A DNA stretch of 64,000 bases, from assembly GCA_021613535.1 (NCBI GenBank), contig CP075496.1, positions 13,206,001 through 13,270,000 on the forward strand. The letters are read 5' to 3'. A program made the translations under genes and the position numbers. The notes under the pieces were generated by a model that saw nothing but the letters and a program-made list of their open reading frames with translations, made no database searches and was not told where the DNA came from. This DNA is from Adineta vaga (lineage: Eukaryota; Animalia; Rotifera). This document shows, piece after piece, positions 1 to 64,000 of this stretch (the stretch's first letter is position 1; each line of letters starts with the position of its first letter).

Positions 1-1252
1 CCTCAACCAAAATCTCAAAAAACTTCATCGAGATCTCGTCAAAAACAAAATGCGTCTGATGATAGCGATCCAGAACTTGACCGCGATTCTACGAGAAAAA
101 ACGGTGATGCTGATTTATCACCACCACGACGAAGAACTCAACAAAAGGGTGATGATGATCCATCTCCTCCAAGAAGAAGAAGACAGCAATCTGAAGATGA
201 TCCAAGTCCACCTCGAAAACGGAATTATTCTCCGCCTCGTCGAAAACAATCGAAAGACAATGATCCAAGTCCACCACGACGTCGTGACGCATCACCGCCC
301 CGTCGAAAGCAACCAAGAGATGATGATCCAAGTCCACCTCGAAAACGTGATTCTTCGCCACCTCGCCGAAAGCAACCGAGAGATGATGATCCAAGTCCAC
401 CACGACGTCGTGACGCATCACCCCCACGAAGAAAGCAACCAAGAGATGATGATCCAAGTCCACCACGAAGGAAGCAACCGAAAGATGATGATCCAAGTCC
501 GCCAAGACGTCGAGATCGTTCTTCACCATCTCATCGAAGAAATGATCGTCACTCTCGACAAGATTCTCCACCATCATCTAGTCATCGTCGTCAACCAAAA
601 AACGAACCATCATCACCACCAACGCATCGTCGATTGAAACAAGAATCACCTCCACCATCGATTCAACCCGCTAAATCTGAACGAAGACGATTGGCAGAAC
701 ATAAGGAGCAAGTCGCTGAACGATATGCACAATGGGGTCGTGGTATAGCTCAAGTTCGACAAACTGAAAATGCAGTCAAAGATTATTTAGAGCAATCAGA
801 AAAACCTTTAGCACGTTATCGTGATGATGAAGATCTGGATGCTATGTTGAAAGAAAGAGAACGTGAAGGTAAATATACAATAAATCTCTTTCTACATTAC
901 ATTGACATTGATCTTTGATTTTTACTTTGTTTTAATTAGATGATCCAATGCTGAAATATCTTACAAAAAAAAGTTCTAATACAGGTGATCGATCAACTAA
1001 TAGTAATAGTGCTCCAGTGAAACCTCGTTATAAAGGACCTGATCCACAAAAGAACAGGTATGAATAGAATCGTCTTACCTAATTGACAAAATATATCTCT
1101 ATATGTATACATTTAGATTTGATATCTGGCCTGGCTACCGATGGGATGGTGTTGATCGTTCGAATGGTTATGAGAAGAAATTATTCGAAACAATTGCCAA
1201 TCGACATGCTAAGACACAGGAAGCATATCTGTGGAGTGTAGAGGATATGTAA
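1..1252 (+). CDS. BUD13: BUD13 homolog (RES complex splicing factor), 5'-truncated by the window; exons 1-868, 940-1057, 1117-1252
   Basis: Frame 1 encodes many DDPSPPR(R/K) repeats followed by QWGRG...[12 protein letters not shown]...REGDPM...[31 protein letters not shown]...AYLWSVEDM*, the BUD13 C-terminal signature; GT-AG introns join in frame. Confidence 0.93.
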
Positions 1253-3443
1253 ATAAGGATGTATTATTTTTTTTGTTTCTTGTTTGAAAATAAAACTACA
1301 GATTTTGCTATTTTGCTTTTCTGTAAAACAATCTTTAATGAGATTGAACATCTTATTTTTCTTCTCGATTAGGATCTGATAATAAATTTATCAATTATAA
1401 CAAAAACTAAATCTCTTTTCTTTTGTTTCTACTTATCGATTTGCATCACTACTGTTACTAATATGATCATTAGCACAGAAGTATATTGAAGACAGTATCT
1501 CTTATAGACTTTGGTGTCAAAATACATCAAATTAATGTATATTTACATGGAAAAAGATTTTCGCTTAAAAAATAAAGAGTTCAATCATTTACAAAAGTAT
1601 CAGTGATAAACGAGAAAATAGAATATATAGGTTATTTTTTGATTGTATAATAATTTTAATTTCTTATCATATTTTATACGATAAAAATACTTCATCTGTT
1701 CAATTCATTTCTTTCTTTTTCTTGTCACAACTTATTGTCTTGACAATTCTTCTCAATTAACTTTCAAAAACAGATTTTTCAAATATATATAAATCAATTC
1801 ATTTCATATGATGTCTCTTCGTTGTCATCATCATTGCATCTCACCACGTGAAACATCAACGGTTATTTCATTATTCATGTCATACGTCAAAATTTCAAGT
1901 GACTCGTGAACAAATTGAAAAAAAAGACGAAGAAGAAGATGTTCATCATGCGTGTCAAGTAAAGAGGTTGTAGATGATGACTATTCTTCAACATATTCTT
2001 TTTTCTTCTCACTTTATAACAATCAATTCAATCTTGGTTATCACTTATTTTACACATTTTAATCCTATTCGTTCAAAAAGTAACAAACAACACCAGTTAC
2101 AAGTTGTCTTCTCCTATTAACTACTACAAATTCTATTTCCGTTTTGTTTAATATACCGATTTCCGTTTTTTATCATTCATTGTTTTACAATAGAACAAGG
2201 CGGTGAAATAAATAGCTTAATATATAGATGACTTATCAATAGAAAGTAATGAGTTCAATGTAATCAAGCATGTACAGTTCAAGCATCTCTTATATAAAAT
2301 ACAAGATCACAAGAGAATGAACAAGCGCTTGTGAGAAATCGAAACACAATTCATTAACATCAATGTTCAAACTTATTCTTAAAGAAAATAGTTTTTCTCA
2401 CAAAGCACATATAAAGATCTTTTTATTTTTTTTCAATCGATACACAAATAGAAATCTAACCTCTTCCGTAATCGATTACCGGAACAAATTGAAAGGAAAA
2501 AATCAATTGAAACAATACACAGATATATGATCATATTAGACTCAAGCAAGGAAAATGTTCATCAATAATTGAAGAGAAAGTTGCATGTTGCAATTTGATC
2601 CTTCATTATTATTGTACAGCTATTTCTTTTTAGCAAGAAAGAGTATATTTGCCTCTTAGCAAATTTTCTTTTTCTATGTCAATCACTCCAAATTTCAAAG
2701 TGCTCTTCTACGCTCCGATTGGCAGTATGAAACGATCGAAAGAAAGAATCTCTTTACCGTTTAATTCGCGTTTTTCTTTCGTCAATAATTGATTGATTAA
2801 AGAAAGGGGGGAAACTTTCTTAGAAGAGCTTATTGGTGTCCATGAACAGCAGAAAGTAAAAAAATGTTATTGTTCTTATTGAGTGTTGTTGTTATCATCG
2901 AATTAATGACGCCCATATAGCAAAAAAAGTTAAACCAATCAGATTCTTTTTTTTGCTCTTTAACATATCAATTAGATTCATTCGATTTATTTCGTAATTC
3001 TTACTTTTTTTTCTCGTTTCGTCTGCTTATATTGTTTGTACATTTTCATAATACGTTCTTTTTCTCTTTTCTCCTCCCTTTATCTCATTCATTTCATGTA
3101 CGGATCAGCTTAGTTTCATTCATCGATGCCGCTTTTATTGAGTATCTGGCCTCTTGAGCACACATACATATACATATTAAGTTAACAAATGGAGGGAGAG
3201 AAAGAAGAGAGAACTATATTTTTACCTGCAAGCGTTATGAATGGTAGATGCTCGTCGTCATTTAATTTTTTTCTTTCTCTCTCTTTCTCTTTCTCTCTCT
3301 CTCGACAATGATTGGACACTAATGGAAGCTGATCCGACTCTGCATTCGTCGAACTAATCGACAAAATGAGAATTTTGATTGCCTGCCTGACATAAACACA
3401 CATATACACACACACGCGCACACACATACAATATATATAGAAA

Positions 3444-5730
3444 ATGATGATTGACGCTGCATGTCGCCAATCTTCTTACTTATTACCACTGTTAACGAAT
3501 ACTGGTAACAGTAATAATAAAATGAAAAGAAATTCAACAAATGATCATGAAGATGAATTAACTACCAAATCGGAATTGAAAACAAATAATCATAAAAATT
3601 TATTACCACCACGAAAAAAACTGAAATTTGGTGTTGATGCAATTCTTGGAACCAATTCAGATAATGAATCAGAGGAGGATTCTAAACATAAAAGTAAGCC
3701 AGAATCATTACAGAATATTTTAATCATTATTTCTATTTTGTCTTTTGTTTAGTACGTCCCTATGTTGTATCTCCTGTTTCTCCAAGTACATCGACTTCAT
3801 CAAGTGAACCTTCACTTGCAAAATCACCACTATTTAAATCTCCATTTCCCGCACATCTTAATAGTAGTTCACCAACATCAGATCAAACTTCTTTACAGCC
3901 TTCAGCACTTCTTCGCCATTCTATTTATGGATCATCAGTATATTTGCCATTCAATTGTCTCACATCAAACAACAATAATAACAATCACAACAACAACAGC
4001 AACAATAACGGTAATGGTATTACTGGATTAGAACGAGAACAAACGAATGAACAAATACATCAAAATCTTCTTCAAGATCGTCTTTTTCTTCAAATGGCTT
4101 CAGCTAGTCGACAACATCATTTATCCTTTGATGGTCATCCAGCACCACCTAATGGTTTATGGCGTCCTAATCTTCGACCATTTATTGGTATGTAAAAAGG
4201 GTTTTTTTTCTTCGATTTTTTTTTCTTACTACTTGTAAAATACGTTGTAATTCGATATTATACAATACTCGTCACCCGCCTAGTCACAAGTAATTATAAT
4301 CGCTTCATATTGATCGCTCTCACCTTCCTCTTTCTCATTCTATACCTTATATTCTTCAATTAAAAGTCAAAATGTGCACACATACACACACATACGAACA
4401 TAATTGAATCTCGTTCGTGTACACATTTAGTCTAAAGAACATGTTCTTTGCCAATTCTTCTTCGTCTTCATTTCTCTCTTGTTTCATCATCGAAGTGGTT
4501 GCTTGTATGTACATCTCAATTACTTGACTACATGGGCAAACATATACAACAGGTTTTAATTCGATGATGATGATGATGTTGATGAGGATGAGAAAAACTA
4601 CCAATCAGCGTTTTTATTTGTCAACTACCTATCATATTTCACATGAGAATTTCAAGTGTGTACATATATGAAATGATAAAACGCAGGTGGATCTAAGGAG
4701 AAATAAATATTGAAGATGCAAGTTCTTGCCAAGAGGCAATACGATCTCTCTTTCTCTACTCCTTTCGGCTAGTTTGTTTTGATTTCTTCACTTTAGGCTT
4801 ATTCCTATTGTTTCTACGTCTATATATATATATCTCTAATCACATTATTTTTTCTCTTATCGTCTATCAAGTGAATTAATGTATGCTACCTATTATGAAA
4901 ACAATAGACATTCAATTAATGAATACATTTTCAATGTTATTTTTGTTGATACTGATGATTTAATTTTTTTTTCTTTTCACATAGGTAATCAACCAGGTAG
5001 TTTCTTTGGTAATAATGGCTCACCCTCAATAAGTTCATCAACACCATCATTATTAAATGGTACAGCACCACCCAATGGAATGTATCTTCCTCCACCACCT
5101 TCGAGCATATTTTGGCCATTAGGTCTTCGAAGTAAACCACGTCGTGGCATGTTACGACGTGCTGTATTTTCTGATCAACAACGTAAAGGTCTTGAATTAG
5201 CTTTTCTTAAACAAAAATACATCAGTAAACCTGAAAGAAAAAAATTAGCTCAACGTCTTGGATTAAAAGATTCACAGGTAATGATTTCTTTCTCAACTGA
5301 AATCACACTAATTAATTTTTTCTTTCTTTCTCAACTTATGTTTATCCAGGTTAAAATATGGTAAGTGAAATATAATTTAAAATACGATTGAAAAGAGACG
5401 ATGGAAATGTTATTTGTCTAGGTTTCAAAATCGTCGAATGAAATGGCGAAATACAAAAGAACGAGAACTACTCACATCAAGTTCAACCAATAACAACAAC
5501 AATAATAATTTCACAGATGGTACTGAATCAACATCATCAACAAAGAATTCAACAAGCAATGATAAAAATGATCTTTGTGTTTTATCAAATGATTGTTGTG
5601 ACTGTCAACAACAGCAACATCATCATCATCAAAAAGAGGATTCACTTAATTTTCGTCCTTCGTCAAGTATTCATGATGATGAAACCAATAATTCTGATGT
5701 TGATGTGAATAATGATGATTCAAGTAATTC

Positions 5731-5762
<32 letters not shown>

Positions 5763-5776
5763 CCAGAAGACAATAA
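3444..5776 (+). CDS. DBX: Dbx-class homeodomain transcription factor; exons 3444-3693, 3753-4187, 4985-5277, 5350-5360, 5422-5776
   Basis: eh1 motif LKFGVDAILG; spliced homeodomain [69 protein letters not shown] is close to Dbx1/2; acidic C-terminal tail. Confidence 0.92.
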
Positions 5777-7742
5777 CTGAATTTTTTTCCATCTCTGTTC
5801 TTCTGCATTTGTCTTCAATGGATGTCGGTGATTGTGTTAAAGGATGAAATTTATTGTATGTAATTTAATGTTTGGTTTCTCATTTTCGTTCTCTTCTTCA
5901 TTTTGTTTCTTGTTCGTGGGCACCTTTTTTCTGTTTTTTTTTCTTGACAAATTTCATGTCATTCGTCTGTTTTCTTTTTTTTCCAACAAGTATTCGATTC
6001 AATTTGAGAGAGATTGTGAATATTTTTTCTTCATTTAAAACAAAATATAAATATATGTCTAATTATTTCAATTTATTCTCTATATAATAACAAAATCAAA
6101 TCTTCAATCTAGTTTTTATATGATATAGAAAGACGAAAAATTTCAAGAAAAGGGTGTGTTTTTATTTGATACGATGAGGATCAAAAGTAAAGTCGGTATA
6201 TTATTTTGTAAAAGGTTTTTCATTGATTCTCAAAGTCTGAAAGATTAGATTTATGTTCGTTTTATTCATATTGAGAACTGAAATGTCGTCATTGGAAATC
6301 TTTTGTTAGACGATGTATGACGGTTTAGAGGGAATGTGATTTATCATGGAAACGATCAGAAAATGAAAAAAAGAGACTAAATCATCGCCATGTTTGGTTG
6401 CCAACTACTAATAATTATGTGAACATATTAGCCAAATATTCATGCAATGAATAGGTCATATGTCGAAAAAACTCTTCAGAAACCATATCATTAAAAAACA
6501 ATGAATCATTCATTTTAATGTTACATACATGTATTAAATTTAAACATGAATTCAACTATTCACGTTTTCTACTATTTTTCAGCTTTCATCTACTCAAGCG
6601 AAATATCACGCTTTTGCTGCTTGAATAAAGTACGAAAGCTACTTCAGCAGCGTTGTTCTTCAAAAAGTTCTCACTCTAACAAAGAAAAATCCTCAATTAA
6701 TTAATCCTTTTCCACTCAAAACACAGTAGAATATAGGCAATTCACCATGCTGAATCTAAATATCATAGTCTCTGTTGTTAATACAACTCAGTAGCTGAAA
6801 AATTGTTTTTGCTCGAATAATTTTCCGATGTTCTGAGAGTGTAGAGCACATGAAGTTGTCTATTAAAAAAAAGCTTTCTTCAAACCATTCTAGCGATAAT
6901 TGAAGCTTCCATGAGACATGAAATTTTGTGTCTGAAATTTTTTTATCTCTCAATATTTTAGTAATTTTCTTGTATTTACTTATTTGTTCAAAATTTATCA
7001 GTCGAAATTTTGTTTCATTATCTCACATTAATTGTTATTTTTGAAAAAACATGCAGAACAGAATAGGATTTTAGATAGAATTTTTCGTAGTTATAAAGAT
7101 CTCGCATATGCGTATAGATGAATGGCAAAAATAAAGGTAAACTGGACTGATGTTTTCATCATCTGATTGTTTCAAAAATATAAGATTTTCTCTGTAAGAA
7201 CAGCCTTTCGGTGTTTTAATCTTGTTAAAAATTCATTACATCAGTGTAATATGATGATTTGATTTAAAATCTCAACTAGAAGCATTAGAAAATCTCCAGA
7301 AGATAGCTTTAACTCATGTAGATGATATAATACTGCACATCTTCTATTCGTTATTTGGTACATGTAGACGGAAAACTTAGACTTGCATGTTACTCTACAT
7401 TTAAAACTTTTAAATGATTATATTTATTATGAAATCGACTCTTGATTGTTAATTATCTATAATTACTTTTCTTTGTAATGATAAGTTTTAATGTTTGACA
7501 TGGATTTCCGTTTTATAGATAAAAAACAGACACAGTTTACACGAGTTCGATAATCAGACATTAAAATTTCAGTTCTAATTAGAAAAAAGAAAGGTTATAG
7601 AGTATTATTAATATCAAGAATGTGAGATAGTAAATAAACTATTGAGATCATTTATAGAAAATATCGTTATGTAAAATATTTCGTCTGTTTTCTATACTAT
7701 ATCTTCCATGAAAGTTTATTTTTGTTTAGATATAGTTCAATT

Positions 7743-9040
7743 ATGACATCTTGGTCAATCATTAGCCAGTCATATGCTCGATATGTTGGTATACCACAAT
7801 TTTGTCTAAGTATCCTAGGTAATGTATTTAACATTTGGATATTTGGTAATGAATCTACTTCTCGAAAAACTCCAAGCACATTTTACTTATTAATGGCATC
7901 AATAACTGGTTTAATACAAATCATGAGTGGTCAAATTCCACGTTTTCTTATTCTTGGTTTCAATGATGATTTAACACGAACATCTCTAATTTGGTGTAAA
8001 TGTCGACAATTTCTTATAGCAACATTTGGTGGTATAGGAATGACATTTCAATGTCTTGCTACTATTGATCAATTTCTGATTACATCTCGAAATGTTCGTA
8101 TACGACAATTAAGTAGTATCAAATGGGCTTATCGTATTTCAGTTGGTGCTATTATCATATGGGTATTGCAAGGTATTCCATTTATAGTATTCAATCAGAT
8201 ACAGTTAGTTTAGTTTTTCGTTATATCTCTCGTGTGTTATCAGATTATTCTTTATATCATAGATCTGGTATATGTATTATTGGTCATCCGATTTTAATGA
8301 CCTATTGGTCTTATGTTTACTTTCTTGGTCTTCTAACAGCCATATCAATTATTATTATGGTAACATTTGGTACACTTGCATATCGTAACATGCGTCTTTT
8401 GAAAAATACAGCACGATTAAGTAGTGCTGATCAACAATTAACAACAATGATTTGCATGCAAGTTATTATAGTTGTTATTAGTGTTGCAGCGTATGGTGGT
8501 TATAATGTTTATGGACTAGCAACAGCAAATGTATTCAAAGATGCTGAACAGAAAGGCAAAGATTTAGTTACTCTGACTGTAACAAGTCTTTCAGCATTTT
8601 TGAATTATGGTGTAAGTGAAAAAGTATTTTGATACTTCAATGATTGGAGATGTACATAAGATAATTGCTGGTTTATTGCATTGTTTCATTGAAGTAAAAC
8701 TCCGAAAAATAGTTTCCTTGTTCGTAGAAATAATTAATAGGTTCTATAGGACTATACAAGAAAAGAATATGACTCTATTTTCAGACTGTCACTATAAATA
8801 TGCCTCTTTCACCTATGTATGTAAGACTCAATATATCGGAATTTTACGTTCAAGAAAAGAACGAACAACATATATTTGCAATTAATTCATAAAAAATTTT
8901 CTTTTCAGAGTAGTTTCTATGTATTTTTTGCTTCATCTGCTCGTTTTCGTCGTCAAACAAAAAAATATCTTTGTTGCTGTTGTAAATCACAAGAAATAAC
9001 GCCAGGAGAAATTGCTACTACACACTTGACACGTCGATGA
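7743..9040 (+). CDS. Rhodopsin-like (class A) orphan GPCR; exons 7743-8203, 8263-8611, 8909-9040
   Basis: GN in TM1 (ILGNVFNIWIF), C before TM3, CLATIDQF (DRY-like), multiple hydrophobic segments, SFYVF..SSARFRRQ helix 8, Cys cluster in tail. Confidence 0.8.
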
Positions 9041-9131
9041 AATCTTTACAATGTTTACTTTATTCTTTTACTCAATAACATTTGCATTACAATGTTTTTT
9101 TTTCTTATTGAAATAGTCACTATTTCACTCA

Positions 9132-9859
9132 TCAACTTGTTTCATCAATATTCTTCGATACTAATTTTGTATGTGATGAAGGAAAATAAATAATCGAAGG
9201 AAATGGTTCATCAGATTGAGCTAATTCATCAACATCAACATCAACTTCTTCATTTTTCTGACATTGGATAGAATTTTTCTTTTTTAATGAAACGAGATCA
9301 TTGATACTTTCATTCTTATGATCATCATTTAACTTTGTTTTAAATGAAAATGAATCTTGTTTTAATAATTGTTGATTCATATATGATTTCATGAGAGCAT
9401 TATTATTATTTATCATTTCCTTTTCAATACAATAAATTCTTACAAATCTTTATTCATCATCAATATTACTCACATTATTATCACTATCAGAAGTTGATGA
9501 TTCATGTATAGCTGATCTCGATTTTGCTATGACAGATGTTTCTTTCACTGATTTCATTGGTCTTGGATCATGACAAACAAAAACAAAATCTATATGATAT
9601 TGAATGAATGATTTTATCTATGCGAAATATGATTTTATCTACCACAATAACAATTTCGATCAGCATCTTTAGCTGCAATAGGTAAAAGATCTCCACTACC
9701 TCGATAAATAACAACACATCGTCCATGTATTAATTTAATTGTTTTTTTCAAAGCTTTTCGTTTACATTTAACTGTTGTGCGACAATATCTTGAATCAACT
9801 AAATATTCACTATCAGATTCTGAAGTAGTAGAAAGTTCATTAAGATTATATATATTCAT
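9132..9859 (-). CDS. Hypothetical protein, probably 3 exons (9859-9643, about 9589-9474, about 9419-9132)
   Basis: Two ORF-track ORFs can be joined through GT-AG introns via an open middle exon (DFVFVCHDPRPMK...); head-to-head with the FN3 gene; no recognised domain. Confidence 0.45.
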
Positions 9860-10434
9860 AATGAAAACTTATTTAAACATATGTATATATATATATTGAT
9901 CAATAAAGAAAAAAGAAACAAATCAACAGAACAATCCCGCAAATGGTTGTCAAGACAATTGAAATTTACTGACATCTGTAAAATGAAATATTTTCGAATG
10001 AATTCAAAATGAATTTGATAGATAAGAAATGATCAATGATATTTTTGTAAAGATTATATTTGAAAGAATAGATGAAAACAATAATATCGTTGTTAAAGTA
10101 TTGCTTAGCAACTCGGATGTAAAAAATGGAACAATGAAATAACAATCGAAAAAGAAAACTTGAAGAATCAGAATAAAATTATTTCTTTTACACTTAGTTT
10201 TATTTTTCTATCGGATCAATAAATTTATAAATTTTTCTTCAGTAATTAGAAACAATCATAACATCCTTTCTGTTTTGTGTATAGGAAATCTCTTCCTCTT
10301 TTGAATTCATTTATGGTTACCTGTTTTTCTTCATCTTATTTTCAGACGAGAGAAAGAAAGACAGAAAGTTGTGAGTGGTACAACATTCTTTACACATTCG
10401 ATCTGTATTCTTGTCTATCAAAAAAGAGAAAAAC

Positions 10435-13400
10435 ATGGGTTGTGGTGCATCGGTCGCCAAGCCAAATGGCAATGATAAAAACTCTCCAACATCTGCTGAT
10501 CAAAAAAGAAAGACTGATAAACTGGTTTCTGGAGGTTCGATTGATTTATAATGCTTCTTTCATTCACTTTCTTTTCTTTATTAATCACTGCAAATTTACA
10601 TAAATTCATGTAAAATCTTAGTTACACATTTTCTTTTGATTGTCTAGTTCCCAATCTCATGGCTTCGTTACAAGGCCATGGAAATAATCAAAATAATGAT
10701 GAAGATACCACTGTCATTCATGTTATTGATATTGTCGATGGATCATTTACTGGGAAATCATCAAAATTACGTATTGAGTGTGATAATATTGTTGAATTTA
10801 AAATCAATGGTAAAGAAGAATACGATATTATTCAAGTATTCAAAGATGGAAATGATTATTATCCAGTCAATCATGGTTATAAATTATTGAATCTAAAAAA
10901 TCGAACACTACCTAAACAGCGACGATTACTATTTTCATATGATCTCAATCAACCTGAACTTGAACTTTATTTTTGTGTTATTCCTACATCACAACGTGAT
11001 TCAATTGCTAGAGCACGAAAATATCCGAGAATTCATTGTGAAAAAAATTGCCTTAAACTTTATCAAAATGATATTAAATTTCATCTAACTGATGAAAAAC
11101 AAAGTCAAAAAGTATACATGCATCAAACAGATACAATTCAAATTGAATGGATATCTCAAATACCTTATCGAATTGAAGAAAAAAAATATTGTCCTGTATC
11201 TGGTGGACTTTATACAGTTGAAGCAACAAGCGCGAAGAAATCTAATCGATTTTCAACAAAAGGAAGTTTCATGAAAACATTCAATGAACTAGGCATGTCA
11301 TTTTTAATTCGTTATACCGAAACAAATGAAATTCATGATGTTATTATTTGTATTGTAAATGAAAAGTATAAAATGAAACACATTGAAATTACCGATGAAA
11401 GTATTCAACCGAATGTTTTATGGATTGAAAAAGCAGATTGGCTTGTTTTTGATTGGAATACAAAACGTAAACAAACAGTTATTCAGATTGAACCATTTAC
11501 TGTTGACAAAAACTCCAAGCAATCGATTGAAGTTTGTTTTCTTCTTATCAGAAATAAAAAGCCTTGAAAATCTTCTCTTCTAGCTTAAAACACCTGGTAA
11601 ACACTTTTCCTGGCCAAATGATGCAACACGTCGTGGTTATATGGTTCATCAATTCAATGAAACTGGTGTCTTCTGCTTTAAAACAGCAAATAATCAGATT
11701 GGTACAATCGTTGTTGAAGCACGTCAAACTATTCATCAAGTGCCTATTTTTCACGAACAATTAGGTATAAAGAAGTGTCTTTTTTTAGATATGATGAAGA
11801 ATCTATTTTCTTTTTATAGTTCATAAAATGAATACGAATAGTTTAGTAGAATTTAATTGGACAATGGATCCAACGGATGAGAAAACGATTTTATTTACTC
11901 TCGATACGTATTCATCAGTTCCAACACAAGCAGTTGAAGGTGCTCAAGGAGTCTTCAATTGTGGTAAGTAAATGAAGAAAAAATGTTAGTTGTTATGATT
12001 CTTTGAAAATCTATCGAGTAACTAATTCATTTCGATCATGCCGAGAGATATTCGTTCTCGTTAAGAAAATATTTTTTTGTTATTTGTATTGTAAATTGTT
12101 AAAATGAAGCAAAGAAAAAGTGTATGTTGTCTTGGAATAAAAAACACATAGAAAATAAACTTGACTAATCGATTGTCATAGTAACTATGTTGATTGAATC
12201 AAATCAAATTGAAAATATGTTATTGTTAATCAAAGAAAACATTAGTGACGAATAGGAATTAGTTAGATCAGACTTTTTCTTTCTAATTATGCGTTCTTTT
12301 CTCTTTATGAGATATTTAAAGAAACTAAAGGTGTTTACATCTCTTTCAAACTCCCGGTACAAAAAGAATCGGTAACTAAAAGCAAATACCGCCGAGTAGG
12401 AAATGACATTGAACATTGATTGTCTAAATAATCAAATTGATTCGTTGCTATAGCTTTGACAATGTCAAAGAAAAGCAGTTTTTTTAATCATGTTCATTTA
12501 AGATATTATTTGATTATCTCTGATTAATGATGATTGTATCGTTTTATTGAGATTTGTAGAAAAAGATATGATGTATTTTGTTTTATTTAGCATCACATAA
12601 ATGTCTTCGAGCTGATCCAATATTTCAACGTTATCTTTACACATGTGAAACATTGCTTCTGAATATTCCTCAACATGGTCTTTACAATTTTGTTTATTCA
12701 GAAGATCAAAATACACCACTTATAAGTATCATTGTCGAAAATGATATCGATGTAAGATACATATCGAGATTATCATTGTTGTTTTTCCTTATATTTGACT
12801 ATGTGTTTTGTTTTCTCCATACTAGAAACATACTGTTGTCTATAATGAAAATGATGTATTTGAACCTGCAACATTAATTATTAATCGTAATGATCAAGTT
12901 TGGTTTGAACCATCACTATCAGTCAAAGTTGAAACTATCTATGAAACGAATCAATTTGGTGATGAACTTGTGCCTGATCGACCAATCTTTCGACCTCAAG
13001 AAAAAAGTGTGAATTTTTTTATGAAATCATTTCCAGATATGGGCATTTATTATTTTTCAATGGACAAAACTGATAAAGATTCGGATGAGAAAACTCATCC
13101 ATTAGCAATTATTGTCTTATCGGACGTACGTTTTCATTATAAAACAGTTGGAAATGATCATTTTGATAATCAAGCGATAATAACCAATGTGAATGATTTT
13201 ATTATTTGGGAATTTGAACAAATTATTTCTCATAATGTTGCCTATGTACAACCAAATGATACCTTACAAGATTTAATTTCATGTCATGAACGAGCTGTTC
13301 AAGGACGAAATCGACAGTGTCTTGCTGTTGAATGTACTCAATCTGGTACATTCTTCTTTGCTAATCCAGGTAAAATGAAATTATTTATATCGTCATAATC

Positions 13401-16400
13401 ATTATTTTTTGTTTAGAATTTGAACGTGTTACTGGTTCAGTTGAAGTAATGATCTTTTGAAGAGAAAGCGAAAAAAACATTGTTTTGATTATTTATTTTA
13501 AAGGATCGTCTTATAGCAACAGTTATTGTTGAACCACAATACAGTCAACATACTGTTATGGTTGATAGACGTGGATTTATTCCTGATGTTCTCAATATTG
13601 CCGAAGTAATTTTTGTTTTAATTTCACATTTATTTCATAAAAATAGTCAATTTTTCAATGTAGAAAGAAACTGTTTCATGGATACTAGCAAATCCGGCAC
13701 AAAATGATCGAATCTATATTCGATCAGCTGATAATGATGATGATGAAATTGTTCAAGTAGAATTTAAAGAAAATCTTTGAATTTTCTTCAAAATTCGTTG
13801 TTGTCATTTTAGAATGAACTTGTCCATCGAGATATTACAAAATTTGTTCACAATGTTCATCATTTACATACATTTCATAAATCAGGAGAATATATTATTC
13901 GATCGAATCGTTTTCAAACTATCGCAAATGTATTTGTTTATTCAGAAGATATGATTAAAAGTCAAAGTAAATGAATTTCTCATGCAAAAAAAAGACTTTC
14001 ATGATTGATGATCTTCTTATTCTATTTCTAATAGAGAAACGTGTTCCACCACCTCAATTCAATGAAGATATTGATACACTTAGTTCAAAGGGTGCACGAG
14101 TACATTTGACTTGTCCCAATCGATATGCAAATATCTTTTATACACTTGATGGTAAAACTCCAACTCAACATAGTTCTAATGTTCATGTAAGAAAAGATGA
14201 AAAGAAAAAATCGACAGAATATAATTATTTGATTTTTAGACATATGATGATGATGAAGGAGTTATTTTGAATGAAGAAGGTTTACATGTTATACGTGCTT
14301 ATGCAACTGAAAAGCAGAAAGTATCAAGTTCAATTGTAACGAGCAGGTAAAAAGATTTCTATTAGATTTTCAATTGTTTAATTTTTGCGTATTTTCAGTC
14401 CAACATTTGTGATGGATAGTCGAGAACTTCCACAGGTCACTGTAAGTGTCATTGTACATAATCTAATGAATCGAAATATTCTCTCATTCTTGCAGCCAGA
14501 ACCGATTCCTCGTGAAGAAGAAGTTCTTCATGGAGTACAAAATACTCGTGCACCACCATCTTCATATCAAGTCATGCTTTCTCTCGCCTTGGAAAATCCA
14601 AATAAAGTGTACGGAAATATTGAAATTGAACCAGCAAGTTATATCGATAATATTGATTATTTTGAATTATATATCGATAATGTTCCACAAAGAGAACATA
14701 TTGCATCAGACGATCCTCATTTCTCAGCAAGTGGTTTTGCTGGTGGTGAACAATATCAAGTTTATGTAGTTGCTCATCCAAAAGCAAATGTTCCAGATAG
14801 AAAACAAATAACATCGAATAATCGAGTAAATCTTTCAATCATATTTTTTCAATTCATTAATTTTCTTTCATAGGCATTTGAAATTAAACGAGAAACGCAA
14901 GGAGGTGCACCATTAATTAGTTTAGGTGTATCGAAAGAACAAAATGAATTAGTACTTATGTGGGCACATATTAAAGATCCAGTCAGTGAATATAATGTTT
15001 ATGTTAATGGTACCAGAACGCATACAGTAAGTCGATTTGGTTTTGTTTGTTCTTATGAAAAACAAATTTGTATCTTGTGATTATTCAGTTACATAAGGAG
15101 AATTTTGATGAAGCTTATCGAATTCATTTTCAAGATGTCGAACAAGATCGAAAATATGCAATTTATGTTGAAGCAAAGATGCAGCGTATGTATAAGTTTT
15201 GAGAAAAGAAATTCATTTGTATTTTTCTTGATAAATGCATTTTAGGAAATAATGAAATTCGTAAATCAAATGTTATCTCAGTTACTTCACCATTACCGAT
15301 GACTGTAAATGAAACAATGATTAAGGAAAACTTTCCATATATAATAATTAAAAATGAACAAAAAGTAGATGATTCACACGCTGAAAGTAAGTTTAATACT
15401 TTATTTTATCATATAGGAAAATGCTTAAAACTTCTCGATATATTTTGATTAATAATCTAATTAAAAGATCAATACGAAAAGGGAAAACACATTCCTTTTG
15501 TTAATTTTGCTGAGTATTTTTAATAAGAGAATGTGAAGCGTTTTTTTTTAAATTTTTCCGATACTTCTTCGCTTGTATATATTTTCTTATCTATTACGTA
15601 CGCACATCGTTGAAGAGACTTGCAGGAATAGAGTAAAAGAAAAATAAACGCTATGACCGCTATTAAACAAACCTTTTTTTTTGTCCGTTTTCTAGAGGGT
15701 TCTGAACGGTTATCTTCTCCAAAATTATCTGTTCAAAAATCTCCTTCCTCTACTCTTTCTTCTTCTTCTTCTTCTTCTTCTACTCCTGCAGTCTCTTCGC
15801 AACGAAATATTGATTTTAATTCTATGGTTAACACAACAGTAAGCACGAGTGATGATCGACTTCAGAAGGGCGATCATATGACTAACAAAACGAAAATTCT
15901 TGAAAATGATCAACAATCATCATCATCATCATCATCATCATCTCAACTAATGATGATCTTTCAACAAAAATACGAAAGAAAAAGGTTAAACAACGAACAG
16001 AAGAAGATCTAGAATCATTATTACATGATGATTCAAAGCATCGAGCAAAACTTTTGCTTAAAAAATTAAGCGAAGCTATTGAAGATCGTTCCAAGCGATT
16101 CAATTATACGTATCCACACTCAGAAACATTATCATACAATCATTTGGAACATTTTTCTCAACAACAATCATCATCTGATCCATATACAGTTGAACTTCCA
16201 CCAAAGTCTCAACGTCGTTCATCTAACTACAACAAAACTGCTCGAGAACATGAACTCTAATGATACTTCATAATTCAACTTTCATTTCTTTTCTTCTAAA
16301 TTACTTTCAATCATCTTTATCTAAATCACTTTTGCATCTCGCTATCTGTTCATACACATACACACTAATAACAAAAAGAAACTGATATAAATACGAATTT

Positions 16401-19400
16401 AGTTTCAAAATATGTTTATTTTTATGCATGAATTCACTTTTCTTCTTAGACATCGAAACAGAAGTTTTACCAACACGACGAGAAGAATCAATCACACAGT
16501 CAGGACCTACAATTGTATGTAATTGATTTTCAGAACATGAAAAAAAAAAGTTTCACATGGCATTCTTTTCAGGTTGGTGATATTCGAAGTGCAGCACCAG
16601 CTGTATCATATAAAACTAATCCTAATGGTATTACTCTCTTTTGGAAGAAACCACCTTCAAGTGAAGATTCAGTGGCAAACTATCGAGTATGATTTTTAAT
16701 ATGAGTTCATTCAATTTTACTATGTGTGGAAATATTTAGGTCGTGGTTGATAAGAAACAATATGGAGATTTGATATCAGTAACATCTGATCCAAAAATAC
16801 AAGTAAATCTAACAAGAGGAAAACATGAATGTTATTTGGAAACTATACCAAAAGATGAAAATGAAGATACTTATACATCAGTTATACTCGTATGTTATTC
16901 ACAGATATATTCTTATTTCTAATAAATAGTTTCTTATGAAATAGAAAGTAGAGATTGAACATGGTAGTGAATCTGGAAAGGGTTCGAGTGAAAAAACTAA
17001 TGAGGTATGTTCTATAGTATATTTAGTTGTTTTGATGGATATCATGTTTCTTCCCTATCAAATTATAGAATGTAGTAGACGAGAATGACCTTCCGATACC
17101 AAAATTAAATGTTCAAGAAATCAATACGACATCAATTCGTACAAACTGGTATTTAGATCGACCAATACCTCCTGGTGTCTGTGTTGCTCTATACGAAGTT
17201 CATGTACGTGGTTCAGAATTTTCTGAAAATGTGACAAGTGATGAAAGGTAATTTATTTATTTTATTTTTTATGATTATCTTCAATAATATTGATATAGTT
17301 CAAAACATGGCAGTTATACTGAACATATCTGGAATTTATCCAAACCTCCACTTGAAATTCATGGTCTAATTGAACGATGTGAATATACGTAAGAAAATTC
17401 AATAGTTAGATCAGACATTGAACATATGTTATTCTTTCTTTATTCTAGAGTTTTTGTTCGAGCTTTATTGTTAGATGTTCAAGGAAAAAATAGTGAAAAA
17501 TATCTTAAAACAACATCCAATGAAGTTAAAACTAAAAAACTAGATCATATTATTGATTTGTTAACTAGACCCATATTACAAGTTACACGTCTTGGTATAC
17601 AGTCAGCGAATTTAGCATGGAAACTAGATCATTCTGTCGATCCATCATTAGTGAAAGGCTATCGTATTATTCTCAATTCTAGACCAACTGAAATGCTTCC
17701 CGCAAATGAACACGAATATGAATTACGTAATCTTAAATCAGGTGAATATCTTTTTTTTTAATAATCAAACAAAAAGAACGATCGTGATTTATTTCTTTAG
17801 GTTCAACAAATCGATGTTCAAGTATCGGTCACATCACATCCTGATTTTATTGATGAGAAAATTTCCGAACCAATACGTATCATATGTCCAAAGCGTCCTC
17901 AACCTCCAAAGATTCAAGCAGTGACAGCCGAAAAACCATTTTCTATTCGTATCAGATGGGAATCTGATCATCATGAACATGATGATATTACGTGTTATCG
18001 AACTTATCTTGATGGACAACTTCATGGACAAGTTGAAATTAATGGTCGAGAATCATTTAAATATGAATTTACTAAACTAGACGCTGATCAAGAATATACA
18101 ATTCATGTCAAATCTGTACTTGGACATAAAAGATTGGATGGAAATCGTTTTCAATGTGATATAGAATCGAAAAATTCCAATGAATTAGTATTACAATGTG
18201 CTGCACCACCAAGAGGAACACCACCACGAATTGAATTCATGCATCCAGGAGGAGTTGATATCGTTTGGGATGAAGCTGTTGAACATGGAGATGTGAAATT
18301 AACTGTATGTTCTATTTTCGTCTTGCCATTGAAAACATAGAAATCTACTATTTTTTTTTGTTGTTGAAAGGGATATCAAATATTAAAGGATGGTCGATCA
18401 ATTGGAAAGGCATTACCCGTCAACAAACGACGGACGTCTATTCATGAATTAGACGAAGGTAATCGATATGCAATACAAGTTGTACCAATAACAGATCAAC
18501 CAGGTGGAATTCTATTTCGAAAAGGAGAAGGTTCGTTGAATGAACTGATTTATAATATAATCATTTGAATTGATTTTATATAGAATATGATGCTGATCGT
18601 CATGGACATTATTTACCAAGTGGAAAACTTGATGTTTATTTTACAGATTTAATTAAACTTCCAGAAGATATTCAGATAACAAAGATAACAGGACATTCTG
18701 GAATACTTTGCTGGACATCAGGTGAGTTGATTGGTTGTTTTTTGATAAAATTCGTAAAACGATTGAATATTTTATTTTATTTAGTTGATGATTCAACTAG
18801 TTCAAATGCACAACCAGATAGTTACAAAATATCTGTATGGAACAATAAAGATTTAACACAAGATAAACCAATGGTTCTTTCTGTAACAAGTAAGATGATT
18901 TTCAATTACAGCAAAAGACCTTTTTTTAACAACATTCACGATCTAAACAATTACTTTTTATAAGAAAACCAAAATATACAAAATAAAATTAACTTCTTTT
19001 TTTTCAGAAGACAAAACTAGTGCAGAATTGAAAGATCTTGAATCAAATACAACATATGAAATTCAACTTGAAGCATCGAAAAAACGCCGTCATCCAACAA
19101 CGAATGGTATATTCTTTTCTTCTCTATTTGATTTAATAGAAATCAAAATGAATTGTCTATTCTTTTTAGATCTATATACTGTTTATTCAACTTCGGATAT
19201 CGTATCATTTACAACTGGTTCACCGCCTGATCCACCCTTAAATCTTCATTTAATCGCATGTACTAATACAGATGCTCGTATTGGTTTTGATCCATTTGTT
19301 GAACATGATGCAGAAATTAAAGCTCTACGCGTTCTATGTGAACCAGCTAGTTCGGGAACGAATGCAAAAGAAAATACATCAGAATTAATGCCAGATTCAA

Positions 19401-22348
19401 CCGAATTTATTTTAACGAATCTTACTGCATGTACTAATTATAATGTAACTCTTTTTGCTATTACTGACGAATACTTGATAGAAAATCGTTGTCGAGATGT
19501 GAAACAATTGCCGAAAAAATTAAAACCATCCGAATGGTTACCATATAAAAGTTTTCAATTTCAAACAAGTGGTTGTGAACCATCCGATCAAATTAAAGTG
19601 CTTCAAGCTAATATCGAATCGATTCAACTTGAATGGAATTTAGCGAAAGTTTATGGTTCAACAGAATGTCTTTATCATGTTCTTCGTTATCAATTAGAAC
19701 ATGGTGGTCAAGAACAGAAGTTAGATTTAGATCGAAATACTACCAAAGCAACAATACCTGGACCATTACCATCGGGTACATATAAAATCGCTTTGGATAC
19801 GATTTTCAGTGTAAAAGTTAATCTCGAAGATGAAACTGATGAAACAGGTCGAAAAGAAAGTCGTTTAACATCTCATGCATCAGCATCGGTACGTTTTCAT
19901 GCACCAGGAACATGTGAACAACCAGAAATTTATTTAACGGGTTATTCAATGAATACAATTGATTTAATGTGGAATAAACCAGGCATGTTTGATACAGTCG
20001 ATCATCCCGAAAGAAATAATGAACAATTGAAAATTCATCGACGATTACTTGGATATCGAATTGATGTCAATGGTCAAAAATATAATACATTAGATGAAAA
20101 TCAATGTCAATGTAAATTAACTTCATGTCGACCAGGTGAAGAATATAAAGTTCAACTAACAGCACAAACTATTGTTCAAAATGAAAATGAAACAAATATG
20201 GTAAAGAAATGAAGATAATCTTGTTTATATACATTATCAAATTTCTTTTATTTTGATAAAAAATAGATATCTGATGGAAAGGGAAAAGTTTATGAACCAG
20301 ATGAAACTCCATCAAAAATATTACGTGTTCGAACATTGAAAAGTCAAAGTAAGATGACGAAACCAAATATTTGTTATTGTTTCGTTTTTCTTTCTCTTCT
20401 CATTTAGCTCTTCTTCAATCATGTCAAGTTCATTTCGAATTTAATCATGATGATTTAATAAATGAATTCTCTAAACAAGAAAATGGGCCAACATCGTTAG
20501 GAAAACTTATTGTTGATTGGAAAGTATCAAGCACAAAAGATATTTCACATTTTGTTTTACAATGGCGATCATCAAAAGATTTACGTATTCAAGAAAAAAC
20601 AATTGCTTGTAATGAAACATCAGCCACCATTGGTATTTATCATCTTTTGCATACTTCAATAGAAAACTCTTCTTGTTTTTCTCTCTCTTTTAGAACCATG
20701 TGATGAAAAACATTTCTATGTTATTGATCTTATTATCGTTACAAATGATGGTAATCGACATCAATATGAACAATTAACTGTACCTATACCTGGTATACCA
20801 GATGCACCAAAAGTATGGCTTGTAAAAACAACTGATACTGGTTTTACTATAGAATGGTCAGAACCAAAATCCTATGGAATACAGATTATTGGTTACCAAA
20901 TATATATTGAAGGAAAAAAAAGTGGAGATGTTATTGAAACTAATTCACGTCAAGTAGATATACCTTCACGTATTAATCGTACTTATCAAATCAATATCTA
21001 TGCGATTACTAATAATTCTCAACGATCACATTCAGTTATGTCCCAAACATTGAATGTAATAACAACTCCAAAAACGAATCTTACTCCAGCAATCTATTAT
21101 AATAATGATGATGGAGGTCCGACTTCATTTGATCAAACTGTTGCACGTATCATTCCCGTACAAATTGATTCAGTTAATGAAGAAAAACTTCATATAGATT
21201 GGACATCATTTTTACATACACCAGCAATACGTGCTTATTATATACATTATACTTGTTTGAATAATGGTGAAGTACAAGCAATGAAAATTTCCAAACGATA
21301 TCGTCATGCTGTAAGTAACAATTTTTGACATGAAATTCAAGAGAAAGAAGATATGAATTTTTTTCAAAAGGTTCTACGCGGTTTACGGCCAGGTTTTACT
21401 TATGGAATTATGGTTATGGCTGTTGATAAAAATGGTGCAGTTCTATATACATCGGATAAGAGTACAGTTCAAATGAATGCACCACCCAATGCACCCATTG
21501 TAGCGATAAGGTAATTCTTAATCACAAAAACGAACTCTTCTTTCGGTTTACTATACTCTTCTCTTTTAGTGAACGTACATATACTCATGTTAAACTTGAA
21601 TGGCGTCCAGCAGCAAGTTATGGTGAAATTGCTGTTGTTGGCTACAAAATTTTTGTTAATAATCGTTTAGCAGCCATTCTTTCACATGATCAATTAACAT
21701 ATACATTAACAAATGGTACACCATGTGATATGTACACCGTTCATGTTCAAGCACTGAGTAATGAAAAAACTGTTGTCAGTCCAATGTCACGTGCTGTACA
21801 ATTTGTATGGCCCGGCGTTCGACCAGGTGCTTTCAAACGCATAGATGATGGACAAACAGGAGCTATCGTTGTCGCTTGGGAACATCCAAAATTAGAAGAT
21901 GAAACGGAAAAAATAATAGGATATAGAGTATGAAGATATGATCATCAAAAAGCAAATATAACTGAATGAATTTTTTAATGTTTTTTTTAGTTATATTCAG
22001 AAAATGTTGTAAATCATGCTGTTCGATTACATGGTGAATATGATGCTAACACTACTCGAGCTACCATTAATGGTTTAAATAATGGAAAACATATTATTTG
22101 GCTTGAAATTCAAAGTGAAAATCATTGTATTCGATCTCGACCTATTATTGTTCAATCTGGTCGATTTCCTACATTATCTAATCGTCAATCGCTGGTAGAA
22201 TCTTCCAAATGTTATAATAAAAAACTCAGACGGTAAATTGAAATCATTTACAGATAGAAATCAATGAACATGTATTTATTTATGTAGATTTCAATCGCCG
22301 GCAACAAATAAATCGGGAAATTCATTTCGACATACTCAACTTGCATAA
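10435..22348 (+). CDS. Giant multi-exon intracellular protein: N-terminal MGCGAS acylation motif, beta-rich (cupredoxin-like) repeats, an Fn3-associated (YTLDGKTP) domain and many fibronectin type III repeats
   Basis: ATG at 10435 reads MGCGASVAK; IFYTLDGKTP at about 14130; repeated FN3 motifs (W.......GYRI, L.SNTTYEIQLEA, GLRPGFTYGIMVMAV, IEWSEPKSYGIQIIGYQIYI); dozens of short GT-AG introns; stop TAA at 22346-22348. Not every junction was verified. Confidence 0.75.
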
Positions 22349-23162
22349 GATTATTAATGAAAACGATCAATTCATGTGATATTTTATTGATAAAACTTGT
22401 TTTCTTCCGCCTAATCATCTGATCATATGATCATAGTGATTCTTTTCTTTTCAAAATAAATGTATTTCAATAAAAATCCAATTTAAATCATTTATTCTAC
22501 GATGATCTTTCTTCCAAAACATTTCATTCATATTTCAAATACGTTTATTCTTTTAATTTATATCTTGTATCTTTGTTTGTTCTTGTATGTCTGAGTGGTC
22601 ATAGGCTTTCTTCTTCTTGTATTAACAATTCTAATAAAAAACAAATTGCACCCTATTTTCATTCTAATTCTACAGAAATGATAGAATCATAAATGTGAAG
22701 TATTTTATTTGTTAATATTTATCAGGTAACTCGGATGGTTTGTTCGACAATGTTAATATTGTTTTCTCATGCAAGATTATTACCAAAGTTCAGGTACCCA
22801 TACCAGAGACGTATACGAGTATAGTTTTTCTTTCTCTTTCTTGCCATTGAGATCATCGCTGTAGAAAAACATCGTTCTGCCATTTATATTTCTTTTTCGC
22901 TTGTTTCTTTTTTTCCTCTCTTCGATTTTGTTTGTTCTTTGCGTCTGTTTTGTCTGTTGATCATATATTCCATACATAGTTACCCGCAAGACGAGCCTTT
23001 ATTTCTCCAATAATAAACATTTGTCATCTGCGGATATAGAACAACTAGCGACAATTAAAGAACATTTCCAATTCCATCCAATGTGAGTTGCGAAGTTATA
23101 TACCATTTTTCTTGATTGTGTTTTTCTCTTGTTCTTGTTGTGCTTTTCTAGAAAACAAAGAC

Positions 23163-24288
23163 ATGTCTCAACGTAAAATTCTTTTCTTTGATTCAAAATT
23201 ATATGATGAGAAAACATTTAAAGAAGCTTTAAAATCATTAAATGGTCAAGATAAACTTCGGTTTACATTTCTTGAAAGTAAATTAACTGAAGAAACCATG
23301 ACAGAAGCGCAAGGTTACGATGGCATATGTATTGTCAATAGTGATGCTCGAAATTCGAATGTTATGGATAAAATTCATAAAAGTTGTGATACAGTAAAAA
23401 TCATTGCCTTAAGAAGTGCTGGTCATAGTGGTTCATCAGTAGAAATCGCTAGAAAATATGGTCTTCATGTTTGTCAAGTACCAAGTTATTCACCTCATGC
23501 TGTTGCTGAACATTCAGTTGCACTTTTATTATCACTAAATCGAAATATGCATCGAGCATATTTTCGAACAAAATTACATAATTTTAGTTTGGATGGTTTA
23601 GTTGGTATTGATGTGTTTGGTAAAACAGTTGGAATTATTGGAACAGGTGGTGTTGGAATGTGTGCAGTAAAGATTTTTCGAGGTTTTGGTTGTAAAGTTT
23701 TAGCTTATGATGTTAAACCTGATGAAAATGCAGCGAAAGAAAAAGGTTTTGTCTATACAACAATGGATGAATTACTTCAACAAAGTGATATAGGTAAAAG
23801 AATATCGACCAAGTTCGTGTTCAATAAAATCCTGTTTTTGTTTTCTTTCGTTTAGTTTCACTGTATGCACCATTGAATGACTCAACTTATCATTTGATTA
23901 ATAAAGAAGCTTTAGACAAGATGAAACCAGGTGCCATGTTAATCAATACAAGCCGTGGTCCATTAATTGATGCCAAAGCTCTTGTAGAATGTTTAAAAAC
24001 CGGCAAATTACGTGGAGCAGCTCTAGATGTTTACGAATTTGAAGAAAAATATTTTTATAATGATTATAGTCAACAAGTATGTTCAGGATATTTTCTATGA
24101 CAATTCGTTTTATTTTCTTCTCTTTCTAGGTAATGGAAGATGATACATTGGCACGTTTAATTTCAATGCCAAATACAATCGTTACATCTCATCAAGCTTT
24201 TCTTACAGAAGAAGCTTTGAAAACAATCGCAGAATCAATTGTTAAAAGTTTACTGAGTTTCTTTGATGAAGCAGAAACTAAAGCGTAA
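23163..24288 (+). CDS. ldhA: D-lactate dehydrogenase / D-2-hydroxyacid dehydrogenase, LdhA-like, copy 1 (divergent); exons 23163-23793, 23856-24076, 24130-24288
   Basis: VPSYSPHAVAEH, GIIGTGGVG Rossmann motif, INTSRG, LDVYEFEE, TSHQAFLT (catalytic Arg/Glu/His). Confidence 0.88.
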
Positions 24289-25247
24289 TTCAATGACATT
24301 CTTTCGAAAAACAAGTTTACAACGATCATATAATATTATTCAACTGTTAGGCTGACAAAAAAACCCTATCTTTTTATCCTTTCGTGTAAATACCTGTTTA
24401 ATTTATGTTCCTAGTTAAAGCCTTACTAACAATGAATTCGTAATTATTTATCAACCCAGAAATAATAGAAGCTCTAATTTGAAGGATTGAATTTCAAACA
24501 AAATGAGTAATAATTGAAAGGATTGTTGAATTTCTATCATCTTCATCAGAGATCAATATTCGGAAAGATATCAGTTCAAAAAATTTCCGCTAGCAGAAAA
24601 AAAGAACTTATTCATATAATATTTCAATAGCAAATCAAAATGAAGACACCAATGATAGTGCAAAACAACTGTTAATAACAACCAAGATAACAAAGCAATT
24701 ACTAATGATGAAAATCTATTTTTGATTTTCAATTTAATCTTTCATGATACATCATATTCTCCTGATAAATTGTCATGTTCAGAAATATTTATATAACTTT
24801 TAATCATTATTCAAATAATTTCCACTGGAAACGAAAACATTACCGTTGTTTAAGATTCTATCTATTAATAACAAAAGTATAGAAATATAGATAATCGCTA
24901 TCTCTGTCTCGCTCTCTCTATTAGAATCATTAAAGCTATGAAAGACATCGTTTTATTATTTTGCTTGTCAAGTACTTTTCTTTTCTCGTTCTTCTCCAGA
25001 ACAATCTTTTTCACTATTCTGTCCCTGATGTTTCTGTACATGGCGGCAACATTTTCATCGTCGTCTCCGTCTATTTCTTCCATCATGTTGTTTGTTGCCA
25101 CAACTAGACTATATTTTCTCCAATAGAAAAACGAGATGAAGAAATGATTGTTAAGTACTGACGTATAAGCATTGGGAATAAGAAACAATCCGTTTTTGAA
25201 TGATTCATTTTCAAATAGTTTTTTTTCTTAATTTTTAGATTAAACAA

Positions 25248-26395
25248 ATGACACATAGAAAAGTAATTGTCTTCGATTCGAAATCATACGATGAAAAAAC
25301 TTTCAAAGCTGCACTAAAACATCTAAATGGTCAAGATAAAATTCATTTTACATTTCTTGAAAGTAAATTAACTGAAGAAACGGTTGATGAAGCTCATGGT
25401 TATGATGCCATTTGTGTTTTTGTCAACGATGTTGTTAATGAAAATGTTATCGAACAATTACATAAAACATGTGATACAGTAAAAATCATTGCCTTACGAA
25501 GTGCTGGATTCAATAATGTTCATTTAGAAACAGCAGAAAAATATGAAATTAAGGTATGTCGTGTACCACGTTATTCACCATATGCAGTTGCTGAACATTC
25601 AGTTGCACTTTTATTATCACTAAATCGAAATATGCATCATGCTTTCTTTCGTACGAAACAACATAATTTCAGTTTGGATGGCTTAGTCGGTATTGATCTG
25701 TTTGGTAAAACAGTTGGAATTATTGGAACAGGCGGCATTGGAATATGTGCAATTAATATATTTTTGGGTTTTGGTTGTAGAGTTTTAGCTTATGATATTT
25801 ATCCAAATGAAAATGCAGCGAAAGAAAAAGGTTTTGTCTATACAACAATGGATGAATTACTTCAACAAAGTGATGTTGGTATGAGAAAAAATAAATTAAT
25901 TCGTATAGAAATTGTTATTATTTTTTCTTCAGTTTCAATCTATGCACCATTACTTGATTCCACGTATCATTTGATTAATAAAGAAGCTTTAGACAAGATG
26001 AAACATGGTGCCATGTTAATCAATACAAGTCGTGGTGGTCTAGTAGATTCGAAAGCGCTGGTAGAATGTTTAAAATCAGGCAAACTTCGAGGAGCTGCCT
26101 TGGATGTCTACGAAAATGAAAAACAATATTTTTTCAATGATTACAGTCAACAAGTATGTTCAGGATCTTTTCTATGGCAATTCATTTTATTTTCTTCTCT
26201 TTCTAGGTAATGGAAGATGATACATTGGCACGTTTAATTTCAATGCCAAATACAATCGTTACATCTCATCAAGCTTTTCTTACGGAAGAAGCTTTGAGAA
26301 ATATTGCTGAAGCAACTGTACAAAGTTTAATAGATTTCTTTGATGGTAAACCATTGAATGAAAATAATGAAGTGAAAGCACCACCAAAAAAATAG
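25248..26395 (+). CDS. ldhA: D-lactate dehydrogenase, LdhA-like, copy 2 (canonical motifs); exons 25248-25878, 25933-26153, 26207-26395
   Basis: ICVFVND, LRSAGFNNV, VPRYSPYAVAEH, NFSLDGLVG, INTSRGGLVD, LDVYENE, TSHQAFLTEEAL closely follow fermentative LdhA motifs. Confidence 0.92.
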
Positions 26396-28914
26396 AACCC
26401 AAAATACCCTTTACTACACCTTTTTATCATCAATGTAAAGCGTAACTAAATGTATGATTATTATAATTCGTTTTATCAACATCTGTTAACCTTTCATAGT
26501 CTTGTTCACATTTAAAAAAAATATAATTTAGTTTTATGTTGTATTTAATCAGAATCATAGATGAATAAATAAAAAATTTTACTTGTCCTTTAATGCTTTC
26601 TTTTGAAATAAAAATATTTATCAAAATGAACCCATGTCATATAGAAAGTTTGATTTAAAAATATGGTTATTATTTTCGATTCTACTACAGTTGTACATAA
26701 GATGGATTTCATATCGTAATACTTTTAATAAATACACAGATTATTTCATAGTGGTTAAATCAATTCTTTCGGTCTGTACTATGTGATCTATACGAGGTCA
26801 TTTTCACTTTATTATTAAATTAAATATTATTACACGGGATGTTAGACGTGTGTCGAAGAAGTATTTCATAACTAGGTTGTTTAAAGGAAAACGTTATTGA
26901 TCAATGCACTTTTGAAAAAATATCCAGATATTACAATTTGTGAAAACTCGTCAACTCACTGCAACATTTTTATCTATCAGGAGTCTGATGATCTCTGAAA
27001 TAAGTTGATCATTTTCTTACCAATGTGACAGAAAAAAGTAACTTCACAAATATATACAAAATTGTCTGTATGATAATATCTCGTTTGTCGATTTAGACTT
27101 TATTGTCATAAAGATAAGAGAATTTAAATATATAGAGATATAAAACTAAAATCTAGGATCGAAGAAAAGTTGTTCTTGTGTCAATATTTTATTAATTGAT
27201 TCGTGTCAGATTCTTTACCTTTCTGACAACATATTTACCTTTATTCAAAAATCTTTTATTCCGTAGTTTAATATCATAAAAGAATATTCTCATTATGCCT
27301 GTTAAAATCTAACACATATCCAAAGATAATCTTAACTTTTACTTCATATTGAAATTCCGACACATTTTTTTTATTTCCATCATCAGGTAAGAACTTCACT
27401 TCAAAACTCTTCTACAAAATTCTTTGAACATATAATCAACCATATGAGTTTTCTACAACGAAAGACAATGCTTTTCCTGAAAAATTAAATCTGAATAAAA
27501 GAATTATCTCTCAGTTGTTCGACAAAGAAATTCAATAGACAGCTTTCATATTTACTTGATAAGTACAAATGACATAGTAGAATTACTTTATTTTAACGCG
27601 TTCTTTTTTTCTCTTCGAAAGTTGTTCATATCAATATCGTCAAGAATTTGTTCATAAAGTTCTGCGGTTTTTTTTGAATAAAAAAATTATCAAAACATAT
27701 GCACAGATGTTCTAATTTTCACAACGAATGTATTGAACAACCGTTTGTTTTCTACGTCTGCAGAAGACCATAATCTGATTATACTTAAATACACGATTTG
27801 TAAGTAACATTTTCCGAGATGTTGAGTATTTGATTATTAGAGAGAGAGAGAGAGAAACTTTCTATTTTGTTTTCAATAATAGGGTACTGATTTATGTCAA
27901 AGTTATGTTGCTTTTCACGTCGAAGAAGTGTGCTTTATGCAAGAACAGATGAAAATAGAAATAAAATGTCGCAGAATATGTTTTTTGCTTAGTCAGAACA
28001 GTGTCGATAGAAATTGAATTGATCCTGCGGAAAATTCTTTTTCTGTTGATTAGAAGAATGATGTTACATTTACGTTTTTAAACAAGGTAATATCATAAGA
28101 AAACAAACAACTTTTGCGACGTATTATATGCGCAAAAGAAACTTTTTGAGAATTTGTTTTTGATTTCATCTGTCGTTTTTTTCTTCTCTTTATCATTAAT
28201 ATAAATCAACATTTTGATTTAAGTTTTCATCAGCATTGGTAATTTTATTGTTGAGTCTCGTTTTTCTTCTTCTTCTTCTTCTTCTATAGGTTTCATCCGA
28301 ACTGATCGATGCAAAGTAAGTTATATGTTGTAAAGTAGGTCGGTCTCCTGCATTGTGACAACATTCAACTGATTGTGTGAAAAAAAATGAGACGATAGGC
28401 GAGAGAAAGAAAAAAGTTTCGTATTTCAACTTTGTTGTTTTTCTCTCATTCTTCTCGCATGCCAACCACGTCCATTGCCATGCATGTTTTACCTCATTTC
28501 ATTGTTCTAACGATTAACTTTCAAAATCATAATGATCATTTTCTGTATAGAAAATTTCCTTCTCTGTAGATTTGAACATTTATCTTCAGTTTTTGCAAAC
28601 CTTTTCTTGCTTAATAGAGAAGTCCAGGATATAATATACAACTATGAATTGCCATGTAAATTCTATGAAGAAAAGAAACATTGATTTCAAATATGTCGCT
28701 CACCATTTTATTCGTTTGAAGTAAAAAAAAGAACTTTTTATAGTTCAACTTTCTTCTTCTCCTGCTTTAACACTCTTGAGTTTTTTTTCTTCTTCTAATC
28801 ATCAATGTGATTGTTTGCACAGGTTGCTATTTGTTTCTCCGTCGATAAGTATGTATGTTTATATTTCAGATGTAGGTATTGTATAGAAAATAAGTTTTCA
28901 TATGTATTTATATA

Positions 28915-31648
28915 ATGGCGATTAAACGTAAAGATTTTCAAAAGACATCATCAATTATACTCGAATTTTTACTTAAATTACCTGATGAAGAAACAAGTTC
29001 ACGCTTACGTGATACACTTCTACATGGTCTTCATTTTCTACAACAATATTATTTAATTTTACAAAAACGTGATAAAGAACAAAAACCTTTACAATGGACA
29101 ATTGAACGTGGTCTAAGCCCACTGACACCATTTCGTGAAGCACCTGATAAATTTGAATGGCCATGGATTGATGTTGAATCTAATAAAGTCAAACAAACAT
29201 TACCAAAACATTCATTAAATGATTTTGTTACATTATCACCTATTATCATGGCTGTACGTGAAGGTGATCTACGTTATGTAAAAGAATTATTAAATTCCAA
29301 CCCTGAGTTAATCGATCGTGTAGATGCTTTTGGTCGTGATTTATTAACTTATGCTGTTCAATATCAACAAGTTAATATTCTACGATATCTATTATCCGAA
29401 TGTAAACCAGCAGCAAATATTAATATTCAAGCAAATGATGGTTCAACTTGTTTACATCGTGCATGTTATAGTGATGAAACACAACAATGTAATATTGATG
29501 TCGTACGAATTTTATTAGAAAATAATGCTGATGTAACGAAACAAGATGTACATTTGCGATCACCATTACATTGGGCTGTTTTAGCTGAAAATACGGATTG
29601 TTTAAAAAGTTTACTGGATTTTAATGCTGATATACATGCGAAAGATGCAGATGGAATGACAGCACAGCTATGTGGGCTTGTCATCTTGATCGTTATGAAC
29701 ATTTCAAAGTATGAATTGTGATTGTAATTGAAATTTATTTGTCCTTCTTTTTCTTCTTTAGGAATTATCACGGCATATGAATGGTACAATAGAAAAAGAT
29801 GATGATGGTCGCACATGGATTCATCATAGTGTTCGTAAAACTGAACCATTACAATGTTTAAAATTATTATTATCATCGGAAACAATGCAACTACGTGATA
29901 ATGATGGTCGAACATGTTTACATGTTGCTGCTGAACAAGGTTCAGTACATGCATGTCGTCTAATCTTTGATATGAATGTTCAACTTAATAATTCATCTTA
30001 TATACACGATGGAGATAAGTATCGTCAAACGTCGCTTCATTTAGCAACTAAAAATGGTCATGCACGTGTATTAAAAGAATTATTAGATCACGGTGCTGAT
30101 CCACATCTTAAAGGTACTGATAATTTTGTCAATTTGTATTTATTTTCTTGATCATTAGTGTAATTCTGACATTTTATATTTTCTTTAGATATTCACGGTG
30201 TATCAGCGTTTGATTATGCACAAAATCGTGGTCTTTATTTTTGTCGAAGTGTGTTTGAAGTTTATCTTCGTGATAAAAATCTCAATAGTTATGAAAGTCA
30301 ATCATTGACAGCACGCCTTATGAATACTACCACTACGAATATGATCAAAATGAATGGATCTGATGTAACACCAACACCACCCGTAATTGGACATGCGAAA
30401 TTTACTCGTCATAATAGTCGTCGTAATATGACAGGATCATTACCACAACCGATGCGTTCATCACCTAATCTCTCGAATGAAACATTTGCTCATACAACGA
30501 CAACAACAGGAAATCATCCAAATAGTTTCTCTACAACATTGATGCGACCTGATAACGGTGATGATGATGGCGATGATAATCATCATAATAATACTGACAC
30601 TAGTTGGCAACGTCATCGACCGCCTTCATCATCAACAACGAATTCAACGATGGCACCTCCAGTTAAACCTCGAAAGAGTTCCACAACACCGAATAGTTCA
30701 CTTGTCAATACATCAAAATCACAACGAAAATATCATCATCATCATGTTGTAATTACATCTGCTCATTCCGATGATGATGAACCGAATAGTTTGGATGGTT
30801 ATGGTGGTCAAAGTGATTTCGATGATGAACATGAGGATGCACAATTACATTCACCTAGACCTTCTCGACCAAGTTCTCGTCTTTCATCACGTAATAATGA
30901 CGATCGATTACAACAACAACAACAACAACAATCAAATCCAATGCTTCGTCGGCCACACTACAAACAATCAAAACATGCCAATCGACAGTCGATCTATGAT
31001 GATTATCGTTATATTGAAGAACAACAACAACAACAACAAACATTAGCTTCCGCAAGAGCAAGACGGCGAAATCGTTCAGCAGCAACAAAAGAACTTCCAC
31101 AACCATCATCAAATCGTCTTGGATCAGGTAGCGGTAATCAATCAGCAACAAATCGACTAAAATCTGGCTCGAAATCAGGTTCTAATGAATCAAGTCCTTC
31201 TCTTGACCTAACTGTTGCTGGACAAAAAGTTTTTCGAAATCGACAACAAATGGAGACTTATCATTCACAACAATCGATACCACCGAATAATATGCGACCA
31301 CCAAGTGGTCGTCTGAAACCGATTAGTAGTGCAAAATCAACTTCTTCATATACCGATGATTTTTCTCCGATGTCACCAAGAACACCAGAAGAAACGACAC
31401 ATACTACCAAGGCAGCATCAGCATTACCAACAAGAGCACATTTGTATAAAAAGAGACTTGCTCCATTAACGAATAGTAATGAAATCTTGAACAAAAAACA
31501 TGCAAATCGTTCGTCAATGGAACAGCAACCATATATGGTTGATGATGTACCTTCTGATAGATCTGAAGAAACAAGTGGTGGAACGCATACAGGAGGAAGA
31601 GATATTAGATCATCAAGCGGTAGTGATAAACGCTCAAAACATCATTAA
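28915..31648 (+). CDS. Ankyrin-repeat protein with a long disordered C-terminus; exons 28915-29708, 29762-30113, 30189-31648; apparent frameshift near 29660
   Basis: Repeated ankyrin motifs (DGSTCLHRAC, RSPLHWAV, DGRTCLHVAAEQG, QTSLHLATKNGH); Ser/Gln/Arg-rich tail. Confidence 0.82.
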
Positions 31649-31931
31649 TCTTCTATTTATTTCATCTTTCGTTTTTTTTCGCTGGCTTTGCTTCAATTTT
31701 TCAAAGAAGAAAAAAATCCGTCCAAATTCTTTTTTTTTGTATATGTATTTTTGATATAACAAAAACCAAAATAACAATGAGTGAATAAAATGTGTGTTTT
31801 TTATCATTTTCTTCTCTTCTCTGTATGAAAGAAATGAACAAGAACATCAAACAACAACAACAACAAAATAAAATCTTATCTTTCATTTTTCTTTTGTTTC
31901 ATTCTACACTTATTTTATCACATAGTCTATT

Positions 31932-34586
31932 ATGAATAGTGGTATGCGTAGTGATAAGTTGTTTGACGAATATTATGCCGAGAATATTCCAACATATCGC
32001 ATAAACTGTTCATCTAGATTAGCAACCAATTCAACGAATAAGTATCTACGTTATTCACATATACCATTGACTCAAAAAAACACTGATTTACAAAAAAAAC
32101 AATATCCACATACTATCAATCAGCATTCTAAATATCTATATAATCCTCAACAACATTCAAATCTTAGCACAAACAATCGTTTATACGGAAAATCTTCGTC
32201 AACAGCATATTATGATAGTATTCGTGCACGAGTTTATCTAAATACATCGATGCATATACAATCAAAATCATCCACACGATCTCAAGTAGATCAAATCAAA
32301 TAATCTATCAAATAGTTTTCTATTCATCTTCTTATAGCTTCCGAATTATGAATCCAAGTTACTATCTAATCAAGCTTCAATGAAATATCATGATGATCCA
32401 TCACTTGAGTATCCGAAGTATACAATAGATTTACTTATTGAACGATTAATACCAACTGATACTTATAAACCAAAGGTTATCTCAGTCGTTTCTTTTTTTA
32501 CGCTTTGATCTTAAATAGTTTTACTAGTAAAATTCAATTGAACAAGAACATTTTCTTTTCGATTTAGATAACGTGACATTTTCATAGAATTCTTATCTTC
32601 TTTTAGGAAACATTCCTTTACTCAATGATTATGTGTTCCAGATTGCATATTCGACCATCTTTATTATTGAATAAAATCGCATATTTAACTATTATTTCAT
32701 TGAGAAAACTTACTTATGTATGTTTGATTATCGAACTTATTCTTCATATTATTTTCAATATGTCTCTTTTTACAGGATCGAAGTGTTCGAATTCTACAAA
32801 ATTTTCTCGATATATTATTGCAATGGACTGAAACATTTCCCTATGATTTTCGTAACATAGAAATGATGTCGCAATTAGAAGAACTTCAACGAAAAATTAG
32901 TGTATACGAACCAACATTTCCTTCCATTATCAATCGTATCGATAAACAACTTCGTTCAAAAGTAAATTAAATGCAAATAACAATTCAATTTTATAGTATT
33001 ATATTCTTTCTAGCTCGAAATATTAGACGATTATGAAGAATATATTCGACAATTAAATATAAGATCTTCGAAATCTCTTACTCTAACAGCATTATCTGTA
33101 TGAATATCTCATCCATAGAATCCTTATCGTTTTCTTTCATTTTCTTAGACAGATATTATTTATGAATGTTCAACATCAATCTTATTTGCTCAACAAGTAA
33201 CTCATATTGAATTGGTATGAAAATAGATGAATTCAAGCGAATTAACTTGATATAATTTCTTTTCTTTCATAGGATAGATTAAAACTAATTGGTCCAGAAG
33301 AATTAGTTCAATATTTTATAATGAAATCTGCTTCTGAAGAAGAACGTGCACATCCAAATCGAACGATAGATAGTGAAACAACAACATCCAATCAATCAAA
33401 GTCATCACATCATGTTCATGATACAAAGCTCACATATACTTTCGAAACTTACATACAATGGTTCAATCGTTTAACGTTTTTCGTTGCAACAGAAATTGTT
33501 AAACATACACAAAAACGTTTACGAATACAATTGATTAATTATTTCATCGATGCAGCTTATCATTGTTTACAAATATATAATTTTAATTCCATGTTTGCAA
33601 TTATTGGTAAGAAGAATAATCCTGGATTTTTCTTATTGAATGAGAAAAGGAAGTTCATGACTTTTAGTTTCAGACTTCCTTTCACCACATGTAGAACGGA
33701 TGTCGTGTATATATTTCACAGTAGAATTCCATGTTTTTACTATTGAAAACCTCGATGAGTAGTATATGTGAAAAAGTATACTCGTACAAAGTCTACCTTT
33801 AGTACATGTCATGGCTGTCTGATTCAAGTTAAAATGATTTGTATGTTTTCCAATTTGATTTTTATTTAGGTGGTCTAAGTATGCAACCAGTAAAACGTTT
33901 AAGAAAAACGGTAAATTTTTTTATTTCAATGTTACAAATTTCAATATACTTTTTAGTGGGAAAAAATCTCACTGGAGACATTCAATCAACTTGAACAATT
34001 CAAAAATGTTTCAAAGAATTTTGCTAATTATCGTAATGCATTAAAAACAGCTATGAATGAAGCAGAGAATCATCGATGGCAACTTGATCATATAGTTATA
34101 CCGTTTACTAGTCTTGTTTCACAAGATGTATATTTTATTAAAACACGTAGTAAAGATTATACAACAGAAGGTGGCATTAATTTACAAGTATGTTAAGAGA
34201 AAAAAAATCATGAAAAGTATCATTGATTGTTTTATAGAAATATTATGCAATAACAAAATGTATCTTTGAAGAATTTATCGAATGTAAACAGAGTAATGTA
34301 TGTTTATTTATAGAATATCAATAGTTTGTATTCAAATGAGACGAAGAAAAAGAAAACGATCTTTTTTTTTAGTGTTCATTTCAACGAAATGATAAAATTA
34401 TTAATTATATAATTACATCTCCGACATTCAATGAAGATTGTAAGAAAATGATTTCTATTTTCCTTGTTTATAAATTCAATTTTAGCTTTAATGCTTGCTT
34501 CATTCGAATGTGAGCCAGCTACAACACCACATGAAACGAAGATATTAACAAAACTTCAAGAAGAACATGAAAATCGAGCCAGATAA
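31932..34586 (+). CDS. RASGEF1: RasGEF domain-containing family 1 protein (REM + CDC25 domains), multi-exon
   Basis: LLIERLIP, SRLHIRP, LLQWTETFPYDFR, AQQVTHIELDRL..IGPEE, YIQWFNRLTFFVATEIV, NFNSMFAIIGGLSMQPVKRLRKTW, VIPF...LVSQDVYFI, LASFECEP; the WTETFPYDFR motif is typical of RasGEF1. Confidence 0.85.
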
Positions 34587-36054
34587 GATGGTGTTGTTTT
34601 TCTTCTTGCATCGATATACTTTTATTCATCATATTTTCATTTGTCATATTATTTGATGAAAAAAACGAAAAGCATACGAATTTTCTTTGGTGTTCTTTTT
34701 CATTTATCAACCCTCTTTTCATACGTAGATTGCTAAATCGAGAAGAAAAACAACGATTCCTTGCACTTTTTCTTTCTTTCTTGTATATATTATGAATTTG
34801 CTTAAATAACAGTACAGGTTATTTTTTTTTAATATATATTCTCTTTACATTTTGCTCGAACAGTTAGTAAACTGCATTTGATGTTTTGTAAGTCGGTTAG
34901 TGTTACGTATATATGTACATAGTCAAAGTGAATTGCCTATGCCACCTTTATATTCTCTTTTGAAATATGATGTATTTGGCATGTCTTGTTATTCAATAAA
35001 TGTAGTCGAATCAAGAAGGTATACAAACGATTATTATGCTGTTTTGGTCATTCGAATTTTCTTTTTTATTTATGAATACATGTCATTGTATGTATGAGAC
35101 ATTTGTCGCATTAAATTAAATGTTTAGGAAGAATCATATGGTGGCCTTTTCATGTGTAAAGGATTGTTGACGACCTATTGTGTCGAAAGAATGAGAGAAC
35201 AGACCACCTCTTTTTTTCTTCTTTCTCATCATATAAATATACATTCGAATAAAAATAATCGTTTTGAACCATATCGATAAAGAGAAAAAGAGAAGGAGGA
35301 GGCAGAGACAGAGAGAGAGAGAGAAGTCGTCAATAATAATGTATATATATATAAGACGGATCAGGTATATGTATATATATATATTCATATTCGACTACTG
35401 TAAAATAGTAGAGGACACCTACTGTGATCGACAACAAATGCAAGGTGCGTTTTTTCTTCTTTTAAGACTGTCTTTGGTAATATTTACTGATGGTAATGCT
35501 GTCGATGAAATAAAACCCAATGCAAAACTTCTTTCAATATATTCTTCCTTACCTTTATCGAACGATGATGATTTTACTCTTTCATTTTTCTTCCATCAGA
35601 GCATATAAAATGAAATACTTGATCGAGTTGTCTCTTTGGTATTCAATCTCTATGACTGTTTAGTTTAATCTCATAAAGCTTGAATACCGGAGGATGACTC
35701 GAACAAAAAGATAATCATGAATTTATGTGTTTTTTTTTGCGTTATTTTCTTTGTTTGTTATATACACGTAAACGAACAAAACGAACATGTAGATGGCAAT
35801 CTAATATGAGGCGAATGCTAGACACATGCAAAAAGAGAAAAGATTGGTATTTTTTTTTCGATAAATATGTTTTTTTTTTCTTTGCACTTTGACTTCTTTT
35901 ATTATTTTTTTTCTCTCTGATATGATGATGATGATGCCTTTGGATTTAGAGAATGGTCAAAGCAAAGGATTGTTTTAAACATTGGATTTGCTGATTATAA
36001 AAATGACAATACATGGATTTTTCTTGATTATGAAGTATTTTGTTGTTCAGGATT

Positions 36055-37167
36055 TTATTCAGCAACGGATGAATTTGGCAATGGTGGAATAGAATCTGTT
36101 GATAATAAATGTGATTGAATTTGTTGACAATATGCAAAATCAGGATAAGATTTGCAGAGATTTTCAATTTCAGGATATTGCTACGAGAGGAGAGAGAGAG
36201 AGAAATGAATTAAATAATTAAAGCAAAAGATTTGTCTTACTCCTTTCTGAATTTGTGAAACTTTTCGCTCGCAAAAATGATTTGTATCAACTGAATTCTT
36301 TCCTGTTTTTATTATACACATTTGCATAATCAATTTTTGTTCGAGCTATAAGATAGAAATTGCATTTCGAAAGGATTTATTTGATGCATTTTATGTCACA
36401 AGAAAATATACATACGTCAGTTTCAGTATTCATGTCTTCGTCTTGGAGATGCACGCGTTCATCTTCATGAAGGCTACGTGCAAGTCGTCGATAAATAAAT
36501 CTCTAAAACAACAATTCGTTGAAAAATCGATGAATTCAATCTTCTGTTTTTTTCTATATCGATTTATAAATTACCTTAGCTCCAGCATTTTGGGTGATAG
36601 CCAATTGTCCATTGACATCGCTACAATATCTCATTCCGGCACCGATTGTCTGGCAATAGTAGGTCAAAAATGGAAACGTCTGTCAAAGAAAAAAAACACA
36701 ATAAAACTTTTCGATCGAAAGTGCGTATGTTAATATGAAATCAACATGTCTTTCTTCTATCAACCTTCGGGCAAAGTTGATCTGACTAAGAGTACAATTA
36801 TGTAGATAATTACAGAAATATTCTATCAAGAACCTTTTCTAGGATTACTTACACCCATAAGTGCCGACCGTAATGTTTGATCACAGAGATCTTGAATAAG
36901 CTGGTTGGTTTTCTCTGCTGAACATGTACCAACAATAAAGTTAGTTAACTATATTGATAGAAATAAATAATTGAGAAAGAAAAGAAAAAACAAGCAGAAA
37001 TAAACATACATCATATTCGGTTAATTCACGTTTGGAGAGCCGGTACTAAGCAAGAATAATGAGAAAAATCAGTTGACATAGAATTTTAAATCACTTACTT
37101 GATGTGTTGGTTGAAAGAAAACAACGCCGATAATAAGTACAAGTATAGTGAATATTGGAGAGTTCAT
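36055..37167 (-). CDS. Novel secreted precursor with signal peptide, KR sites and two homologous 4-Cys domains; 7 exons (37167-37099, 37045-37010, 36948-36853, 36679-36575, 36502-36416, 36345-36241, 36180-36055)
   Basis: All exons are phase 0 with clean GT-AG ends and give MNSPIFTILVLIIGVVFFQPTHQ-YRLSKR...CSAEKTNQLIQDLCDQTLRSALMG/TFPFLTYYCQTIGAGMRYC...AKRF...CIIKTGKNSVDTNHFCERKVSQIQKG/QYPEIENLCKSYPDFAYC...*. Confidence 0.7.
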
Positions 37168-40100
37168 TCCGACGACAAATTTATTGACGACGAAGTAACG
37201 ATGATGATGATGATTATGACGAGGAAATAGAAATGCAAAAATGGATGAGGACAACCTATAACACAACGAGATAACGTAACGTAAGAATTTTAATGTCAAT
37301 TATTTCTTCTTAGTATCAGTGAAACTCATTCTAACGTGAAATATATGAACATGATTAACAATTAGTAGGGAAAAAAAGGACATTTGATAATCATTTCTCA
37401 ATGAAATTCTTTTCCTATTCTTCTTGTCGTATATATGGAGTTACACGTTAGAATTGATTAGCTTGTTAATGACTTTTTGAGAGAGAAAAAGAAACGAGTA
37501 CGATTATCTTTGACTATTCTAAGCGACAAACTTACCAATGAAACAAAGATGACAAGAATCGATAATGAATTCAAGAACAAAACTGTATTGTATTTCAGTT
37601 ACTATCTAGTTTAATACAGATTTTTTCTCATCGCCTGTTCTTTTGTCATTTACGTTCTTGTTAATAGTAGTAAAGAAGAAGAAGAAGAAGAAGAAGAAAA
37701 AAGAAAGATAAATGAGAAAATAACAATAGATGAAAAAGAAATATATGTTTCTCTCTCTTTCCCTCTCTCTCTTTCTCTCTCTCTCTCTTTTTCCTAACAA
37801 ATACTTGTCGACTCGACGGAGTGTATATCTTAAGTCACTAAAAGAAGATAACGAATAACATAAATTCAGGAAATTCATTAGTATAAAAGTGATCTTAGTC
37901 AAGTAATATTTAACACATACTGTTCCATAGAATAATTGACAAGAAAAAGAAAAAACAGTCATATTTTTCTTACATACATTCTCTTTTCTCTGGATGTCAT
38001 TTTCTCCAATTCGTTGAGAAAAAACATACCAAATATTATTCTTATTAGGAAACAACTAGGGCATTCTTTCATGCTTAACATACTAATATTTAATATAAAT
38101 GAAACGACTAACGACTAAAAAAAGATGATCAAAAGATTAGACGATCACATATTTAGTATTAATCACTATTTATACGCCAAGTAGAATTTTCTCCCCCGCA
38201 GACAACTTTCATGCATTTTAAGAAGACAAAAGTATTCATGCGATAGGCGAAAGTTATGATATTGCCTAATTTATTAGAGGAAAAAACAAGGTTTTAGAGA
38301 TTTCCTCGTCATTCCTTATTTTCATAAAAACAACTTCACGAGAAATTATGATACTTCACTTAATGTGTCTCATAATATAATTCTAAATTCTAATTGAGTT
38401 CAATGAATAGAAAAAGAAGAAGAAAAAATCAAGTCAATATGCTCGTTTTTTTTTCTACCTTAGAAACATTTTTTTTGCTTTTCATTGAAGATAATAGAAC
38501 GAACTTTCTTGAAAAAAGAGAACAACATACCTTTCTTTATTCTTTAGTAATATGGGCAAGTCTATGCTATTCGAATGTCAATTGTGGGTTGATCTATTGG
38601 GTTCTGTCTAATCATATATTATTGTTTTTATGTTCTTTATAAATGGATAATAAGGGAATAGGACGAGAAGATCGTAAATAAAAATTTTCTATTATATAAA
38701 ACAATAGATACAGAATATATTGATGTTTTTTTCCCGTTTTCTGATTGAATTCATTGGTGAAAATTGTAGAAGTACTTAACGAAAATGCTCAAAATCTAGA
38801 GGATGCATACATATTGTGGGTGGATCAATGCAAAACAAGATTCCAATTCTCCAAAGACTAACATAATCATATAAAAAACAAGCAGAAAATGAAGAGCAGT
38901 TTTGCGTAAGGAATAACGCGTAGATAGATTTCTATTCCTACTTAGTAAACTATTGATATTTATCTCATTGAACTCATTATTTCAACTGAATAGTTGCGAA
39001 TCTTGGTAGAAAACAAAAGAGAAGAAGATCAAAGAGAAGAACTAAAAAATTAGTTCATGTCTACTTAATAAAGTAAAAGTTTAAAGTATGGTTTGGAATT
39101 AGAAGATTATTAGAAAAAAATATATATATATTATTATTTTTCTCCCGTTTTGAAACCAAAGATTTATCGTGGGCATGACACGTGAGTAAGATGAATAAAA
39201 GTGTACACGACTAATTGGAATTATTGTCATCATCATCTTTTATGTGCGTGTTTCAGTGAATATTTGATTGTGCATGCGAATAAATCATCATTTTCATGTT
39301 GTTTCTTTGACAAAAATGTCTTTTTTTTTACTATTGAAAATATTACCTTAATTAATATAAAACAACGAGAAAAAACTTCGAAATGATGAAAAAACTCAAA
39401 TTCTACGTTTTCAGATGACGTCAACGATGTTTTCAAATTAAAAGTAATCTTTGTATCAACATGACCGTTGTTTTAAATAATCCACTCGATTAAATATAGC
39501 TTAAAGAGTAATTAAACATACTAAATATGGTGTGTGCTTCATGAGCATATCAAATATAACTTCTTTTTATGAATAATAACGATGAATACAGTCAACAAAT
39601 GTTCAAATTTTCCTCGAAAAACTATCAATCTTCAAGAATACAAAGCATGAGACATAATCTTTGACATATATAACTACAATGAAGAAACATTGTGATCTCT
39701 TCGACTTAGATCATTTTGTTTTTTCGAATCATTTGAAATGTTCATATTACTTTTTTAAACTCGTTTCGAGTGTTCTTTATTTTAAGGACAATCTTGCTGA
39801 AATAACTTTTAAATTAAACTAAACGTTCTTAACATAGGATATCTTGAGTCAAGATTAAAGTATTTCCGGAAGGAATCCGCGTTTTAATTGATATGACGCC
39901 AACGCATATTGATATGTCTTTTCATAGTTTCTCGATGATGCACATGGATGAGTAGTTTATGTAATGTAATGAAAAGAATAAGATTCTGCATATGAGAAGA
40001 ACTGATTGGTGATTTTTTATAACGTAGACTTGTACTATTGTTGAAATATTTCAAATAGTTCAATGAACTTTGCGTTGATTTGCTGTTTGAATAAATATAG

Positions 40101-40411
40101 TCATTATCTTGTGTTACTGAATTCAAAGACGGAAATGATTCTAATAATACCTTTATCATCATTTGAAAGACTTGTCTAACAATAGAAATCAAATTTAAAA
40201 TAAAGAAATCTTTCTCGAGATTTTCATGAAAAATATTAAATCTTATATTTGTAATGATAAAATCTAACCGTATTGATTCATATTATACAAACAAATGACA
40301 TATCTGGCATTTTTCTTGACAGAATTCTTTGATCTATAATTAGAGCGATAGAAATACAAGAGAAGAATGAGGACAATTGAGTCTATCGATTGAATCGATA
40401 GTAAAATAGAG

Positions 40412-41179
40412 TCATTTCACAACATTCTTTTGCCATACTTGTTGTAAATCCATTTCTGACACAAGACTTGCTCGATGATGATTCTGTTGTACTAATGATA
40501 ATCTTTTGATGTTTTCTTTTGATATTTCTACTTGTTTGTTGTTCTTGTCAAGTAAAGCTTGAGTTCTTAATGATATAAATGATGGATTTCTCAATAAGAG
40601 TACTGCTAAATGCCACTTTCGAATTGCTCTTGATGAATAATCTTTCTTTTTTTGTTTCTCAATTTGAATTGTTGGTAAGATTGAATTATATTGTTGTGCT
40701 TTCATTCTCCCATATAAATAACTTGCACATACTAACATAATTGGATTACGATGAACAGCTTCAAATTGAATAAAACCACAATAAGCAGAAAATCCTGCAT
40801 CGAATGTTTCAAGTTTTCTTCCTAAAGGTGAATAATCAAGACGACACATGTATAAAAATCCACCAATGATACTTTTAATGATTCGTATAATCGATGAAAC
40901 TAAACCAAGAAATGCATCAAGAAAGAAATTAAAATATAAAAATATCATCAAAACACGACGATTATTGATCGCTAATATATCACCATAATGTTGTAAAAAG
41001 ACATATCTTGCTAAAATATTATTTAGATATTGTTTAAAAAAGATTAATAATAGAACAGGTATGATTTTTTTCAGAATTGTTTCAAGAAATTTAACACTAC
41101 CATATTGAATAAATGCAGCGATACACATATAGATAAGAAATGCAAATGCTGCTATTAATACATAACCCCAAGTAAGATA
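40412..41179 (-). pseudogene. 5'-truncated STRA6-like gene copy (3' about 255 codons)
   Basis: 40408-41160 appears identical to 57101-57853 (offset 16693); cut off at the hAT-like element at 41180. Confidence 0.85.
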
Positions 41180-41798
41180 CAGTGGCGTAACCACGATTTT
41201 CAGGCTAATGGGCAGACTTCTATTGCTTCCAAAAACAACAATGGGCAAATTGGGCAATAGTTTTATTGATAGGCCAGAACCTTTGGTCCCAATAAAGTAC
41301 TGATAACATAGAAAAAGCATTAAAAAAATGAAACGAGGGTTTTTAAGCAAACACGCATCAGAATCAGGTCCTAGCTCTGAGCCAAGTGTATTTTTGGTCT
41401 ATTTTGATGTCTTTTTTTTATAACACGTTTATGTTTCAAATTCAGAGACCAAAATCAAGACGACGAGAACTCATTTGCGTATATAATTCCATTATTTCAT
41501 CTAGATTAATATCGAGATCTTTATGAATGTATGCACTAGGCAAGGCCATTGAGCCTGCTCTGTTTCATTGTAGATCTACAATCATTTTTAATTCTCGATC
41601 ATTGGCTAAAACTTGTATCAGCAGAAGCTGTTGATACAGGCAATGTTGCCCAAAAAATCAATCATTTTGTACCCTTCTTAACTGGTCACTGTTTTCCCGA
41701 GAAAATCGGACTCATTTTCTCGTATAAACTTGTGAAAAAGTAAAATTTCAATCGGCAATTGCCCGTTTGCTCACCCACCCCCTTTGGATACCCCACTG
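41180..41798. mobile_element. Non-autonomous hAT-like TIR element (619 bp)
   Basis: Termini CAGTGGCGTAACCA and, reverse-complemented, CAGTGGGGTATCCA (12/14 match); both flanking genes break exactly at the termini; no matching 8-bp TSD. Confidence 0.65.
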
Positions 41799-42187
41799 CA
41801 TAGATGTAAATATCAACACGATTTTGTTGATTATATGGATCATGTTGAAATTGAGAACCACGATAATCCTGTACTGATTGTGGTTGATTTAATTGAAGTC
41901 TGGCATTATGAGCATATTCCCATGGTACGCAGTGTTCACAACATTTACCTAGAAGTGTTACTGCAACAAAATCATTGCCACAATTAGGTACAGCACATGC
42001 TCGAGGATTACAATTTGGATCTAGATGATCGAAAGAAAATGTTTTCAATCGATTATTTCAACTAATTCTTACCATTGTAAGCTTGACGTTTATTTAATCG
42101 TTGGAGTAGATCAGTTTCACTGAGTACTCGAGAACTGACGACATAAATAGCCGCTAATAAAGCAATGCACACAGCAATGAATTTCAT
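41799..42187 (-). pseudogene. 3'-truncated secreted Cys-rich (VWC-like) protein gene; exons 42187-42073, 42020-41799
   Basis: Signal peptide MKFIAVCIALLAAIYVVSS, KR site, C-x4-C-x4-C-x12-CC-x2-C (GKCCEHC); reading frame runs into the TIR at 41798. Confidence 0.6.
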
Positions 42188-42408
42188 GCTAAAAATTTCA
42201 TAAAGACAGACCAGTGCCTGTATTTATTGTACAAGCTAACGTTAGTATTGGAAAAATACAAAGATTGCTACGATTCCAATTCTAAATAAAATATTTATGT
42301 CTTTTATTTTCCTTCGAAATTCATTTATATTATATATGGTTACTATATCTGCTCTTGAATTTGTTAGATCGTAAATGGTCGATGTATGATAAGGTATGCG
42401 AGCAAATA

Positions 42409-43345
42409 TCAAATCTTATTCCCTTTTCTGAAAGAAAGGGTTATATGCTTCTTAAATAGGGTCGTTAAAATGCGTAAAGTTTGTTTGTTTGTCCAAGCCA
42501 ATCAGGTGAAAGCAGCGTATAAATCGATGAAAGCTTACCCCTGGTCATCGGACAACGATTCGTCGTATGTAATCGAGATCGAGGAATACGAATCTTGGGT
42601 TCCTTCCCCAAAAATATTTTTCTATGAACCATAATTAATTAATTGCTATTTCTTATTTGTCTAATCCAGTCAGATGGCAGCAATATAAAAATTCATGAAA
42701 ATTTACTAATAATCATCTGTAAATGATTTACCCAAAAGTAATCGAAGTCGAGGATTTCAAATCTGATGTTAGCTTTTCACAATTCTAAACAATTATTATT
42801 ATAATTATTGCGAAACTGAAAATAACCTTTTATTAAGCATAAAAGAAAAAATTCTGACTGTGAATTATTTAATAAAGCTACTGGGTTCATTGAAGAAATA
42901 TTTTTTCAGTAGAAGTTGAGGGTGTGGGTCTGCAAGGGAGGAAAAGCGGATCCTGGATACCCAAATCCTATAAAACTCTCGCAACCTCATGGGTTATCAT
43001 TGGTCATCATAAACTGTGTGATCGCAGGAACTATGAGGATCCGCCTTTTCCCCTTGTGTGGATGTTTGTAAGTGCGTACTCTGTCAAGGAACACTTACAC
43101 CCACACCTTGTTCCTTCCACAGAAAGGAGCGTCATATGGAAAAAAGTTTCTGTGCGCTTTTGTGTCAGTGTCAAAGGTCAAAAAACCATTTTCTTCAAGA
43201 CTGTCTTAAACATCGGAAACCGAGACTAGATTAAGGGTAGGACGATAGGTGGAGTCAATGTGAAGGATCAAGGTTTAAAAGTTAAAGTCCGCACCAGATC
43301 AAAATATTGCTCTACCCTTCAGTACGAGCTAAGTACGCGCTTTCG
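42409..43345. mobile_element. Possible Helentron/DINE-1-like non-autonomous element
   Basis: TTATTCCCT...AGGGTTATA short inverted repeat followed by a (GTTT)n-GTCC microsatellite; internal hairpin AAGGGAGGAAAAGCGGATCCT...AGGATCCGCCTTTTCCCCTT (42933-43054); higher GC; boundaries uncertain. Confidence 0.3.
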
Positions 43346-44269
43346 ATAGATATAATATGAGATTACAATCAGTCGGTCGTTATTTATTCATAAAATCATT
43401 AAAAGTTTAGTAATATTGAAATAGAAACTTGATCATTCTAGAGATGATAATTCAATAAATGAACACATAGGTAGAATCGAACCCGTAGCAGATTTGAGAA
43501 AAATAAAGTACAGTAAAATTTGTCTAGTTTGAACACTATTGGAATCAATGAAAAACGTAGGGGAATAAGCAAATCATATAAGAACATCTTAGAGATACGA
43601 TGGCATAGACATGAAACAGTCTCAGTTAACTCGGTGAGAGTCAGACTCGAACTTAGTTTATACTTTCATGTGTTTTCTTGTGCTTTTGAGAATATTTCAT
43701 ACACCACCAATTGTTCATAAAAGAAATTTATTTCACACATCACGATACGATGAACCGGCTTTGTTTTCTTCAATTCAATTAATTTTCTTGTTAAGATCTT
43801 TAAGGATAGACGTATTTGAAATAAAAATTGCCTTACGTCGAACTAATAGAATGAAATTATAGTTTATGAGGGTATGGAGCGTGAGCGTGAAAAGTAGAGA
43901 CTATCGGTAACTACCCTCAAAATTTCCTTTTCTGATTGAACTTTTGTTGAATATCCCATGCAAAAATATCCTTTCTTAAAACGAACTCTTTTGTAAAACT
44001 CAAAAAATTACTAATGAAAAATACGTATCTTGAGTGTATACTGACACTGATAATCACACACGTCAGACGAAACTCCACTCAATACATACGTTAACGCCAT
44101 CTTTCTGCATAAACGAGCTATTCGCTTTTGTTGAAATCGTCAGATTTCATTATCTTTTTCGAATAACAAAAATACAATACTATCAGTAAAGCGAATTTCT
44201 TTTCATAACAAACAAAATATATTCAATAGCTTGTATTCTCAACAAACTTTCGTGGAATTTAAAGCGAAT

Positions 44270-47200
44270 ATGTACACATTTTCAACATTACCGATTGAAC
44301 TCGTCTATCGAATTTTGGATCATCTGTCTGATTTTACACTATTTTGTTCAATGCAGAATGTTTGCCAACGTTTTAATCAAATTCTGAACATTTATCATCG
44401 ATATGAAGTAAGTTTGCAAAGTGCTTTACCTATTTTCTCATCTGTCCAAGGAAACATGAGCCTCGCAATATCTAACTTAATCAGTTTACTCAAAGAAAAA
44501 AAAAATTTCACAATTCCAAAGCAATTTCCACGAGTCAACCAAACACAATATTGACTCATGCTATTAAAACAACCCTTCCTCTCAACTGTTCTTTTCTATC
44601 TATGCCCATCGAATATATATCTCATTAAACGTGCACTGATTTGCCGCACAAGAATAAAACTGCAGCATTAAAACACCTTTCCCGTTTCAAACAAATGTCT
44701 CTATTGCAACGCTTAAACAATGCAACAACTATCTTTGAAACCAACCGAATAAAATAAAGTAAATTGTATTATATTCTACCCCGACTCATTACGATCTTTA
44801 GCAAACCAAATCTAAAAATAACAATCCAAAGCCATTCGAAATCAACAAGTATCACTATCTTCAGTAGAGTACTCACTCTACTCATCCGCCGATTCGAACA
44901 TTAACTCAGTAATAATTAGACAAGCAACGATTTCTCTTTTCACTCCATGCACCCACATCGAACACTTTCACACAATACCGCCACACCTCTTGTATAATGC
45001 TATCTCTAATTGAAAAACCTTACTCTAAAGTTCCGATTGCTTTACCAACATTCTCGAAACTTATATTCTATACATAGACACTCACCACACTACATCTCGG
45101 GGACAGTGAAATCGGTGATCAAGGAGCACAGCATATTGGTGATGCCTTGCGAATAAACACGGTAACACTCATTCGCTCTTGTTCTAATTGATACATTCAT
45201 GCTCTCTCTCCTCTATAGACACTCACCACACTAGATCTCCGATACAATGACATCGGTGATCAAGGAGCACAACATATTGGTGATTCCTTGCGAATAAACA
45301 CAGTAATATTCATTCGCTCTTGTTCTAATTGACACATTCATGCTCTCTCTCCTCTATAGACACTCACGACACTACATCTCGGGCACAATGAAATCGGTGA
45401 TCAAGGAGCACAACATATTGGTGATTCCTTGCGAGTAAACACGGTAATATTCATTCGCTCTTGTCCTAATTGACACATCCATGCTCTCTCTCGTCTATAG
45501 ACACTCACCACACTAGATCTCCGATACAATGACATCGGTGATCAAGGAGCACAACATATTGGTGATTCCTTGCGAATAAACACGGTAACACTCATTCGCT
45601 CTTGTTCTAATTGACACATTCATGCTCTCTCTCCTCTATAGACACTCACGACACTACATCTCGGGGACAGTGAAATCGGTGATCAAGGAGCACAACATAT
45701 TGGTGATTCCTTGCGAATAAACACAGTAATATTCATTCGCTCTTGTCCTAATTGACACATCCATGCTCTCTCTCCTCTATAGACACTCACGACACTACAT
45801 CTCGGGGACAGTGAAATCGGTGATCAAGGAGCACAACATATTGGTGATTCCTTGCGAATAAACACAGTAATATTCATTCGCTCTTGTCCTAATTGACACA
45901 TCCATGCTCTCTCTCCTCTATAGACACTTACCACACTAGATCTCGGTGGCAATCGAATCGAACATCAAGGAGCACAACATATTGGTGATGCCTTGCGAAT
46001 AAACACAGTAATATTCATTCGCTCTTGTCCTAATTGACACATCCATGCTCTCTCTCCTCTATAGACACTCACCACACTAGCTCTCGGTGGCAATCGAATC
46101 GAACATCAAGGAGCACAACATATTGGTGATTCCTTGCGAGTAAACACGGTAATATTCATTCGCTCTTGTCCTAACTGACACATCCATGCTCTCTCTCGTC
46201 TATAGACACTTACCACACTAAATCTGTGGGACAATCGAATCGGTGATCAAGGAGCACAACATATTGGTGATGCCTTGCGAATAAACACGGTAACACTCAT
46301 TCGCTCTTGTTCTAATTGACACATTCATGCTCTCTCTCCTCTATAGACACTTACCACACTACATCTCGGGGACAGTGAAATCGGTGATCAAGGAGCACAA
46401 CATATTGGTGATTCCTTGCGAATAAACACGGTAACACTCATTCGCTCTTGTTCTAATTGATACATTCATGCTCTCTCTCCTCTATAGACACTCATCACAC
46501 TAGCTCTCGGTGGCAATCGAATCGAACATCAAGGAGCACAACATATTGGTGATGCCTTGCGAATAAACACGGTAACACTCATTCGCTCTTGTTCTAATTG
46601 ACACATTCATGCTCTCTCTCCTCTATAGACACTCACGACACTACATCTCGGGCACAATGAAATCGGTGATCAAGGAGCACAACATATTGGTGATTCCTTG
46701 CGAGTAAACACGGTAATATTCATTCGCTCTTGTCCTAATTGACACATCCATGCTCTCTCTCGTCTATAGACACTTACCACACTAAATCTGTGGGACAATC
46801 GAATCGGTGATCAAGGAGCACAACATATTGGTGATGCCTTGCGAATAAACACGGTAACACTTATTCGCTCTTGTTCTAATTGATACATTCATGCTCTCTC
46901 TCCTCTATAGACACTCACCACACTAGATCTCGGTGGCAATCGAATCGGTGATCAAGGAGCACAACATATTGGTGATGCCTTGCGAATAAACACGGTAACA
47001 CTCATTCGCTCTTGTTCTAATTGATACATTCATGCTCTCTCTCGTCTATAGACACTCACCGCACTAGATCTCGGGCACAATGAAATCGGTGATCAAGGAG
47101 CACAACATATTGGTGATTCCTTGCGAGTAAACACGGTAATATTCATTCGCTCTTGTCCTAATTGACACATCCATGCTCTCTCTCGTCTATAGACACTTAC

Positions 47201-47567
47201 CACACTAAATCTGTGGGACAATCGAATCGGTGATCAAGGAGCACAACATATTGGCGATTCCTTGCGAATAAACACGGTAACGCTCATTCGCTCTTGTTCT
47301 AATTGATACATTCATGCTCTCTCTCCTCTATAGACACTCACCACACTAAATCTCAAGAATAATCAAATCGGTGATCAAGGAGCACAGCATATTGGTGATG
47401 CCTTGCGAATAAACACAGTAACACTCATTCGCTCTTGTTCTAATTGATACATTCATGCTCTCTCTCCTCTGTAGACACTCACCACGCTAGATATCGGGGG
47501 CAATCAGATCGGCGACCAAGCAAGAAAGTATCTCCGAAGTACTTTTGGAAATAGTTTGACTTTGTAG
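44270..47567 (+). CDS. F-box + 18 RI/NLRC3-type LRR protein (552 aa predicted); exon 1 44270-44407 (F-box), 17 LRR exons of 84 nt starting at 45078+141n (n=0..16), last exon 47475-47567
   Basis: Exon 1 MYTFSTLPIELVYRILDHLSDFTLFCSMQNVCQRFNQIL (F-box) ends phase 0 at GTAAGT; each LRR exon reads TLTTLxLxx(N/S)xIGDQGAQHIGD(A/S)LR(I/V)NT flanked by TAG/GTAA; no stops or frameshifts in any exon; last exon TLTTLDIGGNQIGDQARKYLRSTFGNSLTL*. Confidence 0.9.
45078..47520 (+). repeat. Tandem array of 141-bp units (84-nt exon + 57-nt intron), 17 full units plus a partial 18th
   Basis: Exact 141-bp periodicity with no indels; unit starts at 45078, 45219, 45360 ... 47334, 47475. Confidence 0.97.
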
Positions 47568-50300
47568 TTTGGACTCAAGGGACATTGTTATTAGTGCTCT
47601 TTTATGGAGAATTTTTTTAGAAGAAATCGATGTGGTGAGAAATGAATATACAGTTTGTTTCGAAGTCGTATTTATCGTACAATAACGTGTTTGGTTCTAA
47701 CTTCTTGATTTCCGACTGTAAGAGATGTGTTCGTCATGTAAGTTTCTGATTGGTATATGTCGAAGATAGCGAAATCCTGTTTTTGAAATGCAGTATAATT
47801 TATCAGTTGAAGTTTCATGGGTATCATATGAAACCCTGTGAAACTGCCTACTCTTAATATACTGTCTTCTGAAAATTTTTCAATAGTGGAATGGTTATGA
47901 TGAAGAAGGGCGAACGTCGATGCGTCTTATGAGCCTTTGAATGGGTCCGCTGCACTTATTCCCATCGCTGATCTATTAGGAACGACTGGGAAATCATTTC
48001 TTAAACATTCTGTTGTGCATGAAAACGTAGCAAAATATTTTTCTGAACTTTATTTTGAATATTTCTCGTAATAGAGAGTTTAGTTTAAAGTCTGAGTGTC
48101 TCACAAATCGTTATTATATTTGTAACGTTAGAGAGTTGGGGTTGACGTCAAGATAAAGTGGATGAAGGGTTTGACAACTTTATTTAGTTGCTTCTTTGAT
48201 TTGACGTTTGATGTCTAATGATAGAAAAATGTTTTGTATTCGAACATCTTTCAAGATAAAAAAGAAAGTTTTAGAGAAAAGAGTGTATCTCAGTCTCAAC
48301 TAGCTAATGTGTAGAGACACATTTTAGGATATAAATCGCATCTGGATGCAACTTCCGATATATTCGAGCTTCACTGAAAGACGGCGAAATGCATTTGTAA
48401 ACACAAAGAGTGTTTCATGTTTACATAGTGACTCGTACTTATATTCCCTTCCTATTCATTATCATTCTGAGAATTACAAGAGTATGATTAATTCAAGAGT
48501 GGTAAAGTCGTTCTGTCTTGAGTTTACACATATTTCTTTTTGAATATATCCATCATCGGTGTCGATGAAACCGACTATACTAGATCTATCGAAGTTTTTC
48601 ATGCTATGCATTCAAATAATTATACATGATAATGAACATTTAGATGTTGAATGCACATCCAAAATAGTTTCTTTATCTAATATGAAGATTTTGTTTATTT
48701 GAGAAATCAATGTGAACTGCTTTTCTGAATTCATCGATTATCATGAACATTCTTCTAAAATATACCATCGACGCATGTATCATGACATTCGTTTCATTGA
48801 ACCAATGGCATATTGATCACTGACTTTTGGACTATGAATATATTGATGAAGTATATAATTGTCGTATTTACAATAAATGGAAATTTTCTTTCATATAATA
48901 TTGGTATTTTAACAAAGATAAGATTATATCTGACACGAATTAACAAATAATATCTAACATTAGTCGAAAAGAGATAACAAAATTAATGATAAACTTTGTT
49001 TGGTTTGATTTAATCAATTTTGATTGCAATGCTCTAAATATATTTGTAAAAAATATCGAATTCGTATAATAGTTACCTATAACCTTTGAACAATTTCACA
49101 GCATCCTAACAATGAGAATTCAAATGAGTGTCGCATCATAACCAAGATGAAAATGAAGACATAATCAAACGTCATTCGAAAGACGAGCTTGTAAATTTTA
49201 AAATAATCGATTGTAAACGGATATTATCCATTGTCATAATTAGGTAAATAACTATTGAATCCATACAAAAAATTCAATAAACTCTTTTTCTTTATTTTTT
49301 AATACTTGGTGTTTCTAGATAAAAACTTTCTCTTCCATCAGAAAACATAAACATTTTGACCAAAATTATAGAGTATATGATTGTTCGTTCTTTTTTCAAT
49401 GTTTTAAATTCTAATGAAATCAAATAATAATGTTGATGTCTTGCGTAGAAGAAGTTTTTCTTTTCTACTTTCATGGCAAGAGAGATAAAAACTTTCATAT
49501 TTAGACTTACGAAATGAGAACAAAATTAAAAATGAACATTTCGTAAATCTCATCTATATTTCTACTCATTTTGTTTCTTATTTATAGACAAGCAGTAATT
49601 TATTAGAGCAACTATATTTTCATTTAATTATCATAAGTGTTCTAATCTTTTTTGATCATTGTCTTTGAAGGTAATATTTGTTTAAAGCATCATGTGATAT
49701 ATCCTTCTCATTATCGTCTTTCGATAGATCCCTATTATTTTATTCTTCTATAGAATAATGTTGTCTATTCATTTATGTAAATCTAGGTTTACAATAGAAG
49801 ACCTTCTGGAATACTCGACTGTTTTTTTCGAAACCTATTTAATTCTCATTTGATCGTATCTTACGTTAATATTATGAGAAACTATGTTTTATTTCAGATT
49901 CTCTCAACATTAAAAATCTATTGTGGAACACTTTCATATTATTTTCCTTCGACACAATTTGAGATCAATTACCTGTATACTTTCCGAAGTATACACAATA
50001 CATTATGACTTTCTCATATAGCTCAATGGAATATTAACTCGTTGATAATTCAATATATTGTAATCAATTGATTTGTTTATTATCGTGTGTTCCATAATTT
50101 CGTTATTTATCAGTAAATTTATTACGTCAATATGGTCCTACACAATCAAATTTATATGACATGATGTTGATTAATTTGACATATGCATCTTTTAAATTCA
50201 AATCCGAAGCAGTTGATATTTTTGAACAATTTTTTATCAATCATTTTTCTTCTATTGAAATTTTATTCATCGCATCAGATATTAGATGCATGAAAGTCAA

Positions 50301-52634
50301 CTCTGAAAATAAAAAAGGAGTTTTCCAGAACCTTTTTGGGGGTTCGGCCCGCTGGTAAAATTCAGAACCCACAAAAAGGTTCTGGCTCATAGACGGTTCT
50401 GTTAAAACCTAACAGAACTCTTCATTATTCTATACAAAAATAAGGTTCAGTCTGACATAAAAGGTGTGTTAAATGGTTTTTCAGAAAATTATTTTCTCTT
50501 TATATCTATGTTGATTTGTAGACATATTCCAGTGTTGCAAGTGCGCGTGTTTATGTTAACCTCTCAAATAGACCGAAAAAGTGAATTAAGCTACAGTCGA
50601 ATCACGCTTTTTGCTTGCTGCTGATTGGCTTAATTCAGCCCTAACCTAATTCACTTTCTCAGTCTGTTTTTGACCTTGTAATGTAAACAGACGCACTTGC
50701 AGTACTTGAATACGTGTACAAATCAACCTAGATATAAAAAGAAAATCATTCTACTTATTTTGTTTCTAATATTCCACTTATCATTTCTCTGCGATATAGG
50801 TCGGTCTAAATATAAAAGAAGAAAATATTTAGTTTTCTATATAAAATATAACTCACATTTCGTTAGACTTCGTTCTGAATCTAAATGACAGTAGAAAATA
50901 TTTAATCTAAAATTCAAAATATCACTTAACTTTAATCAGATATGGCTATGAACCGAAATGATAACAATAAATATTTAACATATTGTTTTGAAAATAACTC
51001 ATTTTTACCCACATATCTATACAAACCTAAATGATAATAGAGAATGTTTCATTTCTTATTTGAAATATTACTTACTCTTAATCAGATATCGATATGTACC
51101 TATACAACAATAAGAAATATTTCATATGATATTTAGTTTCGAAAGCTGTCCGAATAGAAAGAGGGATTGAACAAGTCGTATTGAATATATCTCTTGATAG
51201 CTTCTGAAAGACTTGAAATCTGTGGATGAAATTCGATGTAGATTTCGATAACATTCTAAGAATCTGAGTACTGCATAAACCAAAAACAAAAGTTGGGTGT
51301 AGCAATTAAAAGAATTTTTTTCGCAAACTTCAATCACAAAATGGTTTTGGTAAAAAGTCACCATTTGGGTCACTTATCATCTTTCATAGGTTTTATGCGG
51401 GACCCATGCTTTGAAGTTAAATTTTCGGGTATTATAAAATCCTCAGCCCGTCCCTGTCTGCTAGTCTCATTATATAAAGATATCTTCTATGCTCAAGGGT
51501 ATACAAATACCCCTACATACTATCAGTTGATGACTGCGTGATATCTCTACATAATCGAATAGAGGAACCGCTGAAAAAGATCATTTTATTTGTAAAGAAT
51601 ATTTTTGAAAGATTGAGCTCGGTGAAATGATAAACTTTTGAATAATTCTTTAGTTCATTTCATCAGAGTTCATGGACTTGAGCTGATCAACTCCTACCCT
51701 CTATTGTTGACATAACATATAAGTTAGTTTGAGCTATATTAGAGTCGTTCTCTGTTAACTTGTAACTGGCCTGAACATGATTTTGTTACATGTAAGTAAT
51801 AAGAGAAAAACCTCCCTCAGATTTGGATGACTGAAAAATTGCTTGGAATAATCATATACTGATAGTGGACTCCCACCATCGTCGATGCAAAACATTAAGT
51901 TGTTCAGTTCATACCTAAGATCGTTATTGACAACTTGAAATGGCCAAAGCATTTCCGTTTTTTATCATGACAAAAATCAAAAGAGAAAAGAAAGTTGTTA
52001 AATTGTTGTTGACTTGCATGAACAAACGAACGTATATACATTTTTTGAGTGTGTGACTCTCTTCTTCAGTTGAGAAAACTTACGATACTCCAACATTCAC
52101 TGGAGCAGCTATATCAGGTTGCGGATTTTAGAGAAGAAACTTTACATTTAGTAACGTCGAAGGAAAAAATCTCTATGATTCAATATTATCAGACCGAACC
52201 CTTTCAAAATGAGTATTTTTGGGCAGAACCCTTTTGGTTCAAAATAAATAAAACAGAACTTTTTAGGGTTCGGGATTTAATAGGCAGAACCATTTCGGTT
52301 TCTTACAAGCCTGTTCATAAGCTTACATGGTTTCGGATTGGTGCACAGAACTTTTTAAAGTTCTGCAGTTGTCCTACCGAACCAACTGGATTCAGTTTCG
52401 TCTCACGAAGGAGTTTTTAAGGTTCAGTAGAAAAATAACTAAACCTTCTGTAGTTTAAGGGATGACTGACAGAACTTTTCATAGTTTAGAATTGTCAGAC
52501 AAAACCCTTTGTAGTTCAGAATTGTTGCCCAGAACCTTTCTTGGTTTCTCATATGTCATACAGAACCTTTTCTGGTTCTAGAGATGTTACAGAATCCAAA
52601 AAGGTTTTGGATCACTCCTTTTCTTCTTTCAGAG
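50301..52634 (-). mobile_element. Decayed CACTA/EnSpm (CMC)-like DNA transposon
   Basis: About 40-bp imperfect TIRs (CTCTGAAAATAAAAAAGGAGTTTTCCAGAACCTTTTTGG vs reverse-complemented CTCTGAAAGAAGAAAAGGAGTGATCCAAAACCTTTTTGG); many subterminal AGAACC/GGTTCT repeats; minus-strand remnants VYRSFV...LWPFQVVNNDL.RYELNNL resemble the Tnp2 WP...NELP motif. Confidence 0.6.
50560..50680. repeat. Small foldback/MITE-like inverted repeat nested in the CACTA-like element
   Basis: CAAATAGACCGAAAAAGTGAATTAAG is paired with CCTAATTCACTTTCTCAGTCTGTTTTTG. Confidence 0.5.
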
Positions 52635-52799
52635 GATAGATAAAAACAATTAATATCATTATATTTATCAAATTCACGTATTTTTAATGTTCGACTAGTA
52701 CCGATCGGTCCACAGAAAGAATATCTAAATAGAGGATTTTGTTCAGTTTTCGATGCTGTATCTTTTAGTACATTAAACGAATAATTTCATAAAGCTCTT

Positions 52800-53043
52800 C
52801 CCAGGTCGAAAAATCCGATATTGGATCCGATAGGACATTATTGGATTCTTGGTGACGGATCTGTATTGGATTCCGTCAGTAGAATTTCCGTCAGAAGCTG
52901 CAAATTTTATGAGCGTTCTTTTTTGCTATATTTTATTGTGGTCTTATGGCTACCTGTCGGATCCGTCGAAATCCGTTTTTTGGAAACTATAGTATGCTAT
53001 GTTGGATCCGATCGGATTCGAGTATCCGATTGGTCGACCTGGG
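52800..53043. mobile_element. 244-bp MITE with CCCAGGTCGA termini and TT target duplication (CMC-like)
   Basis: TT|CCCAGGTCGAAAAATCCGATA ... TATCCGATTGGTCGACCTGGG|TT; internal TCGGA/TCCGA repeats. Confidence 0.8.
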
Positions 53044-53809
53044 TTAGAGTCTAAATAAATCTCAATTTCTGGGCGTATCTTTTGACAAATCTCAAAATAG
53101 TTTCGGGAGTGGTTGTCAGTAAAATTGATGTATTTTTTTATTCGTTCAACCAGATGCACTAAAAATTTGGATCTCGAGGTTTTCAATGAAGCTGAACAAA
53201 ATCAAAACATAAAATCAAGAAAAAGAAATTTTGACGAGTGTTTCTTCTTTTTAAGAGAGTTTTTTAAAGAATATAGATGCGTTAATCATCATTATAGTTC
53301 TTTCAGAGAGGGGTCAGCGAATCCTACGGATGAGCGTTACTTGTTTTATAGCTGAGTATTGGCGGAATCAAATCTATTTATAATATTTTTACTTTTGTTT
53401 TACTTCTGAGTACGAAAAGGAAAAATATGAAATAAAATGTGTCTACAATACTCTTTTAAAAAGAAACTTCCAAAGAATAATATAGTCCAATTAATTTATT
53501 AAGAATCAATTAAATTATTTCCTATTATTCACATGAATAATATGTGTCATGTTGTTTTCTCTTTCTTTATTTAAATATCACGAACAGATCCTATTTTTGT
53601 CTCTTTTATTCTTTCGTTTCTGACCATACATAGCCTAGACCATGTTATAACGATCGTTACTTTTCTTCTTTCTATTCTCGAAGTTTCTATATTTTATTTT
53701 CATATCGTAAAGTTCGACATATTCAACAACATTCATTTAGTTAGTGACTACTGCTGTTTGTTGTATTCACCTTTTGTTTTTTTTATAGCCTATATTTGTC
53801 TGATTAATT

Positions 53810-55496
53810 CCCAGGTGAATGAAAGCGGCCACGTTTACGGTATGTAAACGTTCCGTAAACGTTTTAAAAACGGCATCTTTACGGTATGATACGGTATCAA
53901 TTCGGACCGTATTTTCAGGCACAGAATTACGTATCGTAATGTGTCCGTTCAGTAAACGTTCCGTATTCGGTGGTTTTCTAGGAATTATCGGATAGCAGAC
54001 GGTAGTATGTTTTACACCACATTGAGGCCGTTTTTGACCGAAAATGGGCCGATTTATATCCGTTTACACGAATCAGTATCTGTCATCTCCACAATAACTT
54101 AATTTTAAATCACCCACCTCATTTATCAATAGCTCTTTGAGTTTGCTTCGAACTATAGTTAGACTTTATTATCACGTTCAATATAAAAAACAATAACAAC
54201 AAAAAACAATATCCAGGACGAGTAATCCGGTTTTCAGATCCGACGGAATCCTGTTAGATTCTCATAACTAAGCTAGATATCGTCTGCAACATGAACACTT
54301 CACTCGTCATTTTATTATATCTAATATATCAATCGCCCATAGTCTGATTGGATGACTGAGTTTTATTCTCATGGTGTTCTTGTAATATATCAGGAAACTA
54401 TGATTTGTTTACCAACTATGGTTTTCATATACGAGCTCGTATACGAGTACTGTAGCTGGTGAAAAAAACCATATTTATCTGACACATTACAAAAACACCA
54501 TCGAAACAGAAATCAGTCAGCTATAGCTAGACTAATCAGCACCACTTACTTGATTCATACTTATCAATAATCTAAGTTTTTAAAAAATTTATTTTAAAAA
54601 ATCTTACTTATTTTTCAACTAATGATTATACTCTAAAAGTAAACAATAAAATTCATTCGAAAAATTCTTACTGTTCAGTTGATTATTATAAATAATCTAA
54701 AAAAAGAAAAGAAAATTTATCTAAATAAAATTCTTACTTACTGTTCAATCTGATTTATTCCATCTAAAATTGCAAAACCAAAATAAATTTTGTCAGTAAG
54801 GTGACCCACCAATATACTCTCTCGTCAGTCACAAATTAGACTAGAGAATAGATCTTTCGAAATTATATGTGAACGAGAAAAACGAACTGACATAATAAAG
54901 ATGCTTCCAAAAAACATCGAAAGCTGATTACATTGAATGTCTATAGCATCTTTTATTTCGTTAGGTATATCTGCCTAGACGGTTGTGGATGTACAAAAAT
55001 ATAAAAATATAAATATAAAAAAACCTTGTGATTCAGTAATATGTATTGAAATTTCTATTCATTATTTATTATTTATATATGTATATTCGAATGTTAAGTC
55101 GTGTGTTTAACTATTTATATTTGAAGTTTTGTATAGATGGCGCCATAATTTGCACAATATATTAATTATATTTTTGTTTTACTTCTCACTCTCCATCTAT
55201 CTAGAAAATTACTTTTCATTTTATAAAAAATAATAATATTGTACAGAATGTCATATACCGGGATCTGTGGCCTTATTAAGTAGGTTTTCAGAAAAAACGG
55301 TTTAAAAACAGGGCGTAATCTGAGTTCCGTTTTCGAATAGAATTCGGTGCTCCGTAATACGGTCCGTAAATGGTGCGAAAAATATCCGTATTTACACCGT
55401 TAACTGCTGTCGGTATACAAAAAAAGTCGGAGATCCGTTTAGATGCCGTTTTTTATTGGTATACTGCCGTTTTCGGTCCGACTCGTTCGACCTGGG
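53810..55496. mobile_element. 1.7-kb non-autonomous element with CCCAGGT termini and TT TSD
   Basis: TT|CCCAGGTGAATG ... CGTTCGACCTGGG|TT; dense ACGG/CCGT subterminal repeats at both ends. Confidence 0.65.
54340..54535. repeat. About 200-bp foldback element with a central perfect palindrome TATACGAGCTCGTATA (54428-54443)
   Basis: Arms GACTGAGTTTTATTCTCATGGTGTTCTTGTAATATATCAG and CTGACACATTACAAAAACACCATCGAAACAGAAATCAGTC are imperfect reverse complements. Confidence 0.6.
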
Positions 55497-55792
55497 TTAT
55501 GACCATGGATTCAACTGCAACAGCAACTTTTGATGAATGATCAAGTATATATATTCAAATGAGAGGATCAAGTGAACATTTACAATTTGTTTATCGATTA
55601 ACTCTTGAATTTCAGCGATATATCCTGATAAGAAGAACAGAAGAATACAAAGATACAACTCCTTATAAATCAAGTGATGAAAGCAAAAACATCGATCTTC
55701 ATTTGTCTGAATTATCGGAAAAGTCTGGTATCTACAGACTTAATGTTCGAATAACCGATAAATCAGGCGTGGTCTTCACAAATAGAAATATA

Positions 55793-55945
55793 CCCAGGTC
55801 AAGCAATAGGGGCCGGTTACGGCAGGAAAGTACCAGAAATCGCTGAAACATAGAAGGAGTATTCCGAGCGGAAATTTTCGGATTTTTTTCCGATAAGTTC
55901 CCACTGGAAAGCACAGGAAATTGATTAGAATTCACCGGAACAAAT
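55793..55945. mobile_element. Truncated end of another CCCAGGTC-terminated element
   Basis: Begins CCCAGGTCAAG, GC-richer CGGAA/TTCCG repeats; no matching second end found. Confidence 0.45.
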
Positions 55946-57104
55946 CAGAAAGAAGCTGCTAAAAATAAACTATATGAAAAGTTCCTATGGACAACGATAA
56001 AAGATAGGTATAAGTCAAGCATTTACATTCTAAAAAAATAAGATTTCTGTTTATTTTACAGTCGAATTTTTTAAATCATCTCACAATATCAAAAGTTCAA
56101 CAGTGAACATTTTAATAAATATCTATCTTTTTCATTTTCAATATATTGCATTTTTCTTCTGTGTTGAATGTGTTTTGTCTATTATTAAAGAATAGTGATT
56201 GCGTCATCGAATAAAAATATTTCATCATAAACTAATAACGATGGTAGCTACATTTCATTACTTTTCTACGGTCTTTTATTAGATTTATATATTCAATTAC
56301 GTGGATTTTAATAAATTTGATGCATCTAAGAATTCTCGAAAGGAGCTCATTATTAACAATACAATGATTTTTTTGAAAAAAAAAGCTGGTGAAGGTATAG
56401 AGTATGGCTATGGGTGAATCCTCTTCTTGAATTATACTTTCTTATTAGTATATAACGGGGTAGTTCTGTATTATAACGCTTTTATTAAAGACTTTTTCAG
56501 AAAATCAAACATTTTATTTCTGCTTTTCCGGTTGAAAAATTGCAGTGTTAAAAAAATATTTGGGATTACTTGCATCCTACTGCGCTCCTTCAAATTAGAT
56601 AGACAAGAAACCTGGAAAGGGTGGATTCATGGAGAATTTTGGTTTCAAAATGAATAATTTTTCACGTTTGTTTGCTGAATATCTTCCGATCGCATTGCGA
56701 TATAGAGATTGGTCCATTTATGCGTTTCATAGTAAGTCAGCTATAAAACTTGCACACCAATATATAAAATACTTGTAGTTTATTTAAATTTATATCAATA
56801 CATTCATTCAGTTTTTTTATGGTACAAAGTTTTGAAACTCGCTGCTGCTCATCGTTGTACTGATCATTTTGGCACAAGGTGGTAATGGTACAGATCAACT
56901 TTTCGCAGCAACATTTTTAATTTATAATTTCAGAACAGAACTCACAAAATACAATACTGCTAAGACAATTCTTTGAACATTAGAAGGTACTAGAAAACAA
57001 GTCCGTCTTTCTCACAGTCGAAGTTTCAGTGAGTTGAAACGACGAACATTATCTATATATATCACAGAAAGAGATTATTTGATACGATAATAAATAAAAC
57101 AGAG

Positions 57105-60100
57105 TCATTTCACAACATTCTTTTGCCATACTTGTTGTAAATCCATTTCTGACACAAGACTTGCTCGATGATGATTCTGTTGTACTAATGATAATCTTTT
57201 GATGTTTTCTTTTGATATTTCTACTTGTTTGTTGTTCTTGTCAAGTAAAGCTTGAGTTCTTAATGATATAAATGATGGATTTCTCAATAAGAGTACTGCT
57301 AAATGCCACTTTCGAATTGCTCTTGATGAATAATCTTTCTTTTTTTGTTTCTCAATTTGAATTGTTGGTAAGATTGAATTATATTGTTGTGCTTTCATTC
57401 TCCCATATAAATAACTTGCACATACTAACATAATTGGATTACGATGAACAGCTTCAAATTGAATAAAACCACAATAAGCAGAAAATCCTGCATCGAATGT
57501 TTCAAGTTTTCTTCCTAAAGGTGAATAATCAAGACGACACATGTATAAAAATCCACCAATGATACTTTTAATGATTCGTATAATCGATGAAACTAAACCA
57601 AGAAATGCATCAAGAAAGAAATTAAAATATAAAAATATCATCAAAACACGACGATTATTGATCGCTAATATATCACCATAATGTTGTAAAAAGACATATC
57701 TTGCTAAAATATTATTTAGATATTGTTTAAAAAAGATTAATAATAGAACAGGTATGATTTTTTTCAGAATTGTTTCAAGAAATTTAACACTACCATATTG
57801 AATAAATGCAGCGATACACATATAGATAAGAAATGCAAATGCTGCTATTAATATATAACCCCAAACAACATAACCAATAAAATATCCTGCAAAGTGAAAA
57901 TTTCCTGTTGTATAACTTAAAAATTTCGATTTATCTCGTTTGGGAATTTCTGAAACATCACCACGAAATATTTGAAATAGATTTCGTCGAATACTTCCTA
58001 ATAAAACCAACAATTGTATTGTTGTGATAACAAATGCTGTTAATATTGCAAGAACATATGGGATAAGAAATTTTGGCATTGGAAAATCTTTTTGTGTTCC
58101 TTGCGAAATATTGTTATAGGCTGTTAGTGCATCGACAATTGTTTGAAGAGTTTTTTCTAGGTCATCTAATAGTGGTACGACAAGTATACACGCTTGTATT
58201 GTTAAAATAAGTAATAGAAGAAGGACGGATGCATAAACAGAAATGATTCGTGCTGAAAAACGAAAATCATCTCGCCATTGATAAATAAATTTTGGTATTA
58301 ATCGTCCAATAAAATATCGAGTTGTTGAACGTTGATGATCTGCTCGAAAAAGATTTCGCACATAAGACATTTCAACAGAATATGGCATTGATGAATGTAA
58401 AAGAACTTTTTCTTCTCGTGTTAGACATAAAGAATTTAGACGATGACCTTGATGACGTTGAATTAATTTATGAATTTTTTGTATTAATAGTATTGGTAAT
58501 TTCACTACTATATATGACCAACATAAATATCGAGGAAGATCAGTTAGAATTTCTATAATTATTAAGTTTTGTCCTGTACCATAAAAAGAAAATAATGTCA
58601 TCAGATCTGTTCCGTTTGTTTCATTGAAATTATCATTTGATGGATAGTAATCACTTTGACATATACTATTATCGATGATTATAAGAGAAAAACCTAACCA
58701 AGCATATAAGGATGCACAAGTTAATGTTAAAATTGTATCGATATAAGCAGCGGATAAAATTGGATAATAACGAAGACCAATAACAATAACTTGTGCGATT
58801 CGTAATAAATAAACAACAATTACACCTAAAATAGACAAGATTTCGATGAGATAAGTGAATAGAATATATTTAAACCTTGATCTTTCGAAGTATCACCAAC
58901 AAGAACTTGTATGACAATACTTAAAAGTTCATCAGCAATAATAGCAAAGACTACAGCAGCAAATTTTCGTTTGACATGTATATAAAAATCTAATGGAATG
59001 ACAGGGCCAATATAACCTTTTAATTTCTTTCGTAAACATGTTGTTCGTTTGGAGAAAATTACGAAAACTAAGACGAGAAAACAAGCAATAGGAAATGTTA
59101 ATAAATTAAAATCACTATAATCGATTATAGCACAAAATGAATTTCTTTGATAGAATAATGGTTCGTTATCATTATATTTCTTAACTAATTCATCATGAAT
59201 TGGTTGAATAAGTAACCATTTAACAATTAATGCAACTATTGTTACAATTACCATAAGAATCGCAGTAAAACATGAGGAAAATCGAGCAGATTGTTTTACA
59301 TTAGCTAATGCAATATGTTTTAAATTTTGATTTTCTGCATTTATTTGATTTACTCTAAAAAATGCAAAGAATATTGACAGTGTTTTTTTAAAAGAGATAT
59401 TCAAATTCTACTTTGGTTTTTCCTTTTTTGGTTGTTGTCTTCTTCGACGAATTGTACAACCAATTGTAAGTCCATAGAAAATAACTATTAGAATAGCTAC
59501 TACGATTCCGAGTGTAATCACTTGAATACCACTACTCGATTCTAGAAAAATTTCAATATTCAATCGAACTATTTAATGTTCAGCATTTTATATATTGTTT
59601 ATAGTAAATTAAAATCTTTGACAGAAAATGCAAGAAAAAGGCTTCTTTCAACTTATGACAGATTAGAAAAATAATGAGAACTTTGTAAAAGTGGTTAACT
59701 CGACCTCTATCAAGTGTTTTCTTTTGATGAATATTTTCTTGTTGGTATCGTCTGAATAGAATAATTATTGAAAAACTATTTATATAGTCACGTATGTTTT
59801 CTTAGATTTCAGACAAATATATATGAAAAACTAGTTTGACGAAAATAAACTTTAACTATAGATAAATAATGACCGAATCAAAACTTACGTTCAGTACAAT
59901 ATGTTCCAATCCACCAAAATTTACATGTACATTCTGCATAGCCATTTACATCATCTGTACAATAGCCATACATTCCACATGGATTATACGTCGAACAATC
60001 TATACAAATAAATAAGTTCCAGATCACAGATCATGTTTTTAAAATTTAAAATAGTTACTTTGGCTTGCAACGATGGTCACGCTCATCCATAGAAATAAGG

Positions 60101-60125
60101 CGCTTGATGTAGCAATGACAATCAT
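57105..60125 (-). CDS. STRA6: STRA6/STRA6-like (RBP receptor family) multi-pass membrane protein with N-terminal signal peptide, EGF domain and an additional TM; exons 60125-60059, 59999-59889, 59541-59412, 59354-58876, 58825-57105
   Basis: FRFSAR, FAGYFIGY..WGY, RLDYSPLGRKLETFDAGFSAYCGF..EAVHRNP, RAIRKWHLAVLLLRNP match the STRA6 family; exon 2 encodes CSTYNPCGMYGYCTDDVNGYAECTCKFWWIGTYC (EGF); splice phases are consistent. Confidence 0.85.
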
Positions 60126-61139
60126 TATTGCCAATGTCGTTTTTCAATAATGTTTAAAAATACGCACCGTCTGCGTATATAAAGAAGACAATTTCTTTTA
60201 ATTTTAGAGAAATTCTTTCATTTCTATATGTCACTTCAGTCTCTTATTCATTTTTTCTCTTGCCATCAAAAATAAACAGAAAAGAATAGAGAAGAAAAAG
60301 AAAACGTAGTTGATGACTTGAGAAGTTGTGATTCAGCCTGTTGTTCAAGAAAAACATTTAATGTTAAAAAGAAAGAATAATTGTGGGAGACAAATATTAC
60401 TCGAATAGGCGTATTTCCATAGGTGACAAAACAAATATTACAACAGATTTTGTCATTCCTTTTCAAATGCACATTTATTATTTGTATTATTCATGCATGG
60501 TACATTTTTGTTTTGAATAAAAATTGATTGAAAAAAAACACGAAACTCATATTTGCAATGCAAATAAATCAGAAACATTCAATTTCTAGTCTGTATGTAA
60601 CACTAATAGGAGTAAAACATTATACACTGGTTGACATATTAGGGAATAGAAGAAATAATCTATATTTCCCTTTATTTGAATGATTTTTTAGTTCAGAAAA
60701 ATAATATTTACCTACCACATTTACGACTGAATCTCTTCTTTTCAAGGTAAGTATGAAAAGCATCTATTTAAGTGCGAAGTAAAAAATTGAATGTTTTCTA
60801 AGTAATTTGTTAAAATTTTCAGTAAAAAAAAGGCATTTTTTAAAATAAAATATTAGAAATTGATAAGTGGATATATAACTCTTGTTAATTAAAAAACAGA
60901 AATTTCTAAATAAAAAATTCTGTGTGTACGGTTAAGGATTCATGTATGCTGCACACACCTACATCCTCACACACCTACATCCTCAAACTCCTACAGCAAT
61001 AATTTTTTCTGGAGCCCACACATTTATTGTATTGCATGAAGAGACATGCATTCAAAGATGACATTTTCTTGGTTTTTTCAATTCATCAAAAGAAAAAATC
61101 ACGAATTTTGATAAATTAGAAAGTAAATTTGTTTTTTTC

Positions 61140-63577
61140 TTAATGTTTTGTGATTGACAATAGTTGATTTATACTAATAGTATTTTGTGAAGATATTTGT
61201 AAGAATTCATTGACGATCTTTTTGAAACTTCCATTTTCGTGTGATGATATTTCGGAATTACTTTGACGTATATCAAAAGCTATGATTGGCGCGATACGAA
61301 TAAAATCTTCAACTGCATTTTTGCGATTCACGTAGTTTGTATGTGACCAACGAATAGTTGCGATAATTAAAGGATGTATTACGCGTAATATTAATGTTTT
61401 AACTTCAATTGCATAGTGTTCCATGGTCAAATCAATTTGAAAGAAATTATTTTGTTCTGGACAAATTGCATTGAAAATCTTTTGTAATTCGATAATATAT
61501 TTATTATACATGAAAATAACTAAATGATCCGAAGCCTTGTTAATTGCACGAAGTATTTCGAATGTGATAGTTTTTCGTTGTTTATCATCAACTTCATAGG
61601 AATTCATTTGAAAAACAGCAATATCATGTTGTTCTAACATTGCATGTTCGATTAAATGTGATTGAATCGTAATCGATTGGCTGAATTTTTGAAAATTTTC
61701 CGCAAAAGTTTGAGTTAATATATTTTGACATTCAGTTCGATTTATAACTAAAGTTTCTTTTTGCCAACGAGAAGCACGTGCAAGAATTGGTTGATAACGT
61801 TTATTTTCGAAAATATCATTCCATTCATTTAAACTTAATTGTTTGATATAATCATCCGATGAGATAGTACTAATATCAGCTGAAGATATTTGTTGGAACA
61901 ATCTTAATACATCATTTATATGAGAAACTATCTTATCTTCAGTGATTGTTATTATTTGTTTCAAACGTGTCTGTGGTAATTCTTCTTCTATAAAATAGTT
62001 TAATTTCTCTTTACATTGATCGAAACCTTGTAATAATGTTCCATATTTTTGAATTTTTGTTTTCACTTGCCGTAATTCAGTTCTATCTCCTTTGGTTTCT
62101 TCGAGTAGAGTTACGTTTGTTGCAACGGGAAAAATATGTTCAGAACGAAACCCTTTTTGTTCAAGTTCGAGTTTTGCTTTTGTATAATGTTCTTGGTATT
62201 TCATTTGTGTTTGACACGAATCAAGTTTTGTGATTATACCAAAAGCACGTTTCATTCCATCGAAATGACCATGTTGTATTTCATTTAATAATTGTATTTG
62301 ATGGTCAGTTAAACTTGGTCGTTGTCCGTCAGTTAGAAAAAGAAATGCATCAGCATCTTGTACAACACGAATGGCGGATAAACGATGTTCAACTATGGGC
62401 GAATCACAACCAGGTACATCTACCAGAATATAATTCTCACCTAAAAGAACTTATCTGTCTACAAATACTGTCGTTAGCAACTCTTTCTTACCAGGTAATT
62501 TGTTTGTGTAGAAAGTAACGTGTTTAACAATATTTAAATATTTCTCATCAGTAATATAAATCTCCAATTCTTTTATAGTTTCTCTACGGTCATTATCGTT
62601 GGATGTATGATAATATTTTGTTAAACTATTTGGTAGAATTGTTTTTTGTTGAAGTTGACAAAGTAATGTTTGACGTTGTTTGAAATCATCATCAGTTTCA
62701 TTCTGTTTCTTGTACAAGTTATCTATGGCATCTTTGAATTCATCGTCATTATAAAATTCAACATCAGCAAATAATGTTGAATCATTTGTGACGAGTGGTT
62801 TAACTATTGTTTTTACTTGAGTACAACGTTCTATTCTATAAATAGATTAAAGAATTGTTTAAATCAAATTAAATAATGAAACAAAAAAGAAAAGATTTAC
62901 TTGGATGGTAAAATTTTAAATCCAAGAAGTGCATTAATAAACGTTGATTTACCAGCTTTTTCAAGACCAATAATACAAATTGTATTGCATTCTTTTTCAT
63001 TTATTTTTTGCATACGTTCTACATGTTCTTTAGTTTGATTTAGTGAATCCAATAAAATATTTATTTGTGCACAATCATTTGTATTTTTATCAACGATATA
63101 TTCTTGAATAACAATCATTGTTGACATAATTTCTAATAGTTCATCAATTAGTTTTTTCAATTTATCATTTGCATGTTTTGTATTTTGTGCTTCAGTAAAT
63201 TGAATTTTCAAATTTGTAACACCTGTCTGTTGCCAGTCAAGTAATTTCTTTAACCGTTGGTAAATAAGTTGACTGGAATTATGATCAGTGATGATATTTT
63301 CTAACTCACCATGTTCCCATTTTTCTCTCAGTAAAGTTTTGTAGAGTTCATGATTTTGTTCATATTTTAGAATCAAATTTTGTGTCCATCGTCCAAGTAA
63401 ATGTAAAAATTCATTTGTATCTACACCGTATTTGGTTATGAAAGAAAAACATTCTTGTTTGTCTTCTTCTATTTGCTTAAAGATCATCTGCGCCACATTT
63501 GTGTCAGTTTTCAATTTTTTTTCAACAGAAGCAGCATCAGATGATCTCTTCTTTGATGTAATAGAGAAGAGCGACAT
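61140..63577 (-). CDS. Dynamin-like GTPase (Dynamin_N, bacterial DLP-like); exons 63577-62901, 62835-62492, 62440-61140
   Basis: G1 IIGLEKAGKSTFINALLG, LPSKIERCT (G2), LVDVPGCDS (G3), IITKLD (G4); helical N- and C-terminal regions. Confidence 0.8.
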
Positions 63578-64000
63578 TTGATCATCGAATAACACGATAG
63601 ACAACTAGTATAGAACAATGCTGTGTTCTTCTTATTGACAGAGTAATGTATCGATAGAGGAAGGTAGTTCTCTCAACAAGGAGTTGTAAAACTTTTCTTT
63701 AAGAATAAAATTAATGGAGAAGAAGAAAAAAATTGTCGTCAGAATTGAAATACTGCTGATGCGTTTTCATAAACCAATAATGAGTCGAGAGGAAAACAAA
63801 AAATAAAATCATTCCATGTTAATAAAGAATTACAGGTCGTAAAAATCTGTCAGAGCAAGAACTTGATAAATGTTATTTTACACATATCTAGTTTTGAGCA
63901 TTTAATCATCGTTTCATTATACTTCATTTATATTCAAGTCAATTCAGCCATCAGTACTAATAGAAATAAAGTCTATAAGATGATAAAAGCTTTTCAAGAA

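What the first reader, a model, noticed from the sequence alone, without database searches (positions are those of the whole stretch)
44270..47567. Candidate diversifying receptor system: F-box protein with a one-exon-per-LRR cassette array
Seen: an intact F-box exon spliced in phase 0 to 18 LRR exons; 17 are exactly 84 nt (28 aa), each followed by a near-identical 57-nt intron. The ORF track misses it because every intron contains in-frame stops. Established: F-box domains recruit substrates to SCF ubiquitin ligases and LRR concave faces bind ligands; modular LRR cassettes underlie agnathan VLRs, and one-LRR-per-exon organisation occurs in NLR genes. Inference: this is a modular substrate receptor whose specificity can be reshuffled by unequal crossover, gene conversion or exon skipping, possibly tagging foreign (pathogen or transposon) proteins for degradation. 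That would generate immune-type diversity without sex if the host is a bdelloid rotifer.
Basis: partly seen in the sequence, partly recalled or inferred. Interest (0 to 1): 0.92.

Follow-up and report, generated by a model that had tools for sequence, protein, structure and literature searches.

The report
Rotifer F-box gene with one-repeat exons
This is a real, transcribed gene of the bdelloid rotifer Adineta vaga that joins an F-box to 18 leucine-rich repeats, one per exon. It is one of at least 40 to 50 near-identical copies, and each analysed copy sits in a roughly 11-kb transposon-like unit. The predicted binding-face residues evolve much faster than silent sites, but nothing yet shows an immune role or somatic diversification.

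Summary
There is an F-box exon (44270-44407), a 670-nt intron, 17 units of an 84-nt exon plus a 57-nt intron, and a terminal exon ending at 47567.

The host is Adineta vaga, chromosome 4. RNA-type contigs carry GT..AG joints at the predicted exon edges, and one contig is specific to this locus.

The gene is not a single special locus. At least 51 loci carry this F-box exon at 76% identity or more. In 21 analysed copies the arrays hold 1-23 units.
- 227 of 229 exons are intact, against about 46 stops expected under neutrality.
- Codons 8, 9 and 11 of the repeat have pN 0.35-0.50, against pS 0.15 and intron diversity 0.14.
- On a fold of a homologue these codons lie on and just after the beta-strand.

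The gene lies inside a 10.9-kb dispersed unit (42414-53344). Its ends are identical in 15 or more copies and its flanks are unrelated, so it looks mobile. Its class is undetermined.

The most likely function is an SCF substrate receptor from a fast-diversifying germline repertoire. An immune role and VLR-like somatic assembly are unsupported.

The family has been in GenBank since 2010 (ADD91459.1). This scan flagged sister copies elsewhere in the same genome.

The parts
42414..53344 (+). Dispersed repeat unit of ~10.9 kb (mobile-element-like) that contains the whole gene. The 5' end is known to about +/-2 nt and the 3' end is exact.
   Evidence: At least 18 copies start within a few bases of 42416 at 93-96% identity. 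About 26 copies end at 53344-53345. In 15 of 15 copies read, the sequence is shared up to the same base and the flanks beyond it are unrelated.
42414..42815 (+). 5'-terminal stretch of the unit. Its first 150-400 nt also occur at about 20 loci that lack the gene.
   Evidence: further matches of 78-92% identity, all starting at query base 1-4 and extending only 145-399 nt.
44270..44407 (+). Exon 1: start codon plus the F-box domain (46 aa).
   Evidence: Pfam F-box-like E 1.1e-5 and F-box E 1.7e-5, both over the curated cut-offs. Donor GTAAGT. RNA-type contigs join this donor position directly to the start of an LRR exon.
44408..45077 (+). Intron 1, 670 nt. Its length is conserved among paralogues.
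   Evidence: The first LRR exon starts 1301-1309 nt into 17 of 21 aligned loci. Identity to paralogues is 85-95%. Only low-depth contigs lie in it in the RNA-type runs.
45078..47474 (+). Array of 17 units of 141 bp. Exon i starts at 45078+141(i-1) and is 84 nt, coding one 28-aa RI-type LRR. Each exon is followed by a 57-nt GT..AG intron.
   Evidence: The intron 15 joint 47135|47193 is seen in an RNA-type contig. Units 3 and 12 are identical, as are units 5 and 6. The array is a mosaic of 12, 8 and 10 segment types.
47475..47567 (+). Terminal exon: a partial 18th LRR plus a C-terminal cap of 30 aa, then stop codon TAG.
   Evidence: An RNA-type contig of run X20 joins the end of an LRR exon to 47475 and runs on for 205 nt without a single difference.
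47568..47679 (+). 3' untranslated region, at least this far.
   Evidence: The X20 contig reaches 47679.
47680..53344 (+). 3' part of the dispersed unit with no recognisable coding content. It contains a 264-bp palindromic insert (50487-50750) and 73-bp tandem repeats (50805-51134).
   Evidence: Copies are 90-97% identical, with block indels. No Pfam family was found in the nine stop-to-stop frames scanned from this part, which were the longest there. No Rfam family was found.

Best explanation
The locus is an intact, transcribed Adineta vaga gene for an SCF-type ubiquitin-ligase substrate receptor of about 552 aa.

Its N-terminal F-box would dock on Skp1 (inferred from the domain family). A solenoid of 18 RI/NLR-type 28-residue LRRs would hold the substrate on its concave face (inferred).

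The gene belongs to a recently amplified family of at least 40-50 copies. Three things are shown for this family.
1. The analysed copies share a ~10.9-kb unit. At least 18 copies share its 5' end and about 26 share its 3' end, with unrelated flanks in the 15 copies read, and the copies are enriched towards chromosome ends. The gene was therefore spread by some form of transposition. My best guess, which is an inference, is capture of a host gene by a Helitron-like element that ran past its normal 3' end.
2. After dispersal each array changed independently by duplication and loss of whole 141-bp units and by mosaic recombination. The near-invariant 111 nt made of the exon tail, the intron and the next exon's head would serve as homology for this.
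3. Selection keeps every exon open and spliceable while favouring amino-acid change at repeat positions 8, 9 and 11, and more weakly at 6 and 14, on and just after the beta-strand.

The result is a germline-encoded, fast-evolving repertoire of F-box receptors. Each copy has a private set of binding-face motifs. What they bind is unknown.
For: Gene anatomy and domains.

Organism: a 98%-identical F-box protein is named Adineta vaga and lies on a contig of exactly the length of C4.

Splicing and expression: GT..AG joints at the predicted edges occur in three RNA-type runs and in none of the contigs of the DNA run. One contig is locus-specific: 205 nt with 0 differences across the terminal exon, whose peptide is unique among the 21 copies.

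Family: 51 F-box exons at 76% or more aa identity on all six chromosomes. There are hundreds of 141-bp units. In 21 copies the arrays hold 1-23 units and 227 of 229 full exons are intact, with AG and GT kept.

Constraint: a neutral simulation at the observed divergence expects about 46 exons with a stop. None arose by substitution. Framework codons have pN/pS 0.45.

Diversification:
- Entropy is 2.7, 3.0 and 2.1 bits at positions 8, 9 and 11.
- pN is 0.50, 0.50 and 0.35, against overall pS 0.149 and intron diversity 0.141.
- There are 119 distinct five-residue motifs in 227 units. 100 are private to one gene, and all 9 motifs of the window gene are private.

Structure: an AlphaFold model of the A. 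steineri homologue P0065 has pLDDT 80-92 in its LRR part. The strand covers repeat positions 4-8 and the helix covers 14-26. The best fold matches are the LRRs of NLRP14, NLRP3, NOD2 and ribonuclease inhibitor.

Array turnover: the closest pair, L031 and L032, is 97% identical in the flank and differs by five whole-unit gaps in my unit-level alignment. Pairs at 94% flank identity show no collinearity.

Dispersed unit.

Subtelomeric bias: 38 of 51 loci lie in the terminal 20% of their chromosomes (p = 6e-7).

SCF partner: 8 Skp1 loci are present.
Against: - No binding to Skp1 and no substrate has been shown.
- The RNA runs are only guessed to be RNA, and they are short contigs, so no full-length transcript or expression level is known.
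- The codons called hypervariable were picked from the same data. The per-codon table avoids grouping, but recombination among units violates the assumptions of pN/pS.
- Four of 21 copies have a shortened terminal exon, three have other defects, and several have only 1-3 repeats. Part of the family may be decaying.
- The mobile-element reading lacks a recognised transposase, terminal repeats, target-site duplications and an empty site.
- 5' flanks of other copies could not be read.
Confidence: 0.68

Rival explanations
1. The gene is passive cargo. A host F-box/LRR gene was captured by a non-autonomous mobile element and amplified with it. The copies have little or no function for the animal and are slowly decaying. 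The hypervariable positions merely reflect relaxed constraint on surface residues.
For: The unit is transposon-like with sharp common ends. Divergence among copies is star-like at about 94%. Array length ranges from 1 to 23 units. Four of 21 terminal exons are shortened, one acceptor is lost, one array carries a 1.3-kb insertion and one has two frameshifted exons.
Against: No stops arose by substitution in 229 exons, where about 46 are expected. All GT and AG sites are kept in the 227 intact exons. Framework pN/pS is 0.45. pN at codons 8, 9 and 11 is 2.4-3.4 times the silent and intron levels, which is more than relaxation can give. The same architecture is kept in other Adineta species at 76-77% unit identity.
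Confidence: 0.13
2. The F-box/LRR protein serves the mobile element, not the host. Like the F-box proteins of some viruses and bacterial pathogens, it would hijack the host SCF ligase to destroy host factors that restrain the element, for instance silencing proteins. The arms race would explain the fast-evolving binding face.
For: It is the only recognisable gene in a unit with transposon-like ends. Positive selection acts on the binding face. Viral and bacterial F-box hijackers are known from my own knowledge, not tested here.
Against: F-box/RI-LRR genes of the same exon layout occur in other bdelloids. Rotifer RI-type LRR modules also pair with RING/B-box, ADP-ribosyltransferase and U-box/kinase domains, which is a host-repertoire pattern. 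No transposition enzyme is in the unit. No data exist on targets.
Confidence: 0.06
3. The locus is a somatic or regulated diversifying system at a single site. Isoform repertoires would be made by combinatorial skipping of the phase-0 exons, or by somatic rearrangement of the cassettes, as in lamprey VLRs.
For: All internal exons are 84 nt and phase 0, so any skip keeps the frame. Some RNA-type contigs join non-adjacent exons, skipping 198 to 1467 nt.
Against: Those joints rest on 21-31 nt on one side, in a 17-fold repeat with more than 40 paralogues, so they cannot be placed. The germline gene is complete, with no flanking donor cassettes. The DNA run shows no rearranged form, except one net one-unit difference in a single contig that may come from a paralogue.
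Confidence: 0.05
4. The array is an assembly artefact: a collapsed or expanded repeat.
For: Short-read contigs cannot confirm that there are exactly 17 units.
Against: The same architecture is found at 20 other loci with different unit counts and private motifs. It is also found in a 2010 GenBank clone-derived protein and in independent assemblies of other species. DNA contigs from nine studies hold parts of the stretch.
Confidence: 0.02

Closest known systems
Bdelloid 'F-box domain-containing protein' / 'leucine rich repeat containing protein' database entries (A. vaga ADD91459.1, A. steineri CAF0899067.1, and others in Adineta and Rotaria)
   Same: Same F-box sequence family followed directly by 28-aa RI-type LRRs. 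ADD91459.1 is the paralogue L042, with its LRR exons spliced as predicted here. The A. steineri gene has the same layout of 84-nt exons and 58-nt introns.
   Different: These entries are unnamed predictions without any analysis. The current NCBI model of a sister copy (UJR34376.1) stops at the F-box exon and is fused to an unrelated upstream gene.
Expanded, positively selected F-box and MATH-BTB ubiquitin-ligase adaptor families of Caenorhabditis and plants (Thomas 2006, cited from my own knowledge and not read here)
   Same: Large lineage-specific families. The ligase-docking domain is conserved, the substrate-binding domain is under diversifying selection, and the genes cluster on chromosome arms. 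They are proposed to target foreign proteins.
   Different: Here the binding domain is an RI-type LRR array with one repeat per exon. Repeat number varies 1-23. The copies were spread inside a transposon-like unit.
Ribonuclease inhibitor and NLR (NLRP, NOD2, NLRC3) LRR domains
   Same: 28-29-residue alpha/beta repeats. These are the best structural matches. The exon structure is modular and in register with the repeats; this is known for RNH1 and NLRP genes from my own knowledge.
   Different: There is no NACHT or other nucleotide-binding domain, and an F-box sits in its place. Each exon codes one repeat of 28 aa, not an A+B pair.
Vertebrate FBXL proteins (Skp2, FBXL2 and others) and plant TIR1/COI1
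   Same: An F-box followed by an LRR solenoid that acts as the SCF substrate receptor.
   Different: Those use the shorter cysteine-containing LRR subtype, are single conserved genes and are not hypervariable.
Lamprey and hagfish variable lymphocyte receptors
   Same: LRR modules act as cassettes, with variation at concave-face positions.
   Different: VLRs are assembled somatically from flanking donor cassettes into an incomplete germline gene, use 24-aa repeats with N- and C-terminal caps, and are secreted or membrane-bound. Here the gene is complete, cytosolic in type and varies only between germline copies.
Host-gene mobilisation by transposons: Helitron end-bypass capture, Pack-MULEs, and Penelope-mediated copying of intron-containing host genes in A. 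vaga (PMC3846280)
   Same: An intact, intron-containing host-type gene is amplified to many dispersed copies within a unit with defined ends. That paper already notes LRR multigene families and one LRR gene next to a Penelope terminal repeat.
   Different: No Penelope terminal repeats, hammerhead ribozymes or target duplications were found. The Helitron hallmarks are only partly met.

Membership tests
F-box proteins (SCF substrate receptors) | F-box domain recognised by the family profiles | tested here: met
   PF12937 scores 25.5 bits (cut-off 24.3) and PF00646 scores 25.0 bits (cut-off 20.5) on exon 1 alone.
F-box proteins (SCF substrate receptors) | C-terminal protein-interaction domain after the F-box | tested here: met
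   18 LRR_6-type repeats follow in frame. RNA-type contigs join the F-box donor directly to the start of an LRR exon.
F-box proteins (SCF substrate receptors) | Binds Skp1 and assembles with a cullin | not testable with these tools
   Eight Skp1-domain loci exist in the genome.
RI/NLR-type (RNI-like) leucine-rich repeats | 28-29-residue repeats with an LxxLxLxxNxL core, each forming a strand plus a helix in a horseshoe | tested here: met
   All repeats are 28 aa. The model of homologue P0065 has a strand at positions 4-8 and a helix at 14-26, with pLDDT 80-92. The top fold matches are NLRP14, NLRP3, NOD2 and RI.
FBXL subfamily (cysteine-containing LRR) | About 26-residue LRR_CC repeats | tested here: not met
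   The repeats are 28 aa and structurally nearest to RI and NLR LRRs.
VLR-like somatic cassette assembly | Incomplete germline gene plus flanking donor cassettes copied in somatically | tested here: not met
   The germline gene is complete from ATG to stop with canonical introns. There are no donor cassettes outside the gene within the unit. The DNA contigs show no rearranged form.
Helitron (rolling-circle transposon) | 5' TC end, inserted after host A and before host T, without target duplication | tested here: inconclusive
   In the window the unit starts at ...A|TC. The base after ...CTTG is T in 15 of 15 copies. No duplication is seen at the one copy where both flanks are known. 5' flanks of other copies could not be fetched.
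Helitron (rolling-circle transposon) | 3' CTRR end preceded by a stable hairpin | tested here: not met
   The end is CTTG. The last 70 nt fold no better than shuffles, with z = 0.43.
Helitron (rolling-circle transposon) | Rep/helicase gene in the element or in a partner sharing its ends | tested here: not met
   No domain was found in the unit. The 24 Helitron_like_N matches in the genome lie near chromosome tips, and none is near a copy of the unit or of its 5' end.
Penelope-mediated host-gene mobilisation | Gene framed by Penelope terminal repeats, which carry hammerhead ribozymes, plus target duplication | tested here: not met
   No direct or inverted terminal repeats. No hammerhead match even at E up to 1.
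LTR or TIR transposons | Long direct or terminal inverted repeats at the two ends | tested here: not met
   The repeat finder with seed 11 and minimum length 25 found none linking the ends. Comparing the two ends by eye found no short inverted repeat.

The most novel reading that the evidence does not exclude
A mobile element of a class not yet recognised, or a Helitron-like element with a newly created 3' end, carries a complete F-box/LRR receptor gene. It has seeded dozens of copies into the subtelomeric regions of an asexual animal. At each site the one-repeat-per-exon array then expands, shrinks and diversifies on its binding face. Transposition plus array turnover would thus act together as a generator of a germline repertoire of ubiquitin-ligase receptors used in defence against pathogens or selfish DNA.
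Probability: 0.2. Interest if true: 0.8.

Novelty: new variant of a known kind. Interest (0 to 1): 0.6.

Why it matters
Bdelloid rotifers have no conventional sex and are short of classical immune receptors, so how they keep pace with pathogens and selfish DNA is an open question. This family offers a concrete, testable candidate. It comprises dozens of intact F-box receptors whose predicted binding faces differ almost completely between copies. Repeat number changes quickly, and the spread of copies appears to have used transposition.

The finding is also a practical warning. Current gene models miss or truncate these genes, because every intron carries stops and the exons are only 84 nt. The family is therefore under-counted in comparative studies.

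Tried and rejected
1. Classifying the 10.9-kb unit.
- No LTRs or TIRs.
- No 3' hairpin.
- No hammerhead or any other Rfam family.
- No Pfam domain in the ten stop-to-stop frames scanned outside the gene.
- Helitron Rep loci are not linked to it.

2. Searching 1.8 billion representative proteins with the F-box exon gave almost only short ORF fragments. It did lead to the named A. vaga and A. steineri entries.

3. The N-terminal 172 aa of NCBI model UJR34376.1 are not in the unit. They come from a neighbouring gene at the paralogue, so I rejected an N-terminal extension.

Only 21 of at least 51 copies were analysed, and target-site duplications were checked at one copy only.

5. The joined, spliced protein of the window gene was never built, searched or folded. 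Exons were searched one by one by reference, and the database proteins P0065 and P0151 stood in for the whole protein.

6. No complex prediction with Skp1 was run, because no rotifer Skp1 sequence was available.

7. Literature searches for bdelloid F-box/LRR families found no dedicated study.

Full report
**1. Observation**

The stretch holds a 141-bp tandem array of 17.4 copies at 91% match. Read in frame, the gene looks like this.
- An ATG at 44270 opens a 138-nt exon that ends at 44407 before GTAAGT.
- After 670 nt, an AG at 45076-45077 precedes the first of 17 exons of exactly 84 nt. Exon i starts at 45078+141(i-1).
- Each of these exons is followed by a 57-nt GT..AG intron that carries two in-frame stops.
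- A last exon, 47475-47567, ends in TAG.
- All junctions are phase 0.

Pfam assigns exon 1 to F-box-like and F-box above their curated cut-offs. It assigns the 28-aa exons to LRR_6. Exons are less alike (89.5%) than introns (93.9%), and the differences sit in codons 6, 8-11, 13 and 14.

**2. Organism and prior records**

The genome has six contigs totalling 100.8 Mb, and the window is C4:13206001-13270000. A protein whose F-box part is 98% identical to exon 1 is NCBI UJR34376.1, named Adineta vaga. It lies on a contig of 15,224,634 bp, which is the length of C4.

A second record, ADD91459.1, is named 'leucine rich repeat containing protein [Adineta vaga]' and has 316 aa. It is the paralogue I call L042, and its LRR exons are spliced exactly as predicted here.

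So the host guess (a bdelloid) is right, and the family has been in GenBank since about 2010, unnamed and unstudied. The newer NCBI model is wrong: it fuses 172 aa from a neighbouring gene to the F-box exon and then stops.

**3. Transcription and splicing**

Only assembled contigs of public runs could be laid on the stretch. Three runs guessed to be RNA carry joints with GT..AG ends at the predicted edges.
- Intron 15 is removed (47135|47193).
- The F-box donor is joined straight to the start of an LRR exon. The last codon there reads CAA, as in paralogues, so this contig comes from a sister copy.
- In run X20, the end of an LRR exon is joined to 47475 and runs on for 205 nt, through the stop to 47679, without a difference.

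The terminal-exon peptide of this locus is unique among the 21 copies I parsed, so the X20 contig shows that this locus is transcribed and spliced. The DNA run shows none of these joints.

Several contigs join non-adjacent exons. They rest on only 21-31 nt in a highly repeated context, so they cannot separate exon skipping from cross-matching.

Low-depth contigs also lie in intron 1. They could be pre-mRNA or DNA carry-over.

**4. The gene is one of a large family**

The F-box exon matches at least 150 places in the genome. Fifty-one of them are at 76% or more identity, on all six chromosomes. A three-unit probe matches more than 200 places at 79-96% identity.

I fetched 20 paralogous loci and parsed them with a profile of the unit.
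- Arrays hold 1, 1, 1, 2, 2, 3, 4, 6, 7, 9, 10, 11, 11, 16, 17, 19, 20, 21, 22, 23 and 23 full units.
- Of 229 full-length exons, 227 are 84 nt, open and flanked by AG and GT.
- One copy has two consecutive frameshifted exons, one has a 1.3-kb insertion, and one has lost the last acceptor.
- Four have a shortened terminal exon.

At the observed divergence from the consensus (8.4%), random substitution would put a stop into about 46 of 229 exons, and into at least 30 in 99.5% of simulations. None is seen. The reading frames are therefore under selection.

**5. Where the variation lies**

Over 227 exons, amino-acid entropy peaks at position 9 (3.0 bits), 8 (2.7), 11 (2.1), 6 (1.5) and 14 (1.3). 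Most other positions are below 0.5 bits.

Per codon, without grouping, pN is 0.50, 0.50 and 0.35 at codons 8, 9 and 11. This compares with an overall pS of 0.149 and an intron diversity of 0.141.

Grouped, the five variable codons give pN/pS of 1.4-2.0, and the framework gives 0.45. Unit pairs with identical introns still differ at a quarter of the non-synonymous sites in the variable codons.

There are 119 distinct five-residue motifs. One hundred are private to one gene, and all nine motifs of the window gene are private to it.

Two caveats apply. The variable set was chosen from the same data, and recombination among units breaks the assumptions of these counts.

**6. Structure**

Instead I folded residues 1-245 of a database homologue, P0065 from A. 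steineri, in which the F-box is followed directly by seven repeats.

The LRR part is confident, with pLDDT 80-92; the F-box part is not. The strand covers repeat positions 4-8 and the helix covers 14-26. Positions 6 and 8 are therefore on the concave strand, and 9 and 11 are in the loop that follows it.

The nearest solved folds are the LRRs of NLRP14, NLRP3, NOD2 and ribonuclease inhibitor. This is the RI/NLR repeat type, not the cysteine-containing type of vertebrate FBXL proteins.

**7. Array dynamics**

Within the window array, units 3 and 12 are identical, as are 5 and 6. Units 9, 13 and 16 differ by 2-4 nt. Splitting each unit into variable head, exon tail and intron gives 12, 8 and 10 types, and these do not co-vary. 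The array is therefore a mosaic.

Introns are more alike within a gene (p = 0.09) than between genes (0.16).

The closest pair of copies, L031 and L032, is 97% identical in the 5' region. Their arrays are collinear but differ by five whole-unit gaps in my alignment, and several aligned units differ by 10-15 nt. Pairs at 94% flank identity share no collinearity.

Arrays therefore turn over faster than flanking point divergence accumulates.

**8. The gene sits in a transposon-like unit**

Similarity among copies does not stop at the gene. The 500 nt upstream are 92-97% identical, and intron 1 is 85-95% identical. Homology runs far on both sides.

Genome searches place a common 5' end at window 42412-42419 in at least 18 copies. 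They place a common 3' end at 53344-53345 in about 26 copies, at 93-96% identity. In all 15 copies I could read, the sequence is shared up to the same base and the flanks beyond it are unrelated.

Copies are about equally distant from one another, at roughly 94%. Thirty-eight of 51 lie in the terminal fifth of a chromosome (p = 6e-7). This is the signature of a burst of transposition, not of segmental duplication.

The class of the element is unresolved.
- No terminal direct or inverted repeats.
- No hammerhead ribozymes.
- No recognisable protein besides the F-box gene.
- No target duplication at the one copy where both flanks are known.

Some Helitron traits fit. The junction reads A|TC at the 5' end, and T follows ...CTTG in 15 of 15 copies. 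Others do not fit: the 3' end is not CTRR, there is no hairpin, and no Rep gene is linked.

The first 150-400 nt of the unit recur at about 20 loci without the gene, always starting at the same base. The 3' end is found almost only where an F-box copy or a fragment of the unit lies. A shared 5' end with a private 3' end is what capture by read-through past a normal 3' end would leave. I offer this as the best guess, not as a finding.

Arkhipova and colleagues have already reported two relevant things for A. vaga (PMC3846280). LRR and other repeat families are amplified beyond the copy numbers of transposons, and Penelope elements can copy intron-containing host genes. The Penelope hallmarks are absent here.

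**9. Wider family**

Two other Adineta assemblies hold genes with the same plan: an F-box exon of 46-47 aa, a long first intron, then 84-nt exons and 57-58-nt introns with a period of 141-142. Unit identity there is only 76-77%. The architecture is therefore older than the A. vaga burst.

A search with the A. steineri protein finds many bdelloid proteins from Adineta and Rotaria. In these the same LRR type follows an F-box, a RING/B-box, an ADP-ribosyltransferase or a U-box/kinase domain. This pattern of one sensor module with several effector heads is typical of host recognition repertoires. It argues against a purely selfish origin.

The genome has eight Skp1-domain loci.

**10. Verdict**

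The gene is best read as an SCF substrate receptor from a young, dispersed, rapidly diversifying germline family.

The immune function and any within-animal diversification remain untested. The main addition is that the gene travels in a ~10.9-kb mobile-type unit.

This scan flagged sister copies on other pieces of the same genome. I take those notes as the same family, not as independent support.

Noticed in passing
window 40402-41179 and 57095-57872: A 778-bp direct duplication at 99% identity brackets the ~16-kb repeat-rich segment that holds the unit. The left copy lies in a 312-aa ORF (40412-41350, minus strand) that matches the C-terminal part of Pfam RBP_receptor (STRA6-like, E 3e-33). 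The right copy lies in a 577-aa ORF (57105-58838, minus strand) that I did not scan.
   Followed up: partly
window 53804-55497: Another dispersed repeat sits just beyond the unit's 3' end. Copies at 95-97% identity occur on C2, C1 and C6 and are not linked to F-box genes.
   Followed up: no
window 50487-50750 and 50805-51134: Inside the unit there is a 264-bp palindromic segment with 72-nt arms at 83% complementarity, which may be a small nested element. Next to it are four 73-bp tandem repeats.
   Followed up: no
window 52946-53045: A ~75-100-nt piece near the unit's 3' end recurs at about 15 other loci on its own, at 84-94% identity. It may be a small nested repeat.
   Followed up: no
L032 (G000:C4:14589277-14598276): NCBI model UJR34376.1 ('partial') fuses 172 aa of an unrelated upstream gene to the F-box exon of this paralogue and omits all LRR exons. 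The family is mis-annotated in the current A. vaga gene set.
   Followed up: yes
L039 (G000:C2:11563310-11572309, minus strand), units 18-19: Two consecutive exons of 85 and 86 nt. Their frameshifts add up to +3, so the frame is restored after them, but the first contains a stop.
   Followed up: no
L040 (G000:C5:7943787-7952786), 1859-3185: A ~1.3-kb insertion splits the LRR array of this paralogue inside an intron.
   Followed up: no
proteins P0154, P0158, P0191, P0192, P0203: In bdelloids the same RI-type LRR module is also predicted behind B-box/RING, NAD:arginine ADP-ribosyltransferase and U-box plus kinase domains. One A. vaga RING/B-box/LRR protein lies on the 20.35-Mb chromosome. Some of these may be gene-model fusions.
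   Followed up: no
G000, chromosome tips: The 24 matches to the Helitron Rep domain nearly all lie within about 1.3 Mb of a contig end, and most within a few hundred kb. Ten of them lie in the first 330 kb of C2.
   Followed up: no
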